Source: Candidatus Kapaibacterium sp.
GTDB lineage: Bacteria; Bacteroidota; Ignavibacteria; Kapaibacteriales; UBA2268
DNA length: 64,000 nucleotides
Reading direction: 5' to 3'
Assembly: GCA_963665665.1 (NCBI GenBank)
Contig: OY762428.1
Location: forward strand, 3,072,001-3,136,000
Under the pieces are notes generated by a model. That model ran no database searches. It was not told where the DNA came from and worked only from the letters and a program-made list of their open reading frames with translations. This document shows positions 1 to 64,000 of this stretch, piece by piece (position 1 is the first letter of the stretch; every line of letters begins with the position of its first letter). The translations under genes were made by a program, and so were the position numbers.

Positions 1-1
1 G

Positions 2-1015
2 AAGGGTGCCGGCCTGGATAATGTTTTTACAGTACCTAAAGACAAAAACTATCTTGACCTGATGCAGGAAAAACTCCGGGATTCGAAAAAAGTAATTACT
101 ATTGGTGCAGGATTCATAGGTGTTGAAATTTCCGATGAACTGAAAAAAGCAGGGAAAGAAGTTACCCTGATAGAAAAATTGCCGAATATTCTCGGCCTTG
201 CTTTCGATGAAGATATTTCATGCCGTGTTAAAGATATTCTTACAGACAGGAGAGTAAATATTATTACAGGAACCGGAGTAAAAGAAATTGCCGGCGACGG
301 AAAAGTTGAAGCTGTTATTCTTGAAAACGGCGATAAAATTGAAGCTGATGCTGTTATACTTTCTCTTGGCTACAAGCCAAATGTTGAACTGGCTGAAAAA
401 GCCGGCGTAAGAATCAGCAGGCACGGAGCAATTAAGGTTGATGAATACATGAGAACTTACCAGCCTTATATCTTTGCTGTTGGTGATTGTGCTGAAAAGA
501 GAGATTTTGTTACCAGGAAATTCTCGAACGTTATGCTTGCAAGTACAGCCTGCGCAGAAGCAAGGATTGCAGGTATGAATTTCTTCAAACTTTCTGCAAT
601 TAAAACATTCAGCGGGACTATATCAATATTCTCGACAGCTATCGGAGATAACGGATTTGGTGTGGCAGGAATTACTGAAAAGAAAGCTGAAGAAGAAGGC
701 TTCGATTTTGTAACTGGTGTTTTTGAAGGAATTGACAGGCATCCGGGGTCTCTGGCTGATACTCACAAGCAGTTTATTAAGCTGATAGTAGCCAGAGAAT
801 CAGGTGTTATTCTGGGCGGTGAAGTGGCCGGCGGACTTTCGGCAGGCGAACTGACAAATATAATTGGTATTGCAATTCAGAACAGAATGGCAATCAATTC
901 GTTGCTAACTGCACAGATAGGAACTCATCCACTGCTTACAGCTTCTCCGGCTGGATATCCGCTGATTAAAGCTGCTGAAAATGCTGCTGATAAAATTATG
1001 GCTTCTTTCAAATAG
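2..1015 (+). CDS. FAD-dependent pyridine nucleotide-disulfide oxidoreductase (NADH oxidase/CoA-disulfide reductase family), 5'-truncated by window edge
   Basis: GAGFIGVE NAD-binding motif, FAVGDCA FAD motif and C-terminal dimerisation domain; the frame is open from position 2, upstream of the ORF-track start at 62. Confidence 0.85.
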   Translation, partial: KGAGLDNVFTVPKDKNYLDLMQEKLRDSKKVITIGAGFIGVEISDELKKAGKEVTLIEKLPNILGLAFDEDISCRVKDILTDRRVNIITGTGVKEIAGDGKVEAVILENGDKIEADAVILSLGYKPNVELAEKAGVRISRHGAIKVDEYMRTYQPYIFAVGDCAEKRDFVTRKFSNVMLASTACAEARIAGMNFFKLSAIKTFSGTISIFSTAIGDNGFGVAGITEKKAEEEGFDFVTGVFEGIDRHPGSLADTHKQFIKLIVARESGVILGGEVAGGLSAGELTNIIGIAIQNRMAINSLLTAQIGTHPLLTASPAGYPLIKAAENAADKIMASFK

Positions 1016-1028
1016 AAAGGATATTATA

Positions 1029-1967
1029 ATGACTAAACATTTGTTCGGACCTGTTCCTTCCAGAAGACTGGGGGTATCCCTGGGAATTGACCTTGTTCCC
1101 TTGAAATTATGTACTCTTGACTGTATTTACTGCGAGTGCGGGCCTACTGATAAGCTGGCAGTTGCAAGAAGAGAATATGTTTCATACTCGGAAGTGACCG
1201 CCGAACTTGACGAATATATGAATAACAATCCCGAACCTGATTATATTACATTTTCAGGTTCGGGAGAACCTACCCTGAACAGCAGGATAGGCGATATACT
1301 GAATTATATAAAAACAAACTATCCTTCGATACCTGTTGCTGTACTTACAAACGGAACTCTTTTCAACGATCCACAGGTAAGAAGGGAAATTCTGAAAGCC
1401 GATCTTGTATTGCCCTCGCTTGATGCAGCATCTGAAGAATGTTTCAGATTGATAAACCGGCCACATAAATCTCTTTCGGCAGCAAGGCATATTGAAGGGC
1501 TGAAAAATTTCAGGCAGGAATATGAAGGAAAGATATGGCTGGAAGTTTTTATTGCACCGGGGATTAATGACAATAGCGAAGAGATTAATCTGCTGAAAAA
1601 TGCAATTTCAGATATAAAACCCGATTCAGTACAACTAAACACCCTGGACAGGCCCGGAGCTATTGAAGGATTGATGCCATGTTCGGCCAAATGTCTTCAG
1701 AATATTGCTGATACAATTGACTTTCCGGGAACTGAAATAATTGCAGCCCCGGATAGCAGGAAGAAAACCACATCATACAGCGGCAACAAGGAAGAAATAA
1801 TTCTTGAAACCATTGAAAGACGTCCGTGCAGCTTAGAAGATATTTCTTTCCTTACAGGCTTGCATATAAATGATATTAATAAATATCTTGCCGTACTTGA
1901 AAATGCGGAAAAAGTTGAAACTGTAAGGGAAGGAAGAGGAATTTTTTACCGGATTAAAAGAAAATAA
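1029..1967 (+). CDS. Radical SAM protein (FGPVPSRRLG subfamily) with C-terminal HTH-like region
   Basis: CTLDCIYC CxxxCxxC motif and SGSGEPTL; ATG at 1029 preceded by GAAAGGA. Confidence 0.85.
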   Translation: MTKHLFGPVPSRRLGVSLGIDLVPLKLCTLDCIYCECGPTDKLAVARREYVSYSEVTAELDEYMNNNPEPDYITFSGSGEPTLNSRIGDILNYIKTNYPSIPVAVLTNGTLFNDPQVRREILKADLVLPSLDAASEECFRLINRPHKSLSAARHIEGLKNFRQEYEGKIWLEVFIAPGINDNSEEINLLKNAISDIKPDSVQLNTLDRPGAIEGLMPCSAKCLQNIADTIDFPGTEIIAAPDSRKKTTSYSGNKEEIILETIERRPCSLEDISFLTGLHINDINKYLAVLENAEKVETVREGRGIFYRIKRK

Positions 1968-2116
1968 TTATATAATGATTTATATAAGCAATTTTTCATG
2001 ATGCGATTTAATTCTTTATTTGCAATAATATTAGGCAGGAAAACTGTGGGACTGCCTTTCAATTAGAATAATTGCTTCATGAATTGAATTTCCAAAAATG
2101 TTCATTTCCGGGAGGG

Positions 2117-3103
2117 TTATTTTTCATTCCTGAAATCATAATGGAATGTTGACCTTAGTATACCCCTGGAATCAAACCTTTCCTTAAAATATATCAAATT
2201 CATCGAGGGTGTCATAGGGTCTTCAGCAGCTGTATCCTGAGAAACTCCAATATCAACCCAGCCATAGCCGTTCTCGGCTGCCCAGCGGATGGTTTCGTAC
2301 ATTATCAGGTAAACAGGTTTTAGGTGTTCGTATTCATAAAGCAGCATGTTGTAGAAACAAAGAACAACCTTGCTGTTGGTAAGGAAAAGCCAGGAACCGG
2401 CAATAGGCTTGCCCTCGTAATATACAAGCAGGAGCCTTACATTATCAGGCATCAGGTCGCGGAGCTTAAGCATATCTTCGAGCGAATGAGTAGGCTTAAC
2501 ATTATGTTTCTGCTTGTTTTTTATTAATATTTCATTGAAAGTCTCGTAATCTTCACTTACTTCAATAGTTATCTTACCCTCCCTGAGTATCTTGCGAACA
2601 GTTTTCCGGGCTGTCTTGTCGAAATGATCAATAAAATTTTCGCCGTGTTTCAGTTCAATTGAATGTGAAATGTAATGTAACTCAAAACCAAAACGACGGT
2701 ATAGCATCGCGTATTCAATATTCTGTGAATAATTGTGGCTGTAAATAATCGGTTGGGGAATCAGGAACATTTCATCCCATCCCTCGGTTCTACCAAACTC
2801 AATCAATGTATCAACAATATCCTGTGCTGTTCTGTAAGGAATATCTCCGGTAACGATCGATCCGTAACTCGCACCAATAGGCGACCAGAATGATTTACCG
2901 TCATTTTTCATTCCGCCGGGAAGAACTGCGATAAGCTTGCCATTTTTTCGGAACATCAGGTGATTGAAGTCCCAACGTCCGGGTGTGTGATAATCAAGAA
3001 ATGCCTGCTTATGGAACATTGTGCCATTATTAGAAGCGTCAACAAAATCTTCCCATTCCTGCCTGTTTTCGGGTTTATATTTTTCAATAATAATATTATT
3101 CAT
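2117..3103 (-). CDS. GNAT family N-acetyltransferase (FemAB-like/BioF2-like)
   Basis: N-terminal WEDFVDASNNGTMFH...FLDYH and C-terminal WVDIGVS...LIYFKERF, typical of FemAB-related GNATs. Confidence 0.7.
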   Translation of the reverse strand: MNNIIIEKYKPENRQEWEDFVDASNNGTMFHKQAFLDYHTPGRWDFNHLMFRKNGKLIAVLPGGMKNDGKSFWSPIGASYGSIVTGDIPYRTAQDIVDTLIEFGRTEGWDEMFLIPQPIIYSHNYSQNIEYAMLYRRFGFELHYISHSIELKHGENFIDHFDKTARKTVRKILREGKITIEVSEDYETFNEILIKNKQKHNVKPTHSLEDMLKLRDLMPDNVRLLLVYYEGKPIAGSWLFLTNSKVVLCFYNMLLYEYEHLKPVYLIMYETIRWAAENGYGWVDIGVSQDTAAEDPMTPSMNLIYFKERFDSRGILRSTFHYDFRNEK

Positions 3104-3322
3104 AACTATACCGGTATTACTACTTCTTTTCTATTAGCAAAATTAACCAATTTAATTGATAATAACGAACAGGGACGCAAAAAAGCTTTGGATCAGATTT
3201 GTTATACCTTCGAATCATTTCAAAATTTCATTATATCCTGAGATAAGATAAAGCAAAACGAAAACTATAACATTGTTTCAATTTTCTTTCCAAACACAGA
3301 TATTATCAAATTTATTAACAAT

Positions 3323-4138
3323 CTATATTGATAAACTCTGAATTATCTTCTCACAACCACCTGATTTAATATATTCACTATGTTCCTGAACCGACTTGAA
3401 TTTCTTATTACAAATATTGCTGCACATCATTTCGAAATCCGAAGCCTTATAAAAAGCTTCAATAGTTTTTGATGCAGCAGGGTTGGGATATGTTTTCTCG
3501 TCAGGATTATCTTCAAGGAATTTTTTTGTATTATACCAAATTGCAGCGCTAAGTGCGCCACAGGCATTACCGCTCAGGCCAAGGCCACCTGCAAAACCGG
3601 CAACAGTCATTTGTTCCTCTTTACTTGCTCCCATTTTTTTTAATACCTCGGAAGCACAACTCAGCGATTCAGAATTGCTATAAGTTTTGTTATTGCAAAG
3701 GCTTTCTTTGGCTGTATTGATAGCTTCCCCGGCCCATTTACCGGCATGGCTGAAACAAGACCTGGCTTTGAAAATTATAAATTTAACAAATTGGAATTTA
3801 CTGCTGAAATCAGTCTGGGTAATATCCGAGCAGTCAACTGTTCCGTGTTTTTTGTGGAAAGAAGACAATAATTCTTTAGCAGCTCCAACAGATAATTCAA
3901 TTGCTTTTGATCTATCATTCTCTATTTTAAATGCCTGCCGTCCGGCTGCCATGGATGCCCCCCATATCATACCACATTGGTAGCCCTGCTGCATAATACC
4001 GCCGGCAAGAGGGTCTGCTGCTTTTTCCCAATCTTCTTTGGTATTACCGAACTCTTTATCGAGGATATGAAAATAAGTAGCGGAACAGGCTCCGAATTTT
4101 CTGAATGTTTTTTTTGTTTCTTTTTCAATCGATTTCAA
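3323..4138 (-). CDS. C_GCAxxG_C_C family putative redox protein, tandem two-domain form
   Basis: Two copies of the pattern (C...CGMIWG...C...C and C...CGALSA...C...C). Confidence 0.7.
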   Translation of the reverse strand: MKSIEKETKKTFRKFGACSATYFHILDKEFGNTKEDWEKAADPLAGGIMQQGYQCGMIWGASMAAGRQAFKIENDRSKAIELSVGAAKELLSSFHKKHGTVDCSDITQTDFSSKFQFVKFIIFKARSCFSHAGKWAGEAINTAKESLCNNKTYSNSESLSCASEVLKKMGASKEEQMTVAGFAGGLGLSGNACGALSAAIWYNTKKFLEDNPDEKTYPNPAASKTIEAFYKASDFEMMCSNICNKKFKSVQEHSEYIKSGGCEKIIQSLSI

Positions 4139-4531
4139 ACGATTACTCCTGTTTGATCAAATAAATTAAAGTGTCAGATGATATACGATATTAATAATTT
4201 CCGGTTTCAAATGAAAAAATTTTGAAAAGATATTTGTGTTTATAGTATTGAATTCCGGAAATTAAGATAACTATTGATGGATTATAAAACCTGTATTATT
4301 AAACCTTTAAGATTTATAATTTGAATAAACTGAAAATCACCTCCTCGTCAATATTTATCCATGATTTACGTTAGGTTATCCTGTAGCAAAATATTATTAT
4401 ATAAAGGCCATATTATTGTCTAATAATGCAAACAAGATTCTGAAATCTGGAAAAATTTGCTTAATTTTGTAATATATGAATAATATTACTGTTTTTAATT
4501 TTATTCGAAACCTGTTTTTGTTCATAGATTA

Positions 4532-6013
4532 ATGGCTGGAATTATGAATGATAAAAAGATAATCGGCAAAGGTATTACCTATGATGACGTTCTCCTGGTA
4601 CCGAATTTCTCGGAAATTCTGCCCAGGGAAACCGATGTTTCGACAAGGCTTACGAAAAAAATAAGGCTGAACATTCCTTTGCTCAGCGCTGCAATGGATA
4701 CCGTAACTGAAGCGAGAATGGCTATTGCTATTGCCCGGGAAGGCGGAATTGGTGTAGTGCATAAGAACTTGAACATAAAAGCGCAGGCTGCTGTTGTTGA
4801 CAGGGTAAAAAGGTCGGAAAGCGGAATGATAACAAAACCCATTACTCTTACTTGCGACAAACTTGTTAAGGATGCAATGGCCCTTATGGAACAATTCCAT
4901 ATATCAGGAATTCCGATTGTTGACGACAACAGGAAACTTATTGGTATTATTACGAACAGGGACCTCAGATTTAGTCCTGATCCTAACCAGTTAATCAAAG
5001 AAGCAATGACTTCCGGGAATCTTCATACAGCTCCCGTGGGTACAACTCTTGAAGAAGCCGAGAAAATACTTCAGCAGCACAGGATAGAAAAACTTCCTGT
5101 TGTTGATGAAAATTTTATACTGAAAGGCTTAATAACTGTAAAGGACGTTCAGAAGAAAAAGAAACACCCGAATGCCTGCAAAGACGAGCAGGGACGATTA
5201 CGTGTTGCGGCGGCTGTCGGGGTTTCTCCTGATACATACGAGAGAATTGATGCTCTTGTGGATGCAGGTGTGGATGCAATATTTGTTGATACTGCACACG
5301 GGCATTCCGTGAAAGTTATTGAAACTGTAGCTATTGTGAAGAAGAAATTTCCTGATCTACAGGTAGTTGCCGGTAATATTGCAACTTCTGAAGCTGCAGA
5401 TGCCCTGATTAATGCCGGCGCCGACGGCCTTAAAGTCGGTATCGGCCCCGGATCTATCTGCACAACCAGGATAATTGCCGGTGTTGGTGTACCACAACTA
5501 ACAGCCATTATGAATGTTACTTCTGTTGCAAGTAAAGCCGGTATTCCGGTTATTGCCGACGGAGGTATAAAGCAAACAGGGGATATTGCCAAAGCTATTG
5601 CAGCAGGCGCTGACTCTGTTATGATTGGCAGTATGTTTGCCGGGCACGATGAAAGCCCCGGAGAAAAAGTGCTTTACGAAGGAAGGGCATACAAAATGTA
5701 TCGCGGTATGGGGTCGCTTGATGCTATGAGCAAAGGATCTGCCGACAGATATTTCCAGGATGTTGAAGAAGAAATTTCAAAATTCGTTCCCGAAGGTATT
5801 GAAGGCAGAGTTCCGTTCAAGGGAAAAGTTGCCGATACATTATACCAGATTATCGGCGGATTACGCTCCTCTATGGGGTATTTGGGATGCAAGACTGTAG
5901 ATGACATGAAAGAAAAGGCTACTTTCGTTCAGATTAGTGCCGCATCTCTCAGGGAATCCCACCCCCATGACGTTACTATTACAAAAGAGTCACCAAATTA
6001 CTATGTTAAATAA
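4532..6013 (+). CDS. guaB: Inosine-5'-monophosphate dehydrogenase with CBS pair (start may be 4544)
   Basis: [16 protein letters not shown], catalytic [17 protein letters not shown] and PEGIEG motifs. Confidence 0.98.
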
Positions 6014-6027
6014 AAAACGAATATATC

Positions 6028-7197
6028 ATGGCTAAAAAAACAACCACGAAGAAAACTACAACAAAGAAAACAGCCAAAAGCGAAACTTCCGAGATTAAAA
6101 GGCAGCCTTGTCCACAAATTGCAGACCGCCGCCTGGAGCAGATAAAGTTTACTATGGAAGACCTAAAGGTTGATGCTATGGTTGTAACATTTTTGCCAAA
6201 TATCAGGTATTTGTCAAATTTCTCAGGCTCGGCAGGAACATTATTTGTTAAGCCTGATTCAATTCACTTCCTGACTGATGACAGATACGAAGAGCAGATT
6301 AAAACAGAACTATACGATTTGCCTAACCTTCATACCTATATTACAAGAGATGTATGGAAAACAGCTAAGGAAAAGAAGATACTTAAAGGTATCGGTTCAT
6401 TAGGTTTTGAAGCTGACAGTATGCCGTACAGCGAAGCAGTTGATATCAGGAACAAGATCAGGCCGGTTAAATTCAAACCGGCTCCCGACGAGATAGAACG
6501 TTTTAACAGGCCAAAATCTCCGGAAGAGCTGGAAAGCATTAAAGCAGCTACTGATATGGCTGTTGCCGTATATGAAAAAATGCTGACAATTATCAAACCG
6601 GGTATGACTGAAAAAGAGATTGCCGCTGAAATTTCGTACCAGGGACGCCTGATGGGTTCCGAAGGTGATGCTTTTGATATTATTGCTGTTAGCGGCCCGC
6701 GTTCTGCTCTTGTTCATGGCCAGCCAAGCGACAAGAAACTAAAGAAAAATGAAATACTCCTGCTTGATTTTGGCTGTATTGTAAATGGATTCCACTCGGA
6801 TATTACACGTACAATTGCTATCGGAAAAGCAACAAAAGAACAGCAGAAGATCTATTCTATACTGAGAAAAGCACAGAAGAACGCAATTGCACAGATCAGG
6901 CCCGGAATGAACGGTAAGCTGCTTGATAAAGCTGCCAGGGATGTGATCAAAGATGCCGGTTACGGCGACAACTTCCAGCATTCCCTTGGCCACGGTATCG
7001 GGCTGCAAACTCATGAGCATCCGATAATCACTTTCAGGATGGATGAAGAAATTATTCCCGAGGATGCAGTTCTTGCGATCGAACCTGGCATTTATCTTCC
7101 TGATAAATTCGGTATGAGAGTAGAAGATGATGTCCTTGTTACAAGAAACGGCGGTATTCAGCTTTCTGATGCTCCGGATGAAATTGTAGTAATATAA
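6028..7197 (+). CDS. Xaa-Pro aminopeptidase / M24 family peptidase
   Basis: Creatinase-N domain (NIRYLSNFSGS, TDDRY) and M24 metal ligands DFG..SDITRT, HSLGHGIGLQTHE, IEPGIY, RVEDD. Confidence 0.92.
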   Translation: MAKKTTTKKTTTKKTAKSETSEIKRQPCPQIADRRLEQIKFTMEDLKVDAMVVTFLPNIRYLSNFSGSAGTLFVKPDSIHFLTDDRYEEQIKTELYDLPNLHTYITRDVWKTAKEKKILKGIGSLGFEADSMPYSEAVDIRNKIRPVKFKPAPDEIERFNRPKSPEELESIKAATDMAVAVYEKMLTIIKPGMTEKEIAAEISYQGRLMGSEGDAFDIIAVSGPRSALVHGQPSDKKLKKNEILLLDFGCIVNGFHSDITRTIAIGKATKEQQKIYSILRKAQKNAIAQIRPGMNGKLLDKAARDVIKDAGYGDNFQHSLGHGIGLQTHEHPIITFRMDEEIIPEDAVLAIEPGIYLPDKFGMRVEDDVLVTRNGGIQLSDAPDEIVVI

Positions 7198-7224
7198 ATT
7201 GATTATAATTAATGATCGAAATAT

Positions 7225-7254
7225 AAAAGCCCCTGTAATTCGGGGCTTTTTTTT
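7225..7254 (+). terminator. Rho-independent terminator after guaB-peptidase operon
   Basis: AAAAGCCCC-loop-GGGGCTTTTTTTT. Confidence 0.8.
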
Positions 7255-7317
7255 ATTAATTTTGCCTTACCGGACAAATGGTAAGAAAAATTTGTTAATT
7301 AAATTATAGCTGATACA

Positions 7318-8052
7318 ATGATCTATTTTTTTTCAGATGTTCATCTGGGGCACGAAAACGAGGAAAAAAACAAACAGGTGGAAGACTTGCTGATAAACTT
7401 CCTGAGGAAGGCTGCCACTGATTGTAAGAAATTGATCATACTCGGCGACCTGTTTGACTACTGGTTCGAATATAAAACTGTTATTCCCAGGATATATACC
7501 CGCACACTTGCCCAATTGCTGCGAATGAGGGAGTCAGGAATTGAAATATATTATATCATCGGGAACCATGATTTCGGGCATATTGATTTTTTTGAAAAGG
7601 ATATGGGGATGGTGCTTTTCAAAGATGATACTGAGATGACTTTTTCCGGAAAGAAATTTTTCCTGAGCCATGGGGATGGTAAGCTTTACAACGATAAAGG
7701 GTATGAGATTTTAAAGAAGATATTGCGCAATCCGCTTGCTCAATGGCTTTACAGGCAGATACACCCGGACTGGGGTATAGGGCTGGCCTCGGGGTCTTCA
7801 CGGAAAAGCCGTAATTATACCAGCAGGAAAAATCAGGGCAGAAGAGACGGCCTTAGGGATTTTGCAATTAAAAAAATTGACGAAGGTTATGATTACGTGC
7901 TGATGGGGCATACCCACAATGCCGAGAAAATCGACCATAGCAGAGGGATATATATCAATACAGGATGCTTCTTCAGAGATCCGACATTTGCCAGGTTTGA
8001 CGGAAAAGATTTATATCTTGAAAAAGTTGATGATTTCCTCGCTGAAAGCTGA
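7318..8052 (+). CDS. lpxH: UDP-2,3-diacylglucosamine diphosphatase
   Basis: Metallophosphoesterase motifs SDVHLG, LGDLFDYW, GNHD, HGD, GHTH. Confidence 0.85.
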   Translation: MIYFFSDVHLGHENEEKNKQVEDLLINFLRKAATDCKKLIILGDLFDYWFEYKTVIPRIYTRTLAQLLRMRESGIEIYYIIGNHDFGHIDFFEKDMGMVLFKDDTEMTFSGKKFFLSHGDGKLYNDKGYEILKKILRNPLAQWLYRQIHPDWGIGLASGSSRKSRNYTSRKNQGRRDGLRDFAIKKIDEGYDYVLMGHTHNAEKIDHSRGIYINTGCFFRDPTFARFDGKDLYLEKVDDFLAES

Positions 8053-8077
8053 GTGCTCCCGAAAATGATCTATTCAG

Positions 8078-8120
8078 AAAAAAAAACCCGAAAACCGGCA
8101 GCCGGCTTTCGGGTTTATTT
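8078..8120. terminator. Bidirectional terminator between convergent lpxH and susD
   Basis: A-tract, AAACCCGAAA.CCGGC/GCCGG.TTTCGGGTTT stem, T-rich tail. Confidence 0.7.
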
Positions 8121-8136
8121 TCAGGAGAAATAAAGA

Positions 8137-9420
8137 TTAATCAAAGTTTGGATTTACTTTTCTCTCGTCATTACTTATGGGGAAGCGTTGCCATGTGGCA
8201 TTAATATCTAAGTGCCATTTGTCGAAACGGCGCTGGTCGATAAGGCGCATACCTGTAAAGCACAATGTTTTATCTCTTTCCACATATAGCAGTTCGAGAT
8301 AATCTCCGGCGTAATCATTTGTTACATCATCAGCGCTAAGAGCATCAATACCATAAGAAGTTCTTATTGTGTTGATGATATCTAATCCGGTTTCGTTATT
8401 ACCGTCGCGAATCTCGATCTCGGCTTTCATCAGTTCGTTTTCCTGCCAGGAAAGGAAGTTAAGAGGAGAGCTCATATCAAGATATTTTGCCTGCTGATAA
8501 TATACTCCGGAATCAGATACAATTGATGATGCTGGTATTTCATAGATCATCACCCTGTTTGCTTCGTTGGGGTCTGCTTCGATATAATCAAAGAAACGGC
8601 TTGAAGCATAGAACTGTGTTCTTCCGGGGCCTGCCCAGTAGTACCAGTAGTTATTCAGAATGGTGTTATACAGAGCGTCAAATCCCGCATCTCCCTGTGC
8701 AAGGCCCATATCAGCTGCTGTTTTAGCATCTGCATAGTTACCCTGGATAAGAAGAATCCTTGCTTTCATTGTGTAGGCCAGTTTGGCCTGTGATTCGTCA
8801 GCATAAGTAATTGCCATATCCAGCCTGCTGACAGCGTCTGCGTACATATCTGTAGCAGGTATATAAGGACTCAGGTTAATAACACCGCCACCGCCGTCCC
8901 GAGGTTCAAGACACCAGTATGCACCCCAGATATAGCGTGCAACAGCGCCGAAGAAATATGCATTGAAAAGGCCGTTGTTCTTAATAGCCATTTCGTCTTC
9001 TGTAAATGTTATCCTGTTCTCGATCCTTTCAACAAGTGTATCAGCATAAAGCCTGAGCTGTGCAAGTTCATCCATAATATCTTCGGTTGAATTGTTCTGG
9101 GATACAAGAGGATTTGTTCCGCCTGTTTCAGCCAGGTCCAGAGCTTCGAAAGTCGGGTAAGTAGCCTGCTGAATATCCCTGGTAAATGCTAATTCATCAG
9201 ACATGCCGCCGGCATAAATTGAAGTTTCATCCCAAACAACTGAAAATGAATTTTTCACACCGGTAACAAGGAATTCAACGTCCCCCGGAGTGTTCAGGTT
9301 GTCATCGCCGACATCGTTTATCGGTTGTTCTATATCATTAACCCAATCGTTACATGCGGAAAGTGAAAGCATAACCGCCAGAACGATAATCAAGGGATAT
9401 TTAAAAGATATTTTTATCAT
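8137..9420 (-). CDS. SusD/RagB family outer-membrane lipoprotein
   Basis: Lipobox LSAC; C-terminal LMKAE...INTIR...ER...GMRLIDQRRF...PIS..E...NPN SusD motifs; directly downstream of SusC. Confidence 0.88.
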   Translation of the reverse strand: MIKISFKYPLIIVLAVMLSLSACNDWVNDIEQPINDVGDDNLNTPGDVEFLVTGVKNSFSVVWDETSIYAGGMSDELAFTRDIQQATYPTFEALDLAETGGTNPLVSQNNSTEDIMDELAQLRLYADTLVERIENRITFTEDEMAIKNNGLFNAYFFGAVARYIWGAYWCLEPRDGGGGVINLSPYIPATDMYADAVSRLDMAITYADESQAKLAYTMKARILLIQGNYADAKTAADMGLAQGDAGFDALYNTILNNYWYYWAGPGRTQFYASSRFFDYIEADPNEANRVMIYEIPASSIVSDSGVYYQQAKYLDMSSPLNFLSWQENELMKAEIEIRDGNNETGLDIINTIRTSYGIDALSADDVTNDYAGDYLELLYVERDKTLCFTGMRLIDQRRFDKWHLDINATWQRFPISNDERKVNPNFD

Positions 9421-9449
9421 AATTATCTCCGAATTTTTTTACTTTTTTA

Positions 9450-12365
9450 TTATAAACCAAGATTAAATGTGAAGTTCCAAACCCTCGGATTCTGGAGAGT
9501 AAGGAAGTCAACGCTTCTGGCAACTGCTGTTCTGGAACCAAACATGTTAACCTCGGGGTCAACGCCGCTGTATGTTGACCAAAGAGCAAGGTTCCTGACA
9601 GATGCAACGAATGTAAAGGATTTAACATAATTATCACCAAATAGCATTTCCAGCCAGTCAGTGGCGTTAACCCTTAAACTTATCTCGCGAAGCCTCAGCC
9701 AATTACCTTCTTCAATGAAGTTTGCATCATAGTTCGGATTTAGTTTTGCATAGGCGTTTGCTGTTTCAATATACTCGGGAGTATTGGGTTTAAGAGCTTC
9801 AATTCCTTCGTCAGGATTACCAAAGAGTTGATTCTGAAGATCAGTATATTCAATATCATTACCGAATGAAACCTGGAATGCTCTTGTATTATTATATATT
9901 GAATGGCCTGTGGCAAATTCAAACATTACGTAAAGTGTGAAATGCTCAAGGAAACGGAAGTTTGTAGAGAATGATCCGTTGAATGTTGGTACGGGAGTAC
10001 CAAGGAATTCAAGTTCGTCGGAAGCATCAGGCCCGGCATACGCACCGGTCTCTTCGTCGAATAATGCGCCGTAAACTTTTCTTTCGAAGAAAGCTGAACG
10101 GCTGTAGCCCTCGTACCAGCCCTGGTTACCAAAGCCGCCAACAACAGGCTGCGATCCGCCAAGGTCAACAACTTCGTTATCCTGCTGGTTAAGGATAATA
10201 TTGAATCCCAGCTCATATTCTTTGGTCATTATCGGGGTTGCATAAAGAATTGTTTCGAAGCCCCATGATTTAATTTCACCAACATTTTTTGGTACTGTTG
10301 ATGCTGTTAGGCCAGAGGATGGAGCATTAGGGAAGGGGATGATAGATTCCTTTGCAAACTGCATGTAATAAGTGAAGTCAATACCGTAGGCATCCATGTA
10401 TTCTGCCTCGATACCGAACTCAATTTCGTTTATTCTTTCAGGAACAATCTCGGGATTACCGATTGAGTTAAGAACGCCGCCAACTCCGAATCCGGATTGC
10501 GAGCCTGCCCAGCGAAGCGGATAAGCAGCAAGAGCGCCCGGAAGCTGGCCTGACTGTCCCCAGCCGCCACGAAGTTTCAGGAAGTTAAGATCTTCCGGTA
10601 GAACTCCAAGTTTGTCAATTCTTACAGCACCACTTATTTTCGGATAGAAAATACTCGGGGCTTCATCACCGATAACTGAAGAATAATCATTACGTACAGC
10701 TAAGTTCAGGAAATATGTTTCGCTGAAGTTGATATCTTCCTGGAAGTAGATACCAGCTTCACGATAATCGGATCTGCCGTCGTCTGCATAATTAAAGTCT
10801 GCTGCAGCTTCCATGTTCCTGATCCTTGGTGTGGTATATCCCTGCATGATAAAATCAGCAAATGATGTTGTGTTTGTAAACATTTGTGCACCAAGAATAC
10901 TTGTTGCAAAAATTTCATCAGTCAGCTGATAATTATAGGAAACATTCAAATCGTAATTAAGCTGTTCCCTTGTGCGGGAGAATAATTCTTTTTCACCGTT
11001 ATCACTCGGCCCGGTATAGAAATATTCCGGCGAGAGGAAAGATGTATTTACGTAATCAAGTCCGTCAAAACCAATCAGTCCTCTGAATTGAAGGCCTTCC
11101 ATCCAATCCGGCATATAGTTGATCTCTGCCGAACCGATAAAGCGGTTTGTGGCAATTGTATTGTCGATATTGGCAATAGCCAGACTGTCAGTAAACAGAT
11201 AAGATGTCGGGAAAAGCAAAACATTGCCCAGCCAGCCCGTAACGTTATTATCGTTAATAGGCCTGCTGTTGCTTGTAGTGATATAGTTTCCTGAAAGTTT
11301 TATCTTAACCTGTTTATTCGGGAAAACCTGGAAATTACCGCGAACAGACTGGCGGTCGAATGAGTTCTGCCCAACGATACCGTCTTCAGTTCTGTCAGTA
11401 TATGATCCGTAGTAGCTGAACATACCGGATTTACCCTGGAAGCTGAGAGTCTGTTCTGAAAGAGGGCCATCCCTGAAGATATTATTCGCATCCGCAGCGG
11501 AATAGAAATCTGCTTCATCATATTCAACGGACTGCTCGTTCCAGCCCATTACGTTTTTATAATTAACACTAAAGAAATCCTGTGTGGCTTTACCACTTTT
11601 AGTAGTGATCAGGATAACACCGTTAGAACCGGATGTTCCGTAAAGAGCAGCGCCGGCAGGGCCTTTTAGTACTTCAATGGAAGCAATGTCTTCCGGGTTG
11701 ATATCTGCAAGTGTAGTACCGGCCTGGCCGCCAATATCAATACCGATTTCATCGTTATTGATCCTTGCCCCGTCAACAAATATTACAGGCTGGCCGTCGC
11801 CGTTAAGCCCGCCGCCACCACGAACCTGGAAGCGTATACCACCACCAACATTACCGGAGGAAGTCTGCACCTGAACACCGGAAACTTTACCGGCAAGCAC
11901 CTGGCTGACATCCTGGTAAACAGCTCTTTCCTGAAGTTCGGAAGCATCAATTCGTGCAACCGAAACATCTGAAACAGCTTTTTCGTTACGCGATGCCACA
12001 CCGGTAACAACTACCTCGTTGAGGCCGATAACGTCAGGAATAAGCTCGATATTGGAAACAATGTCCTCGCCTTCTTTTACCACGATGTCTTTTGTATAAT
12101 TCTTATACCCGACAAAGTGCGAAATAAGGACATACTTGCCCGGAGTTATATTGCGAATTTTAAAAGCACCTTCTTTGTTCGCAATAGCACCCAGTTTAGC
12201 TTTTTTTGCGCCGACTTCTCTGAGCTCAATTCTGGCTCCGGGAAGTTTTTCTTCTGTCTTCTGATCAAGGACAGTACCTGATATGCTCCCTTTTTGTGCA
12301 GGCAATGCTTTTGCACTTAAAAGGAAAACACATAAAATTAGAAACAGATAGGGAAATCGTTTCAT
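9450..12365 (-). CDS. SusC/RagA family TonB-dependent receptor
   Basis: Signal peptide, carboxypeptidase-regulatory-like N domain, plug signature DINPEDIASIEVLKGPAGAALYGTSGSNGVILITTK, barrel end YSGVDPE...FNLGL. Confidence 0.95.
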   Translation of the reverse strand: MKRFPYLFLILCVFLLSAKALPAQKGSISGTVLDQKTEEKLPGARIELREVGAKKAKLGAIANKEGAFKIRNITPGKYVLISHFVGYKNYTKDIVVKEGEDIVSNIELIPDVIGLNEVVVTGVASRNEKAVSDVSVARIDASELQERAVYQDVSQVLAGKVSGVQVQTSSGNVGGGIRFQVRGGGGLNGDGQPVIFVDGARINNDEIGIDIGGQAGTTLADINPEDIASIEVLKGPAGAALYGTSGSNGVILITTKSGKATQDFFSVNYKNVMGWNEQSVEYDEADFYSAADANNIFRDGPLSEQTLSFQGKSGMFSYYGSYTDRTEDGIVGQNSFDRQSVRGNFQVFPNKQVKIKLSGNYITTSNSRPINDNNVTGWLGNVLLFPTSYLFTDSLAIANIDNTIATNRFIGSAEINYMPDWMEGLQFRGLIGFDGLDYVNTSFLSPEYFYTGPSDNGEKELFSRTREQLNYDLNVSYNYQLTDEIFATSILGAQMFTNTTSFADFIMQGYTTPRIRNMEAAADFNYADDGRSDYREAGIYFQEDINFSETYFLNLAVRNDYSSVIGDEAPSIFYPKISGAVRIDKLGVLPEDLNFLKLRGGWGQSGQLPGALAAYPLRWAGSQSGFGVGGVLNSIGNPEIVPERINEIEFGIEAEYMDAYGIDFTYYMQFAKESIIPFPNAPSSGLTASTVPKNVGEIKSWGFETILYATPIMTKEYELGFNIILNQQDNEVVDLGGSQPVVGGFGNQGWYEGYSRSAFFERKVYGALFDEETGAYAGPDASDELEFLGTPVPTFNGSFSTNFRFLEHFTLYVMFEFATGHSIYNNTRAFQVSFGNDIEYTDLQNQLFGNPDEGIEALKPNTPEYIETANAYAKLNPNYDANFIEEGNWLRLREISLRVNATDWLEMLFGDNYVKSFTFVASVRNLALWSTYSGVDPEVNMFGSRTAVARSVDFLTLQNPRVWNFTFNLGL

Positions 12366-12931
12366 AAGAACTCCTTCTCGTTTGGTTTAACGATTAATAA
12401 TATCGTAACAGAAAATAACTTTTATTATCTGTTCATATCAAAACCAATGGGATCATGAAAAACAGTAAAAATTGGCACCTTTTACAATGCTTCACCAGAT
12501 CCCGCTAAAATTCAATTTTTTGTCTAATTCCCAGCTATTGATTTCTAACTGCTATAAGGATTATATTCCCCGCTTATTCAATTCATCCTAATTCTCAGGA
12601 AAAATATAAGCAAAAAAATAGTATTTATCAAATAAAAATTAGCTGATAATTAACAAAATCTGCATAAATATTTTTGTTTGCTCTCAACTAACAGGATAAC
12701 AGCTGTTATAAAAAAGACTAATTGCAAAATTGTCGATTCCCCGCCCCGTTCACTATAAATCAAGGCAAGCCGCAGGAAGTTATCCGGAGCCTGCTCCGGA
12801 GTCCGCATCCAAAGTTTAATTTGGGTTTATGCCGCTGATTTGTTTATGGCAATATTAATTGAAGTTTAACAATCTTTATTTCCTTTATCAGTATATCATT
12901 CCGTTATGAAATTCTTTTAAATAGTTGTATT

Positions 12932-13717
12932 TTGCATTTGGTTGTAATTATGCGGAAGGATGAAATGAATTTTAACCCTATATTATTTGAAATGCTGGCT
13001 AATGCCGACCGGGTTGCAATGCTCACCGGCGCTGGTGTATCAGCGGAAAGCGGTATTGCTACTTTTCGGGATCCGGATGGCCTGTGGAGCAGGTTCAGCC
13101 CCCGGGAACTGGCAAGTGTCGACGGGTTTATGACTAATTCAAAAAGAGTCTGGGAATGGTATCAATACAGAAGGAAAATGATTGATGAGGCAAAATATAA
13201 CGAAGGGCATAAAGCAATCGCAATGATGGAGGAAATATTTCCTTCGTTTACACTTATTACACAGAATGTGGACAGGCTGCATCAGCAGGCCGGATCTAAG
13301 GATGTGATCGAACTTCACGGAAATATTATTGAAAACAAATGCCTTGACTGCTCGCTTCCATTCGAAGGAGAAACAGAACTTCCGGACGGCCGGGTTCCGG
13401 TATGCCCTGCATGCGGGGGGAAGATTCGCCCTAATGTTGTATGGTTTGGCGAAATGCTTCCGGAAGACGCATTGAAAAGGGCAGATATAATATCCCGTGA
13501 ATGTGATGTCTTCTTTAGTGTGGGAACATCAGCAGAAGTGTATCCTGCTGCAAATATACCCCTGCAGGCAAAAATGACAGGCGCTTACCTTATAGAAGTT
13601 AACCCTAACCCTACAGCTATAAGTTCTTATGCCAATACATGTATCAGGGCAACTTCAGCTGAAGCGCTGCCTGAACTTATCAGGCAGTATAAGGAATTCT
13701 TAAAAGAAAGAAATTAA
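12932..13717 (+). CDS. cobB: NAD-dependent protein deacylase (sirtuin, CobB/class III); true start probably near 12965
   Basis: TGAGVSAESGIATFR, ITQNVDRLH, ELHG, CLDC/CPAC zinc site, RPNVVWFGE, VGTSAEVYPAA; YxxR desuccinylase-type motif (WYQYRR). Confidence 0.92.
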   Translation: MHLVVIMRKDEMNFNPILFEMLANADRVAMLTGAGVSAESGIATFRDPDGLWSRFSPRELASVDGFMTNSKRVWEWYQYRRKMIDEAKYNEGHKAIAMMEEIFPSFTLITQNVDRLHQQAGSKDVIELHGNIIENKCLDCSLPFEGETELPDGRVPVCPACGGKIRPNVVWFGEMLPEDALKRADIISRECDVFFSVGTSAEVYPAANIPLQAKMTGAYLIEVNPNPTAISSYANTCIRATSAEALPELIRQYKEFLKERN

Positions 13718-13782
13718 AAGAAATTGGAAACTACTCAGCATAAAGGAAGAATATGTTAGATATGTTTAATAATACCAGAAAA

Positions 13783-13874
13783 TGTCACTCTGAACGAAGT
13801 GAAGAGTCTATTCTTCATAATTTTATCCTAAAAACAAGTGGATTCTTCAGTCGCTTCGCGCCTTCAGAATGACA
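13783..13874. repeat. REP/MITE-like imperfect inverted repeat (TGTCA...TGACA family)
   Basis: TGTCACTCTGAACGAAGTGAAGAGTCT...GGATTCTTCAGTCGCTTCGCGCCTTCAGAATGACA; same family at 17945-18035, 18264-18298 and 60935-60968. Confidence 0.75.
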
Positions 13875-13983
13875 TTTTTGCAATTATTCTTTTCAAAAAC
13901 AGAATAGTATTATATTTGCTGAATAGTAACAAAAATACCGGTAAAAGAAAAAATCACAAATAATATTATCTAAGAACATTGAT

Positions 13984-14373
13984 TTGGAGACAGGAATGAT
14001 AACAGGGATTGGAACAGATATAGTTGATATCAACAGGATTGCGAAACTGATTGATAAATATGACAAGAAAATTCTTGACAGGCTTTTTACTGAAACGGAA
14101 CAGGAATACAGCGAATCATTTAATTACGGTAAGTATCAGCATTATGCAGCTCGCTTTGCTGCTAAAGAATCTTTCAGCAAAGCTATAGGCACGGGAATGA
14201 CCGAGAATTTCAAGTTTCGTGAAATCGGTATTGTCAACGAGGAAAACGGCAGGCCGCGAGTGGTGCTTGATGGTGCACTTAAGGAAAAATACGGCGGGTT
14301 CAGGGTGCATGTATCGCTATCGCATACCGATTCAACTGCTTCAGCGTATATTATTATGGAAAAGGAAGACTGA
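13984..14373 (+). CDS. acpS: Holo-[acyl-carrier-protein] synthase (start probably 13996)
   Basis: GIGTDIV, AARFAAKESFSKAIGTG, VSLSHT. Confidence 0.95.
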   Translation: METGMITGIGTDIVDINRIAKLIDKYDKKILDRLFTETEQEYSESFNYGKYQHYAARFAAKESFSKAIGTGMTENFKFREIGIVNEENGRPRVVLDGALKEKYGGFRVHVSLSHTDSTASAYIIMEKED

Positions 14374-14375
14374 TA

Positions 14376-15503
14376 ATGGGCAGGATTAACCGTATAGTTA
14401 TTGTTACGCAGGACTATTTCCCCACAACGGGAGGAATTACAACATGGTGTGATGAACTGGCGGTTAATCTGAGAAAGCTTGGACCTGAATTAACCATTAT
14501 CACAAAATCTTTCGACGGTTACGACGGCAGGGAACGAACTGACATCCCGGTTATCAGGCTTAACCATAAACGGTGGAAGAACAATAAATACAAGCTGATC
14601 CTTGGGGCAGCACGCCCCTATTCAGCACCGGACACTGCTTTCCTTTGTGCGAACTGGAAAATGGCCGTACCGTTCAAAACAATGTCATTATTCGGCAGAC
14701 AAAATGTTTTTACGGCAGTACACGGTATGGATGCCCTTGAAGGCAGGTTCATAAACAGGATTATACAAAAGCAGGCTTTGAAAAATTCAAGGGCTGTTAT
14801 TGCAGTGTCCTCGTATACAAAAAAACTGCTTACCGAGATGAATACCGTTCCGGAATTTATGATAAAAGTGATAAATAACGGTGTTGATACAAAGAAATTC
14901 TTCCATACCGGCACGAATGATAAGATTGTAAAAAAATACGGCCTGCATGACGGGCCGCGCCTGCTTTCGCTTGGCAGGCTGGTAAAAAGAAAAGGCTTCG
15001 ATATGACTATCCGGGCAATGAAACATACAAAAAGCCATGGGTTGAAATACTATATTGCCGGAACCGGTAAATTTGAAAAAGACCTGAAAAAGCTGGTAAA
15101 AAAGGAAGGCCTTGAAAGCAAGGTTATCTTCCTTGGTTTTATACCGGATCAGGATATTAACGGGCTATATAATTCTGTTGATCTTCTTTCCATGCCTTCG
15201 CGCAGATTACCGCTGGACGTGGAAGGATTCGGGATAACTTATCTTGAGGCTGCTGCTTGCGGCATTCCTTCTGTTGCAGGCAAAGATTCAGGTGCTGTTG
15301 ATGCTGTTCTTGACGGCGAGACAGGCCTGCTTGTGAACCCTGAATCCCCTGAGGAAATTGCTGCCGCCATAGACAGGTTATTTTCAGACGCTGAAAGCAG
15401 AAGGGCAATGGGAGAAAAAGCAATGGTCAGGGTACAGTCAGAATTTACATGGGAAATGATATCTTCACAGGTTTACAATCTGATGGAAGAATTCTCAGGA
15501 TAA
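14376..15503 (+). CDS. Glycosyltransferase family 4 (GT-B)
   Basis: GRLVKRKG, EGFGITYLEAAACGIP, NNGVD. Confidence 0.92.
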   Translation: MGRINRIVIVTQDYFPTTGGITTWCDELAVNLRKLGPELTIITKSFDGYDGRERTDIPVIRLNHKRWKNNKYKLILGAARPYSAPDTAFLCANWKMAVPFKTMSLFGRQNVFTAVHGMDALEGRFINRIIQKQALKNSRAVIAVSSYTKKLLTEMNTVPEFMIKVINNGVDTKKFFHTGTNDKIVKKYGLHDGPRLLSLGRLVKRKGFDMTIRAMKHTKSHGLKYYIAGTGKFEKDLKKLVKKEGLESKVIFLGFIPDQDINGLYNSVDLLSMPSRRLPLDVEGFGITYLEAAACGIPSVAGKDSGAVDAVLDGETGLLVNPESPEEIAAAIDRLFSDAESRRAMGEKAMVRVQSEFTWEMISSQVYNLMEEFSG

Positions 15504-15521
15504 TGATCTTCGATTTCATAA

Positions 15522-15552
15522 TTTATCCGATGGACAGAATCCATCGGATAAA
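15522..15552. repeat. Palindromic element (ATCCGAT-core family), possibly also a terminator
   Basis: TTTATCCGATGGA-CAGAA-TCCATCGGATAAA; relatives at 56996-57026 and 58724-58756. Confidence 0.55.
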
Positions 15553-15630
15553 AAAATGCGATAACAGATGAGTAATCCCAATTCTTTTTTAATAATACTT
15601 TATTTCAGAGCTTCTAATTCCTGAACGAAA

Positions 15631-15985
15631 AATCAAAGCAAGAAAACCACCCCTGTATTCCCCTCCTACTTTAGGAGGGGATAAGAAGTTAAATAACATA
15701 GAATTAACTCCCCCTCCTTCCGAAGGAGGGAGCCGGGGTGATGTAGGAAGTGTCGAAAGCAATGTACAAATGGTTGACGCTATTGCAGCAATGTTTTGCT
15801 TTATTGCTGTCTTGTTTGAAGATAATGACGCCTTGTTCCAAATCAAAGCAATAAAACCACCCCTGTATTCCCCTCCTACTTTAGGAGGGGATAAGAAGTT
15901 AAATAACATAGAATTAACTCCCCCTCCTTTCGAAGGGAGGGAGCCGGGGGGATGTAGGAAGTGTCGAAAGCAATGCACAGATGTT
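15631..15985. repeat. Near-identical ~140-bp direct repeat (copies at 15631 and 15841), each with two CCCC/GGGG REP-like hairpins
   Basis: AATCAAAGCA..AACCACCCCTGTATTCCCCTCCTACTTTAGGAGGGGATAAGAAG...GTGTCGAAAGCAATG present twice, 210 bp apart. Confidence 0.9.
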
Positions 15986-16728
15986 TTATTCAATTGCTGC
16001 CTTGTTCGAAGCTATTGAACCGATGTTCTAAGCCATTGCTGCCTTGGTCTAAGTTATTGCTGCCTTGGTCTAAGTTATTGCACTTATGTTCTAAGCCATT
16101 GTTGCCTTGGTCGAAGTTATTGACCCCTTGGTCGAAGTCATTGATGCCTTGGTCGGAGTCATTGATGCCTTGTTCCAAATCGATGCACCGATGTTCTAAG
16201 TCATTGCTGCCTTGTTTTACTTCAAAGCCCTCTCCTTCGGGGAGGGTTTGGGAGGGGTCGAAGTTATTACACCGATGTTTTATTCAATTGCTGCCTTGTT
16301 CGAAGCTATTGCACCGATGTTTTATTCAATTGCTGTCTTGGTTGGAAGCAAAGTACCAATGTTTGATTCTATTGTTCCCTTGGTCGGAGGCAAAATACCG
16401 AAGGTTTATTCTATTGTTGCCTTGTTAGGAGTTATTGCACCGATGTTCTATTCTATTGCTGCCTTGGTCTAAGTTATTGCTGCCTTGGTCTAAGTTATTG
16501 CACTTATGTTCTAAGCCATTGTTGCCTTGGTCGAAGTTATTTTACCGATTTTCTAAGCCATTGCTGCCTTGTTTTACTTCAAAGCCCTCTCCTTCGGGGA
16601 GGGTTTGGGAGGGGTCGAAGTTATTACACCGATGTTTTATTCAATTGCTGCCTTGTTCGAAGCTATTGCACCGATGTTTTATTCAATTGCTGTCTTGTTT
16701 CGAGGTAATGATTGCTTGTGTAGCGTTG
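15973..16728 (-). repeat. Degenerate 21-bp tandem array (about 32 units plus two 42-bp hairpin inserts)
   Basis: Units such as TTGCTGCCTTGGTCTAAGTTA start at 15994, 16015, 16036 ... 16687 in constant 21-bp phase; minus-strand consensus about AGCAATAACTTAGACCAAGGC. Confidence 0.9.
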
Positions 16729-16739
16729 AAATCCGAAAT

Positions 16740-17235
16740 ATTTAACGGATTGTATTATTTACAATACCTGAATAATAAAATATATCATAAGAATTAGTAA
16801 ATATTTAAGTATTTGTAGTAAATATATTTATAGAATAATTAAATAATCATATAGATTTATAATATTAATAATATAACTAATCAAATAAATAATTTATACA
16901 AGACATTAATCACTACATTTTATTATTTATTATTCTCTTATTATAAAATTAATTATGTATCCAAGTATATATTTAATTGTCCTAACAAATTAGATATACT
17001 GATTAATTAATAGGTTGAAATTAATATTTAATAATTCATAAAAAAAAATTAATAAATTATACTGATAATTTAATTATATGTATAAAATATTTAGTTATTA
17101 ATATTAAAAGTTTTGTTAGATGAACTATATCAAGGCTTGGATATTATATATAAATTATTATAAATACTATATATTTGTTAGAATTAGTATAATATTTAAT
17201 ATTTATGATTGAATATTTAATTATAAGTTCTATCT
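16740..17235. other. Extremely AT-rich non-coding spacer between the two 21-bp arrays
   Basis: Almost only A/T for about 500 bp with no credible ORF; far more AT-rich than the flanking genes. Confidence 0.85.
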
Positions 17236-17268
17236 ATAGACTATTCTCATCTCTACCTTCAGGATTTC

Positions 17269-17811
17269 AATGCCAAACAAGTGAGCAATGAAGCTGAACA
17301 AGTGAGCAATGAAGCTGAACAAGTGAGCAATGAAGCTGAACAAGTGAGCAATGAAGCTGAACAAGTGAGCAATGAAGCAGGACAAGTGAGCAATGAAGCT
17401 GAACAAGTGAGCAATGAAGCAGGACAATCGTACAATTAGGCTGAACAAGCATGCAATGAGGCGGAACAAGCAAGCAATAAGGCAGAACAAGCAAGCAATG
17501 AAGCAGAACAAGCAAGCAATGAAGCGGAACAAGCAAGCAATGAGGCGAAACAAGCGTACAATGAAGCGGAACAAGCAAGCAATGAAGCGAAACAAGCATA
17601 CATTGAGGTGGAACAAGGCATCAGTGAGGCAAAACAAGCATACATTGAGGCAGAACAAGACATCAATGAAGCCGAACAAGCGTACAATGAAGCGGAACAA
17701 GCGTACAATGAAGCGGAACAAGCGAGCAATGAAGCGGAACAAGCAAGCAATAAGGCAGGACAAGGCAGTATTAAGCCCTGCAAACAAAGCGATTAGCCCC
17801 AACATCAGGGT
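17269..17811 (+). repeat. 21-bp tandem array (about 25 units), consensus AATGAAGCNGAACAAGYRAGC
   Basis: AATGAAGCTGAACAAGTGAGC identical at 17287, 17308, 17329, 17350, then progressively more divergent units to about 17811. Confidence 0.95.
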
Positions 17812-17944
17812 TTTGATTAAAAACAGCATTGAAACAAGGAAATTATCCGGTTCATTGAAACCACAGGATAGGGAATTAAGGCCGGCGGCCTGTTCATTGG
17901 GGTGGAAGAACGGGGGGTAAGAGCCGGAGAAGGAGGTGTTATGT

Positions 17945-18298
17945 TGTCATTCTGACGGAGCGAAGCGACTGAAGAATCCATCTTCCTTTGCAGATAATGT
18001 ATGAAGAATGGATACTTCGCTTCGCTCAGTATGACCTTCTAGCCTTATAATTGTCAAATTCAATAGCCACGTGCTTTAGCTCGTGGATAATAGCACCTTG
18101 AGACTAAGAAAAAGAATCCACCCCGTCTCGCTGCGCTCGCCACCCCTCAACGAGGGGAATTTTAAGAATCCACCCCGTCCTTCCCCGACACGTCGACGCC
18201 AGCGGGGGAAAGGTGGCTTCTTCCAATTTTTAATTTTTAATTTTTAATTGTCCATTGTCAATTAAGAATGGATTCTTCGCTGGCGCTCTGAATGACAT
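17945..18298. repeat. Cluster of REP-like palindromes of several families
   Basis: TGTCATTCTG...CAGTATGAC (17945-18035), AGCCACG..CGTGG (about 18065-18086), CCACCCCGTC...CCCCTC..GAGGGG (18118-18160), GGATTCTTCGC...GAATGACA (to 18298). Confidence 0.75.
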
Positions 18299-18509
18299 CC
18301 GGCTTTGTCATCGTCAAATTCAATTTCAAATGAACCGGTTTCCCCGGAAGAAATACACCCGTTTGCATAATAATGGATCAGTTCTTTGAAAATTTGAGAT
18401 AAAGCATATTTTTTGAATGGAATCTGCAGATACAAATATGTCTCTTTATTCGCTTTGTTTTCGAATAAAGAGACATTTTCCGAGGAATTTATTTTGCATT
18501 CAGAAGTTA

Positions 18510-19736
18510 TTATTTCCGGACAACAATTTTCCGGACAATATTAGAATTATTAAAATTGACGATCATCATGTAAATCCCGGAACTATGGTTTTCAAATCCG
18601 GGATTAAATTCATTCCGGCCTGCTGATAATTCAGTTGAATACCTTTTCACCATCCTGCCTGATATATCGATCAATGCAATATTTGCCCTGCCGGCAATAT
18701 TACTTTCAAGAATTACGAACGGATTTGCCGAGAAATTTGAAAACACCCTGGCATTAACAAGGCCGCTGATATCATTATCCATAACGCCCAGAATCGAACC
18801 TTCGATGAAATGACGTTTTGAGTTCTGCCAGTCGTTATCTTCCCAGTTCTTATTTTCCAACCAATAAAGTCCGTTATCATTGTAATAGTGGAATGTCCCT
18901 TCCTTCTTTTGCCAGGCTGATCCGTCCCATAACATCTCAATGATTTCATCATATTTGTCATCATCATTATAGGTATATAATATTTTTTTTGAATAGGACC
19001 AGGAACTGTTGTCATAGTTTTCGGTCAGTCTTTCGCTAATCAGCTTCTCTTTCAGGTAAGTATTGGTTCTCCGACTGCTTTCAACCCATTCCTGGTTAAC
19101 ATCATCCCAGTCATGATATGTTCTGGTTTGTTCTCTGCTGTTATCATCGTAGGTAACAGTTTCTTTTCCGGAGTTGAGCCATTCATCGTCAAAGAGGTAC
19201 ATTTCATCAACAATTTCAATTTCCCTGTTTTTACTGTCATATGAATAAGTCAGACGATAAAATTCCTCCCAAATATCCACATTACCAAAATATGAGGTTT
19301 CTTTTTCCAAAAGTTTTTTTGAATTATAAGTGTATTCTGCTTTGTAGGAATATTCCCACTCTGTTCCGTTCCACTGGTAGGTAACTTCAGAAATAACCTG
19401 GCTATTATTATTGTATTCAATTTCAGTTTCGTTATAATCTTTCCATTCAGAATCCTCATAGTTTTGAATTGCAATCAAAGTATTGTTTCCATTGTCATCA
19501 TATTCAAACACAATCCTGTAGTCAGGAATCCAATCAGAACCGTCCCATTTTTCATTAACAGTTTGTGCCACTTTATTGTCCATGTTCTTTGTTTCGTTTA
19601 CCCTTGATACGTTCAGCCAGTCTGAATCAGTCCATTCCTGTGTAACCCATGGCTTGGGAGATGATTGAGCCTGAAGTTCAATTGAAATGCCGAATAAATA
19701 TGTAACAAAAAGCAGCAAAATTGTAAAATATTTCAT
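18510..19736 (-). CDS. Secreted Trp/Tyr-rich repeat protein with T9SS-type C-terminal sorting domain
   Basis: Signal peptide; about 30-aa repeats W.G..W....K..Y.Y; CTD-like end IDISGRMVK...SSGIYMMIV...KIVVRK. Confidence 0.7.
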   Translation of the reverse strand: MKYFTILLLFVTYLFGISIELQAQSSPKPWVTQEWTDSDWLNVSRVNETKNMDNKVAQTVNEKWDGSDWIPDYRIVFEYDDNGNNTLIAIQNYEDSEWKDYNETEIEYNNNSQVISEVTYQWNGTEWEYSYKAEYTYNSKKLLEKETSYFGNVDIWEEFYRLTYSYDSKNREIEIVDEMYLFDDEWLNSGKETVTYDDNSREQTRTYHDWDDVNQEWVESSRRTNTYLKEKLISERLTENYDNSSWSYSKKILYTYNDDDKYDEIIEMLWDGSAWQKKEGTFHYYNDNGLYWLENKNWEDNDWQNSKRHFIEGSILGVMDNDISGLVNARVFSNFSANPFVILESNIAGRANIALIDISGRMVKRYSTELSAGRNEFNPGFENHSSGIYMMIVNFNNSNIVRKIVVRK

Positions 19737-19923
19737 AACAGTTCTCCGGATAATATTTTAATATTTTATTATTTTTAATATAATAATATTTTCCGACTAT
19801 AGTATAAAACTTTTGATACTAAATACACGGCATTATCAATTTTGTATAATTATGAAAACATTTTGGATACAAAATTAGGTTAATCTAAAAAAGTTCTTGC
19901 CGAGCCGAATATAGTTTTTTATT

Positions 19924-22119
19924 ATGAAAAAAGAATTGTTATTACAGGAGAATAACATGTTTCTACAGAAAATATTTCCTTTTCTGAATTGGTTCAGAAA
20001 CTACAGTATTCAAAATTTTAAATTAGATATCGTATCGGGCCTTACGGTTGCTCTTGTCATTATCCCCCAGTCAATGGCTTATGCACAGCTTGCCGGGCTG
20101 CCGGTTCATTACGGGCTATACGCATCGCTCATACCCCCGCTTATAGCGGCTTTGTTCGGATCAAGCCGCCAGCTTGCCACGGGGCCTGTGGCCATAGTGT
20201 CGCTGATGACGGCGGCAACCCTCGAACCATTGGCCACCGCCGGATCATCAGAATATATTATGTATGCTATTGTGCTGGCTCTTGTTGTCGGGGTGTTTCA
20301 GCTATTGCTGGGAATAATAAAGCTGGGATTGATAATAAACCTTCTCAGCCACCCGGTTGTGAACGGTTTTTCCAATGCAGCGGCAATCATCATTGCATCA
20401 TCGCAGCTGTCAAAGTTATTTGGTGTTTACGTTGATAATGCTCCCCACCACTACGAAACCATATACAACGTTGTTGTGGCAGCTTTTGATTTCACGCACC
20501 TGCCAACTCTCGGAATAGGCCTTCTGTCAATTGCTATTATGATATTCTTTAAGAAATTTTTTCCCAAACTGCCCTATGTTCTTATAGCAGTTGTTATAAC
20601 AACATTGATATCCTACTTCGCCGGATTCGAAAATAATTTAGAAACATCAATCGATAAACTATCCGACAATAATACTAAAGAAAAAATTCTTGACTTCAAT
20701 CGGAATGTTGACCTATTGGCAGAACAAAACAATGCCATCAAGCAAATAAATATTCAAATTGATTCACTGCATGAAGTCAATAATAAAGAAATGCTCTTCC
20801 AAAAAGAGCAGGAATACGAAAGGCTTGCATTTAAAAAAGAAGAGACAAAATTGGAAATTCGCCGTTTGAGGGCTGAACTCAGAGATATTAAAATGTATTT
20901 AACCGGCGATGTTGAAAACAACAAAAATCTTAATTTTATTACTAAAAATGCTACAAATGAACAATTATCAGCCGATGGCAACATCTGGAGAATAAAAGTA
21001 GGCTACGGAAAGATTGATCCCGCTGCAATAAAAATGACCGGAGGAGGAGCAGTTGTGGGGCATATACCCGAAGGTCTCCCGGCCATGGTTGTTCCGGAGG
21101 TAAATTCTTCGATATTCTTCAAGCTGCTTCCTTCAGCCATTATAATATCACTTCTTGGATTCATGGAAGCAATAGCTATTGCCAAAGCAATGGCATCCAA
21201 AACAGGACAGAAAATTGATACCGATCAGGAACTTATCGGGCAGGGCCTTGGTAATATCCTTGGTGCATTCGGAGGCAGTTATCCCGTATCAGGCTCTTTC
21301 TCACGCAGCGCCGTAAACCTTGCGTCCGGTGCTGTTTCCGGGCTTTCAAGTGCTTTTACCAGCATCATTGTTGCCATTACTTTGCTATTTCTGACATCGC
21401 TGCTTTATTACCTGCCCCAATCGGTACTTGCGTCTATAATTATGATGGCAGTTATAGGGCTTGTAAATGTGAAAGGCTTTGTTCATGCCTGGAGAGCTAA
21501 AAAGTACGATGGTGTTATTTCCGTTATGGCGTTTATTGTTACACTTCTGTCAGCGCCTCATCTTGAAAAGGGTATTTATCTCGGCGTAGCCCTGTCAGTA
21601 GGAATATTCCTTTACAAGAGCATGAGGCCGAAGATCAGTACACTGTCCAGGCATCCGGATCTCAGCTTGCAGGACAGTGAATCCTACCAGCTTGAGGAAT
21701 GCCAATATACAACACTAATCCGCTTTGGCGGCCCGCTGATATTTGCTAATGCAAATTATCTTGAAGAAGAAGTGAATAAGAGAATGAGAAAGAAGAAAGA
21801 ACTCAGGCATATTATAATTGTGTGTAACGGTATAAACGATATGGATGCTTCGGGCGAGGAAGCACTTGGGCTTCTGGTTGAAAGGGTTCGCAGCGGCGGA
21901 TATGATATTGTGTTCAGCGGTTTGAACGAAACAATTCTGGACATGATGAAACGTACTTATTTATACGAGAAGATTGGTAAAGAAAACATTTTCCCGACTA
22001 TGGAAAGAGCAATATCCTACATATTGTATCATAACCACGGGGATCATCTGGAAGAACAGTGCCCGCTTCTTGCCATGCATCACTTTATGGATGAAAAAAT
22101 TAATTCGGGAGTAAGATAG
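19924..22119 (+). CDS. SulP/SLC26 family anion permease with STAS domain and a large soluble insertion (start likely 19957)
   Basis: GLTVALVIIPQSMAYAQLAGLP..YGLY, SRQLATGPVA, NQE-like DQELIGQG, GSFSRSAVN, C-terminal STAS (FANA...DASG). Confidence 0.92.
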   Translation: MKKELLLQENNMFLQKIFPFLNWFRNYSIQNFKLDIVSGLTVALVIIPQSMAYAQLAGLPVHYGLYASLIPPLIAALFGSSRQLATGPVAIVSLMTAATLEPLATAGSSEYIMYAIVLALVVGVFQLLLGIIKLGLIINLLSHPVVNGFSNAAAIIIASSQLSKLFGVYVDNAPHHYETIYNVVVAAFDFTHLPTLGIGLLSIAIMIFFKKFFPKLPYVLIAVVITTLISYFAGFENNLETSIDKLSDNNTKEKILDFNRNVDLLAEQNNAIKQINIQIDSLHEVNNKEMLFQKEQEYERLAFKKEETKLEIRRLRAELRDIKMYLTGDVENNKNLNFITKNATNEQLSADGNIWRIKVGYGKIDPAAIKMTGGGAVVGHIPEGLPAMVVPEVNSSIFFKLLPSAIIISLLGFMEAIAIAKAMASKTGQKIDTDQELIGQGLGNILGAFGGSYPVSGSFSRSAVNLASGAVSGLSSAFTSIIVAITLLFLTSLLYYLPQSVLASIIMMAVIGLVNVKGFVHAWRAKKYDGVISVMAFIVTLLSAPHLEKGIYLGVALSVGIFLYKSMRPKISTLSRHPDLSLQDSESYQLEECQYTTLIRFGGPLIFANANYLEEEVNKRMRKKKELRHIIIVCNGINDMDASGEEALGLLVERVRSGGYDIVFSGLNETILDMMKRTYLYEKIGKENIFPTMERAISYILYHNHGDHLEEQCPLLAMHHFMDEKINSGVR

Positions 22120-23325
22120 ATGTCAATAATCACAATACTTAGCGCAAAATATTGTCCGGACGGGACAATAATTAAAAAAATTGCTTCAGAATTCGAATAT
22201 GAAATATTCAACGATGAGGATATTATCAGTAAGGCTTCGGCTTTTACCGGAATCAGCGTTAACAGGATAAATGCAGTTCTTAACCGTGAGATTTCCATAT
22301 TTAACCGTTTTTCTCATGAAAAAGAAAAAACCCTGGCAGGCCTTAAGGCAGTTCTGTCTGATATTATCCAAAAGGACAAGTTAATTATTTCAGGCCTGAC
22401 CGGCCAGATGATACCGAAGGGAATTTCTCACTGCCTGTCTGTTTGTATTACTTCAGATTTGAAGGTCAGGATAGAAAATGCCCTTAGCTCGGGACAGAGT
22501 GAGAAGGAATCAAGAAAAACAATTGAAAAAGAAGACTCCAAACATGCACACTGGATTAATGAATTCTTCGGCAAAAAAGATCCATACGATCCAACACTAT
22601 ATGATATATTATTTCCGTTGAATCCAAATAACGGCGATGAGCTTTTTCAACTGATTAAAAAATCCCTTCCTGTATTGAAAAAGACTAAAGTCTCAGGGCG
22701 GATAATTAATGATTTTGTCCTTGAATCAGAAATTGAAAACCTTCTGATCGAGGAAGGGCATTTTGTTGATGTTTGTTCAAATGAAGGAAATATTACACTT
22801 ACAATAAACAAAAATGTACTTAATCCCGGCAAACTGGAAGAAGAACTAAAATCATTAATCAGCGGGCTGGATAAAGTAAAGTCAGTTAATACAGAGATTG
22901 GAAAGAACTTCTACCAGGCCGATATCTACAGGCCATATAATTTTGAAATGCCGGAAAAAGTTCTTCTGGTTGATGATGAGAAAGATTTCGTTCAGACACT
23001 GTCAGAACGCCTGCTGATGAGGGATATGGGATCGGTTGTTGCTTACGACGGCGAATCTGCCCTTGACATTGTAGATAAAGAAGAACCGGAAGTTATAGTT
23101 CTTGACCTTAGAATGCCAGGAATGAGCGGAATAGAAGTATTAAAAGAGGTGAAAGAAAAGTATAATAATGTTGAGATTATTATACTTACGGGCCATGGGT
23201 CTGAAAAGGACAAAGAAATTTGTATGAAACTTGGCGCATTTGCATACCTGCAAAAACCTGTAAATATCGATGTCCTCAGTAAAACAATGAAGGATGCTTA
23301 TAAGAAAGTAAATTCAAAAAAATAA
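22120..23325 (+). CDS. Cytidylate-kinase-like domain plus C-terminal response-regulator receiver fusion
   Basis: N-terminal cytidylate kinase-like family features (DPTLYD); receiver LLVDDE...LDLRMPGMSG...LTGHG...YLQKP. Confidence 0.8.
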   Translation: MSIITILSAKYCPDGTIIKKIASEFEYEIFNDEDIISKASAFTGISVNRINAVLNREISIFNRFSHEKEKTLAGLKAVLSDIIQKDKLIISGLTGQMIPKGISHCLSVCITSDLKVRIENALSSGQSEKESRKTIEKEDSKHAHWINEFFGKKDPYDPTLYDILFPLNPNNGDELFQLIKKSLPVLKKTKVSGRIINDFVLESEIENLLIEEGHFVDVCSNEGNITLTINKNVLNPGKLEEELKSLISGLDKVKSVNTEIGKNFYQADIYRPYNFEMPEKVLLVDDEKDFVQTLSERLLMRDMGSVVAYDGESALDIVDKEEPEVIVLDLRMPGMSGIEVLKEVKEKYNNVEIIILTGHGSEKDKEICMKLGAFAYLQKPVNIDVLSKTMKDAYKKVNSKK

Positions 23326-23326
23326 A

Positions 23327-25045
23327 ATGACCACATTCAGAAAAATATTGGACAGGATTTTCTACGATACCGGAATCAACGATTTCAAGGATAAACATTT
23401 ATTCAATATCAAAAGAGCCTGGAAAGTTCTGTTCTTCTTTACATCCGGGGTAGCGATTCTGCCTCTGGTTTTCTTTGCATATCTTGACTATCAGATAACC
23501 GAGCAGTCACTTAATTCAGAGATACACGGAACTACAACCCGATTGTCTTTGAACCTGCAAAGGTTTGTTTCGTATTACATTACCGAAAGGAAGCAGGCTC
23601 TGGATCTTCTTGTTCATGATCATTCTCTTGAAGAATTCGCCGAAAACAAAAAATTATCCGATCTTCTGAATAATCTGAAAAAGACTTTTGGTGGATTTAC
23701 AGATTTAGGAATAATAAATACAAAAGGTATTCAGATAGCTTATACAGGCCCCTACGAGCTAAAAGGCAAGGATTATTCACAGAGCGAATATTTTAATCTT
23801 GCCAAATACCAGGGGTATAGCATAAGCAATGTATTTCTCGGAAACAGGAACGTCCCCCACCTGGCAATCTCGGTGAAAAGAGAATTGAACGATTCAAGTT
23901 TCTTTATACTCCGCGCAACAATGGAAGAATCTTTTATTAATTTGATCAGGGAAATTGAAGTTAGCAAAAACAGCGACGCTTTTTTGATCAATAAAGATAA
24001 TATTTTGCAAACTAATTCAAATCTTTATGGCAAGGCAATGGTCATAGCCAAACCAGACCTTGCAACCCAATCAAAACAGGGTATAGAGGAAATCAGAATC
24101 AATTCCGAGGCTTATTATATCAGCCGCCAGGTTATCAAAGACACCCCGTTTATCCTTATTGTCCTCCAGCATATTGAACAACTGAATGAACCCTGGAAAC
24201 AGGCTAAACATAATCTTATTCAATATTTGATTATTAGTGTCATAATTATTTTATTATGGATTTACTGGGTAACCAATTACATATTGAAAAACCTGAAGAT
24301 AATTGATGAAAGAAGAATAAGAAATATGCACATGGCCGAACACGCAAGCAGGATGGCTTCCATAGGAAAGCTTGCTGCAGGTGTTGCTCATGAAATAAAC
24401 AATCCGCTTGCAATTATCAACGAAAAAGCCGGCTATGTTCTGGATAAATTCAAAATAGTAAAGGATTATCAAGACGATCCCAAAGTAATAAAAACCCTGG
24501 AATCCATAGTTGAAAATGTGGAAAGGTGTGGTAAAATTACGAAAAGGTTGCTTAGATTTTCACGGCAGGACCAGATAAACATTGTTTCTATCAATTTTAC
24601 GGAACTGGTGAACGGCCTTCTGGAATTTGTGAAAAAAGAAGCTGAATACAGAAAAATTGAGTTTGATGTTTCCATTGAGGATGATTTCCCGATAATAAAA
24701 ACAGACAAAGGGAAACTGGAACAGATAATGCTAAACCTGATAAATAATTCAATAGATGCCATGCCTCTGGGCGGCAAGCTATCGATCGAAGCCAGAAAAG
24801 GCGATAAAGAATTTGTAAGAATATCTGTAATCGACAGTGGAATCGGAATTCCTGAGAAAAACCTGCAAAAAATATTCGACCCCTACTTCACTACTAAATC
24901 AGAAAAGGATGGTACTGGCCTCGGGTTGTCAATTACAATATCCCTTGTCAATGAACTAGGAGGTAAGATCAAAGTGAGAAGCGAAAGATTAAAATTCACG
25001 CGTTTTGACATGAAATTTCCCATTAATATCGACCAGGGGAATTAA
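23327..25045 (+). CDS. Membrane sensor histidine kinase with Cache-like periplasmic domain
   Basis: Two TM segments; H-box AGVAHEINNPL, N-box NLINNSIDAM, G1 DSGIGI, F-box FDPYFTTK, G2 GTGLGL. Confidence 0.92.
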   Translation: MTTFRKILDRIFYDTGINDFKDKHLFNIKRAWKVLFFFTSGVAILPLVFFAYLDYQITEQSLNSEIHGTTTRLSLNLQRFVSYYITERKQALDLLVHDHSLEEFAENKKLSDLLNNLKKTFGGFTDLGIINTKGIQIAYTGPYELKGKDYSQSEYFNLAKYQGYSISNVFLGNRNVPHLAISVKRELNDSSFFILRATMEESFINLIREIEVSKNSDAFLINKDNILQTNSNLYGKAMVIAKPDLATQSKQGIEEIRINSEAYYISRQVIKDTPFILIVLQHIEQLNEPWKQAKHNLIQYLIISVIIILLWIYWVTNYILKNLKIIDERRIRNMHMAEHASRMASIGKLAAGVAHEINNPLAIINEKAGYVLDKFKIVKDYQDDPKVIKTLESIVENVERCGKITKRLLRFSRQDQINIVSINFTELVNGLLEFVKKEAEYRKIEFDVSIEDDFPIIKTDKGKLEQIMLNLINNSIDAMPLGGKLSIEARKGDKEFVRISVIDSGIGIPEKNLQKIFDPYFTTKSEKDGTGLGLSITISLVNELGGKIKVRSERLKFTRFDMKFPINIDQGN

Positions 25046-25047
25046 TT

Positions 25048-25407
25048 ATGAAATTATTATTTATTGACGACGAAGAAGAACTTATTTCAACCATAGCAGA
25101 AAGGCTTGAATTCCGGGAAATTGATGCCGATTGGGTAACAAATCCTGAAAAAGCAGTTGATATGATTAAAAAGAAAAAGTACGATATTGCTATTGTTGAC
25201 GTAAAAATGCCGGGTACCAGCGGTTTCGAACTAAAGAAGAGACTTGAAGAAATTGATCCCGACCTTAAATATGTATTCATGACCGGCCACGGTTCAGAAC
25301 ATAATTTTAAAAAAGGCTGTTGCGAGGCTGGTGAAAGATATTACCTGCTGAAACCTGTGAATATTGAATATCTGCTGGAAGTAACAAATCAGTTAATGAA
25401 AGAGTAG
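25048..25407 (+). CDS. Single-domain response regulator
   Basis: FIDDE, VDVKMPGTSG, MTGHG, LLKP. Confidence 0.9.
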   Translation: MKLLFIDDEEELISTIAERLEFREIDADWVTNPEKAVDMIKKKKYDIAIVDVKMPGTSGFELKKRLEEIDPDLKYVFMTGHGSEHNFKKGCCEAGERYYLLKPVNIEYLLEVTNQLMKE

Positions 25408-25409
25408 GT

Positions 25410-26072
25410 GTGCTTATGGATAAATTTGAAAAATATATACATTATAATACCGGGCTTTCCTTTTTCGGAAAGATTTCCGCGTCAATTTCCCACGAACTGA
25501 AAAATTCGCTGGCCATACTTAATGAGAACTCCGGGCTTCTGTCTGATATGATATTAATGCAGGAAAAAGGTATGCCCCTGAATATGGAAAGGCTTGCTAA
25601 ATTGAACCGGGACCTGGAAAAACAAATTGACCGTTCAAACAATATAATTAATAACTTCAATTTCTTTTCACACTCGGCTGATGAAAAAATCAATGAGATT
25701 TCCTTTTCTGAATTTTCTTCCAAATATATTGCCCTGACAGAACGCCTGTACATTCAGAAAAGCATTCAGGCTAAATCTGAAACAAGCGCTGAAAATGTTG
25801 TTTTAAAAACAAGTGAATTTGCACTGCTTATGCTCCTGTGGCATATAATTGATGTAATGAATACCTCGATTGATCAGGATGTTTCTGTTATTATTGGAGC
25901 TTTTGCAGGCAAACTATCAGGCTGTGTGATAAAATGTGAGCAATTAAACAAATATGCCTTTGAAAATATCAAAAAATCAGTTATTATTAATTCGATATTA
26001 TCCGGGATGAATGCCGGTATCGAAATTGAAAACAGCAATATAATTATCCAGATTAATGATATACAGGAGTAA
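25410..26072 (+). CDS. Cytoplasmic HisKA-like protein with degenerate ATPase domain (possible phosphotransferase)
   Basis: H-box ASISHELKNSLAILNE present; no recognisable N/G1/G2 boxes. Confidence 0.65.
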   Translation: MLMDKFEKYIHYNTGLSFFGKISASISHELKNSLAILNENSGLLSDMILMQEKGMPLNMERLAKLNRDLEKQIDRSNNIINNFNFFSHSADEKINEISFSEFSSKYIALTERLYIQKSIQAKSETSAENVVLKTSEFALLMLLWHIIDVMNTSIDQDVSVIIGAFAGKLSGCVIKCEQLNKYAFENIKKSVIINSILSGMNAGIEIENSNIIIQINDIQE

Positions 26073-26077
26073 ACAAA

Positions 26078-26506
26078 ATGAACGAAAAAGTGCTTCTAAT
26101 TGATGACGAGCAGGATTTCGTTGATGTATTAAGCGAAAGGCTCAACAACAGGGAATTCCAGGTATCTGTTTCCACATCCCCGAAAAAAGGCCTTGAAATG
26201 GCATTAGACCAGAATTACGATGCTATTGTTCTCGACCTGAAAATGCCGGAAATGGACGGAATGGAAGTTTTAAAAAAAATAATTGATGAAAAACCGGAAA
26301 TGCAGGTTATCATTCTTTCAGGAAACGCTACCCTGGAAAAAGGTGTGAAAGCAGTTAAGCTTGGAGCCGTTGAAATAATGGAGAAACCTGTAAAGATCGA
26401 GAAACTTGTCGAGAAATTGAAAGATGCTCAGATGAATAAAATGATGATAGTCCAGGAGCAGATGTCGGACAAAATTAAATCTTTAATGGATTCCAAAGGC
26501 TGGTAA
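26078..26506 (+). CDS. Response regulator receiver protein
   Basis: LIDDE, LDLKMPEMDG, LSG, MEKP. Confidence 0.9.
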   Translation: MNEKVLLIDDEQDFVDVLSERLNNREFQVSVSTSPKKGLEMALDQNYDAIVLDLKMPEMDGMEVLKKIIDEKPEMQVIILSGNATLEKGVKAVKLGAVEIMEKPVKIEKLVEKLKDAQMNKMMIVQEQMSDKIKSLMDSKGW

Positions 26507-26730
26507 TCATTTCCATAAAAATAATAATCACCCCCTGAGAAATTTCCGGGGTATTAATTACATTTTATCTGTATACAAGATGTGCTATAATTCGAACAAA
26601 CCATTATAATCCTGTAGATTATAAGAAATGTACTGTAAGGCCGCGTTAACGCAATTCCTTGTGATTCATAAAAAGGAAGATAAAATTTATAAATTTTTTT
26701 TCCTTTTATTATGTTGGCTGAAAAAAAGAG

Positions 26731-26758
26731 TTGACAGATAAAAAACTTAACACATAAT
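26731..26758 (+). promoter_or_regulatory. Candidate sigma70-type promoter upstream of the HU gene
   Basis: TTGACA-N16-CATAAT. Confidence 0.35.
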
Positions 26759-26982
26759 ATATAATTATTACAAACATTAAGACCATTGTTTTTAATTAAT
26801 TACCCGAAAATCGAATATTCATCGTCAATCAACTCAATAAAATGGGAAAAAGTGTAAAATTTCCTGAAAATATTTGAATTTTACCCGGTTATGGAAATTT
26901 TTTGTTTTTTTGTTGTTTTACACTTTCTTAAATTTGTGTTCTTATAGAAAGGAAAGTTTTTTCAATAAATTTTAGGTTTGTT

Positions 26983-27285
26983 ATGACAAAAGCAGATATA
27001 GTTGACGAAATTGCTAAAGCAACCGGTTTGACAAAAATTGAAACAAAAGCAGTTGTGGACGGAGTATTTGCAAGTATCATCTCCGCTATAGCAGGCGGCA
27101 AGAGAATTGAATTAAGAGGATTCGGAGTATTCAAACATAAAAGCAGAAAACCAAGAATGGCCCGTAACCCTAAAACAGGCGACCTGGTTCCCCTGGAAAA
27201 AAGGTATGTACCGGTATTTAAGCCATCTCCGGACTTCCTGAAAAAAGTTAACGAAGCAATGAAAGAACAGTACGGGGAAAATTAA
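26983..27285 (+). CDS. HU/IHF family DNA-binding protein
   Basis: MTKADIV, IELRGFGVF, RMARNPKTG, PVFKPS. Confidence 0.95.
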   Translation: MTKADIVDEIAKATGLTKIETKAVVDGVFASIISAIAGGKRIELRGFGVFKHKSRKPRMARNPKTGDLVPLEKRYVPVFKPSPDFLKKVNEAMKEQYGEN

Positions 27286-27364
27286 TACCCGGCCATCTGT
27301 CCCGGGTAATTTGGAGCCCGGAAAAAATTTGAAAATTTTTCTCATTCAATAGAAAGGGTATTCA

Positions 27365-27457
27365 ATGCCTTGTGGTAAGAAAAGAAAACGCCATAAAATG
27401 TCTACGCACAAAAGGAAAAAAAGGCTGCGTAAAAACAGACATAAAAAAAGGAAATAA
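27365..27457 (+). CDS. Small basic ribosomal protein bS22-like (AURKAIP1/COX24 domain), 30 aa, not in the ORF track
   Basis: Translates MPCGKKRKRHKMSTHKRKKRLRKNRHKKRK*; preceded by GAAAGGG and followed by a terminator. Confidence 0.85.
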   Translation: MPCGKKRKRHKMSTHKRKKRLRKNRHKKRK

Positions 27458-27465
27458 GATTACGG

Positions 27466-27498
27466 CGTCCTGCTTTAAATATAAAGCAGGACGTTTTT
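27466..27498 (+). terminator. Rho-independent terminator after HU/bS22-like genes
   Basis: CGTCCTGCTTTA-AATA-TAAAGCAGGACG-TTTTT. Confidence 0.8.
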
Positions 27499-27598
27499 CA
27501 TTTCTCCGGAAATGATTTTTTTAATTTATATTTCTAAAGAATTCAGTGAATTATGCCGAAATATAACTTAAGAATAGATTTTTTTTTCGGAGTTAGAA

Positions 27599-27946
27599 AT
27601 GAAAGTACAAGCGATAAATAGTGTCCTCACTTCAGAAATCAAGCCGGTTTCGGAATTAAAAAAAACTGAAAATGAGGAAAAGAAAATTGAATGGCCTAAC
27701 GAAATTGGCCCCTTCAACCCAAAAGTTTTTAATAAAGTAGAACAATTTATGGATCTCGGAACAAGTTCCAAAGTAGATATGGAAGACCTTTCCAAATCAG
27801 AAAAAGACCTTTTCCTGAAAATATTGTCCAAACTTATGGAAGATGGTGTTGTTGGATATAAATATTTTGAAATTAAAGGAAAAATTGAAAAACATTTTGT
27901 TCTCAGCAACATGCAAAGTGATAGCAATAAAAAAGAATATGCATAA
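27599..27946 (+). CDS. Hypothetical protein
   Basis: 115-aa ORF preceded by GGAG; natural composition; no family recognised. Confidence 0.55.
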   Translation: MKVQAINSVLTSEIKPVSELKKTENEEKKIEWPNEIGPFNPKVFNKVEQFMDLGTSSKVDMEDLSKSEKDLFLKILSKLMEDGVVGYKYFEIKGKIEKHFVLSNMQSDSNKKEYA

Positions 27947-27993
27947 AAAAAGCGGACACCGGCCCGCTTAAACATTCATTAAAAAAAAATTCG

Positions 27994-28314
27994 TTAACGG
28001 CTTATATCCCTGTCGAGAATTGATTGTATTTTATCCATTTTTGATTTCATCCTTGAACCATCTGAATTCCTGTAGTCAACTTTTATAGAACTGTATACCC
28101 TGTTGCTCATTCCTTCCAGTTTTTTGAAGCACTGTGTAATTACCCCGAAAACTTCATCCCAGGAGCCTTCCAGAACCGTTCCCATAGGAGTTAGCTGATA
28201 TGTAACACCGCTTTTGTCAATTAAATCAATTATTTGCGACACGTATTTGCTGACGCTTTCACCTTTATCTGTTGGAAACATCGAAAATTCACATAATACC
28301 ATAATATTGTCCAA
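27994..28314 (-). CDS. MTH1187/YkoF-like thiamine-binding protein (start probably 28302)
   Basis: EFSMFP...SVSKYV...SG..YQLTPMGTVLEG.WDEV...RV...IKVDYR. Confidence 0.85.
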   Translation of the reverse strand: MDNIMVLCEFSMFPTDKGESVSKYVSQIIDLIDKSGVTYQLTPMGTVLEGSWDEVFGVITQCFKKLEGMSNRVYSSIKVDYRNSDGSRMKSKMDKIQSILDRDISR

Positions 28315-28465
28315 TAAAATTTAAACAAGCAAATATCCAATTATAATCCAATTTAATGAAAATGCATATATTCTCTATGAAATTTGTTCAAGGGCAGAAT
28401 ATTTATACTTGAAATGTTCGATCTCAATTTCGATTAAACTATATTTATTTAGTAATGTCTAAGCT

Positions 28466-29350
28466 ATGAATGTAAAACTATATGGTTTAAAAATGAAATT
28501 ATCAGAAATAAAAATCCTTCTGGCTTTTGTTGCAGCAGGATGTATGCTCTCAGGTTGTTCTGCCGTACAGTACCCGAGTACTATGGCAGAAGAAATTGTT
28601 GTGGACGGCAAACAGAACGACTGGTCAGGCAGTATGACTTATTTTGAAGACCCCGGGCTGATGCTGGGTATAAAGAACGATTCGGAATATTTATATATTT
28701 GTATGAGCAGTGGCAGCAGTGAAATATCAAAGCAAATCATTATGGGAGGTTTGATATTCTGGATTGATCCCGACGGCGGAAGTGATAAATTCAAGGGTAT
28801 CCGGTTTCCGCTTGGTATGGCCGGAAACAAAGCGGGCATGAGGGAAATGAAAGATATGAGACAATCAGGGATTAATGGAAATCCGGGATCAATGGAAAGG
28901 CCCGGCGAAATGAATGGTGCAGATAGAAAAAAAATGTTGGATATGATGGGCGGACGCCTGAAAATTATCAGAAGTGAGCCTGAAGAAGAATTTGTTCTGG
29001 ATATAAGTGAAGTATCAGGCGTGGAAGCAATGATTGGCGACGATAGCGGAGTATTTACAATTGAATTGAAAATTCCATTGCAAAGAAGCGAAATTAATAT
29101 GTTTGCAGCCGGAGTTGAACCTGGCGGCAAGCTGGGTTTGGGGCTTTGTACTCCAGAATTTGAAAGGCCTTCAATGTCCGGCAGCCGTGGCGGTGGCGGC
29201 GGAATGCGCCCCGGCGGTGGTATGGGCGGAATGTCCGGTGGCCGGGGAGGCGGTGGCGGAATGCGCCCCGGCGGAGGAATGCGGGCGGGAAGTTTCAGCC
29301 AGCCTGAGGAAATTGATATCTGGCTGGAAGTAAGTTTGGCTAAGAACTAA
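28466..29350 (+). CDS. Hypothetical lipoprotein with Gly/Met/Arg-rich low-complexity C-terminus
   Basis: Lipobox LSGC, VDGKQNDW motif, GGGGGMRPGGGM repeats. Confidence 0.65.
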   Translation: MNVKLYGLKMKLSEIKILLAFVAAGCMLSGCSAVQYPSTMAEEIVVDGKQNDWSGSMTYFEDPGLMLGIKNDSEYLYICMSSGSSEISKQIIMGGLIFWIDPDGGSDKFKGIRFPLGMAGNKAGMREMKDMRQSGINGNPGSMERPGEMNGADRKKMLDMMGGRLKIIRSEPEEEFVLDISEVSGVEAMIGDDSGVFTIELKIPLQRSEINMFAAGVEPGGKLGLGLCTPEFERPSMSGSRGGGGGMRPGGGMGGMSGGRGGGGGMRPGGGMRAGSFSQPEEIDIWLEVSLAKN

Positions 29351-29356
29351 ATCAAT

Positions 29357-29390
29357 AAACAAGGCTGCCTGAAAAGACAGCCTTGTTTTT
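29357..29390. terminator. Terminator between convergent genes
   Basis: AAACAAGGCTG.CT-GAAA-AG.CAGCCTTGTTTTT. Confidence 0.7.
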
Positions 29391-29414
29391 GCTTTACCTC
29401 TCTGAAATTCAATT

Positions 29415-30023
29415 TTAAAAGTAGAAGTTATAGAAAACAACTATACCGGTAGTTTCATGCCCGTATTCTTCAGGAATGCTAATTGATATAAAGCCGGATA
29501 TTTTTTTCAGGTCATAATCAGTTTGCAGGAAAATGTTCGACATAAGCTGTGTTCCCTTGTACTCATAGGTGAAATTGCTGCTGTCTTCAATCATGCTTAA
29601 CGAACTCCAGCGCCCGCTGTTCCTTGGCTGGCTGAGCGATTCAACGCCATCAATCTTCGATGAATCAAGTTCAACTCTGAACGAGCTGACTCTGTCCATT
29701 CTATTGCCGAATATATTTGCAGGCAGAGGGCTTTCAATTTCCAGGTCAATCCATAATCCTGGCTGTGCAAGGCTTGTATCCATAAATACATCGGATTTGT
29801 TGATATTATTTGGCCTCATCCATTCGTACTGTAATTCGCCGTCGGCATAAAGTTCCATTACCTGCCAGTAAACACTGTCAATACGGAATTTGGTATCAGC
29901 AGGAGTAGTTGTGTCGCCAGGGTTCAGTACTGTTTTCTTCACATAAGGGTCAATTGTGGAAGCCTCCTCGCAGCTGACAACAAGGAGTATAAAAGATATT
30001 GATATTATAATTTTTCTAATCAT
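29415..30023 (-). CDS. Hypothetical lipoprotein, third gene of the ECF operon
   Basis: Lipobox VVSC after a hydrophobic stretch; 7 bp from the upstream gene. Confidence 0.65.
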   Translation of the reverse strand: MIRKIIISISFILLVVSCEEASTIDPYVKKTVLNPGDTTTPADTKFRIDSVYWQVMELYADGELQYEWMRPNNINKSDVFMDTSLAQPGLWIDLEIESPLPANIFGNRMDRVSSFRVELDSSKIDGVESLSQPRNSGRWSSLSMIEDSSNFTYEYKGTQLMSNIFLQTDYDLKKISGFISISIPEEYGHETTGIVVFYNFYF

Positions 30024-30030
30024 CGTATCC

Positions 30031-31296
30031 TCAGAATTTGAATATTACTCCGTAATGCAGGCCAAGTTTTTTTGAACTGTAGGAGTTTCCGTCATTCCTG
30101 TATTGCAGGTAGGAACCTTCAAGGCCTGCTTTAAAACCATAAGCCCGGGAAGGCCAGTAATTGAAACCAATCATAAACCTGCCAACAGGCCCTGCCTTAT
30201 TCACAGAGAGGCCGGTTTGAGCAAATGCAGAAATAATATTCTGGTACAATGGCAGGCTGTATTTCAATAGAAGGCCGCCGCTTAAATAATTCGTATTCTG
30301 CTCGTATGCATAAAATAAAGTATCTTCGTATCCTCTGAAGTTCTGGTAGAAGTATTCCTGCCTGACATCCAGGCCGATTTCGAAATTATTACCGAGATCG
30401 TAGAACAAAGTAAGGCCGGAATTATTAAAAATAGGATTGGTTGACTGATTTACTGTTTCTCCCGGAAAATTCCAATACTCGCTGCCCCTGAATTCCAATG
30501 CTAACCCGATTGGTACGCCGGATCCCGCATCTATGGATAGTGGGTGATAAGAAATAGTTCTGCCTGCAGGTAAAATCCCCTGGCTCGGGTAGCCCGTGTT
30601 TCGTTCAGGTTCTGATAGTCCGGGCCTTTGGTTTGAGGCAAGTATTATTGGATTATTGTCAGATTTATAAGAATTTTCATTTTTGTCGCTCACTTCAGAT
30701 AATATCGGAGCCCCGTATTTCCTGTAATATTCATCAACATCTATTGGCCGGTCAACATATTTAATAATTATTTTCGGATCAGCTGCCTGTTTTTCGGATT
30801 GGTCGTTTTCAATATTATCCGATGATACAATAACAGGAATGTTATTTCCTTTGCTGTTGCCGTCCTCGAAATCGGAAGGAGGATAGTTATAATAATCTGA
30901 AGCATATTCTTCATGCCCGGAGCTGCCGGTTCCGGAATTCATTAGAAGGAATACAACAATACCTGAAATCAGTGCGCTTGCAGCACTGCTAATAATGGTG
31001 TTAGAATATTTACCAAGCATTAATCCGAGACGATTCCAGAAGCTTCCTGCAGCAACGACATTTCCGGAGGTATTCTCAATACCAAGGGCTGCAAATATAT
31101 TACCGGTACTTTCCGGCCGGGGAGTAAATGCTTCGGCATCAAATTTCGGCATGGATTCGAACTCTATATATCGCTTCAGTTCGGATCTCAGTTCGGGATT
31201 GGCAGACATAGCATGGAAGAGTTTGTCTTCCATCTCTGTTGGCAGCTGGCCATCCACGAAGTCATGTAATAATGATATATTGTCCATTTTATTCAC
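30031..31296 (-). CDS. Putative anti-sigma factor: N-terminal anti-sigma domain, TM helix, disordered linker, C-terminal beta-barrel
   Basis: LLHDFVDGQL...ELRSEL anti-sigma-like N-terminus; TM around aa 100-118; amphipathic strands ending in LHYGVIFKF; directly downstream of the ECF sigma. Confidence 0.65.
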   Translation of the reverse strand: MNKMDNISLLHDFVDGQLPTEMEDKLFHAMSANPELRSELKRYIEFESMPKFDAEAFTPRPESTGNIFAALGIENTSGNVVAAGSFWNRLGLMLGKYSNTIISSAASALISGIVVFLLMNSGTGSSGHEEYASDYYNYPPSDFEDGNSKGNNIPVIVSSDNIENDQSEKQAADPKIIIKYVDRPIDVDEYYRKYGAPILSEVSDKNENSYKSDNNPIILASNQRPGLSEPERNTGYPSQGILPAGRTISYHPLSIDAGSGVPIGLALEFRGSEYWNFPGETVNQSTNPIFNNSGLTLFYDLGNNFEIGLDVRQEYFYQNFRGYEDTLFYAYEQNTNYLSGGLLLKYSLPLYQNIISAFAQTGLSVNKAGPVGRFMIGFNYWPSRAYGFKAGLEGSYLQYRNDGNSYSSKKLGLHYGVIFKF

Positions 31297-31312
31297 TTTT
31301 AATTAATCCTTC

Positions 31313-31879
31313 TCAATCAGATAAATCGTTGACATAGGGTTCCAAAATCTTTTTAATTTTTTCTTTTGCCCTGAAAACTCTTTTTCGTGCATTCTCGGGT
31401 GTGATTTCAAGTATTTCAGCAATTTCTTTATAATTCAAGCCATTATATATTCTTAATATTAATGGTTCTTTGTATTCAAAATCAAGCAGGGACATGGCAA
31501 ATTGCAAGAGTTTCTGGTTTTCTTCCCTGTCTCCCTGCTTATCAAAATCAAATATCTGATGATAATCTTCAAAAGGTACTGTCGGCTTTCTGTCTCTTTT
31601 AGAATTTAAGCAAAGATTTCTGGCTATTGTTATCAGGAAGCCTGCTGTTGTGCCGTTTGTATAGTCCGTTTTCACTTTCTGATAAAACCTGATAAAAGTA
31701 TCCTGGAAAATATCTTCGGCAAGGTCCGGGTCGGATAGCGTTTTCAGGCAATAAGCATGTATTCGGGCTGAATATCTGGAATAAATGTGCCTGAAAGCTT
31801 CATTGGATTCATCCTTGCTTCCGTTTTTCAGAATTTTTATCAATTCCTTATCATTATATGTGTTGAATTTTTTATTCAT
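31313..31879 (-). CDS. ECF family RNA polymerase sigma factor
   Basis: Region 2 AEDIFQDTF...FLITIARNLCLN; region 4 GLNYKEIAEILEI...RKRVFRAK. Confidence 0.93.
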   Translation of the reverse strand: MNKKFNTYNDKELIKILKNGSKDESNEAFRHIYSRYSARIHAYCLKTLSDPDLAEDIFQDTFIRFYQKVKTDYTNGTTAGFLITIARNLCLNSKRDRKPTVPFEDYHQIFDFDKQGDREENQKLLQFAMSLLDFEYKEPLILRIYNGLNYKEIAEILEITPENARKRVFRAKEKIKKILEPYVNDLSD

Positions 31880-32216
31880 CTATCAGAAAACTTCCTACAA
31901 CTATTTATATAAAGTACACTGCAACAATAGGAATGTGACAAGATCCTGTAAATAATTTGTTCTGGCAATTCCAGGGATAATAATTATTGCAAAGCCCTGC
32001 CTGCTAAAATTGATAAGTCAACTATATAGTACTAAATAATACTAACGCATTAATTAATATTTTGATTCGCAGAAAGTTCCTTTCCGGCTAATCAGGCTTT
32101 CTTATGTTTATTTTGTCCTGAATATGCTGAAAAGAGATTTTATTCTGTCTTTACTTTTCTTTTACAGTCATATTTATTATCTTTATTTAAAAATTAAGTT
32201 AACCCTCGGAGGCACT

Positions 32217-34268
32217 ATGAAATATCTTATTTACTTTTTTATGTTCAATATTTTTGTTTTTTCTTCCAATGCCGAAGATTACTGGGAGAAGACATCAGGG
32301 CCGGAAGGAGCAACAATTTATTCTATTGTGGCCGGTGACAACGGCATTCTGTATGCCGGCGCTTACAACAGGATTTATAAAAGCACGAATAACGGTGAAG
32401 AATGGGCTGAGGTATTTTACGATTATCTGACAAATAATTTTACATCACTGATGATAAGTTCTGACGGTAATGTCCATGCCGGCTGCAGAGGATTTATTTA
32501 TAAATCAACTGATAATGGTAATGAATGGAAAATGACCACCAGGAACCTTGATCATTTCGAAGCTACTGCTATGGCCGAAGGCAGAGACGGCGTTCTATAT
32601 ACCGGTACGAACGGCTATGGAGTTTTTCGTTCCACTGATTCGGGAAATAAATGGGAAAAATACAATACAGGCCTTGACAGTGCTATGAAGGTGAGTGGTA
32701 TTGCTATAGATAACGATAACAGAATATTTATCTCCACTAATGACGGCATTTATTACAGCGATAACGACGGTGAAAAATGGGTAAAAGATCTGAGCGTGAT
32801 TGGCTCTGATGAACATTATATTGATATTAAGATTACTTCCACCGGTTCGTTGGTTGCGATTACAAAAGAAAGGGTGCTTCACATGCCGCCGGATCATCCC
32901 TGGATTGATATTTCATCCGCTTTTGATTCAACATTATCTTTCACAACAATCGCTGTTGGAGATATGGGAATTTTTTACCTCGGTACCGAAAAAACTTCAA
33001 TTTTTAAATATTTCTCGGGTGTAACCGGCTGGCTGCCAATAGATGATGCTGCAAATCAGGAAATACTTTGTATTGCTCTCGACAGCGAAAATAATATTTA
33101 TTCCTCGGTAATCAGGGCGGGATTATATTTAATGAAAAGCAATGAAACAACTTTTTCCGGAATCGGAAACGGCTTTTCTCCATTCAGTATCAATTCTGTT
33201 GCTATTGATAATAATAATTACATATATGCGGCAACTCTTTCGGGCGGGCTTTTTAAATCGGAGGATGACGGCCTTACCTGGAATGTTTTGCCTGATTTGC
33301 CGATGATTGATATTAAACGCATAGTTTGTTCTGAATATAATAATTACCTTTATGCCGGTTCGGTGAGCGGCCTTTACATAAGTACTGATTCCGGCGACAG
33401 TTGGACAAAAAAATCAGATACTTCTATTGCATGCATTCTTCCGACAGGAGAAAACGAATTGCTTATTGGTACTGCTGCAAAAGGTGTTTTTAAAACAGAC
33501 GGGCTGGCTGATAACTGGACCCAAATAAACTCGGGTATAGATATATCTGCCATTGGATCTGTTGAAACTATAATTAAAACAACCGACGGTAGTTTGTTCA
33601 TGGGTATGAAAGGCTATCTTGGCGGCGTGTACCGTTCTGATGATAACGGGGAAACATGGTTGAAGAAAGACCTTGGGCTTGGTTCCCTGAGCGCCAGCAA
33701 GCTTCTTGAAGTGAGTGAAAACCTGATTTTGATTGCCACAATGGACGGGCAGGTTCTGAGAACTACTGATAAGGGTGAAATGTGGGAATGGTATTCACAG
33801 GATATGCTTGCTACTCTTGTGCATGACCTGATAAAAACCTCTCAGGGCAGAGTTTACGCAGCAACATACGGGCATGGCGTTTATGAATTAAACATCGGGA
33901 ATAGAAGATGGATTAATTATACTGATGGTATGGATGTACCAACGGCAACTTCTCTTGCAGAAAACAGCGATGGTTATATTTTCGCCGGAACAGTAATTGG
34001 CGGAGTATACAAAAGTATCCTTCCCGGTGTTGGTGTTGATGAAAAGGGAAATGAGAAAGGTTTGGTATATCCAAACCCGGTTGAAGATTTCCTTTATATT
34101 GATTCTGATTACTATAGCAGCCTGACAATAGCAGATTATTCCGGCAGAACAATCGGGGTTTACAATTATCGGAAAAGAATTGATTTCTCACAATTCCCCT
34201 CCGGATTATATTTTATCAGGGTGGAAATTGATGGCAGAACCAAAGATTATAAAGTAGTAAAAATGTGA
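32217..34268 (+). CDS. Secreted BNR/Asp-box beta-propeller protein with T9SS CTD
   Basis: Many S-x-D-x-G-x-x-W Asp boxes; CTD VYPNPV...DYSGR...SGLYFIRV...KVVK; ATG 32217 after GGAGG. Confidence 0.85.
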   Translation: MKYLIYFFMFNIFVFSSNAEDYWEKTSGPEGATIYSIVAGDNGILYAGAYNRIYKSTNNGEEWAEVFYDYLTNNFTSLMISSDGNVHAGCRGFIYKSTDNGNEWKMTTRNLDHFEATAMAEGRDGVLYTGTNGYGVFRSTDSGNKWEKYNTGLDSAMKVSGIAIDNDNRIFISTNDGIYYSDNDGEKWVKDLSVIGSDEHYIDIKITSTGSLVAITKERVLHMPPDHPWIDISSAFDSTLSFTTIAVGDMGIFYLGTEKTSIFKYFSGVTGWLPIDDAANQEILCIALDSENNIYSSVIRAGLYLMKSNETTFSGIGNGFSPFSINSVAIDNNNYIYAATLSGGLFKSEDDGLTWNVLPDLPMIDIKRIVCSEYNNYLYAGSVSGLYISTDSGDSWTKKSDTSIACILPTGENELLIGTAAKGVFKTDGLADNWTQINSGIDISAIGSVETIIKTTDGSLFMGMKGYLGGVYRSDDNGETWLKKDLGLGSLSASKLLEVSENLILIATMDGQVLRTTDKGEMWEWYSQDMLATLVHDLIKTSQGRVYAATYGHGVYELNIGNRRWINYTDGMDVPTATSLAENSDGYIFAGTVIGGVYKSILPGVGVDEKGNEKGLVYPNPVEDFLYIDSDYYSSLTIADYSGRTIGVYNYRKRIDFSQFPSGLYFIRVEIDGRTKDYKVVKM

Positions 34269-34634
34269 TATGTTTGTTGAATTGCATTATTTTTTTATAG
34301 ATTTAATTGTGAAAACAGGCTTTGAAAATTTGGATGCCTGCATTTCGGTTATTTTTTTGTGAATTTTTATATTCATATCTGGCCTGATAAATATATGATT
34401 TCAAAATATATAGTAATGATCAGAAAACCAGGTGTTAGTTTGATTGAAAGTCACAGTAAAGAATTTAAAAAAAATAGTAAAAAATTATTTGTATATATTA
34501 CAAAAACAGCTTAAATTTGTATCTCTGTTTGAGACGGTGATGTGAACATTGAAATAAAAAATATTTGCAGGAAATAATAAAAATTATTAAATTGCATTCC
34601 TGTTGAAAACAGACTGAACGAATTGAAAATTTAA

Positions 34635-34707
34635 TGCCCTGTGGTGTAATTGGCAACACGTCTGACTCTGGATCAGAAGAGTTCAGGTTCGAGCCCTGAC
34701 GGGGCAG
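34635..34707 (+). tRNA. tRNA-Gln (anticodon CTG), CCA not encoded
   Basis: Acceptor TGCCCTG/CGGGGCA, D-arm GTGTAATTGGCAACAC, anticodon arm TCTGA-CTCTGGA-TCAGA, T-loop GGTTCGAGCC. Confidence 0.95.
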
Positions 34708-34719
34708 CTCAAATAAAAT

Positions 34720-34753
34720 AAAGGACTTAGCAAAACACTAAGTCCTTTTTTTT
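34720..34753 (+). terminator. Terminator after tRNA-Gln
   Basis: AAAGGACTTAG-loop-CTAAGTCCTTTTTTTT. Confidence 0.8.
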
Positions 34754-34917
34754 ATTATGGAAAATTATATTACAGGATGATGTTTTAATTAATTGGATAT
34801 GCTGAATAATTTTTTCAACCTTTGTATCTTTTTCGTAATTTAACATCAGGTTATAATATCATATATTTTGAAAATGGAATTAACTAAAACAGATGTATCA
34901 CTATTCGTGGAAAAAAA

Positions 34918-35682
34918 ATGAAAAACGTCACTACTCTTTTAATGCTGTTCGTTTTGCTTATTATCACATCCTGTTCAGATGACAGTACGTCGGTATCAAC
35001 CTCGGATAATTTAATTAATTTTTCGAAGGGCAATTACTGGATTTTTGATACTTACTCTGTTGATAAAGATCTAAACAGAACCGGCCAAAAATATCGTGAT
35101 TCTATTGTAGCAGAGACAAATGAAACTTTCCAGGGAAAGGATTCATGGTTTTTTGTCAGATACAGGGACAAAGCAAATTACGACACACTGATTCTTTCTG
35201 TTGAAGAAACCAAAGTTTATCGCTACCTGCGGCCTCATGAAATTGATCTGCCGGGATTCAGTGCCCAGTGGATATCATTCGCGGAATTAACCGATACATG
35301 GTTTGTTACAAGATCAGACGTTCTTATAGATGTAGAATATGAAAACTTTACAGACACATCTACTGCAAACTATATTGTTAATGGTTACAACGACGGGCAG
35401 GATACTGTTTTACTATTTGAAGATAACAATGCTATAGGTACGAAGTTCAGAATTAAAAATGATATGTCTGTTTCTTTCAGCAAACCCAATAGCACATGTG
35501 ATTTTAAGCTCACAAGAGCTAAACAAACAACATACAGCTTGTCCAAAGAAACCGGGATAATCAGAATTATCAAGCATCCGTATTTGAAAAAGGTAACAAG
35601 CTATTGCGATGAAATTCCCGGCAAAGAAGAATGGACAGACGGAGAAGTAAGTGAGATAATGGGATATCATGTTAATTTCTGA
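34918..35682 (+). CDS. Hypothetical lipoprotein
   Basis: Lipobox ITSC followed by SDD; KGNYWIF motif seen in FCB lipoproteins. Confidence 0.7.
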   Translation: MKNVTTLLMLFVLLIITSCSDDSTSVSTSDNLINFSKGNYWIFDTYSVDKDLNRTGQKYRDSIVAETNETFQGKDSWFFVRYRDKANYDTLILSVEETKVYRYLRPHEIDLPGFSAQWISFAELTDTWFVTRSDVLIDVEYENFTDTSTANYIVNGYNDGQDTVLLFEDNNAIGTKFRIKNDMSVSFSKPNSTCDFKLTRAKQTTYSLSKETGIIRIIKHPYLKKVTSYCDEIPGKEEWTDGEVSEIMGYHVNF

Positions 35683-35728
35683 AATCAAACTTCAGCTGTA
35701 ACAATAGAAAAACAAATTCTTAAAATAT

Positions 35729-35758
35729 TTAAAGCCGGCCTTTCGGGGTTGGCTTTAA
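35729..35758. terminator. Terminator-like hairpin between convergent genes
   Basis: TTAAAGCCGGCC-TTTCGG-GGTTGGCTTTAA. Confidence 0.55.
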
Positions 35759-35895
35759 TTATTATATGTGGTCAGGAATCCGGTAAATTTTTCATGCACT
35801 AACAACCGGGGAGTATTATTATCGGGATTATCAGCGTGGGCAGTACTTTCTGATAGACATCGGTAATAGTAACTAAGAATCATGAATCAACCGGT

Positions 35896-36648
35896 TCAGT
35901 TCAATTCTCTATTTTCACTTTCTGAATTATACTTTACAATCTCAACCCAGTTAATATCCCCATCTTCGGAACAGTATTCGATAGCAAATTCTCTAACAAA
36001 TTTAGTTATCATTTTGGCATAAGATTTTAAAAATTCTTCATTTCTTTCTTTGGCTTTATGTCCCAGGGGATAAATAAGGTTTGTATATAGATTATCATCT
36101 CCCGATATAAAAGCCCAGAAATCCTGTCCGCAGAATTTATAATAGTTATCTTTTTTCAATGGAGTCTTGTCCTTTCCGTAACAACAACCATTTACTGGAA
36201 TAACATTGATAGTTGAATTACTTGTTTTTAAAATTCTGGAAGCAGTATTAAAATCAGAAATCATTTTTTTAATTTGGCTGCTATTTCCCCAATTAGGGCC
36301 TGATTTTATTGAAACTATATATCTGATTGTATCCTTATCAAATTCCAGGTCGATTCCTCTTGCAGATGATTTCCAACCGCCGTAAACTTCGCCGCAAATA
36401 AATATTGCCAGTTCTTCTAACCAGTCTCCGAATAATGTTTCTTCATTTGATGATATGAAAGCATCAGTTATACTACGTATTAATTGTTCAGGGGTTTGTA
36501 AATGTTTAGCCTTAAAAAGATAAGGGTTTTTTCTCTTCAAAACTGTCTTCAATTCTAAACTATTAATCTTTTGAATTCTCTTATCATGAAAAGAAGAAAT
36601 ATTTTGTTCAACGTATTCAACTACTTTTGAAATTTTTATGGGCTTCAT
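35896..36648 (-). CDS. Type II restriction endonuclease (EcoO109I/PmeII-like family)
   Basis: KRKNPYLF, SSNEETLFGDWLEELA, GIDLEF...SIKSGPNWGNSSQ PD-(D/E)xK-like core; overlaps the MTase gene. Confidence 0.75.
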   Translation of the reverse strand: MKPIKISKVVEYVEQNISSFHDKRIQKINSLELKTVLKRKNPYLFKAKHLQTPEQLIRSITDAFISSNEETLFGDWLEELAIFICGEVYGGWKSSARGIDLEFDKDTIRYIVSIKSGPNWGNSSQIKKMISDFNTASRILKTSNSTINVIPVNGCCYGKDKTPLKKDNYYKFCGQDFWAFISGDDNLYTNLIYPLGHKAKERNEEFLKSYAKMITKFVREFAIEYCSEDGDINWVEIVKYNSESENRELN

Positions 36649-37528
36649 AATTAACTCCGGGTTCGAATAGAACTAATTCACGCTTTTCAAATTTATTTTT
36701 CACAATATTATAATAATCCTCAAGAATTTCAATACCTATTGAATTTCTACCCATTCTTTCAGCAACAATGTTGGTTGTTCCGGAACCCATGAAAGGATCC
36801 AAAACAGTATCTCCAGGTAAAGTAAATAATTTAATAAACCATTCCGGCAAAGATTCCGGAAAAGCAGCGCTATGATTTTTATTATTACATTCGGTAGCAA
36901 GATGAAGAACATTTGTGGGGTATGCCATATCTCTGTGCAGCCAATTAGAAATGTTTTTTCCAAAACCACTTCCCACTTTGGATTCGTCTCTGGTTTTATC
37001 CGTATCGCTTAAATTTTTGAGTCTTGTTTTCGCCCAATTGCCAACAGGCACCATAACAGCTTCCTGATACATGTTAAATTTTTTTGATTTATTAAACTGT
37101 AATAGCCTTTCCCATGAATCCCTAAAACGGTTAGGCCATTTTCCCGGATATGAGTTTTTCTTATGCCAGATGAACTCCTCTGTCCATAACCAACCTCTTT
37201 TCCTCATTTCGACTATTAATTCAAGAACATAAGTTGATCTTTCACCGTTCTTTACTTTTTCTTTAATGTTTAATATAAAAGTACCATCCTGTTTTAAAAC
37301 TCTTTTAAATTGATCTGCTTTTCCCATGAACCAGGAAACATATTCTTCTGGTTTAATACCGCCATAAGTATTCTTTCTTTGATCGGCATACGGAGGTGAG
37401 GTAAAAATTAAATCTACACTTTCATCAAGGATTTTATTTAAAATATTCTCGCAATCTCCAAGATATAAGTTAGTTATACTTTTTCCTGTATCAAATGTAT
37501 CAGTCATATAAATATTATCTATTATCAT
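36617..37528 (-). CDS. Beta-class DNA amino-methyltransferase (probably N4-cytosine)
   Basis: Motif IV TSPPY precedes motif I VLDPFMGSGTT; HSAAFP. Confidence 0.9.
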   Translation of the reverse strand: MIIDNIYMTDTFDTGKSITNLYLGDCENILNKILDESVDLIFTSPPYADQRKNTYGGIKPEEYVSWFMGKADQFKRVLKQDGTFILNIKEKVKNGERSTYVLELIVEMRKRGWLWTEEFIWHKKNSYPGKWPNRFRDSWERLLQFNKSKKFNMYQEAVMVPVGNWAKTRLKNLSDTDKTRDESKVGSGFGKNISNWLHRDMAYPTNVLHLATECNNKNHSAAFPESLPEWFIKLFTLPGDTVLDPFMGSGTTNIVAERMGRNSIGIEILEDYYNIVKNKFEKRELVLFEPGVNYEAHKNFKSS

Positions 37529-37980
37529 TTATTCAAAATAAAATATTAAATATATACATATCATTTTCTTAAACAAAATTTTTTTTCTTAGCAAAAAAAT
37601 TCTTAGATTGCACGACTGTAGGTTGACGTTAAAGTATATGCTTTAGAATTTGAGAGTTAGGAAAAAAGATGCGGCAGATATCACGATATGAAAAATACAT
37701 GGCTTCGGTAGAAGAGCACGCAGTATTTCCCAAGTTCAACCTTCCAAAAACCAGGGCAAGCAAAATAGTTCAGTTTAAGCATTACCAAACAGATGCCCCC
37801 ATCTGAATTTTGCCATATGGCCTCTGGTATATACCCGGATTTGGCCGGCAATATTAACATTTCACGCAGCATAATGAGACAATTGATCTTAATAATCCAC
37901 AAGGATTATTAATTATTGGGATAGATAATTGAAAAATATTAAGCATAGCTTATTAATTTATAAACACAGGAGATCTTACA

Positions 37981-38904
37981 ATGACTAAGGATTTTTTGAA
38001 AGTTTCAGACTTCAGCACAGAGGAAATTCTAAAAACCTTTGATATCGCACTTGACATGAAAAATGACCGCATGAAATATTCTGAAGCCCTTAAAGGCCAG
38101 ACTCTTGCGCTCATATTTGAAAAACCTTCACTCCGCACAAGAACTACATTTGACGTTGGTATCCAGCAGCTTGGCGGATATTCCATATATCTTTCTCCCG
38201 CGGAAATCAACCTTGGTAAAAGGGAATCAGTTTATGACGTTGCCAAAAACCTTGAAAGAATGGTACAGGGTATCATGATCCGTACATTTGCTCATTCAGT
38301 TGTTGACGGCTTGTCAGAATATGCAAAAATTCCGATTATTAACGGCCTTACCGATTATACTCACCCATGCCAGGCAATGGCTGATTTCCTTACAATCAAA
38401 GAATATAAAGGCGATTTCAAAGGCCGTAAACTTACTTATGTTGGCGATGGTAACAATGTTGCTCATTCGCTCATGCTTGCAGGCGCCCGCCTTGGTGTTA
38501 GTGTTACAGTTGCTTGCCCCATGGGATACGAACCAAACATGAGAATTTATAACGAAGCTACTGCAATAGGTAAAGAAACCGGCTCTGAAATAGTAGTTAC
38601 AAGCTGTGCCAAAACAGGTGTTAAAGATGCTGATGCTGTTTATACAGACGTTTGGGCATCAATGGGACAGGAAGAAGAAGCTGCTGAACGCAGGAAAATA
38701 TTCCTTCCTTACCAGGTAAACGAAGACCTTATGGCAAATGCAAAATCAGATGCTATCTTTATGCACTGCCTGCCGGCACACCGTGGCGACGAAGTAACTG
38801 ACGGTGTAATTGATGCTGACAATTCTGTTGTATTTCCGGAAGCAGAAAACAGGCTTCACGCACAGAAAGCTATCATGTATCAGCTGATGAAAGATGTTAA
38901 ATAA
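37981..38904 (+). CDS. argF: Ornithine carbamoyltransferase (likely catabolic, ArcB role)
   Basis: FEKPSLRT, HPCQAMAD, ornithine-specific DVWASMG, FMHCLP, EAENRLH. Confidence 0.95.
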   Translation: MTKDFLKVSDFSTEEILKTFDIALDMKNDRMKYSEALKGQTLALIFEKPSLRTRTTFDVGIQQLGGYSIYLSPAEINLGKRESVYDVAKNLERMVQGIMIRTFAHSVVDGLSEYAKIPIINGLTDYTHPCQAMADFLTIKEYKGDFKGRKLTYVGDGNNVAHSLMLAGARLGVSVTVACPMGYEPNMRIYNEATAIGKETGSEIVVTSCAKTGVKDADAVYTDVWASMGQEEEAAERRKIFLPYQVNEDLMANAKSDAIFMHCLPAHRGDEVTDGVIDADNSVVFPEAENRLHAQKAIMYQLMKDVK

Positions 38905-38930
38905 TATTAGCAAAGCATCACGAGGTTAAT

Positions 38931-39872
38931 GTGCAGAAAAAAGCTTTAATAGCAGTTGGCGGGAACTCTCTGATCCGTGCGGGTCAGAGAGGCCGCATAC
39001 CTGAACAGTTCGATAATGCCCTTGCCACGGCACGCAGCATCGTTAAGATGATCGGGCTTGGCTGGGATATGGTAATTACACATGGGAACGGCCCCCAGGC
39101 CGGAGCCGCTCTTCTTCGTTCGGAAAGAGCAGCTTCGGAAGTTTACAGGCATACTCTGGATATGTGTGTAGCTACCACGCAAAGTGAAATAGGATATATA
39201 TTAACCAGGGCAATGGAGCAGGAACTTCGTGCCCAGGGTATTAATAAATCGGTTACAACTATACCCACAATGGTTGAAGTTGATCCCGAAGACGATGCAT
39301 ATAAAAATCCCAGCAAGCCGATTGGCCCTTTTTATTCCGAAGAAGAAGCTGAATCTATGAAAAGGCAGTTCAACTGGGATATTGTTGAAGATGCTTCAAG
39401 AGGTTACAGGCGTGTTGTTGCATCCCCGGAACCCAAAAAAGTAAACGAACTCGGAATCATTCGCAAGATTATTGATCTTGGTATTATAGCCATTGCTCTT
39501 GGCGGCGGCGGAATACCTGTTATCAGGGACGAAAATGCTAATATTACCGGATCTGAAGCCGTTATTGATAAAGACCGCAGTTCAGCTTTGCTTGCTAACG
39601 AATTGGATGTTGATCTGTTTATCATATCGACTGATACCGATCAGGTATATTTGAATTATAAGAAACCTGACGAAAAAGGATTAAGGAACATAAGCGTCGA
39701 TGAGTTGGAAGAATATGCCAAAGCAGGCCATTTTCCTGCCGGATCGATGGGGCCCAAGGTGGAATCCGCCATCAGGTTTGTCAGGAAATCCGGTAAAAAG
39801 GCAATCATAACATCTTATGAGTATCTTGATGCCGCTTTGGAAGGCAAGGCGGGAACGCATATCCTTCCGTAA
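38931..39872 (+). CDS. arcC: Carbamate kinase
   Basis: AVGGNSL, THGNGPQ, PSKPIGPFY, RRVVASP.P, GGGGIPV, EAVIDKD, GSMGPKV. Confidence 0.95.
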   Translation: MQKKALIAVGGNSLIRAGQRGRIPEQFDNALATARSIVKMIGLGWDMVITHGNGPQAGAALLRSERAASEVYRHTLDMCVATTQSEIGYILTRAMEQELRAQGINKSVTTIPTMVEVDPEDDAYKNPSKPIGPFYSEEEAESMKRQFNWDIVEDASRGYRRVVASPEPKKVNELGIIRKIIDLGIIAIALGGGGIPVIRDENANITGSEAVIDKDRSSALLANELDVDLFIISTDTDQVYLNYKKPDEKGLRNISVDELEEYAKAGHFPAGSMGPKVESAIRFVRKSGKKAIITSYEYLDAALEGKAGTHILP

Positions 39873-39989
39873 TTCAAGGATTTCAGGGTGTGGAAAAATT
39901 CATATCCAATAAAATTGGTAATTGATAAAAAGTTGAATAATTTGCTATGATACAGAAAAGCAATTTTCAGATTTATAAAGGGAATTAAT

Positions 39990-40907
39990 ATGAAATTGGA
40001 ACATATTGTCGAATCCCAACAGTTTACGGTTCCGCTTCTTATGGACCTGTTTGAACGTACAAACCAGATGAAAAAGATTGTGGCACGTGGCGGCACAAGA
40101 GACTACGAGAACAAAATACTCGCTACTCTTTTCTATAAGCCTTCCACAAGAACACGTTTTTCTTTTGAATCTGCAATGTACCGTCTTGGAGGAAAAGTCC
40201 TGTCAACTGAACAGGCAAGGGAATTCTCATCTGAAGTAGAGGGAGAGAATCTTGATGATACTATCAGGATAATTTCCAATTATTGTGATACAATTATTCT
40301 CCGCCACCATGAAGAAGGCGGAGCTAAAAGGGCTGCGGCTGTTTCACCTGTTCCAATTGTCAATGCAGGCGATGGTTCGGGCGGGCAACACCCCACACAG
40401 GCATTGCTTGACCTTTATACAATTTATAACGAATGCAAAACTCTCGACGGCCTTTCCATAGCTTTTATCGGTGCTTTGGATCTTGGAAGGACAGTACGTT
40501 CACTGGCCTACTTACTCGGGAAATTTGACAGGATAAAACTTTATTTTGTTGCTCCGGAAGAGCTTCAAATAAATAAAGATATACTTGAATACCTTGACGA
40601 ACGAGGCGTTGCTTATACTCTGGCAAACAGCACAAAAGGAATTCTCGAAAAAGTTGATGTAGTATATCAAACCAGGATTGACAGGGAAAGGCTTAAAGAT
40701 AAAAACATGGACCTGTCTGTTTATAATATTGACAGGGAATCACTGAATATTATGAAGTATGAATCTATCATTCTTCACCCTCTTCCCCGTTCGGTTGAAA
40801 TTGACCCGGGGATCGACCACGATCCGAGGGCGGCATATTTCCGTCAGGCAGAAAATGGTTTGTATGTACGCATGGCCTTACTTACCATGCTTTTTGAAAA
40901 TGAATAA
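39990..40907 (+). CDS. pyrB: Aspartate carbamoyltransferase-like protein (plant-type ATCase fold) with substituted active-site residues
   Basis: STRT, R105, HPTQ, GRTVRSL, HPLPR, YFRQA..G..VRMALL retained; E50K, K84E, D162A, Q231D relative to canonical ATCase. Confidence 0.75.
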   Translation: MKLEHIVESQQFTVPLLMDLFERTNQMKKIVARGGTRDYENKILATLFYKPSTRTRFSFESAMYRLGGKVLSTEQAREFSSEVEGENLDDTIRIISNYCDTIILRHHEEGGAKRAAAVSPVPIVNAGDGSGGQHPTQALLDLYTIYNECKTLDGLSIAFIGALDLGRTVRSLAYLLGKFDRIKLYFVAPEELQINKDILEYLDERGVAYTLANSTKGILEKVDVVYQTRIDRERLKDKNMDLSVYNIDRESLNIMKYESIILHPLPRSVEIDPGIDHDPRAAYFRQAENGLYVRMALLTMLFENE

Positions 40908-40931
40908 TTAATATTGAAATAAAGGAAGATA

Positions 40932-42143
40932 ATGAAAACGCAGGATTTTATTCAGATAGAAAATGATTTTGGCGCTCATAACTACCATCCTCTGGACGTA
41001 GTTGTAAAAGAAGCCAAAGGTGTTTGGGTAACTGATGTAGATGGGAAAAAATACATGGATTGCCTTGCAGCATATTCTGCTGTGAACCAGGGGCATTGCC
41101 ACGAAAAAATTTATGAAGTATTTGTTGAGCAGGCAAAACACGTTACTCTTACAAGCCGTGCTTTCCGCAACGACAGGCTTCCGATGCTTTATAAGAAACT
41201 TAATGAAATGACAGGCTATGGAATGTCATTACCAATGAACTCGGGCGCTGAGGCAGTTGAATCTGCAATTAAAGTTGCACGCCGCTGGGGTTATGACGTA
41301 AAGGGCGTTGAAAAAGATAAAGCAGAGATAGTTGTAGCTTCCGGAAACTTCCATGGCAGAACAACAACTATTGTTGGTTTTTCTGACGATCCTTCTTCTT
41401 ATGCCGGTTTCGGCCCTTATTGCAATGAAGCATTCCCCATGCATGAATATGGTAACCTTGAAGACCTGAAATCAAAAATAAATAAAAATACTGTAGCAGT
41501 AATGGTTGAGCCTATTCAGGGCGAAGGCGGAATCGTTATTCCTCCGGACGGATATCTGAAAGGTATCGCAGAAATTTGTAAAGAAAACAATATTCTTTTC
41601 ATTTGCGATGAAATCCAGGCAGGCCTTGGCCGCAGCGGTAAACTTTTTGCCCACTATTACGAAGATGTCAGGCCGGACATCGTCATTATCGGTAAAGCTC
41701 TTGCAGGTGGTTTTTATCCCGTTTCGGCAATTCTTGCAAGCAAAGATGTTATGCTGGTGGTAAAACCCGGCGAGCATGGCTCCACATTTGGCGGTAATCC
41801 TCTTGGTGCTGCTGTAGCTATTAAAGCACTGGAAGTAATTGAAGACGAAAAACTCGTTGAAAGGTCTTATGAAATGGGCGAGTATTTCATGGGCAAACTT
41901 CGTGCAATTGACAGCCCGCATATTTCACTTGTTCGCGGACGCGGCCTCTGGATTGGTTTCGTTCTCGACCGCAAAGCCCGTCCTTACTGCGAAAAACTTA
42001 TGGATGAGGGTATCCTTTGTAAAGAAACGCATGAAAATATTATTCGTTTTGCTCCTCCTCTCGTTATTAGCAAGGAAGATATTGACTGGGCATGTGAGAA
42101 AATCGAAAAAGTTGTTAAAGAACTCGATAGCGTAGAGTTTTAA
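40932..42143 (+). CDS. rocD: Ornithine--oxo-acid aminotransferase
   Basis: GAHNYHPL, YSAVNQGHCH, LTSRAF, MNSGAEAVE, FHGRT, EPIQGEGG, DEIQ, GKAL (PLP lysine), HGSTFGGNPL. Confidence 0.95.
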   Translation: MKTQDFIQIENDFGAHNYHPLDVVVKEAKGVWVTDVDGKKYMDCLAAYSAVNQGHCHEKIYEVFVEQAKHVTLTSRAFRNDRLPMLYKKLNEMTGYGMSLPMNSGAEAVESAIKVARRWGYDVKGVEKDKAEIVVASGNFHGRTTTIVGFSDDPSSYAGFGPYCNEAFPMHEYGNLEDLKSKINKNTVAVMVEPIQGEGGIVIPPDGYLKGIAEICKENNILFICDEIQAGLGRSGKLFAHYYEDVRPDIVIIGKALAGGFYPVSAILASKDVMLVVKPGEHGSTFGGNPLGAAVAIKALEVIEDEKLVERSYEMGEYFMGKLRAIDSPHISLVRGRGLWIGFVLDRKARPYCEKLMDEGILCKETHENIIRFAPPLVISKEDIDWACEKIEKVVKELDSVEF

Positions 42144-42194
42144 TTAAATAAAGATATATAATTTTTCTAATTAATTTTTTGTTTAAGGAGTTTA

Positions 42195-43520
42195 ATGATG
42201 GAAAAGAAAAGAGTTATCATCATCGGCGCAGCCGGACGTGATTTCCACAATTTCAACACAGTTTACAGGAATGATGAAACAACAGAAGTAGTAGCTTTCA
42301 CAGCTGCTCAGATTCCGGATATCGACGGACGTATGTACCCACCGGCACTTGCAGGCGAACTTTATCCCGCAGGTATTCCGATCAAAGCCGAAGAAGAACT
42401 TGAAGCTCTTATCGAAGAATATAAAGTAGACGAATGCGTTCTTTCATATAGCGATCTTCCTTACGAAACAGTAATGCACATTGGATCTCGCGTTATGACA
42501 ACAGGCGCAAAATTTTCGATGCTCGGCTCATACCCGACTATGATCAAATCAACAAAACCTGTTGTATCTGTTACAGCTATCCGTACAGGTTGTGGCAAAA
42601 GCCAGACAACACGTGCGGTTGTTCGCGCACTTCTGGATCAGGGCAAAAAAGTTGCTTCTATCCGTCACCCTATGCCTTACGGCGATCTTGAAAAACAGAA
42701 AGTTCAGCGCTTTGCAGAACTCGAAGACCTCAAGAAACACGATTGCACAATCGAAGAAATGGAAGAGTACGAACCACATATCGCTATGGGCAGTATCATT
42801 TATGCCGGCGTAGATTATGAAGCAATCGTTCGCGAAGCAGAAAAAGAAGCTGACGTAATCGTTTGGGACGGTGGAAACAATGATATGCCTTTCTACAAAC
42901 CAGACCTTTCAATCGTTGTTGTTGATCCGCTTCGTCCGGGCCACGAAATTACTTATTATCCCGGTGAAGTTAACCTTCGCATGGCTGATGTTGTTGTTGT
43001 TAACAAAGTTGACTCTGCATATCCTGAAGATATGGAAGAAGTTCTCGACAATGTTCGCGAATACAACCCGACAGCAAAGATCATCCTTGCTGCTTCTTCA
43101 ATTATGGTTGACGACCTTGACGCTATCCGCGACAAAGAAGTTCTCGTTGTAGAAGACGGCCCGACCCTTACACACGGCGAAATGGATCTTGGCGCAGGTA
43201 CAGTAGCAGCACGCCGCTTTGGTGCAGCAGCTCTTGTTGATCCTCGTCCTTACACAGTAGGCAAACTTACCGAAACATTCGAGAAATATCCTGAAATCGG
43301 TATCCTTCTTCCTGCTATGGGTTATGGCGAACAGCAGATGAAAGACCTTGAAACAACTATCAACAATACAGAATGTGAAGCTGTTGTTATCGGAACTCCG
43401 ATCAACCTTGGCCGCTTCATCAAAATTGACAAACCGAATACTCGCGTTTATTATGAACTGAGCGAAATCGGTTTCCCGACAATCAAATCAGAAATTAAAG
43501 ACTTTGTTGAAAAACACTAA
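42195..43520 (+). CDS. arcE: Arginine synthetase ArcE-like P-loop protein (usually annotated GTPase / cyclic 2,3-diphosphoglycerate synthetase-like)
   Basis: GAAGRDFHNFN, RTGCGKS P-loop, IRHPMPYG, WDGGNND, VEDGPTLTHG, LPAMGY; co-located with OTC and carbamate kinase. Confidence 0.75.
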   Translation: MMEKKRVIIIGAAGRDFHNFNTVYRNDETTEVVAFTAAQIPDIDGRMYPPALAGELYPAGIPIKAEEELEALIEEYKVDECVLSYSDLPYETVMHIGSRVMTTGAKFSMLGSYPTMIKSTKPVVSVTAIRTGCGKSQTTRAVVRALLDQGKKVASIRHPMPYGDLEKQKVQRFAELEDLKKHDCTIEEMEEYEPHIAMGSIIYAGVDYEAIVREAEKEADVIVWDGGNNDMPFYKPDLSIVVVDPLRPGHEITYYPGEVNLRMADVVVVNKVDSAYPEDMEEVLDNVREYNPTAKIILAASSIMVDDLDAIRDKEVLVVEDGPTLTHGEMDLGAGTVAARRFGAAALVDPRPYTVGKLTETFEKYPEIGILLPAMGYGEQQMKDLETTINNTECEAVVIGTPINLGRFIKIDKPNTRVYYELSEIGFPTIKSEIKDFVEKH

Positions 43521-43541
43521 TTTGATTTGATTGAAAAAATT

Positions 43542-43573
43542 GCCCTGCTTCATCCCGAGGCAGGGCTTTTTTT
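43542..43573 (+). terminator. Terminator ending the arginine operon
   Basis: GCCCTGCTTC-loop-GAGGCAGGGC-TTTTTTT. Confidence 0.8.
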
Positions 43574-43639
43574 ATTTTAAATATTTGCGGGGATTGATTA
43601 TTTTGCCTTAATTCATTTTTACGAATTTTCGCCTTTAAA

Positions 43640-45205
43640 TTGATGAATACTACACCTAAAACCTCAATCTTAATTTTTTCGGTATCCGCCCTGTTATATT
43701 TGCTTGTCGGCATTAATTATGGTGTAAATATATATGCCGAAGGCCTGGCCCTTTTCGGAGCGGATATGGTATCAAAAGGATATATTCCATACCTGGATTT
43801 CTGGACAATTTATACGCCGGGACAGTTTTACCTTCTGGCAGGTTTTATGAATATATTTGGATGGGACATTCTTGCCGGAAGATTGCTAACAGTATTATTA
43901 ATAATTTCTTCCGGAGTTATTCTTACTCTGCTCGGAAAAAAGTTATCATACCAACGAATGTATTATTTACCATTTATTTTAACGGTTATCTGGTTTGGGC
44001 TTGTTCCGTCGTGGTCCAGGTCTGTACCATCTGCATTATTCCTCTCACTGCTTTCAATTTTTACTTACCTGAAGTTCAATGATAAAAATGCGGGCTTGAT
44101 CCTGCCGGGTGCTTTGGCCGCGATGACAGGATTTTTCAGGCATGACTTCGGGCTTTATGTGCTTATTGCAATAATTGCAGGAAATTTTGTATTTAATAAC
44201 CAATGGAAAACAATTATTAAAAAATCTTTTTGGGTAGTTATTGGTTTTATGATAGTATTGATACCTATTGCTGCCTATTTTCTGTCGAATGTACCATTCG
44301 ATATCCTGAAGGATCAATTAGTAGATACACCCCGTGAAGTCTTTGCTGATTACAGATCGCTTCCATTTCCTGTATTCGAAATATTTTCCAATCCCCCGGA
44401 TAGTTTAAGAGAATTAATCATAAAATGCTGGCAGGCTGTTGTTTTTTTAATCCCAATAATTTTTATTATTTATGGATTCATATACTATTTTAAAAACAGG
44501 AATTCCGAAAAAGGAGCTGGCATATTTATATTTGCTCTGCTTTCCCTGCTTATGTACAGCCAGTGTATTATCCGCTCAGATACCGAACACCTTACCCCGT
44601 CAATTGTAATAGCTTTTCCGCTTATAGTATTTGCCCTGATAAGGGAAGGAATAAAAAAATCAAGAAAAATTTTGATTTTTATTTCAATCGCCTTCATTGT
44701 ATCATTTCCTTTAATGAAAAAAACCATACTTGTCCAAAAGATCATAAGGGGAAATTCTGTAGAAATTGTTACTGACAGGTCAAATTATATTAAAGCAGAA
44801 CCTGTCTTTGCAAATGATTATAACGATATAATTGACTATATCCGGAAGCACAGTTCAGAAAATGATATAATATTTTCCGGATGTATAAGACATGACAAAC
44901 TTCTTATTAACGATGTGATGATATATTTTCTAACAGCAAAGAACAGCGCTTCATTCTATCATGAGCTCCATCCGGGAGTAACAACAACTCTTGAAGTGCA
45001 GGATAGAATTATTGATGAGATCAGCAAAAATAATCCGGCACTTATCATATTAAGTCGTCAGGATGCTGTTCAGGAACCCAATAAGTCCTCTGAAAGCAGC
45101 GGAGTAACATTACTTGATGAATACATTTCAGACAGATACCGTCATGTTTTTGAGAAAGGCGCGTACAGTATTCTTGAAAAAAGAACTAGTTTAAACGAGG
45201 ATTGA
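43640..45205 (+). CDS. Multi-pass membrane protein, GT-C (ArnT/PMT-like) glycosyltransferase candidate
   Basis: More than 10 TM segments; EG...G..PY.DFW..Y.PG motif typical of GT-C-like proteins. Confidence 0.6.
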   Translation: MMNTTPKTSILIFSVSALLYLLVGINYGVNIYAEGLALFGADMVSKGYIPYLDFWTIYTPGQFYLLAGFMNIFGWDILAGRLLTVLLIISSGVILTLLGKKLSYQRMYYLPFILTVIWFGLVPSWSRSVPSALFLSLLSIFTYLKFNDKNAGLILPGALAAMTGFFRHDFGLYVLIAIIAGNFVFNNQWKTIIKKSFWVVIGFMIVLIPIAAYFLSNVPFDILKDQLVDTPREVFADYRSLPFPVFEIFSNPPDSLRELIIKCWQAVVFLIPIIFIIYGFIYYFKNRNSEKGAGIFIFALLSLLMYSQCIIRSDTEHLTPSIVIAFPLIVFALIREGIKKSRKILIFISIAFIVSFPLMKKTILVQKIIRGNSVEIVTDRSNYIKAEPVFANDYNDIIDYIRKHSSENDIIFSGCIRHDKLLINDVMIYFLTAKNSASFYHELHPGVTTTLEVQDRIIDEISKNNPALIILSRQDAVQEPNKSSESSGVTLLDEYISDRYRHVFEKGAYSILEKRTSLNED

Positions 45206-45327
45206 CGATTATGATTACAGCAATTCTAATTGTTCTTTATAACCGGAATTGAGCATGTAACTATGAAAACTTTCAAAGAATTAACTTAATATCGGGTATA
45301 ATGTTAATATTATTTTAAACCTGATTT

Positions 45328-48300
45328 TTAATGAGCCATTTTATCGAAGCCGTTTCGTGCTCTTTTTACAAGTAGATGAACTCTGTTATCTGTATTTGCT
45401 TCGCTCATACCGGAATCAATATCAAGGAAGAGTATACTAAGTTCAGGGTCAATATCTTTCAGTGGTTTTTCCATGCCTCTTGCTATCACGTGGTTGGCAA
45501 TGCAGCCGAAAGGCTGAAGGCAAAGTACATTTTTAATATTATCTTCTGCAAATGCCAGTATATCGCCTGCAATCATCCACCCTTCTCCAAAATAGAGGTT
45601 CACCAGGTTCATTACTTTCGAGGCATTATCAGCTATGTGCTCAATATCATGCCATGGTTCATAATAATTGAATTTCTTCAGAACAGTATCAAATTTATTA
45701 AAGCTGTGCATATAATATTTTTTAATGATACCGGAAAGCATCGCGGATATGGGCTTACTGTCCGTAAGGGCTTTGTTTTTAACTTTCACGTTTACAAACC
45801 ACTGAATGAAAAGGTTTATCAGCGGGGGAGTAACAACTTCTATTCTTTCTTCAACCAGGCGGTCTACTATTTTAAAATTCCCGGCCGGATTATATTTAAC
45901 AAAAATTTCCCCTACCAATCCTATCTTTGGCACATTTTCGAATTCAAGTTCCACGGAGTTGAACTCATCAACTGCATGGCTCAGAAGATTCAAAAGGCCC
46001 TTCAGATCGCTGTCTTTGATATAATCAGCTGCCATATCAGAATATTTATCGGATATTTTTCTGGCAGAGCCCCTTTGTTTTTCACGCGGGGCTATTGAAT
46101 GATACATCCTGGAGAGTGAATCCCCGAAAAGAACTCCGATGGCCCCTTTGGATATAAGTTTTAAGGCGCTGGATTTGAATCCCGGCTGCTCATTCAATCC
46201 AAGGTCAATAACAGAAGCAGCAATAACCGGAATATTCTCATACCCGGCACTTACCAGGGATTTTTTCAACAAAGGTAAATAGCTCGATGCCCGGCACTGG
46301 CCACCGGTTTGTGATATGCCAACAGCAAGGTTGTTCAGATCGTATTTACCGGATTTTATTGCTTTCAGGATGTCTCCGATAACGAGAGTTGCAGGATAGC
46401 ATATTTCATTGTTCACATATTTCAATCCAAGCTCAACAGACGTGTCATCAGATTCAGGCAAAACTTCAACATCATAACCCATCGCGCTGAATGTTGCTGT
46501 TATATATGCAGAATGAAAAGGGGAAAAGAATGGAACAATTATCTTTTTCTTCCTGTCTTCTTCCTGGAAAAGTTTGGTGGTTTTTCTGGTATAACCCTTC
46601 AGGGAATTATCGTTCAAATCTTTTAACCGGATTGATTCTGCAAGAGAGCGTATTCGCAAGCGTAAGGATCCCGAGCCGGTATGCTCGTCAATCCTGATAA
46701 CTGTATGATTTTTTCCCCGGGATTCAAGTATTTCCCTCGTTTCGTCTATTACTATTGTATCCGGCCCGCAACCAAATGAATTAAGCTGAATATATTCAGC
46801 GCCGGGCAGTTTGCTAATATGTTTGGCCGAACGGTATATTCTGTTAGGATAAGCCCATTGGGTTAGTACCTGGATGTCTTTCACGTCGTCGCCGGACAGG
46901 TCAAGGGCATCTTCGGTAACTACATCAAGCCCGAAATCAACGATCATCTCGGGTATATTGTGATTAACAAGGGTATCTATATGATAAGGCCGGCCTGATA
47001 GAACAATGAATCGTTTGTTTCGGCTGATATTATTTACAATTATTTCATTTCCTTTTTCAAGGAGTTTATCCCTGTATTCCTGCTTTGCCTGTAAGGCTTT
47101 GTTAAAAGCTTTGTTAATTACTCGCGGAGTAATACCAAGGGATGATAAATATTTTTTGCAGGAGCGCTTCAATAATTTCAAGTCTTTGAAACTTACTGTT
47201 GGAGTGTCAAAATGGATATTGTGTTTTTCCGGGTTAACGGCTTTTCTTATTAAGTCAGGGTAGCCTGAAACTACAGGGCAGTTATACGCATTGATTGCTG
47301 TTTCTTCTTCTTTTGTTTCGTATATCACCATTGGATAGAAAATACGGTCGACTTTCTTTTCAATCAGCCTTATTATGTGCCCGTGTGCCAGTTTTGCCGG
47401 GTAGCATATATTATCGGACATAACGGTTCCGGCACCGAGATCGCTGATCTCGTTATTAGATTTTCCGGAAAGAACAACTTCGAATCCGCACTCTCTGAGC
47501 AGTGTAGCCCAGAATGGAAAATTTTCGAACATATTCAAAGCTTCAGGCAGGCCAATCCTTGCAATAGCAGGCTGTTCAGGTTTCATCGGCCTTGCGAAAA
47601 GAAGTTTATATTTATATTCTGTCAGGTTGAAACCTCTTTCTGTTCGCCGGCCTTTCGAGGAAAACAATTTCTCGCATCTGTTGCCGGTATAGAACACGTT
47701 ACCGTTGGCAAATTTCAATCTTGTAATGCCGCACTGGTTTTCACATCCGGAGCAGGTGATTTTCCGGGTAGTGAATTCTGGTACCTGCTTAAGGTCGGAA
47801 ATTTTATTTATTGATTTGGCTTTACAAATTTCCGCCTGCCCCGCGGCATAAAGTGCTGCCCCGTAAGCTCCCATTAATTCCGAAATATCCGGGCAGGTAA
47901 CCTGCCTGCCAATTTTATTTTCAAATGCTTTGTGTACTGCCGGGTTTTTGAACGTTCCGCCCTGAACAATTATATTCTTACCAAGAACATCCGGGTTGTG
48001 AATTCTTAATACCTTGTGCAGGCAATTATCGATAACAGAATAAGCAAGCCCTGCTGATATATCTTCGATTCCGGCGCCCTCGCGGAAGCTTTGCTTAACT
48101 TTTGAATTCATAAATACCGTGCAGCGTGTTCCCAGGTTGCAGGGGTCGGTGGAATTACAGGCAAGGGCGGCAAATTCATGGACGGGATGCCCGAGCGAAT
48201 CAGCAAAAGTTTCTATAAAAGATCCGCATCCTGAAGAACAGGCTTCGTTGATCTCAATATTTTTAATAATACCATTTTCCACATATATTGCTTTCATATC

Positions 48301-49614
48301 CTGTCCGCCGATATCCAGAATAAAAGATACCTTTTCGGAAAATTGCTTTGCAGCAGTGAAATGGGCTATTGTTTCAACAACCCCGTAATCCAGGTTGAAA
48401 GCAGAGCGGATAAGCTCCTCGCCATAACCTGTTACAGCCGAGGAGTAAAGCTCAATATCAGCTACAGACGGATACTCTGTAATTAATTTTCTGATACCAT
48501 TTTCCACAGCGGCAACCGGGTCGCCGTCATTGTTGGCATAATATTTAAAAGCGATATTTCCTTTTCGGTCAGTCAATACAATTTTTGTTGTGGTAGAACC
48601 TGAATCAATACCAAGAATACAGTTGCCGCTTTTTAGTTTGGAAATATCCATTGTAGGAGCTTTTACGGAATTTCTATTTTTCAGCCATTCCTTCTTTTCC
48701 TCATTGCTTTTAAAAAGCGGTGTCGCCCTTTTTTTGACTGCCCCGGGCCTTACAGAGCAACGGTTCATTCGTTTGCAGATATCATCTATTGCTATCCTGA
48801 AACTATCATTTCCGGATGCAATTGCAGCACCGTAAGCAGGAACTAATTGCGGCGATTCAATATTAATTATATTTTCTTCATTCAGCCGGAAAACATTCAG
48901 CATTGATTTACGGAGATTTGAAATAAATGACAAGGGGCCGCCGGAAAATATCACTCCCGGCCTGACATCATTTCCTTTCATTAAAGTATTCTTGATCTGG
49001 AGCGCTATTGCGTTAAATACTGATGCAGCAATATCAGGCAGTGAAATCTTTTGGCTTAGCAGGTTCTGAACATCTGTTTTTGCAAACACTCCGCATCTTG
49101 ATGCAATCGGATATACTTTTTCGGATTTATCCGCAAGGCTGTTCAGCTTAGAGACGGGCATTTTCAGCAATGTTGCAATCTGGTCGATGAAAGCACCTGT
49201 TCCGCCGGCACATGAACCATTCATTCGCAGATCATGGCTGCCGTTGGAATTAAGAAAAATAATTTTTGAATCTTCTCCGCCAATATCTATCAGTGTTCTT
49301 GCCTCGGGATGCCTCGTTGTTACAAATTCTGCCGAAGCTATCAGCTCCTGAACAAAGGGTATTCCGCTTTTCTCTGACAGGCCCATACCTGCACTGCCAG
49401 TAATTGCAAGCGACATTTCCTGCCCGGAGAATTTCTGCAATGCTTTATTTATTATAGTATTAACCGTGGACTTAATCCTGCCGTTATGCCTGTTATATTC
49501 CGAAAACAATACTCTGTCCCGGCTGTCAGTAATAACAGCTTTTGCCGTGGTCGACCCAATATCAAGTCCAAGTTTAAGTCCGGTTAACATTCCCTGCTCA
49601 ATTAAAGCTAACAA
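45328..49614 (-). CDS. Acyl-CoA dehydratase activase-related protein (two BadF/BcrAD ATPase domains plus DUF2229-like region); start likely 49590
   Basis: GLDIGSTT, DIGGED, CAGGTG, CGVF; second GIDSGSTT, DIGGQD, CSSGCG, CTVF; NICYPAKL, SFGCGPD, GQCRAS, QPFGC. Confidence 0.9.
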   Translation of the reverse strand: MLALIEQGMLTGLKLGLDIGSTTAKAVITDSRDRVLFSEYNRHNGRIKSTVNTIINKALQKFSGQEMSLAITGSAGMGLSEKSGIPFVQELIASAEFVTTRHPEARTLIDIGGEDSKIIFLNSNGSHDLRMNGSCAGGTGAFIDQIATLLKMPVSKLNSLADKSEKVYPIASRCGVFAKTDVQNLLSQKISLPDIAASVFNAIALQIKNTLMKGNDVRPGVIFSGGPLSFISNLRKSMLNVFRLNEENIINIESPQLVPAYGAAIASGNDSFRIAIDDICKRMNRCSVRPGAVKKRATPLFKSNEEKKEWLKNRNSVKAPTMDISKLKSGNCILGIDSGSTTTKIVLTDRKGNIAFKYYANNDGDPVAAVENGIRKLITEYPSVADIELYSSAVTGYGEELIRSAFNLDYGVVETIAHFTAAKQFSEKVSFILDIGGQDMKAIYVENGIIKNIEINEACSSGCGSFIETFADSLGHPVHEFAALACNSTDPCNLGTRCTVFMNSKVKQSFREGAGIEDISAGLAYSVIDNCLHKVLRIHNPDVLGKNIIVQGGTFKNPAVHKAFENKIGRQVTCPDISELMGAYGAALYAAGQAEICKAKSINKISDLKQVPEFTTRKITCSGCENQCGITRLKFANGNVFYTGNRCEKLFSSKGRRTERGFNLTEYKYKLLFARPMKPEQPAIARIGLPEALNMFENFPFWATLLRECGFEVVLSGKSNNEISDLGAGTVMSDNICYPAKLAHGHIIRLIEKKVDRIFYPMVIYETKEEETAINAYNCPVVSGYPDLIRKAVNPEKHNIHFDTPTVSFKDLKLLKRSCKKYLSSLGITPRVINKAFNKALQAKQEYRDKLLEKGNEIIVNNISRNKRFIVLSGRPYHIDTLVNHNIPEMIVDFGLDVVTEDALDLSGDDVKDIQVLTQWAYPNRIYRSAKHISKLPGAEYIQLNSFGCGPDTIVIDETREILESRGKNHTVIRIDEHTGSGSLRLRIRSLAESIRLKDLNDNSLKGYTRKTTKLFQEEDRKKKIIVPFFSPFHSAYITATFSAMGYDVEVLPESDDTSVELGLKYVNNEICYPATLVIGDILKAIKSGKYDLNNLAVGISQTGGQCRASSYLPLLKKSLVSAGYENIPVIAASVIDLGLNEQPGFKSSALKLISKGAIGVLFGDSLSRMYHSIAPREKQRGSARKISDKYSDMAADYIKDSDLKGLLNLLSHAVDEFNSVELEFENVPKIGLVGEIFVKYNPAGNFKIVDRLVEERIEVVTPPLINLFIQWFVNVKVKNKALTDSKPISAMLSGIIKKYYMHSFNKFDTVLKKFNYYEPWHDIEHIADNASKVMNLVNLYFGEGWMIAGDILAFAEDNIKNVLCLQPFGCIANHVIARGMEKPLKDIDPELSILFLDIDSGMSEANTDNRVHLLVKRARNGFDKMAH

Positions 49615-49979
49615 TGAAACGAATTTACCTATTTATTCTCTTATTTTCAAAGTATAAATTCATTTTGAAAAAATTAACTATATAAATATATTAACCATCT
49701 GGTTAATAATTTTGCAATTTATAAAAATTTTGACAAATATTTTAAGCAATTTTTCTACTGTCAGCAATAATATTTTTCCAAACCTGCCTGCCGTGGGACG
49801 GAAGAGAAACATCAGGACGAGTTGTTCCCTTATGTGGTGGTTATTAATATTTGCAAATTGTTGCCCAAAAAGCGGGCTGGCATTGCAAAAGTAATGAATC
49901 AATATATCGGTACATTTTCAGCTTTCCTGTGCAGGATATTGTTTTTTTTAAAATTATTATAACAGCCGGCGGAATTGAA

Positions 49980-51203
49980 TCAATAATTAATTGTCATCAG
50001 GTAAAGCCGGTTATTAAGAATTCCCAATGTTTCATATCTTCCTTCACGCCAATTATATCGGGGGTCGATTGTTGCATCGACCATCATTCCTGCAACATTC
50101 ATCTTTCTGTCCAGGTATTGCATAACCAGTGAAGTGGATGTACAATAGGCGATAGTTCGGCTTTTGGGTTTAACGGCAATATCTTTTTGCCAGGTTAGAC
50201 CGGTATAAACATCATATCTGCGTCCATTGATATTTACAAAGCAGTCGATCCTGCATCCCACATAATAAAGTTCAGAACCGTCATAGGTAAAATGAGGATA
50301 GCCTGTATCTTCGCCCCCGGCATATTCCGTTGCGTTCAGAACAACAATTTCCTCGCCTTCGTATTCGGCGCTGAAAGCCATCATTGGGAGTTCAGGATGG
50401 AGGATAAAATTAGCAGCTACAGGATATGGCCTGGTAATCAATGGTTCATAGTATTCATCAGAGAACAAAACTCCCTGTGTTTGCCCGCTCATGGATGAAG
50501 CCAGGCATCCGGCAACAGTACCATAAAGGTTAATTGTCAGTTCGCGAATATTAATATAGGGGTCTGTTATTGATTCCTCCCCTTTGTAAACCTGCCATGA
50601 AAAGCCGTTTCTGCCGGCATAAACAATTCTGCCGTCGTACCAGAATCCAGCAACTATTACGGTATCATAAGGAATGCTTTCCTTGCCGTTCACATTGATC
50701 ACGTAGCCTCCGGCCCTTTTGCCGATGAAAGCAATTCTTTCGGAATTATTACTCAGGTAATAGCGCCCGAAACGCTGATACACTCTGATTACACGGTTTT
50801 TCCAGACTATGTATTCATCCCCGGCTTCATAATAGGAATAAACAAGATGCTGGGAATTCGGGCTGAATTCCATCGCTCCGGGATCCGTTCCTGGAAGAAT
50901 CATTACAGAATCATCGGTAACAAGATACCATTGTACATTATCCTTGGCAAAAAATGCCCAGCGTTCGCCGTCCGGAGAGAATACCGGGTAAGTTAACTCG
51001 GCGTAGGATTCAGAACGGATACCGTCAATGATCAGACGGTACTGGCCGGTAAATGGCTTTGTAACAGCCCACCAATGGTGAGTTGTATCCATTCCGATAT
51101 TATGAATTTCCTCTGTTCCGTCCAGCAGCAAATAATCACGGCTCAGATCTGCCCGCAATTCAACAAATGATACAAATATTAGCAGAAAAAATATTAATCG
51201 CAT
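49980..51203 (-). CDS. Secreted hypothetical protein, TolB/WD40-like beta-propeller
   Basis: Signal peptide; FSPDGERWAF and FSPNSQHLVY repeats. Confidence 0.6.
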   Translation of the reverse strand: MRLIFFLLIFVSFVELRADLSRDYLLLDGTEEIHNIGMDTTHHWWAVTKPFTGQYRLIIDGIRSESYAELTYPVFSPDGERWAFFAKDNVQWYLVTDDSVMILPGTDPGAMEFSPNSQHLVYSYYEAGDEYIVWKNRVIRVYQRFGRYYLSNNSERIAFIGKRAGGYVINVNGKESIPYDTVIVAGFWYDGRIVYAGRNGFSWQVYKGEESITDPYINIRELTINLYGTVAGCLASSMSGQTQGVLFSDEYYEPLITRPYPVAANFILHPELPMMAFSAEYEGEEIVVLNATEYAGGEDTGYPHFTYDGSELYYVGCRIDCFVNINGRRYDVYTGLTWQKDIAVKPKSRTIAYCTSTSLVMQYLDRKMNVAGMMVDATIDPRYNWREGRYETLGILNNRLYLMTINY

Positions 51204-51269
51204 AATTTACAGTATTAAGCAACACATAATCAAATAAAGATACGAAAAAAAGGGTTTGCCTGAAAATAT

Positions 51270-51773
51270 TTATTTTTTTCTGAATACGGCTTCAAGAAGA
51301 GCGTTGTGTTCTTTCCATGCTTCAGCACAATTTTTCCTATTGAATTTTGAGCTGCTAAGCCTGCAAATTGGTGGTGTTGGGATCAGTTCGCGGCATACAA
51401 CAGGCCGTTCTGAATGATTCAGGGAGCATCCACTGCCAGTCAGGAATGCACATTCTCCTCTTCGCAAAGGATCAAATGATCTTTCCGCTCCTTTTCTTGC
51501 AGTTCTGAGATAATAGAGGGATTGGGGAAGTGCGTTGCATTGTGTCGGTGTTTCGTAAATATCAACAGCAAACATTCCGGTATTCAGAAGGAAATATATT
51601 TGTTCTGAATTTAATTTTTCGGATTTGATTTTAATATTAAATTTTCCGGGTCTTTGGGATTGATTTTCTAAAAGCAAACTTATAAAACTTTTAACTTCCT
51701 CGGGAAATATCTGTGCTCCGCCTGCCTTGCAGCACAGGCCTCCGCATTCGGCGCATATTTCCGGAATTTCCAT
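51270..51773 (-). CDS. YkgJ family cysteine-cluster (zinc/Fe-S) protein
   Basis: CAECGGLCC ... CAFL...GCSL...RPVVC. Confidence 0.75.
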   Translation of the reverse strand: MEIPEICAECGGLCCKAGGAQIFPEEVKSFISLLLENQSQRPGKFNIKIKSEKLNSEQIYFLLNTGMFAVDIYETPTQCNALPQSLYYLRTARKGAERSFDPLRRGECAFLTGSGCSLNHSERPVVCRELIPTPPICRLSSSKFNRKNCAEAWKEHNALLEAVFRKK

Positions 51774-52363
51774 CAGGTATATAAATTTTTGATTTTGTCA
51801 TACCTGAATGCAGTTGATCTGCCGGATGTTTCCCATTCTTTCAGGCTAATACCTGAATTATCTTTTTCAGACAATAAAGGATTATCTATCGGCCATTTTA
51901 TTCCTATATCAGGATCATTCCAGGAAATACTGCCCTCGCCGGGTTTATTCCAGTAGGCAGTGCATTTGTATTGAAGCTCAACAATGTCCGAAAGGCAGCA
52001 GAAACCGTTTGCAAATCCCGGTGGCACCCAAATCTGGCGCATATTTTCCGAACTGATCTCGATACCGAACCATTTACCAAAAGTAGGCGATCCGGGCCTG
52101 ATATCAACCTCGACGATATATGCCTTGCCGGCTGTTACTCTGATCAGCTTTCCCTGGGGCGGGTCGAATTGGAAGTGCATACCCCTAAGCACGTCTTTAA
52201 CCGAACGGCTATGGTTGTCCTGAATGAATTTAGTATTTACCCCGAGTTCCTGCAGGTCGGAATCCCTGAAGCTTTCCATAAAAAATCCCCTGCTATCCCT
52301 GAAAACCTTAGTATCAAATATTTTAAGCCCGTTCAGTTCTTCGCCGATTAATTCCAATGCCAT
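51773..52363 (-). CDS. rfbC: dTDP-4-dehydrorhamnose 3,5-epimerase
   Basis: DSRGFFME, QDNHSRS, VLRGMHFQ, DIRPGSPTFGKW, WNDPDIGIKWP, LSEKD. Confidence 0.95.
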   Translation of the reverse strand: MALELIGEELNGLKIFDTKVFRDSRGFFMESFRDSDLQELGVNTKFIQDNHSRSVKDVLRGMHFQFDPPQGKLIRVTAGKAYIVEVDIRPGSPTFGKWFGIEISSENMRQIWVPPGFANGFCCLSDIVELQYKCTAYWNKPGEGSISWNDPDIGIKWPIDNPLLSEKDNSGISLKEWETSGRSTAFRYDKIKNLYT

Positions 52364-52604
52364 TTCAATTTCTTCATTGTTTTAAAAGAACAAAAATAGT
52401 AAAAATTCGTGAGAACGGGGAAGGAAGAATATATGCCTGAAGCAAGCTTGGATATCTTTTTCAAAATATCCATAGTAGTCTCGGAAGCATGGGGAGAGGA
52501 AGAATTATTTACGGGGTCTCACAAAACTTCCTGTTTCAATAAAAATGTCCAACACCATCGGTGCCGGACATCTGAATCAAATTTATCCGATTGGCCGGAA
52601 TAAA

Positions 52605-54005
52605 TTATATATTCACGGCTTCGTCGTAGGCCTGCGCTGCTGCTTCCATCACTGCCTCGTTAAGCGTGGGGTGGGCGTGGATAGTTTTGAAAATTGTTTT
52701 GGCTGTAGCGTCAAGGCTTCTTGCCAGGCCTATCTCGCCGATCATTTCAGTAACTTCCGGCCCGATCATGTGAGCGCCAAGCACTTCGCCGTATTTAGCG
52801 TCGAATACAAGTTTCACAAAACCTTTTGCCTCGCCTATTGCATGGGCCTTTCCGCTCGCCGTGAAGGGGAATTTTCCGATTTTCACTTCATGGCCGGCTT
52901 CTTTGGCTTTTTCTTCTGTCAGGCCTACGCTGGCTACCTGGGGCTGGCAGTATGTACAACCGGGAATATTATTATAATCAACGCCTTCGGTTTCATGGCC
53001 GGCAATAATTTCGGCACAGGCAATACCTTCGGCGCTGGCTTTATGGGCAAGCCAGGGCGGGCCGGCTACATCGCCGATAGCATAGACGCCGTCAATATTG
53101 GTACGCATCTTTTCATCAATTTTAATAAATCCGCGGTCAGTTTCAATTCCAAGCTCTTCAAGGCCGATATTCTCGATATTTGCCTGGATGCCAATTGCAT
53201 TAAGCGCCAGTTCAGCTTTAATGGTTTCCTCTTTGCCTTTTTTCTCGACAACTATTTCCACACCGTCACCAACAGCTTTTGCTGATAGTACCTTAGCACC
53301 GGTCATAATTTTCATTTTTGCTTTCTTGAAGTGTCGGGCAAGCTCTTTGGAAACATCAACGTCCTCGATAGGAAGAATTCTGTCCATCATCTCAATAATT
53401 GTTACCTTAGTACCAAAGGCGTTATAGAAATAAGCGAACTCAATACCGATAGCGCCAGCACCCATGATAACCATTGATTCCGGAATTTTCTTCTGTATCA
53501 ATGCTTCCGTACTTGTAAGAATTTTCTTGCGGTCAACTTCAATGCCGGGAATCATTCTCGGACGGGCGCCGGTGGCAATAATGATATTCTTTGCTTTGAT
53601 AGTATCGGTTACTTTGCCGTCTTTATCCATAACTTCCACTTCATTCGGGGAACTAAGTTTGCCCATGCCTTTCACATGTTCAACCTTATATTTCTTGAAT
53701 AAAAACTGTACGCCGCCTGACATCTTGGTGGCAACGTCGCGGCTGCGCTTTATTACAGCAGGAAAATCAACATCAACTTTCTCGATGCTGAAACCAAAGT
53801 TTTTCGATTCATTCAAAAAGTGCATATATTCTGCATTTTTAAGTAATGCTTTGGTTGGAATACAACCCCAGTTCAGGCACACGCCGCCAAGAGCTTCTTT
53901 TTCAACACAAATTGTTTTCAGTCCGAGCTGAGAAGCGCGAATCGCGGCAACGTATCCACCGGGGCCCGATCCGACAACAACTACATCTGCTTCATGCTTA
54001 TTCAT
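52605..54005 (-). CDS. lpdA: Dihydrolipoyl dehydrogenase
   Basis: GSGPGGY, redox GGVCLNWGCIPTK, GAGAIG, AIGDV, HAHPTLNE. Confidence 0.97.
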   Translation of the reverse strand: MNKHEADVVVVGSGPGGYVAAIRASQLGLKTICVEKEALGGVCLNWGCIPTKALLKNAEYMHFLNESKNFGFSIEKVDVDFPAVIKRSRDVATKMSGGVQFLFKKYKVEHVKGMGKLSSPNEVEVMDKDGKVTDTIKAKNIIIATGARPRMIPGIEVDRKKILTSTEALIQKKIPESMVIMGAGAIGIEFAYFYNAFGTKVTIIEMMDRILPIEDVDVSKELARHFKKAKMKIMTGAKVLSAKAVGDGVEIVVEKKGKEETIKAELALNAIGIQANIENIGLEELGIETDRGFIKIDEKMRTNIDGVYAIGDVAGPPWLAHKASAEGIACAEIIAGHETEGVDYNNIPGCTYCQPQVASVGLTEEKAKEAGHEVKIGKFPFTASGKAHAIGEAKGFVKLVFDAKYGEVLGAHMIGPEVTEMIGEIGLARSLDATAKTIFKTIHAHPTLNEAVMEAAAQAYDEAVNI

Positions 54006-54223
54006 ATTTTTACCTTTTAATATTATTTATAATAAAATTATACGATATTCAGTTTTATCAAATTCAAATATTTTCAAAAATAATTCTATTAAACCTGAAA
54101 AAAAAATTCAGGAACATGTTTAAAACTTATCAGGCTAAAAAATATTTTGCAATTTTTGTAACTATTTTGTAAAAATCTGTGTAGTTTATTTAATTGTAAA
54201 AGATAAAAATTGATTGACATAAA

Positions 54224-56983
54224 ATGGAATTCATTATGAAAAAGATTATCACCTTATTAATTACTCTCTCGACAGTTTTGATTTTTGGCAGAATGCAGAT
54301 ATTTGCCGAAGCTCCTAAGATAAGCCTTGATAATGATTACGGGGAGATTCAACGGCAGTTCAACAAATGGCTTGATACTGCCGACTACATGAATGAAAAA
54401 GGCTGGAAAAACTATGCCCGCTACCTTTATAATAATAGTTTTTATGTTGATAGTAAAGGAAAGCTGGACGTTGAAAGGTTCAGGTTTAACCAGATTGAAC
54501 AGAAAAACAGGAATGACCGTATCCTGGATGATGCCGGGTGGATACCAGCCGGTCCGGGTTACTATGCCCCTTCTTATGATACGCTTTCCGGGCATGGTAT
54601 TGGCAGGTTGAACTGTGTTACTTTCCATCCTGATGACCCGAACACATTTTGGATTGGCGCACCCGAAGGCGGTATCTGGAAAACAGTTAATGCCGGGCAA
54701 AGCTGGATGCCGATGAATGAAGGCTTAACAACTCTTTCTGTTTCTTCAATAGCAGTAGACCCCAATAATACAGATGTAATCTACCTTGGCAGCGGTGATT
54801 TTGATCAGGAGAAAGCTTATTCGTTCAGGGCTCACGGAGTATTCAAAACAACTAATGGCGGACTGAATTGGGAAGAAACCGGGCTTAACATCAATACTCC
54901 CGGATTTAACAGATCTTCAGTCAGGGATTTAGTTGTTTCCCCTGATGGGAACAGCATTCTTGCCGCCTGTTACTTCGGTGTCTGGAAATCACAGGACGGA
55001 GGAATGACCTGGGATACAACTCTTGACTGGGCTATTTGCGATATGAAACAGCATCCCCAAAGAAAAAACGAAGTTTATGCAATGACTCATTTTTCCTGGA
55101 GCCGTGGGCAGGGTTCATGGATAATGAAATCAACGGATTTCGGCGATTCCTGGGAACAGCTCAGCTTTAATACAACCGACAGTATTATGTACGGCAGGAT
55201 GGAAATGGAATTCTCGAATGCTGATCCGGAATACTTATATATACTGTGTGTAGGAGAGCAAATTAACCGTAGAGGTTTTCACGCTCTTCATCGATCAACA
55301 GATGGAGGCGATACATGGGAAATGATGTCTGATATTAATAGCTCTCCGAATATTATGGCATGGTACGACGGTGTTGCGAACGGTGGTCAGGGTACTTATG
55401 ATGTAATGCTGATAACAGATCCTGATGACCGAGATAAAATTTATGTTGGAGGTGTTAATGTCTGGGGATCGGAAGACGGCGGAGCTACATGGAATATTGC
55501 CACACTCTGGCTCAATGCCCTTGGCCCAAGCCTTCACGCGGATCAGCATTATGGTGCTTACCGGCCGCTGGACGGATATTTTTACATCTGCAATGACGGA
55601 GGTATTTACAGGACAAAAGATATTATTCCCGGGAAAACAGAATGGATTACGGAAGTGGTTGATAAAAGCAACGAAGGAGTCAAGCCCGACGCTCCAGTAA
55701 GAAGATTTGAAACAAAGTGGGAAAATATTTCCGGCAATATGGAAATTACCCAGTTCTACAGGATGGGACTTTCGAAAAATCATGCAAATTACGTAACTGC
55801 AGGGGCGCAGGATAATTCCTGCTACTACCTGAACAGTAATGAGGACTGGATTAACTACATACCCAACTATGACGGTATGGAGACAATGATAGATTATACC
55901 AATCCTGACAGGATATTTGGCGCCTGGCAGTTTGGCGGGCTTTGCCGTTCCGAAGACGGAGGTAAAACGGTAGATAAAAACATTACTTATGAAATTAATA
56001 ACTCCGGGGAAAGAGGCCAGTGGATAACACCTTACGCCATGGATCCGAATAATCCCGATATTATATACGGCGGCTACAGGAACCTGTGGCGGACAACCGA
56101 CGGCGGCGATACATGGCTGAAAATATTTAACGTGGATGAATATATCCAGGAAACAGGAAATACCAATGGTATGAGCGATATTGAAATATCCCGAACCGAT
56201 CCGGAAAGGATCATTATTTATAAATCGCCTTTTTATAACTGGAATCTCGATACTACTTTTATCCATGAAATGTATATGAGCAGGGACGGCGGAAATTCAT
56301 TTGAACCAGTTACTCAGTTACTTCCGGAATCAATTAATTTAGTAAACGATATTGAAATTGATGACGATGACAGCGACCATGTATGGATAGTAGGTACTGC
56401 CGGAAGCCTGGGCGGAGTTATGTACGAATCGAAAGACGGCTGCCAGACATGGGAAAACAAGAACAAGGCTATGATATTTCCCGGAGCGAATTATGCAGTT
56501 GTACTCGACAGCAGAACAGATGAAAATGTGGTCTACGTAGGCAACGAGGGTGTGGTGTATATGACATCCGACAGTATGGACAAATGGGAAACCTACAGCA
56601 AGGACCTGCCACTATCAAGGGTTTACGAACTGGAAATAAATTATCCCTCCGAAAGAATTTATGCCGCCACATACGGCCGAGGCGTATGGTACGCACCGCT
56701 ATTCGATCCGAATGTATCGGTAGATGATAATCAATCCGGTGAAAGCAGCCTGAAAATAAGCCCCAACCCTTCGAAGGACAGGATAGAAGTACAGATTGCA
56801 AATAAGAAAACAACACCGGCTTTGGTTTCTATCATTGATATTAACGGCAGGAGAGTCAGAAATTACAATATGAATATTGAATCCGGGCAATTTACCATCG
56901 AACACGGCTTAAACCCCGGAGTATATTTTATTAATATCACTATTGGCAGTAAAATTATGTCAAGCAGGTTTGTTGTTCAATAG
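54224..56983 (+). CDS. Secreted BNR/VPS10-like beta-propeller (glycosyl hydrolase-like) protein with T9SS CTD
   Basis: Multiple S/T-x-DGG-x-x-W boxes, GAQDN, AATYGRGVW, CTD ISPNPS...IDINGR...PGVYFI. Confidence 0.85.
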   Translation: MEFIMKKIITLLITLSTVLIFGRMQIFAEAPKISLDNDYGEIQRQFNKWLDTADYMNEKGWKNYARYLYNNSFYVDSKGKLDVERFRFNQIEQKNRNDRILDDAGWIPAGPGYYAPSYDTLSGHGIGRLNCVTFHPDDPNTFWIGAPEGGIWKTVNAGQSWMPMNEGLTTLSVSSIAVDPNNTDVIYLGSGDFDQEKAYSFRAHGVFKTTNGGLNWEETGLNINTPGFNRSSVRDLVVSPDGNSILAACYFGVWKSQDGGMTWDTTLDWAICDMKQHPQRKNEVYAMTHFSWSRGQGSWIMKSTDFGDSWEQLSFNTTDSIMYGRMEMEFSNADPEYLYILCVGEQINRRGFHALHRSTDGGDTWEMMSDINSSPNIMAWYDGVANGGQGTYDVMLITDPDDRDKIYVGGVNVWGSEDGGATWNIATLWLNALGPSLHADQHYGAYRPLDGYFYICNDGGIYRTKDIIPGKTEWITEVVDKSNEGVKPDAPVRRFETKWENISGNMEITQFYRMGLSKNHANYVTAGAQDNSCYYLNSNEDWINYIPNYDGMETMIDYTNPDRIFGAWQFGGLCRSEDGGKTVDKNITYEINNSGERGQWITPYAMDPNNPDIIYGGYRNLWRTTDGGDTWLKIFNVDEYIQETGNTNGMSDIEISRTDPERIIIYKSPFYNWNLDTTFIHEMYMSRDGGNSFEPVTQLLPESINLVNDIEIDDDDSDHVWIVGTAGSLGGVMYESKDGCQTWENKNKAMIFPGANYAVVLDSRTDENVVYVGNEGVVYMTSDSMDKWETYSKDLPLSRVYELEINYPSERIYAATYGRGVWYAPLFDPNVSVDDNQSGESSLKISPNPSKDRIEVQIANKKTTPALVSIIDINGRRVRNYNMNIESGQFTIEHGLNPGVYFINITIGSKIMSSRFVVQ

Positions 56984-57445
56984 ATTAAATTTTTATTCAT
57001 CCGATCACTTTAAGTGATCGGGTGAAACCGAATCATATCAAATTTAAAAAAAGTAGCCACTTCATATTTTCCTCCTTCCCAAGCCCCGCTTGGGAAGGTA
57101 ATTTTCCCGTAAAGTTTTACTTTTGAATTGCGAAGTCAAGTTTCAAAGGAAAGCTAAATTACCAAGTAAAACATGGTAATGAAGGAAAATATTCAAAAGA
57201 GCATTAAAAGGGTGAAAATTTAAGGTCTCGGGATGGGTAAATGTATTTCTACTGCAAATTTTATCTAACCTTTTTGTAACGCATCTTCAATTATTTTTGT
57301 TCGTGGTTGTTTTACGGGTTTTTTGGGAATTGGTTGATTATGTATGTATCTGAATGCTGCAAGATAGTTCGTAGTATAAATTAGATATTGAAGAAAATAT
57401 GCTGGATTTACTTTGCACAAAGCTTTACAAAATAATTTTGTGTCT

Positions 57446-58057
57446 TTATTCATAATCAATCATTTGTTTAATATATTCCTTTTTGTTAAGATTCAGAAAG
57501 TCATTAATCGTTAAATTATCTGGATTTTCCGATTTCAATTTCCTCATTTCGTCTTTACCTTCTTTTTCATTTCCCAAAAGTATCAATGAAAAGGCACGAT
57601 TAAGTCTATTTGCAAACAAAAACTTTACTTTTTCGGGATCATCTATTCTTTCATCATATAACTCAATACTTTTTCTATAATATTGTTTTGCGGTTAAAGA
57701 GTCTCCCATTCTATCATATAGCATACCTGCAAATGTCCATGCTTCAGCCAGGTCCGGTTTTATCTCTATAACCTTATTACTTGCCTGTAATGCTTTATCA
57801 TATTGTTTTTTATTTAAGTAAAGAGTGGTCATATTGGAATATAATATGTGATAATTTTCATCAATCTCAATGGCTTTGTTAAATAGAACTAATGCTTTGT
57901 CATAATCTCTGCGTTGCATTAATTGAACAGCTTTGTTATTTAATTCAATTGCTTTAGGATTTACTTCATATCCTTTGCAAGATTGCAAAATCGAAATAAT
58001 AATAAAAAGAATAATTGTTAATCTTATTCCATTTATTATCTTCAAAATAAAATTCAT
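57446..58057 (-). CDS. Tetratricopeptide-repeat lipoprotein
   Basis: Lipobox LQSC; TPR helices (YDKAL..FNKAIEID, IEIKPDLAEAW); ATG 58057 after AAGGAG. Confidence 0.75.
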   Translation of the reverse strand: MNFILKIINGIRLTIILFIIISILQSCKGYEVNPKAIELNNKAVQLMQRRDYDKALVLFNKAIEIDENYHILYSNMTTLYLNKKQYDKALQASNKVIEIKPDLAEAWTFAGMLYDRMGDSLTAKQYYRKSIELYDERIDDPEKVKFLFANRLNRAFSLILLGNEKEGKDEMRKLKSENPDNLTINDFLNLNKKEYIKQMIDYE

Positions 58058-58882
58058 ATTATATCTCCTTTTGATCAATTTTCCACCCATCTGTAATGAA
58101 TTTTATATCGTTTGGTTCCAAACAGACAGCAATTCTGCCTTTCTCTAATTCAATATTTTCCATGTCTATATGCTAAATATTTTGTAAATGGAAATAATCT
58201 TTTCTATCAATATCAAAACCCAATATACAAAAAAATATGAATTAGAATTAGGGTATATCAATTAATAATGAACTGAGAAAATAAATTCTAATCTTGGTGA
58301 AATATCACTATTATATTCTCTTTTCAGATTAGTGCAAAATGCCGATTTATATAGCCACCTGCTTTAGCTCCTGGTAAGCATTTGAGAATTTATCAGCCGG
58401 ACTTCAGTCCTTTAGATGATATGGGTTAAAAACCGAATAACTAATTCTTTATCTTTCGGGATGTCTCTTTTTTCTAAAAAGTATTTTAAAACCACCCCGC
58501 CCTTCGGGCATCCCTCCGGCGTAGGGGAATCGCCTTAATTTATAATTATCATTAAGTTAATTTCCCTCCCGTGGAGGGGATTAAAGGGGTGGTTCATCGA
58601 TAATATAAAAAAATTGTAAAATAAAAATGCTTGTTATGCTATTAAAAGTCAGCCTCCTGTTGGGATGTAGATTTGTTCAGAAAAGCATTTATGTATTCCC
58701 GTTAATTGGGTGTAAGTTTATTAACTCATCGGATGACTCGGAGTCATCCGATGAGTGATACCCCCCCACCTTTCCTCATAAATAATTACAAAATACTTTT
58801 AAAATCAGCTCTTTAATTATAACACTGCCGAGGCCGTAGATTGCCCGCGTTAATATTTCAAAACATTAGAAAAGGATATATT

Positions 58883-59704
58883 ATGTGGATAGAAATATTT
58901 CGCGCTGGAAAACATACCGACAACGGCGGCCTGACAGCCGAGTTTTCCGAAGCTGATATTGATGAGATTGTCAGAAAGTATAATGCAAAAGACCCGGCGG
59001 AGCAGGCGCCGCTCGTAAAAGGCCATCCGGCACTGGACAGCCCGGCGCACGGATGGGTGGAACGCCTGGCAAGGCGCGGCGGAACAATGCTTGCACGTAT
59101 AAAAAATTTCTCCGATGAGATTGTGGCGGATATCAACGCCGGGAGGTTTCGCAGGGTATCGGTTGCTCTCTACCCGGATATGACTCTGCGCCACGTGGGT
59201 TTGCTTGGCGCTGCCGCCCCGGCAGTGTCAGGACTTCGCCCCGTTCGTTTCTCGGAGTTCGATAATATTAAAGAATACAACTTTGATATTAACCCGGCTC
59301 CGGAGGACGAAGAAAAGGGCGAGCTGCGAACGGAAATCGAAAAGCTGAAGAAAACCGCCCGTCTGAAGGAATTCCGCGAATTTGCCTCCAGGCAGAATAT
59401 AAGCCCGGCATCCGCTGCCAGGCTGGTAGATGCGCTCGAAGCTGCCTACAGGGCTGATGAAGCAAACACCGGGGGCGGAAAATCGGCTGTTGATACAGTT
59501 AAGGAATTCGCGCGAGAATTCAGCAAAGGCCCGGAGTTCGGAGAAATGAAGCAAAGCGCCCCGGCAAACAGGCTGCCGGCGAGAGATTTTTCAGGAACGA
59601 ATACTCCCGAACAGAGAAAGGCACTGCACGAAAAGGCCGTCAACCTGATGAATGCCTCGCCCTGCCTTTCATACGAGGAAGCGCTGCTAAGGGCGTGGGG
59701 GTAA
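58883..59704 (+). CDS. Mu-like prophage I protein (prohead protease/scaffold)
   Basis: WIEIFRAG.H, APLVKGHP...PAHGWV, FRRVSVAL, LRHVGLLGAAAPAV.GL motifs, then a scaffold-like helical tail ending SYEEAL. Confidence 0.8.
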   Translation: MWIEIFRAGKHTDNGGLTAEFSEADIDEIVRKYNAKDPAEQAPLVKGHPALDSPAHGWVERLARRGGTMLARIKNFSDEIVADINAGRFRRVSVALYPDMTLRHVGLLGAAAPAVSGLRPVRFSEFDNIKEYNFDINPAPEDEEKGELRTEIEKLKKTARLKEFREFASRQNISPASAARLVDALEAAYRADEANTGGGKSAVDTVKEFAREFSKGPEFGEMKQSAPANRLPARDFSGTNTPEQRKALHEKAVNLMNASPCLSYEEALLRAWG

Positions 59705-59953
59705 ACGTATTAACCTTCAGAAGGTGGAACCTTCGGAAGGTTGTGCAAAATGACACTCTAACACCAGGGCTCGTCGGGATATCCTTTCAAACCTCTGTCC
59801 TAGGTCCTGCCTGGGATAGTATAAACTACAAAAGCGTTGCTAAGCAGGGGCTTAGCAACGAGAAGAAGAACCTCCCCTTAAATCTCCTCCAATGGAGGGG
59901 AATGAAAAAAGATAGATAATTCAGGAACTAATTTAAAATAACAGGAGAACAAA

Positions 59954-60901
59954 ATGTCAACAGCAAGAATAGACGAACTGAGAATGATCGATCCCGTGCT
60001 GTCAACGGTAGCACAGGGATATACAAACGCCGCCATGGTATCAACGAAACTCTTCCCGATAGTGGAAGTAAGCAAACTGAAGGGCAAGGTTCCCGAATTC
60101 GGCAGGGAATCCTTCCTGATACGTGATACTGTAAGGGCAATCCGCGCGGCATCAAACAGGATAGCCCCTGCCGATGTGAACATGATAGAATTTCAGACGC
60201 AGGAAAGAGATATTGAAACAGCGATCGATTACCTTGAGGAAGAGGAAAGCCCGGACTTCCTGCGATACGAGCAGCGCCTGACCCGTGACCTTATGGACAT
60301 ACTCCTGCTGGAAAGAGAAAAACTGGCCGCTGACCTGGCGCAGGATACAGGTAACTACGGCAGCGGGTTAACGAAGACTCTGGACGATAGCAACTGTTTC
60401 GATGATTACAGCCTGGCTATTGATCCCGTGGCGATAATAAAACAGGGGATGATAGCTGTTCGTGAGAAAATTGCAAAGTACCCGAACACAATGGTAATGG
60501 GAGATTCAGTTTACAACGCGCTTACCTCTCATCCGAAAATAATCGAACGGGTAAAATACGCAGGTATCAGCAAAGTTGATGTCGGCGTGTTCAGGGAATT
60601 GTTCGGTATAAAGGATATTCATATCGGCAGGGCTGTGCAAACCGAAGACGGCGCGACATTCAGCGATATATGGCAGGATAATATCATTATGGCTTATACT
60701 GATAAAAATGAAAGGGGCAAACGCAGCGAGTTCAATCCGAGTTTCGGCTATACCTTCAGACGTAAGGATATGCCAGAGGTGGACAGCTACTTCGAGAACG
60801 GCGGCAAGCTGAAAGTTGTCCGCGCCACGGAAAATTATACTATAAAGATCACTGCTCAGGACGCGGCATATCTTATAACCGGTGCTGTGCTGTACGGGTA
60901 G
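59954..60901 (+). CDS. Phage major capsid protein
   Basis: LRMIDPVLSTVAQGYTN...LFPIV, PNTMVMG, HPKI, PSFGYTF, AYLI motifs of HK97-fold capsids; directly after the protease; strong SD. Confidence 0.8.
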   Translation: MSTARIDELRMIDPVLSTVAQGYTNAAMVSTKLFPIVEVSKLKGKVPEFGRESFLIRDTVRAIRAASNRIAPADVNMIEFQTQERDIETAIDYLEEEESPDFLRYEQRLTRDLMDILLLEREKLAADLAQDTGNYGSGLTKTLDDSNCFDDYSLAIDPVAIIKQGMIAVREKIAKYPNTMVMGDSVYNALTSHPKIIERVKYAGISKVDVGVFRELFGIKDIHIGRAVQTEDGATFSDIWQDNIIMAYTDKNERGKRSEFNPSFGYTFRRKDMPEVDSYFENGGKLKVVRATENYTIKITAQDAAYLITGAVLYG

Positions 60902-61189
60902 GGATTGGTCTAAAGGAGACGGTTCTATCCAATTTGTCATTTTGAGCGATAGCGAAGAATCCATTCTTCAACATTTCTCATCAGGAGAAGAACCTCCCCT
61001 ATAATCCCCTCCTCCGCGAAGAGGGGATAAGAAATAAATATGTAAAAATTCCCCTCTCGAGGGGTGGCAGCGAAGCTGACGGGGTGGTTCTTTATACGAG
61101 AAGAAGAACCACCCCTTTGATCCCCTACAATGGAGGGGAATGAAAAACAGAATGAATAAATCAAATAACTACAATCAAAGGAGAAAATT

Positions 61190-61534
61190 ATGTCGGCAAA
61201 TACAAAAACATATCAGCCGGTACAGGCTGTAAGCGTAAAGGCAGCGGAAGACCTTCCGGGGTTTCGTTTCGTATCACATCTCGGATCGGTATGCGCCGCA
61301 GGGGCGAAATCACTTGGCGTACCCGAGGTATCCTGGAAAGAAGACGAACAGGCGGCGGTGATAACTCTTGGCACTATTGCCGTTGAAACATCGGAAAGTA
61401 TCAGTGCCGGTGCGAATGTTACATCCGATTCCGAAGGAATGGGCGTTGTTGCTACTGAAGGAGATGCTGTTAACGGCAGGGCGCTGGATTCATGCTCCGA
61501 ACCCGGTTTTGTAAAAATATTACTTGTGCCATAG
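61190..61534 (+). CDS. Capsid cement/decoration protein (DUF2190-like)
   Basis: 114-aa Gly/Ala/Val-rich; G..V.SD..G..V....G...GRAL pattern; follows the capsid gene. Confidence 0.7.
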   Translation: MSANTKTYQPVQAVSVKAAEDLPGFRFVSHLGSVCAAGAKSLGVPEVSWKEDEQAAVITLGTIAVETSESISAGANVTSDSEGMGVVATEGDAVNGRALDSCSEPGFVKILLVP

Positions 61535-61542
61535 GTGACGGC

Positions 61543-61983
61543 ATGGCATATATCAGCGAATCAGATTTTTTAAAAGAATTGTCTTCGGAGGAGCTTGCCC
61601 GGCTTACGGGCGACCCCTCCGGGGCAACGATTGACCACGAGCGCACGGGAATTGCGATAACACGTTCCTGCGCGGTGATTGATACCATGCTGCACGGCAA
61701 ATACGGCGTACCCTTTGCAAGCCCGCCGGAGATAATAATAAAGATTGCGGCTGACCTTGCGGTGGCGCATTTGCTTGAGTTTTATTACAAGTCATCGAGT
61801 TTGCCTCCTACAATTGCCTGGCGCAAGGTGAATGCCATGAACCTGCTGAAGAAAATTGCCGCAGGGGAAATTATCCTGACGGGATATACCGCTACCTCAG
61901 ACGCTCCCCCGGCAATAGTCTGCAGAACCAGGCAGCAGCGGCTGTTTTCGGATGAAGTACTGAACAATTACGGAGATGATTAA
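61543..61983 (+). CDS. Mu gp36-like head-tail connector (DUF1320)
   Basis: MAY...D......EL..LT.D, IDTML..KY.VP, AADLA..HL, A..LL..IA.G.I.L. Confidence 0.8.
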   Translation: MAYISESDFLKELSSEELARLTGDPSGATIDHERTGIAITRSCAVIDTMLHGKYGVPFASPPEIIIKIAADLAVAHLLEFYYKSSSLPPTIAWRKVNAMNLLKKIAAGEIILTGYTATSDAPPAIVCRTRQQRLFSDEVLNNYGDD

Positions 61984-61984
61984 A

Positions 61985-62272
61985 ATGAAAAGCAAAATTC
62001 AATATATAACAAGATACGGTGTGTGGATGCTGATTGGCTTATTTACCTTCCTGCTTCTGATGCCACGCTCCGCCGAGCTGAACACACTGCTGCTTATACT
62101 CCTGATCGAGTTCACGGCAATAGGGCTGTCGGGCCTTGCGGCTTATGTTTACACCAGGGTTGATTTCACCCGGGAATACACCCGCCACGAGCTTGGGTTG
62201 ATTTTTCTTGGCGTGCACATCTGCGCCGGCCTTACCATGACGGGAGTGTATTTTACGCAGTTTATGGTATGA
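61985..62272 (+). CDS. Small three-TM membrane protein (holin candidate)
   Basis: Three hydrophobic segments in about 95 aa, immediately upstream of a peptidoglycan hydrolase gene. Confidence 0.5.
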   Translation: MKSKIQYITRYGVWMLIGLFTFLLLMPRSAELNTLLLILLIEFTAIGLSGLAAYVYTRVDFTREYTRHELGLIFLGVHICAGLTMTGVYFTQFMV

Positions 62273-62350
62273 GTAGGGGTTTTAGAGATTTTCTCAACCA
62301 CCCCTTTTTTCCCTCCTTGAAAAGGAGGGGAGAAGAAACGAATATAAAAA

Positions 62351-62520
62351 ATGAGGCTGCCTCGAAAGCCTGAAAAGCGGTCATTTCCCGACAAGCCGGG
62401 ATCTTCGACTGAGCATGGTGAAGAATCCATAACCCGCATGAATACTGGATTCTTCACTTCGCTCAGCCTGCCCTCAGCCTGCCCCGATGTGTCGGGGATT
62501 TATCGGGGAATGACAAATTT
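62351..62520. repeat. Composite palindromic repeat, copy 1
   Basis: ATGAGGCTGCCTCGAAAGCCTGAAAAGC.GTCATTTCCCGACAAGCCGGG...GGGAATGACAAATT, nearly identical to 63598-63755. Confidence 0.9.
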
Positions 62521-62595
62521 CCAAAAATCGGAATAGTGAGGCATCCCGTTTAGGGGAGATAGAAGTATTATTCAAAAAAACATAAGAGGTAAAAA

Positions 62596-63180
62596 TTGAA
62601 AACAAATATGCTAATAATATTGATATGGCTGCTGCCGATGATAGGTGATGCTGCTGAAAAATATGAACTGAGATGTCTGCCGGGATTACTGGAAGAATCC
62701 ATGAAAATTGCTATTGATCAGGCCGGGACGCTTGAAAGCGGAAAGAACTCCGGCGCTGTGGAAAAATACCTGGAATCGGTAGGGTTGAAACCCGGAAACC
62801 CTTACTGTGCTGCCGGACAATACTACTGCTTTCTGAAAGCCGCGCGGAAGCTGGGATTGAGCATAAGATCAATACCAATTCCGCGTACAGGCCTGGCAAA
62901 TGCAATTTTCAATCATGCAAAGAAATACGGTAGAAAGGTTCCTTACAAACCAGCAGTTCACGACCTTCTGATATACAGGAAAGGCCGTACCCGCTTCGGC
63001 CATGTGGAAAGGATAATAGAAACGGGCCGCGCAGGCTGGGTGAAAACTATTGCATTCAACGTCAGCAGTATTGTTGATGGCAAGAAGCGGGAAGGAGTGT
63101 TTATCCGCAAAAGGAATATTTATCATCCGCTGGCGGCTATGTTCGTGCGCGGGCTTGTAGGATTCAGGGAAAGGGATTGA
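62596..63180 (+). CDS. CHAP/NlpC-type peptidoglycan hydrolase (endolysin-like) with N-terminal hydrophobic signal
   Basis: G..E...N.G..V.KYL..VGL..GNPYCAA (catalytic Cys) and GHV (His). Confidence 0.7.
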   Translation: MKTNMLIILIWLLPMIGDAAEKYELRCLPGLLEESMKIAIDQAGTLESGKNSGAVEKYLESVGLKPGNPYCAAGQYYCFLKAARKLGLSIRSIPIPRTGLANAIFNHAKKYGRKVPYKPAVHDLLIYRKGRTRFGHVERIIETGRAGWVKTIAFNVSSIVDGKKREGVFIRKRNIYHPLAAMFVRGLVGFRERD

Positions 63181-63181
63181 C

Positions 63182-63541
63182 ATGATAAGGAAGATATGTG
63201 AAAACCACCCCATGGACAGCGATTATGACAACGGAAGAATACTTACGAATCAGGGTAGTTTTCCCGGTAGGAATAAGCAGATAAAACTAAAGTCCTGGGA
63301 AATTTCATGGGACGGCGCAGCTGGAACTTTGGACGGAACGATTAATATATACGCTTCCAATTCGGGGCACAGTGAATCCCGAATTCAAAGCATCAACGTC
63401 GGCAGTGCATCAAACACAGACGACTGTGTTCTTGATGCTCCGATAGTTGATTCGGAATTCATTCGCTTTGAATATACTGCGCATTCTATCACTGCCGGAA
63501 CGCTGAACATTGTGTTGTTTTATGATTCGATTAATCCGTAG
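63182..63541 (+). CDS. Hypothetical beta-rich protein, probably virion-associated
   Basis: Coupled to the preceding gene; W.G..GT..I..SN...IRFEY.....AGTL pattern common in phage structural proteins. Confidence 0.5.
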   Translation: MIRKICENHPMDSDYDNGRILTNQGSFPGRNKQIKLKSWEISWDGAAGTLDGTINIYASNSGHSESRIQSINVGSASNTDDCVLDAPIVDSEFIRFEYTAHSITAGTLNIVLFYDSINP

Positions 63542-63563
63542 GGGCGACCCTTGTGGTCGCCCT
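63538..63563 (+). repeat. GTAG-type REP palindrome
   Basis: GTAG-GGGCGACC-CTTGT-GGTCGCCC-T, classic GTAG REP architecture. Confidence 0.8.
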
Positions 63564-63597
63564 CATCTAAGATTCTGGGATAAGAACCACCCCTGTA

Positions 63598-63755
63598 ATG
63601 AGGCTGCCTCGAAAGCCTGAAAAGCTGTCATTTCCCGACAAGCCGGGATCTTCGACTGAGCGTAGCGAAGAATCCATAACCCGCATGAATACTGGATTCT
63701 TCACTTCGTTCAGCCTGCCCCGATGTGTCGGGGATTTATCGGGGAATGACAAATT
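63598..63755. repeat. Composite palindromic repeat, copy 2
   Basis: Near-identical to 62351-62520. Confidence 0.9.
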
Positions 63756-63868
63756 CCCAAAAATCAAAATAATGAGACATCCCGACTTAGGGGTGGTTGG
63801 GAAAATATTTGGTGATTCGGAGACTTTCCATAAACGAGATGTTGAAATAATATAAACCATAAAGAAAT

Positions 63869-64000
63869 ATGAAGAAAACAATACTAATATCGCTTCTGTC
63901 CTTCGCCTTAGGGATATTCACCGGATTATCCTTTGTCGAAAAAGGTAGTGTATCAGTGCAGGAAAAAATTGTTCGCGACACGGTTATTAAAACCATAAGG
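63869..64000 (+). CDS. Membrane-anchored protein, 3'-truncated (possible spanin-like/lysis-associated)
   Basis: MKKTILISLLSFALGIFTGLSFVEKGSVSVQEKIVRDTVIKTIR..., open to the window end. Confidence 0.5.
   Translation, partial: MKKTILISLLSFALGIFTGLSFVEKGSVSVQEKIVRDTVIKTIR

Follow-up and report, generated by a model that had tools for sequence, protein, structure and literature searches.

What does a protein resembling aspartate carbamoyltransferase (ATCase) do in an arginine-catabolic operon, when residues that ATCases use to hold aspartate have been replaced? This question is raised by a gene at positions 39990..40907 (+ strand) of the window, i.e., the whole stretch of 64,000 nucleotides of Candidatus Kapaibacterium DNA that was analysed. 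The initial annotation, made from the sequence alone, described an ATCase paralog with a rewired active site. It proposed that the encoded protein either carbamoylates an acceptor other than aspartate, possibly an amine-bearing one, or has a non-catalytic role.

The ATCase look-alike and its operon

The open reading frame starts with ATG and encodes 305 amino acids, with the Pfam domains OTCace_N (3.7e-40) and OTCace (2.5e-27). The protein scores 297.6 bits with the NCBIfam ATCase model TIGR00670 (asp_carb_tr), whose cut-off is 236.95, and 142.5 bits with the ornithine carbamoyltransferase (OTC) model TIGR00658, whose cut-off is 280.85; since it also has HPLP and not HCLP, we do not classify it as an OTC. 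We take its residue numbers to coincide with those of the Escherichia coli enzyme through residue 234. The ranges of HMMER alignments agree with this numbering (residues 39-302 of the query against 39-304 of the E. coli chains), and because the paralog runs two residues behind E. coli after position 234, its HPLPR motif is found at 263-267.

The translation bears out the substitutions and the retained carbamoyl phosphate (CP) residues that were originally listed. Residues 50-56 are K50, P51, S52, T53, R54, T55 and R56, and the 80s loop reads F79-S80-S81-E82-V83-E84-G85-E86 (FSSEVEGE). Further along are R105-H106, H134, Q137, G161-A162-L163-D164 and R167, and residues 229-234 are R229-I230-D231-R232-E233-R234. 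The CP-site motifs STRTR, R105, HPTQ and HPLP are all present. At the RxQxER motif, which comprises R229 and Q231 in ATCases, the paralog has RIDRER, and the K84 that the 80s loop of the neighbouring chain contributes in ATCases is E84. According to the parts of the literature that we draw on, RxQxER occurs in all known ATCases, and R229, Q231, R167 and K84 hold aspartate (PMC4581275); in the plant enzyme, the contacts to PALA are the same as those that hold aspartate (Bellin et al., PMC7878868).

The best solved relative of the paralog is Arabidopsis PYRB (6ypo; phmmer E 1.5e-94). An AlphaFold model, a step that the initial annotation had recommended, has a pLDDT of 88 and a flexible CP-loop at residues 75-84, and Foldseek aligns it to Arabidopsis ATC with a TM-score of 0.92 at 50% identity, so the ATCase fold is predicted to be kept. 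The paralog thus resembles this ATCase of the plant/archaeal HPLPR type in fold, length, CP site, R167, R229 and HPLPR, and its CP-loop is plant-like up to F79-S80-S81. However, it lacks K84 and Q231, its subgroup additionally has K50 and A162 instead of E50 and D162, and the gene lies behind a kinase gene in an arginine-catabolic operon. The CP-loop of the UMP-inhibited plant enzyme (F161, S162, S163, A164, A165 and K166 in Arabidopsis numbering) is reported to be invariant in plants in the relevant part of PMC7878868, but the paralog continues with E-V-E after F79-S80-S81 and does not match this loop.

The first gene of the operon encodes an OTC of the arcB/argF type (37981..38904, +; 424.8 bits with NF001986 and 401.6 bits with TIGR00658). 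It is followed by an arcC-type carbamate kinase (38931..39872, +; TIGR00746, 373.7 bits, cut-off 358.25), the paralog, an ornithine--oxo-acid aminotransferase (40932..42143, +; TIGR01885, 545.1 bits, cut-off 378.4) and a P-loop protein of 441 amino acids (42195..43520, +). The profiles agree with the flanking carbamate kinase and ornithine aminotransferase named in the initial annotation and, as it also stated, no pyr gene is located near the paralog in the window. A strong terminator-like hairpin of 10 pairs (7 of them G-C) with a T run (43542..43576, +) closes the five-gene operon.

The 441-amino-acid protein is a distant relative of cyclic 2,3-diphosphoglycerate (cDPG) synthetase. Its only PDB match is a distant one to such an enzyme (9sxb, E 5e-6), and the atlas clusters around it are named cDPG synthetase or GTPase; a literature search on COG2403 found no paper. 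The first description of the arginine synthetase pathway dates from 2024 (Michimori et al.). In the parts of that paper used here, the enzyme ArcE (TK2200) had been annotated as a putative GTPase, shows weak similarity to cDPG synthase and is frequently encoded near arcB and arcC; from arginine, ADP and phosphate, it produces citrulline, ammonia and ATP (PMC11032458). Proteins of the 441-amino-acid type are always clustered with OTC and carbamate kinase. From this gene context and the likeness to the published description, we infer that the protein is an ArcE-like arginine synthetase, and we refer to such genes as ArcE in that sense.

The OTC gene is preceded by a leader of 450 bp, which contains an upstream open reading frame of 45 codons (37669..37806, +). 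We compared this reading frame between the window and 14 loci of tier 1. Its C-terminal part, consisting of the last ~19 residues (ending in ...QFKHYxTDAPI), is conserved ahead of the OTC gene in 11 of these 15 operons, and the reading frame may encode a leader or arrest peptide of the operon. Rfam has no match in positions 37000-46000 of the window. Directly upstream of the operon, on the opposite strand, is a type II restriction-modification pair (35896-37528, -), made up of an endonuclease of the EcoO109I family (297 bits) and an N6/N4 DNA methylase.

Distribution, origin and variation of the look-alikes

Loss of the changed residues is unusual, as was originally suggested. Among the 150 best representatives of clusters at 50% identity, counted without filtering, E50 is kept in 128, K84 in 140, D162 in 143 and Q231 in 136, and K84 and Q231 occur jointly in 134. 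The 120 close homologs that were listed, which are 75-100% identical to the paralog and carry the names Ignavibacteria, Kapabacteria or Bacteroidota, all keep the CP residues, R167, R229 and HPLPR, and none of these 120 has E50 or Q231. Of the 151 class genomes sampled, 41 encode a paralog-type protein (55-100% identical). We also scanned contigs from one genome per species and obtained 80 loci, 18 canonical and 62 non-canonical, where the source names of the latter include Acidobacteriota/Terriglobia, Vicinamibacterales, Gemmatimonadota, Verrucomicrobiia and Chlorobiota. In these 62 loci from other assemblies, S52, R54, T55, R105, H134, Q137, R167 and R229 are each present without exception and T53 is present in 61; K84 is left in 2 and Q231 in 5.

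We inferred a tree of 255 sequences with FastTree, leaving out representatives outside the range of 285-370 amino acids. In this tree, 109 sequences that do not have K84 and Q231 in combination, including the window's paralog, constitute one clade (support 0.953), and the sister group is a set of 16 canonical ATCases (support 0.97). Five other sequences lacking K84/Q231 are placed elsewhere. The tree shows a single origin of the look-alike clade, which spans several phyla, and this settles the concern that the substitutions might be unique to one sequence or reflect drift. Relatives were also sought for the basal sequence P0135; none was close (best 52%), but the search brought up the Acidobacteriota-type subgroup described below. 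We considered whether a loop with the pattern R33-G-G-T-x-D-Y could be a new site specific to the clade, but the nearest canonical ATCases bear similar loops.

The gene neighbourhood is strongly conserved and nearly always consists of an operon with OTC, carbamate kinase and ArcE. In the window and in all 32 class loci examined, the paralog is immediately preceded by a carbamate kinase gene of like orientation; this gene adjoins the paralog in all 41 paralog-bearing class genomes, and lies upstream of the look-alike in 59 of the 62 loci from other assemblies, with one of the three exceptions at a contig edge. Such neighbours were seen in none of the loci of the 18 canonical relatives. Of the 14 loci from the window's subgroup, 13 have the gene order OTC, kinase, paralog, aminotransferase and ArcE (the exception, L034, has no ArcE within the stretch fetched), and 16 of 18 loci of a second subgroup have the order ArcE, OTC, kinase and paralog. 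Between the stop codon of the kinase and the start of the paralog there are at most 20 bp in 18 of 33 operons, including overlaps of 4 bp, 21-60 bp in 10 and longer gaps in 5; the gap in the window is 117 bp. ArcE, OTC and kinase are still combined in 8 of the 9 operons fetched from class genomes without the paralog, and we therefore regard the paralog as accessory. Moreover, it is absent from 44 of the 85 class genomes that have carbamate kinase, and thus is no general kinase subunit.

In five loci of family f12 (L057, positions 7423-7812, and L053, L054, L058 and L059), an open reading frame of 129-134 amino acids directly follows the look-alike. The copy in L057 is an aspartate 1-decarboxylase (panD) according to Pfam, and the other four were matched to it by size and position. 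We did not take this as a link between panD and the look-alike, since the arrangement is probably a lineage-specific gene order in f12.

To compare residues among subgroups, we dropped from the canonical column of the alignment 10 representatives that had earlier been marked as deviant or as fragments. In the window's subgroup (94 non-redundant sequences), position 50 is K in 69, R in 10 and N in 6, among others, position 162 is A in 93, and position 231 is D in 79 and E in 5. Position 84 in these 94 sequences is E (36), K (19), Q (13), A (7), P (5) or another residue, with an entropy of 2.66 bits. The Kryptonia/Ignavibacteriales type (58 sequences) has E at position 50 in 49, anything at 84 (3.22 bits), N (33) or D (22) at 162, and E (51) or D (5) at 231. 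The Acidobacteriota type, the sister subgroup to that of the window, comes from Acidobacteriota, Gemmatimonadota and other sources and has Q, E or A at 50, E or D at 84, E at 162, and at 231 usually R, Q or H and otherwise K or L. An acidic residue at 231 is thus found in 84 of 94 and 56 of 58 sequences of the first two subgroups. The residues flanking position 84 (F79, S80, S81, G85 and E86) are invariant or nearly so; among the paralog's close relatives, position 84 itself looks unconstrained.

The initial annotation had asked whether K50/E84/A162/D231 mark a conserved clade linked to arcE/arcC. A conserved clade linked to the kinase and arcE does exist, but this quartet is only one sub-signature within it. 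Positions 50, 84, 162, 231, 233 and 234 all vary between subgroups, and the operon context is the same. Given that the subgroups share one context, it is hard to argue that a single new acceptor is read by positions 50, 84, 162 and 231. In particular, the idea that two acidic positions imply an amine-bearing acceptor lacks a conserved basis and gains little from these data, as position 84 looks unconstrained and position 231 differs by subgroup. A different explanation for the charged residues is that pairs such as K50/D231 or E84/R231 could form internal salt bridges. In the window's subgroup, 71 of 94 sequences combine K or R at 50 with D or E at 231. Such a pairing would fit a salt bridge, although common descent confounds it.

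One lineage, family f24 (L060 and L072), has a broken CP site: its look-alikes have the substitutions S52G, R54L and R229G/S. Here, the pair of kinase and paralog lies within a ygeW-type purine-catabolic cluster (L060 positions 3512-16511, from genome G128, and L072). These clusters also contain two xanthine-dehydrogenase-like Mo enzymes, a YgeW-like carbamoyltransferase, a PLP enzyme, an M20 peptidase and MobA beside the carbamate kinase. The two f24 copies are 78% identical, with dN of 0.156 and saturated dS, which indicates that the look-alike is under purifying selection beside the kinase despite the loss of its CP site. This conservation suggests that, at least in this lineage, the protein has a selected function that needs neither CP chemistry nor arginine genes and that travels with the kinase. 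To this extent, the non-catalytic alternative raised in the initial annotation gains support. However, the change in f24 may be secondary and uninformative about the window's protein.

The f24 copies also demonstrate that a profile score is no proof of function, since they still score 276-295 bits with TIGR00670, above its cut-off. Because the curated ATCase model passes the look-alikes, even those with a broken CP site, metabolic reconstructions would count them as pyrB. The look-alike is therefore an annotation trap for pyrB calls.

Barba et al. (2013) described three groups of pseudo-ATCases, one of which is an allantoate-phosphorolysing enzyme encoded beside carbamate kinase (PMC4016543, in part). 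These groups have HPLA, H[ST]LP or HSLP, and have AIA/AIS/SIA, GX[SC] or VXP in place of RxQ (Table 1 of that paper). Like our clade, they are ATCase paralogs that are annotated as ATCase, keep STRT and HPTQ and have a changed RxQ. Unlike them, our clade retains HPLP and R229, changes only position 231 (and 84), and is associated with arginine instead of purine catabolism; it fits none of the three motif groups as tabulated there. Searches of the literature on pseudo-ATCases, on arginine synthetase together with ATCase, and on ATCase paralogs in connection with carbamate kinase and Ignavibacteria did not find the look-alikes described. Based on the comparisons above, we have high confidence that they are a distinct family derived from ATCase, in which CP binding has been kept and aspartate specificity lost, and which is tied to carbamate kinase. 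This family is widespread and, judging by these literature searches, undescribed.

Canonical ATCases and the supply of carbamoyl phosphate

The genome containing the window is a single contig that is 99.5% complete. As proposed initially, it was checked for a canonical pyrB, and there is a second ATCase-family gene (G000:C1:268702-269580, 298 bits) with canonical motifs, namely E50, K84, RLQRER and the HPGP type. The description of our gene as a paralog is therefore appropriate, and it is very unlikely that the window's paralog is the housekeeping ATCase. A further ATCase-family match is present in all 41 paralog-bearing genomes of the class, and in at least 24 of them it lies at another site (confirmed for G022 and G148).

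In the whole genome of the window's organism, there is neither carB, which encodes CP synthase (CPS; best match 58 bits, cut-off 1027), nor argG, so its CP probably comes from arginine. A gene similar to that for arginine deiminase (ADI; C1:794569-795798) scores below the cut-off. The situation resembles that of Thermococcus kodakarensis, which likewise has no carB and no argG (PMC11032458, PMC13260591, both in part), and whose CP was shown genetically to come from arginine (PMC13260591). By this analogy, the window's organism is probably an arginine auxotroph that draws its CP from arginine. With respect to the ArcE-ArcB-ArcC pathway of T. kodakarensis, the window's operon likewise contains OTC and carbamate kinase, both of which pass their profile cut-offs, together with a putative ArcE-like P-loop protein (likened by description), but adds the ATCase-derived gene and the ornithine aminotransferase. 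The main-text parts of PMC11032458 and PMC13260591 that were searched make no mention of an ATCase-like component; within the main text of PMC11032458, pyrB does not occur and 'aspartate' appears in other contexts only. We considered whether the paralog could be tied to the loss of CPS. However, carB is present in 37 of the 41 paralog-bearing genomes, and this rules out such a link.

A different type of ATCase in arc-type clusters is found in 15 genomes of the class (families f8 and f19). This protein is 40-45% identical to the paralog and has K84, D162 and Q231; it is 355-360 amino acids long (L061-L068), has Q50 and the motif RIQDEY, and its gene neighbours those for kinase, OTC or an ArcE-like protein. 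Those 15 genomes, 5 of which (all f19) have no CPS, contain no other ATCase-type match, and the protein may be a true ATCase that is fed by arginine-derived CP. The tree rules out these arc-linked ATCases as ancestors of the look-alike clade.

Possible roles of the look-alike

CP is at a fork between energy yield, through carbamate kinase, and the biosynthesis of pyrimidines and arginine. Our leading explanation, to which we assign a probability of roughly 40%, is that the paralog is no longer an aspartate carbamoyltransferase, but would bind CP and assist the OTC/kinase step as an accessory partner. In the proposed scheme, the ArcE-like enzyme would convert arginine to citrulline with a gain of ATP, OTC would convert citrulline to ornithine and CP, carbamate kinase would use CP to make ATP, and the aminotransferase would remove ornithine. 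The paralog would capture or sense the CP released by the catabolic OTC, with its pocket closing in the absence of aspartate, and would either hand the CP to carbamate kinase or gate this kinase. The varying charged residues at positions 50, 84, 162/164 and 231 would then be internal salt bridges and not a site for a defined new acceptor.

Support for an accessory partner is offered by the canonical pyrB elsewhere, the single origin of the clade, the retained CP site, acceptor-side residues that vary by subgroup, the adjacency to the kinase, the f24 lineage and the ArcE operons that lack the paralog. A possible precedent for a CP-handling partner comes from Pyrococcus. There, CP is channelled from carbamate kinase to both OTCase and ATCase, and the kinase and OTCase associate in a physical complex (review PMC6022934, in part). 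A further parallel is the class A ATCase dodecamer, which contains an 'active or inactive dihydroorotase' in the words of the portion of PMC4581275 that we use. The inactive dihydroorotase (PyrC') is, like the f24 copies, a paralog kept after catalysis was lost, in its case for assembly, but it differs from the look-alike in fold and in partner.

It is important to consider the evidence against an accessory partner. The invariant residues H134, Q137, R105, T55, R167 and R229 fit an active enzyme, and might exceed what mere binding needs. Residue 231 is not random within subgroups, and roughly half of the kinase-bearing class genomes do without the paralog, as noted above. A transcarbamylase paralog without catalytic activity is not known from the literature. 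Proteins once regarded as 'pseudo-ATCases' or as unusual OTCases have proved to be enzymes, e.g., ureidoglycine carbamoyltransferase (UGTCase) Rxyl_2847, which adjoins the kinase Rxyl_2848 and works phosphorolytically (PMC4016543, in part).

A close rival reading, which we consider only slightly less probable, is that the look-alike could be an active transcarbamylase that uses an acceptor other than aspartate, or that works in reverse by phosphorolysis of another ureido compound, and so takes CP from, or supplies it to, the pool from which the kinase makes ATP. The invariance of its CP-binding and catalytic residues, R167, R229 and HPLP would be explained, as would the conservation of residue 231 inside each subgroup, and the predicted retention of the ATCase fold is consistent with it. 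Moreover, the characterised transcarbamylases known to be encoded beside carbamate kinase are all enzymes of this sort (OTC, PTCase and, from PMC4016543, UGTCase), and the residue corresponding to K84 is not a lysine in other transcarbamylase families (PMC4581275, Table 1, in part). However, the positions that would read the acceptor (50, 84, 162, 231, 233 and 234) vary across subgroups that share the operon. The genes around the look-alike belong to the arginine pathway alone, and none of them encodes a transporter or a pathway step for a second ureido compound. In addition, the f24 protein has been kept after the loss of R54 and R229, and there is no match to the published motif groups of pseudo-ATCases. 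A residual ATCase, perhaps a weak one, that routes arginine-derived CP into pyrimidine synthesis is improbable in our estimation. The score above the TIGR00670 cut-off, the lack of carB and argG in the window's genome with CP coming from arginine as in T. kodakarensis, and the precedent of the true-looking f8/f19 ATCases in arc clusters are compatible with this role. Against this, the paralog has lost both the RxQxER motif reported for all known ATCases and K84, which with Q231 holds the carboxylates of aspartate (PMC4581275, PMC7878868, in part), and an acid at 231 should repel the beta-carboxylate; canonical pyrB coexists in paralog-bearing genomes, most of which have CPS, and the f8/f19 proteins are not relatives of the clade in the tree. 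We favor an accessory CP partner over both a transcarbamylase with an unknown acceptor and a residual ATCase.

The loss of ATCase-essential residues might also be expected in a decaying gene copy without function. We find this extremely unlikely given the intact reading frame, the close homologs at 75-86% identity, the CP-site residues that are invariant across several phyla, and the dN and dS values obtained even in f24, the most degenerate lineage.

A more specific proposal is that the look-alike is a ligand-sensing pseudo-ATCase that gates carbamate kinase, which we regard as unlikely, if somewhat less so than a residual ATCase. It is suggested by the observation that the kept residues are those that hold UMP in plant ATCase, while the lost K84 and Q231 are reported to contact only the aspartate part of PALA. 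According to the relevant part of PMC7878868, the residues that bind UMP correspond to R54, T55, R105, H134, R167, R229, the PLP loop, S80 and F79, and the equivalents of K84 and Q231 make no contact with it. If such a sensor exists, bound CP or a pyrimidine nucleotide would decide whether CP is converted to ATP or spared for pyrimidine synthesis, a choice that would matter most in genomes without CPS, such as that of the window. More generally, the family points either to an unrecognised transcarbamylase reaction or to a CP-binding protein that would be the first member of this enzyme family without catalytic activity.

Two further regions of the window, downstream of the operon, have distinctive genes. 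Positions 45328-49614 (-) encode a fusion protein of 1428 amino acids with two BcrAD/BadFG ATPase domains and DUF2229 (CoA-enzyme activase type). At 59954-61983 (+), phage-like genes, with a weak match to major capsid protein E and a match to Mu Gp36, suggest a prophage remnant.

Follow-up and report, generated by a model that had tools for sequence, protein, structure and literature searches.

A Mu-like head and lysis cluster of a Candidatus Kapaibacterium genome as probable part of an ancient domesticated, multi-locus gene transfer agent-like system

How an unbroken series of Mu-like head and lysis genes comes to stand in a bacterial chromosome with no mobility genes beside it is the question raised by positions 58,883 to 64,000 of a 64,000-nucleotide stretch of DNA (the window) from Candidatus Kapaibacterium sp. 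(GCA_963665665.1, OY762428.1:3072001-3136000). The original prediction was that this cluster is a domesticated, phage-derived particle resembling a gene transfer agent (GTA). All genes that it named were found, open and co-oriented, at 58883-64000, and the upstream context was confirmed, namely a gap of 792 bp, a divergently oriented gene for a TPR protein and one for a T9SS cargo protein (Table 1). The claim that portal and terminase are missing was correct for the window and incorrect for the genome, as the portal gene begins 572 bases past the window end and a large terminase gene lies 1.39 Mb away. The latter forms a separate locus surrounded by host genes, in agreement with the guess that the system might be split in the style of a GTA. 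No gpF, integrase, transposase or repressor gene adjoins the cluster, as had been predicted, and no tail gene does either.

Table 1. Parts of the cluster in and just past the window, and the distant terminase gene
Feature	Position	Strand	Evidence or remark
Gap upstream of protease; host repeat units	58091..58882	.	792 bp; 21 blastn matches in genome
Head maturation protease/scaffold, Mu gpI type, 273 aa	58883..59704	+	phrog_976, E 1e-44
Intergenic gap, short host repeat	59705..59953	.	7 blastn matches in genome
Major capsid protein, Mu gpT / BcepMu gp34 type, 315 aa	59954..60901	+	phrog_1005, E 7e-88
Intergenic gap, genome-wide hairpin repeats	60902..61189	.	118 blastn matches; repeat families D1, D5, D7, D9
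Cement/decoration protein, DUF2190 type, 114 aa	61190..61534	+	Pfam Phage_cement_2
gp36-type head-tail adaptor, 146 aa	61543..61983 (likely start; ORF from 61492)	+	Pfam Phage_Mu_Gp36, E 1e-17
98-aa membrane protein, three hydrophobic segments; putative holin	61976..62272	+	hydropathy
Gap with ~200-nt repeat	62273..62595	.	52 blastn matches
Exported CHAP peptidoglycan hydrolase, 194 aa; putative endolysin	62596..63180	+	Pfam CHAP, 22.7 bits
119-aa jelly-roll beta-sandwich protein	63182..63541	+	AlphaFold2 pLDDT 90.7
Gap with host repeats	63542..63868	.	42 blastn matches; site of 0-3 fibre-like genes in relatives
145-aa TM-anchored protein, 5' part	63869..64000	+	runs past window end; ends at window-equivalent 64306
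Mu-type portal, 378 aa, outside window	window-equivalent 64572-65708		Pfam Portal_Mu, E 2e-93
Large terminase, 463 aa, intact, lone	genome 1737833-1739224		1.39 Mb from cluster, among host genes

The head module was found to be homologous to that of BcepMu and Mu (NC_005882.1). Compared with their BcepMu counterparts, the capsid protein is 42% identical (major head protein), the cement protein 44% (gp35), the protease/scaffold 37.6% over 133 aa (gp32), and the portal, which is about 100 C-terminal residues shorter, 36%; the gp36 family and the large terminase family are also common to BcepMu and this system. The match of the protease/scaffold to phrog_976 covers its N-terminal part only, and its length among relatives ranges from 252 to 359 aa. 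The capsid matches phrog_1005 over its full length and also Pfam Phage_cap_E. The start of the gp36 adaptor was placed at 61543 on the basis of the relatives (134-166 aa), which align from residue 18 on. In the large terminase both the ATPase and the nuclease domains are present; no recognisable homologue of the small terminase was detected in this genome by tblastn with BcepMu proteins, or next to any cluster. Thus, the portal, gp36 adaptor, gpI protease/scaffold and gpT-type capsid are those of a Mu/BcepMu-like phage. Unlike BcepMu and Mu, however, the system (i) is without transposase A/B, a repressor or early region, gpF, gpG, gp37, TerS and a contractile tail module beside the head; (ii) has a permuted order, with lysis genes and portal after gp36 rather than before the protease; and (iii) has an unlinked terminase.

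A prophage continuing downstream was looked for, and none was found: the portal is followed by a DUF1016/YhcG nuclease, an OPT transporter, a T9SS cargo gene, Sir2 and other host genes. By tblastn, BcepMu gp8, gp9, gp27, gp30, gp31, gp37 and gp39-52 had no match at the locus. Homologues of tail, tube, sheath, baseplate, tape-measure, gpF, gpG and gp37 genes were not detected next to any cluster, nor were any detected by tblastn with BcepMu proteins anywhere in this genome. Tail genes were not found by Pfam, PHROGs or tblastn, all of them sequence-based searches that divergent genes, including those at other loci, can escape. In many relatives, the operon includes fibre-like genes as well; these variable genes between the 119-aa protein and the membrane protein match tail-fibre PHROGs, and no such gene is present in the cluster of this genome.

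With tail genes not found, the heads kept by the host might dock via the gp36 adaptor on the tails of infecting or resident Mu-like phages. Such a system would combine phage interference with the spread of host DNA, in the manner of a capsid-forming PICI that has become fixed in the chromosome and lost its mobility, and the Mor/C-type activator of an incoming phage could turn the operon on. The gp36 adaptor gene is under purifying selection (dN/dS 0.08-0.12), and the same genome carries a pair of more complete prophages (E2 and E3) whose portal, protease, gp36, holin/CHAP and Mor-like genes are related to those of the system; both findings would suit a helper. However, the gp36 of the head cluster (E1) and those of E2/E3 are too distant to be matched by tblastn at E 1e-3, many relatives carry fibre-like genes of their own inside the cluster, and retention across the family requires an equally persistent helper. 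Furthermore, no PICI-type integrase or replication (primase-rep) module, att sites or mobility functions were found in any of the six annotated loci. Overall, dependence on a helper appears unlikely.

Within the clusters of relatives, a cassette of holin-like, CHAP and membrane proteins is conserved. The CHAP hydrolase, whose Pfam score is under the 26-bit cut-off, shares 50% identity with the CHAP protein of prophages E2/E3, which is of the endolysin type and matches endolysin PHROGs. The 98-aa protein had no family match in Pfam or PHROGs and is 43% identical to the protein just before the CHAP endolysin in both prophages. We infer that these two proteins are the endolysin and, with its three TM segments, the holin, respectively. 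The 145-aa membrane protein, modelled by AlphaFold2 with an N-terminal TM helix, a beta domain and a C-terminal helix, is 44% identical to the product of the gene after CHAP in E2/E3. The 119-aa protein was detected in 17 of the 32 loci of relatives by single-linkage clustering and in more by tblastn. Its predicted fold, when compared by VIA-align, matched PBSX XepA (6i56; Z 10.5), the BPP-1 cement protein (3j4u_H; Z 9.1) and YomS (Z 8.6), thus resembling XepA/YomS or a phage cement protein. XepA is described as a cytotoxic lytic-cassette protein of PBSX (PMC6834076); the fold matched is a common jelly roll, and the protein may instead have a capsid cement role, as the BPP-1 match suggests.

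Conservation of the lysis cassette within the operon, a XepA-like protein after the endolysin, and a delivery apparatus that was not found could also mean that the capsid serves some purpose besides the transfer of DNA: as a protein or nucleic-acid compartment, for programmed lysis that releases protected DNA (biofilm or nutrition), or as an abortive-infection device. Against such a use, the presence of a portal together with an intact, co-inherited large terminase, which has both of its domains and is co-regulated in several genera, indicates DNA packaging, and we regard a non-transfer role as quite improbable.

The age of the cluster was addressed in the bacterial family concerned, the MAGs of which bear the label Candidatus Kapabacteria or Kapaibacterium. 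Its distribution is not patchy: of the family's 130 species genomes, 118 have the capsid, and it was not found in any of the 16 genomes that represent other families of the order. Among high-quality genomes it is present in 92 of 100, and it occurs in 51 of 55 genera, mostly as one intact copy. The terminase and the Mor-like gene were detected in 118 and 121 of the 130 genomes, respectively. In g48, g3 and g59, which make up two clades nested inside the family, all three are either missing or represented only by prophage-like versions; the capsid, the terminase and the small Mor-like regulator were lost together there. Gene order was collinear in every locus fetched (12 of 12 and 20 of 20, from 32 relatives), with the portal in the cluster in 27 of the 32. 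The capsid tree recovered all five multi-species genera with 100% support and shares with the RpoB tree the sister pairs g13+g14 and g7+g64 and the inner topology of g14, a congruence judged only where both trees resolve, the deep nodes being without resolution in both. For the closest species pairs, dN/dS across the cluster was 0.02-0.25, which is purifying selection, and the dS of the cluster (0.26-0.87) equals that of the flanking host genes (0.47-1.14; rpoB, 0.47-0.51). The cluster is as old as its flanks.

Two observations would fit an element that still moves, either a satellite or a defective prophage specific to the family and very successful at reinfecting or reintegrating: flanking genes vary between genera, and the position of this genome differs between trees, its capsid grouping with G019 (support 95/87) and its RpoB with G018 (99). 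However, no integrase, transposase or replication gene was present in any of the six annotated loci, all of which are bordered by host genes at either end; the components are spread over loci far apart; and, besides the equal dS values, the flanks are syntenic within genera g14, g9, g65 and g64. In addition, no member of this clade was found among IMG/VR contigs, the best match being 43% identical. A mobile element is largely refuted by these data and very unlikely.

The gaps of the cluster had been described as filled with host repeats, and several genes as having strong Shine-Dalgarno sites. Indeed, blastn found 7 to 144 matches in the genome for each of the six gaps that lie within the cluster or directly after it, the repeats being composed of short hairpin units, and Shine-Dalgarno-like sites were found before the capsid, cement, CHAP and portal genes. 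Over 208 nt, the gap at 62273-62595 matches the following gap at 89% identity, and copies of its repeat lie at 63597-63793 and at other places in the genome. The gap at 60902-61189 closes with a 34-nt leader that contains a Shine-Dalgarno site and recurs before the portal. A promoter position-weight matrix (PWM), built from the protease upstream regions, scored 16-22 upstream of the operon in 11 of 30 relatives and at least 17 in 4 of 21 terminase upstream regions, while none of 627 control upstream regions reached 15. The motif is common to the head operon and the distant terminase in g8, g13, g14 and g21. In this genome, it was not recognisable at either locus; the best score in the gap upstream of the operon was 9.1, with a weak remnant of the motif, TTTTAAAATCAGCTCTT.

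The missing fibre gene and the degenerate promoter motif are signs of erosion in this genome and, with every gap repeat-filled, suggest that regulation or activity may have changed here. The same features could be read as those of a decaying prophage remnant useless to the host. However, the coding parts of the system in this genome (G000) are fully conserved: of the columns invariant in the family, the capsid kept 45 of 45, the portal 46 of 46, the terminase 63 of 64 and the CHAP hydrolase 17 of 18, and the protease/scaffold kept all eight columns invariant in the other family sequences. Among relatives, the reading frames are intact in 51 of 55 genera. Possible breaks were an in-frame stop in the capsid of G021 and a two-frame capsid in G114; about eight terminase matches were flagged with one stop, and the three inspected were ORFs of 431-477 aa. 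Together with the low dN/dS values, this refutes decay at the level of the family, and a useless remnant is scarcely tenable.

Overall, the outcomes that could have spoken against domestication and were tested (a downstream prophage, patchy distribution, an incongruent capsid tree, relaxed selection) all came out in its favour. Phage-derived particle genes are fixed in the chromosome, vertically inherited and under purifying selection, as in a GTA. The operon consists of protease/scaffold, capsid, cement, gp36 adaptor, holin-like, CHAP, jelly-roll, membrane and portal genes, the large terminase usually stands alone elsewhere in the chromosome, and the genes of the system have been gained or lost as a set. 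Based on the sequences, the window probably contains the larger part of one locus of a domesticated GTA-like system that is ancient, distributed over several loci, derived from a Mu/BcepMu-like phage and vertically inherited. A signal, possibly DNA damage, would act through an XRE/S24 switch and the small Mor-like activator, which are co-inherited and sometimes adjacent, and of which the Mor assignment is under the Pfam cut-off (18.1 versus 24.9 bits). The cell would then assemble procapsids around the portal, and the terminase, with no recognisable small subunit, would fill them with DNA, presumably host DNA. The adaptor would close the heads, and the holin/CHAP cassette would lyse the cell and release them. 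This sequence of assembly, packaging and lysis would be the manner of a GTA.

RcGTA of Rhodobacter capsulatus is described as having a multi-locus 'genome' (PMC5026251). Like RcGTA-type GTAs, the present system consists of head and packaging genes of phage origin that are fixed at several chromosomal loci, has been passed on vertically in a large clade under purifying selection, and includes lysis genes for release and no integrase or replication genes. In contrast to RcGTA, its portal, gp36 and capsid are of the Mu/BcepMu type rather than the HK97/RcGTA type, which indicates an independent origin, in another phylum; neither tail genes nor a small terminase were found here. Regulation of RcGTA is by CtrA/GafA, compared with a Mor-like protein and XRE/S24 switch as the candidate here. 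Capsid-forming PICIs have capsid, portal and connector genes of their own and no tail, and are mobile, with integrase, replication and helper-sensing genes; the latter three are absent here, and inheritance is vertical. PBSX of Bacillus subtilis, a defective prophage that packages 13-kb host DNA, is likewise a set of host-kept defective phage genes with a lysis cassette, to which the best fold match of the 119-aa protein belongs; unlike this system, PBSX is a killer particle with a complete contractile tail. FpGTA of Faecalibacterium is reported to comprise operons of 10.5 kb and 5.5 kb about 125 kb apart, to be podovirus-like with no long tail, and to package 8.4-8.9 kb of host DNA (PMC12946183). 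FpGTA is also a small GTA-like set outside Alphaproteobacteria and without a long tail, but it has a host from another phylum, and packaging has been shown for it, whereas for the present system it is predicted; no homology is claimed.

In a broader reading, to which we give about an even chance, Kapabacteria-type bacteria would have an independently arisen, Mu-derived GTA-like regulon, the first in the Bacteroidota/FCB lineage. It would comprise unlinked loci (head-lysis-portal operon, lone terminase and Mor-like/SOS-type switch) and produce tail-less, fibre-bearing, DNA-filled capsids, delivered by a route new for GTAs, either on borrowed phage tails or as protected DNA for uptake. To our knowledge, only a handful of GTAs are known, almost all in Alphaproteobacteria, and every case of domestication that arose on its own is a test of the reasons for which cells retain virus particles. 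In the present case, selection on the Mu-derived head, packaging and lysis set matches in strength that on the flanking host genes, and the family that retains it is mostly uncultured. The co-loss pattern and the common promoter motif provide testable handles, namely the regulon, the activator site, and genera that lost versus kept the system. If the particles carry host DNA, they would represent a major gene-exchange route in an environmental lineage that is widespread, and their architecture would be new among GTAs; if they do not, the cells would have a new use for a capsid with a portal.

Pfam and PHROG scans, together with the ORF list, bore out a co-oriented series of Mu/BcepMu-type head and lysis genes on the + strand (listed in the table), and the upstream side was as originally predicted, with a 792-bp gap, a divergent TPR protein and a T9SS cargo gene. 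The source genome (G000) is a single contig of 5.46 Mb, on which the window occupies G000:C1:3072001-3136000, and the cluster was found to run past the window end, where the rest of the 145-aa gene is followed by a Mu-type portal gene. The claim that the module lacks both portal and terminase held within the window and failed beyond it: in addition to this portal, an intact large terminase (463 aa, both domains) was detected 1.39 Mb from the cluster, with a T9SS cargo gene on one side and a beta-lactamase-family gene on the other. The proposed genome scan for split, GTA-style loci thus turned up the terminase as a distant separate locus. Taken together, the genes of the system amount to roughly 9 kb. 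An IS3-family transposase pair and a Rep3 initiator gene were also observed 1.4-3.6 kb downstream of this lone terminase (L034:12592-14872; genome ~1,740,600-1,742,900). Downstream of the portal lie a DUF1016/YhcG nuclease gene (PDDEXK; directly 3′), an OPT transporter, a T9SS cargo protein, Sir2 and further host genes. The nuclease gene is probably an independent insertion, since the clusters of relatives are without it; its family gave 13 tblastn matches in G000 at 28-34% identity (this gene and 12 other sites).

Features of the head operon and its 3′ side in G000 (window numbering, continued beyond 64000 as window-equivalent positions)
Feature	Position	Strand	Evidence or remark
Protease/scaffold	58883-59704	+	phrog_976, E 1e-44
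Major capsid	59954-60901	+	phrog_1005, E 7e-88
34-nt leader, first copy	61154-61187		before cement gene
Cement	61190-61534	+	Pfam Phage_cement_2
gp36 adaptor	61543-61983 (ORF from 61492)	+	Phage_Mu_Gp36, E 1e-17
98-aa protein	61976-62272	+	three hydrophobic segments
CHAP hydrolase	62596-63180	+	Pfam 22.7 bits, under 26-bit cut-off
119-aa protein	63182-63541	+	no family match
145-aa membrane protein	from 63869, cut by window end	+	no family match
34-nt leader, second copy	64537-64570		before portal gene
Portal, 378 aa	from 64572		Pfam Portal_Mu, E 2e-93
DUF1016/YhcG nuclease	66253-67308		L002:8253-9308

The gaps of the cluster contain host repeats, as had been proposed, with 7 to 144 blastn matches in the genome for each of the upstream gap and six gaps within or just past the cluster. 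These repeats are composed of short hairpin units, and no Rfam family matched the cluster, even at E values as high as 0.1. One 34-nt leader occurs twice, before the start codons of both cement and portal; its copies are 88% identical and end in AAAGGAGAAAA, and the repeat elements appear to carry or preserve ribosome-binding sites. The 119-aa protein was predicted to form a jelly-roll sandwich (pLDDT 90.7), with fold matches to XepA of PBSX (Z 10.5), the BPP-1 cement protein (Z 9.1) and YomS (Z 8.6). XepA is described in PMC6834076 as a protein of the PBSX lytic cassette; judging from the modeled fold, the 119-aa protein may either assist lysis or decorate the capsid. The 145-aa protein is predicted to have a beta domain between a TM helix at the N-terminus and a further helix at the C-terminus (model pTM 0.40), and only viral hypothetical proteins matched in the Atlas. 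Its gene also comes after the CHAP gene in E2 and E3, two prophage-like elements of G000, and we infer that it is a member of the lysis cassette.

Gene order was collinear with the window in 12 of 12, then 20 of 20, loci fetched from relatives in the family (Candidatus Kapabacteria/Kapaibacterium), where the clusters are tightly packed and without the repeat-filled gaps of G000. The portal lies within the cluster in 27 of 32 loci, the large terminase does so in G024 and G003, and in genus g64 solely protease, capsid and cement remain together. Capsid length is 311-319 aa in 32 of 33 loci (340 aa for the remaining ORF), and at 273 aa the window's protease/scaffold falls within the family range of 252-359 aa. 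Between the 119-aa and 145-aa genes, relatives have zero to three extra genes, of which G000 has none; their products share a common N-terminus, vary at the C-terminus and match tail-fibre or collar-fibre PHROGs. Pfam analysis of six whole loci, together with PHROGs on their flanks, revealed ordinary host genes on both sides of the cluster in all six, different per genus, and no integrase, transposase or replication gene. Large genes immediately upstream of the cluster were observed in five genera (window 54224-56983; L022:12083-15787; L023:11698-15189; L032:1321-3771; L026:5047-7446); in the window and in G019 they encode a T9SS sorting domain (Por_Secre_tail), the G018 and G004 genes have matches among the T9SS cargo proteins of G000, and the G007 gene is without annotation. 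This recurrence may be due to chance in cargo-rich genomes or to a conserved association.

Carriage of the capsid was not patchy: a match was found in 22 of the 24 other genera of the family and, by genome, in 118 of 130 (92 of 100 high-quality genomes; 51 of 55 genera), 9 of the 118 having weak or fragmentary best matches only (E above 1e-80). The 16 genomes compared from ten further families of the order gave no match. Two capsid genes looked broken, one split over two frames (G114:C29:77832-78760) and one with a single in-frame TAA (G021:C393:11671-12594), which could be real decay or assembly error. The next-best capsids among 185,579 species genomes were those of Pasteurellaceae Mu-like prophages (38-40% identity), while the best match among 50,697 phage records was BcepMu-type (42%) and that among IMG/VR contigs, searched with two peptide patterns only, reached 43%. 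No free phage of this capsid clade was found in the phage records or, by the two peptide patterns, in IMG/VR.

The capsid tree (33 rows) recovered all five multi-species genera with 100% support, and flanks were syntenic within genera g14, g65, g9 and g64. Like an RpoB tree of 30 rows (G003, G137, with no RpoB match, and G009, whose 956-aa RpoB has an in-frame stop, being left out), it grouped g13 with g14 and g7 with g64 and gave g14 the same inner topology, agreement of the kind that the original prediction called for. Two conflicts were seen: G000 pairs with G019 in the capsid tree versus G018 in the RpoB tree, and the order inside g9 differs; deep nodes lack resolution in both trees. Nei-Gojobori estimates from the two closest species pairs gave dS of 0.26-0.87 for cluster genes, 0.47-1.14 for flanking host genes and 0.47-0.51 for rpoB. 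The corresponding dN/dS values were 0.025-0.25 (capsid 0.025-0.044, portal 0.04-0.06), 0.035-0.24 and 0.02-0.05, in agreement with the purifying selection that had been proposed; in more distant pairs, cluster and flanks were both saturated. As G000 has no congener among the compared genomes, retention of columns invariant in all other family members was used as a substitute, and G000 was found to keep 45/45 in the capsid, 46/46 in the portal, 63/64 in the terminase, 17/18 in CHAP and all in the smaller proteins. A mobile satellite or plain decay would be highly improbable explanations, even when counted together.

The terminase was detected in 118 of 130 family genomes, mostly distant from the capsid (~934 kb in G091, ~313 kb in G112), with only host genes as neighbors by Pfam and PHROGs. 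In several genera (G019:C8:173562-174989, G042, G072, G078, G049, G051, G014 and G116) it matches in two pieces inside one open frame of 490-555 aa, which implies that a few dozen residues have been inserted where the ATPase domain meets the nuclease domain. A candidate XRE/S24/Mor-like switch lies ~20 kb past the window in G000. Its small activator scored 18.1 bits against Pfam Mor, under the cut-off of 24.9, and matched phrog_836 over part of its length; a sequence search against solved structures gave no match. Of 130 genomes, 121 carry this Mor-like activator, which immediately precedes the terminase in G139 and G140 and adjoins the head cluster in G116. A UmuD-like gene pair was also observed 3.5 kb from the portal in G091 (L098:16706-17757) and at ~25 kb in G000 (L003:8691-9597). 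Capsid, terminase and activator were all absent, or had only distant prophage-type matches, in genera g48 (2/2 species), g3 (3/3) and g59 (1/1), whose genomes are 91-100% complete. Because these genera form two clades nested in the family (RpoB tree rooted with five outgroup genomes), the three mostly unlinked parts were jointly lost twice.

Ahead of the protease gene, a motif with the consensus TTTTAAAACGGTTTTCTT was identified, with a TAnnTTTG-like box ~20-21 nt further downstream. A matrix (PWM) trained solely on 30 protease upstream regions scored ≥17 for four of the 21 terminase upstream regions (g8, g13, g14 and g21) and ≥15 in none of 627 control upstream regions. The TTTYRAAAYGGTTTTCT site is a candidate target of the Mor-like protein. 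The motif was unrecognizable at the cluster and at the terminase in G000, where the PWM scan gave 52 matches versus 48 in the control, none at either locus, and an ungapped comparison of the two upstream regions revealed nothing convincing. Further regulon members were sought with an IUPAC motif in five genomes, and the counts were near those of the reversed-pattern control; nine extra sites were mostly within ORFs, with one matching ORF pair only, which pointed to no shared downstream gene.

The nearest known phage is BcepMu, whose proteins matched the portal, protease, capsid and cement genes of the cluster by tblastn, whereas its gp36 matched only E2/E3 in G000. At the cluster, BcepMu queries detected no sheath, tube, tape-measure, baseplate, fibre, gpF, gpG, gp37, TerS or transposase; its tail proteins had no tblastn match anywhere in G000, and gpF, gpG, gp37, TerS and transposase had none outside E2/E3. 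Gene order is permuted relative to BcepMu, the lysis genes and portal coming after gp36, an arrangement compatible with a deletion that spanned a tandem or circular intermediate. E2 and E3 are near-identical and much fuller, and they represent another lineage, since identity to the cluster counterparts is only 40-50% for portal, protease, holin-like, CHAP and membrane proteins. They lie at genome 2,907,000-2,955,000 (L004-L006) and 4,389,000-4,440,000 (L007-L009), with large terminases 95.6% identical. Genes for ParB, methyltransferase, PAPS reductase, terminase, a Mu-type portal of 481 aa, gpF and gpG make up one arm, those for protease, decoration, capsid, gp36, holin-like protein and CHAP lie on the other strand, and a primase/helicase was seen as well. 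The presence of two copies would be consistent with a phage that transposes or is active in some other way.

Nothing that could serve a putative particle as a delivery device was found. The particle might pirate the tail of a helper, a reading we consider unlikely, and a use other than DNA transfer, for a set that retains terminase and portal, seems less probable still. A full-text literature search found no link of Kapabacteria, Ignavibacteria or Bacteroidota with a gene transfer agent, and FpGTA, described in PMC12946183 as a small, split agent without a long tail outside Alphaproteobacteria, provides a precedent. The domestication originally predicted for the capsid module is supported and extended, the set also comprising the portal and, at other loci, the lone terminase and probably the Mor-like activator. 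Overall, these results support a multi-locus set of head, packaging and lysis genes that is of Mu-like origin, domesticated and inherited vertically, and which, as known here from its genes, most likely makes DNA-filled capsids that leave the cell by lysis, as gene transfer agents do.
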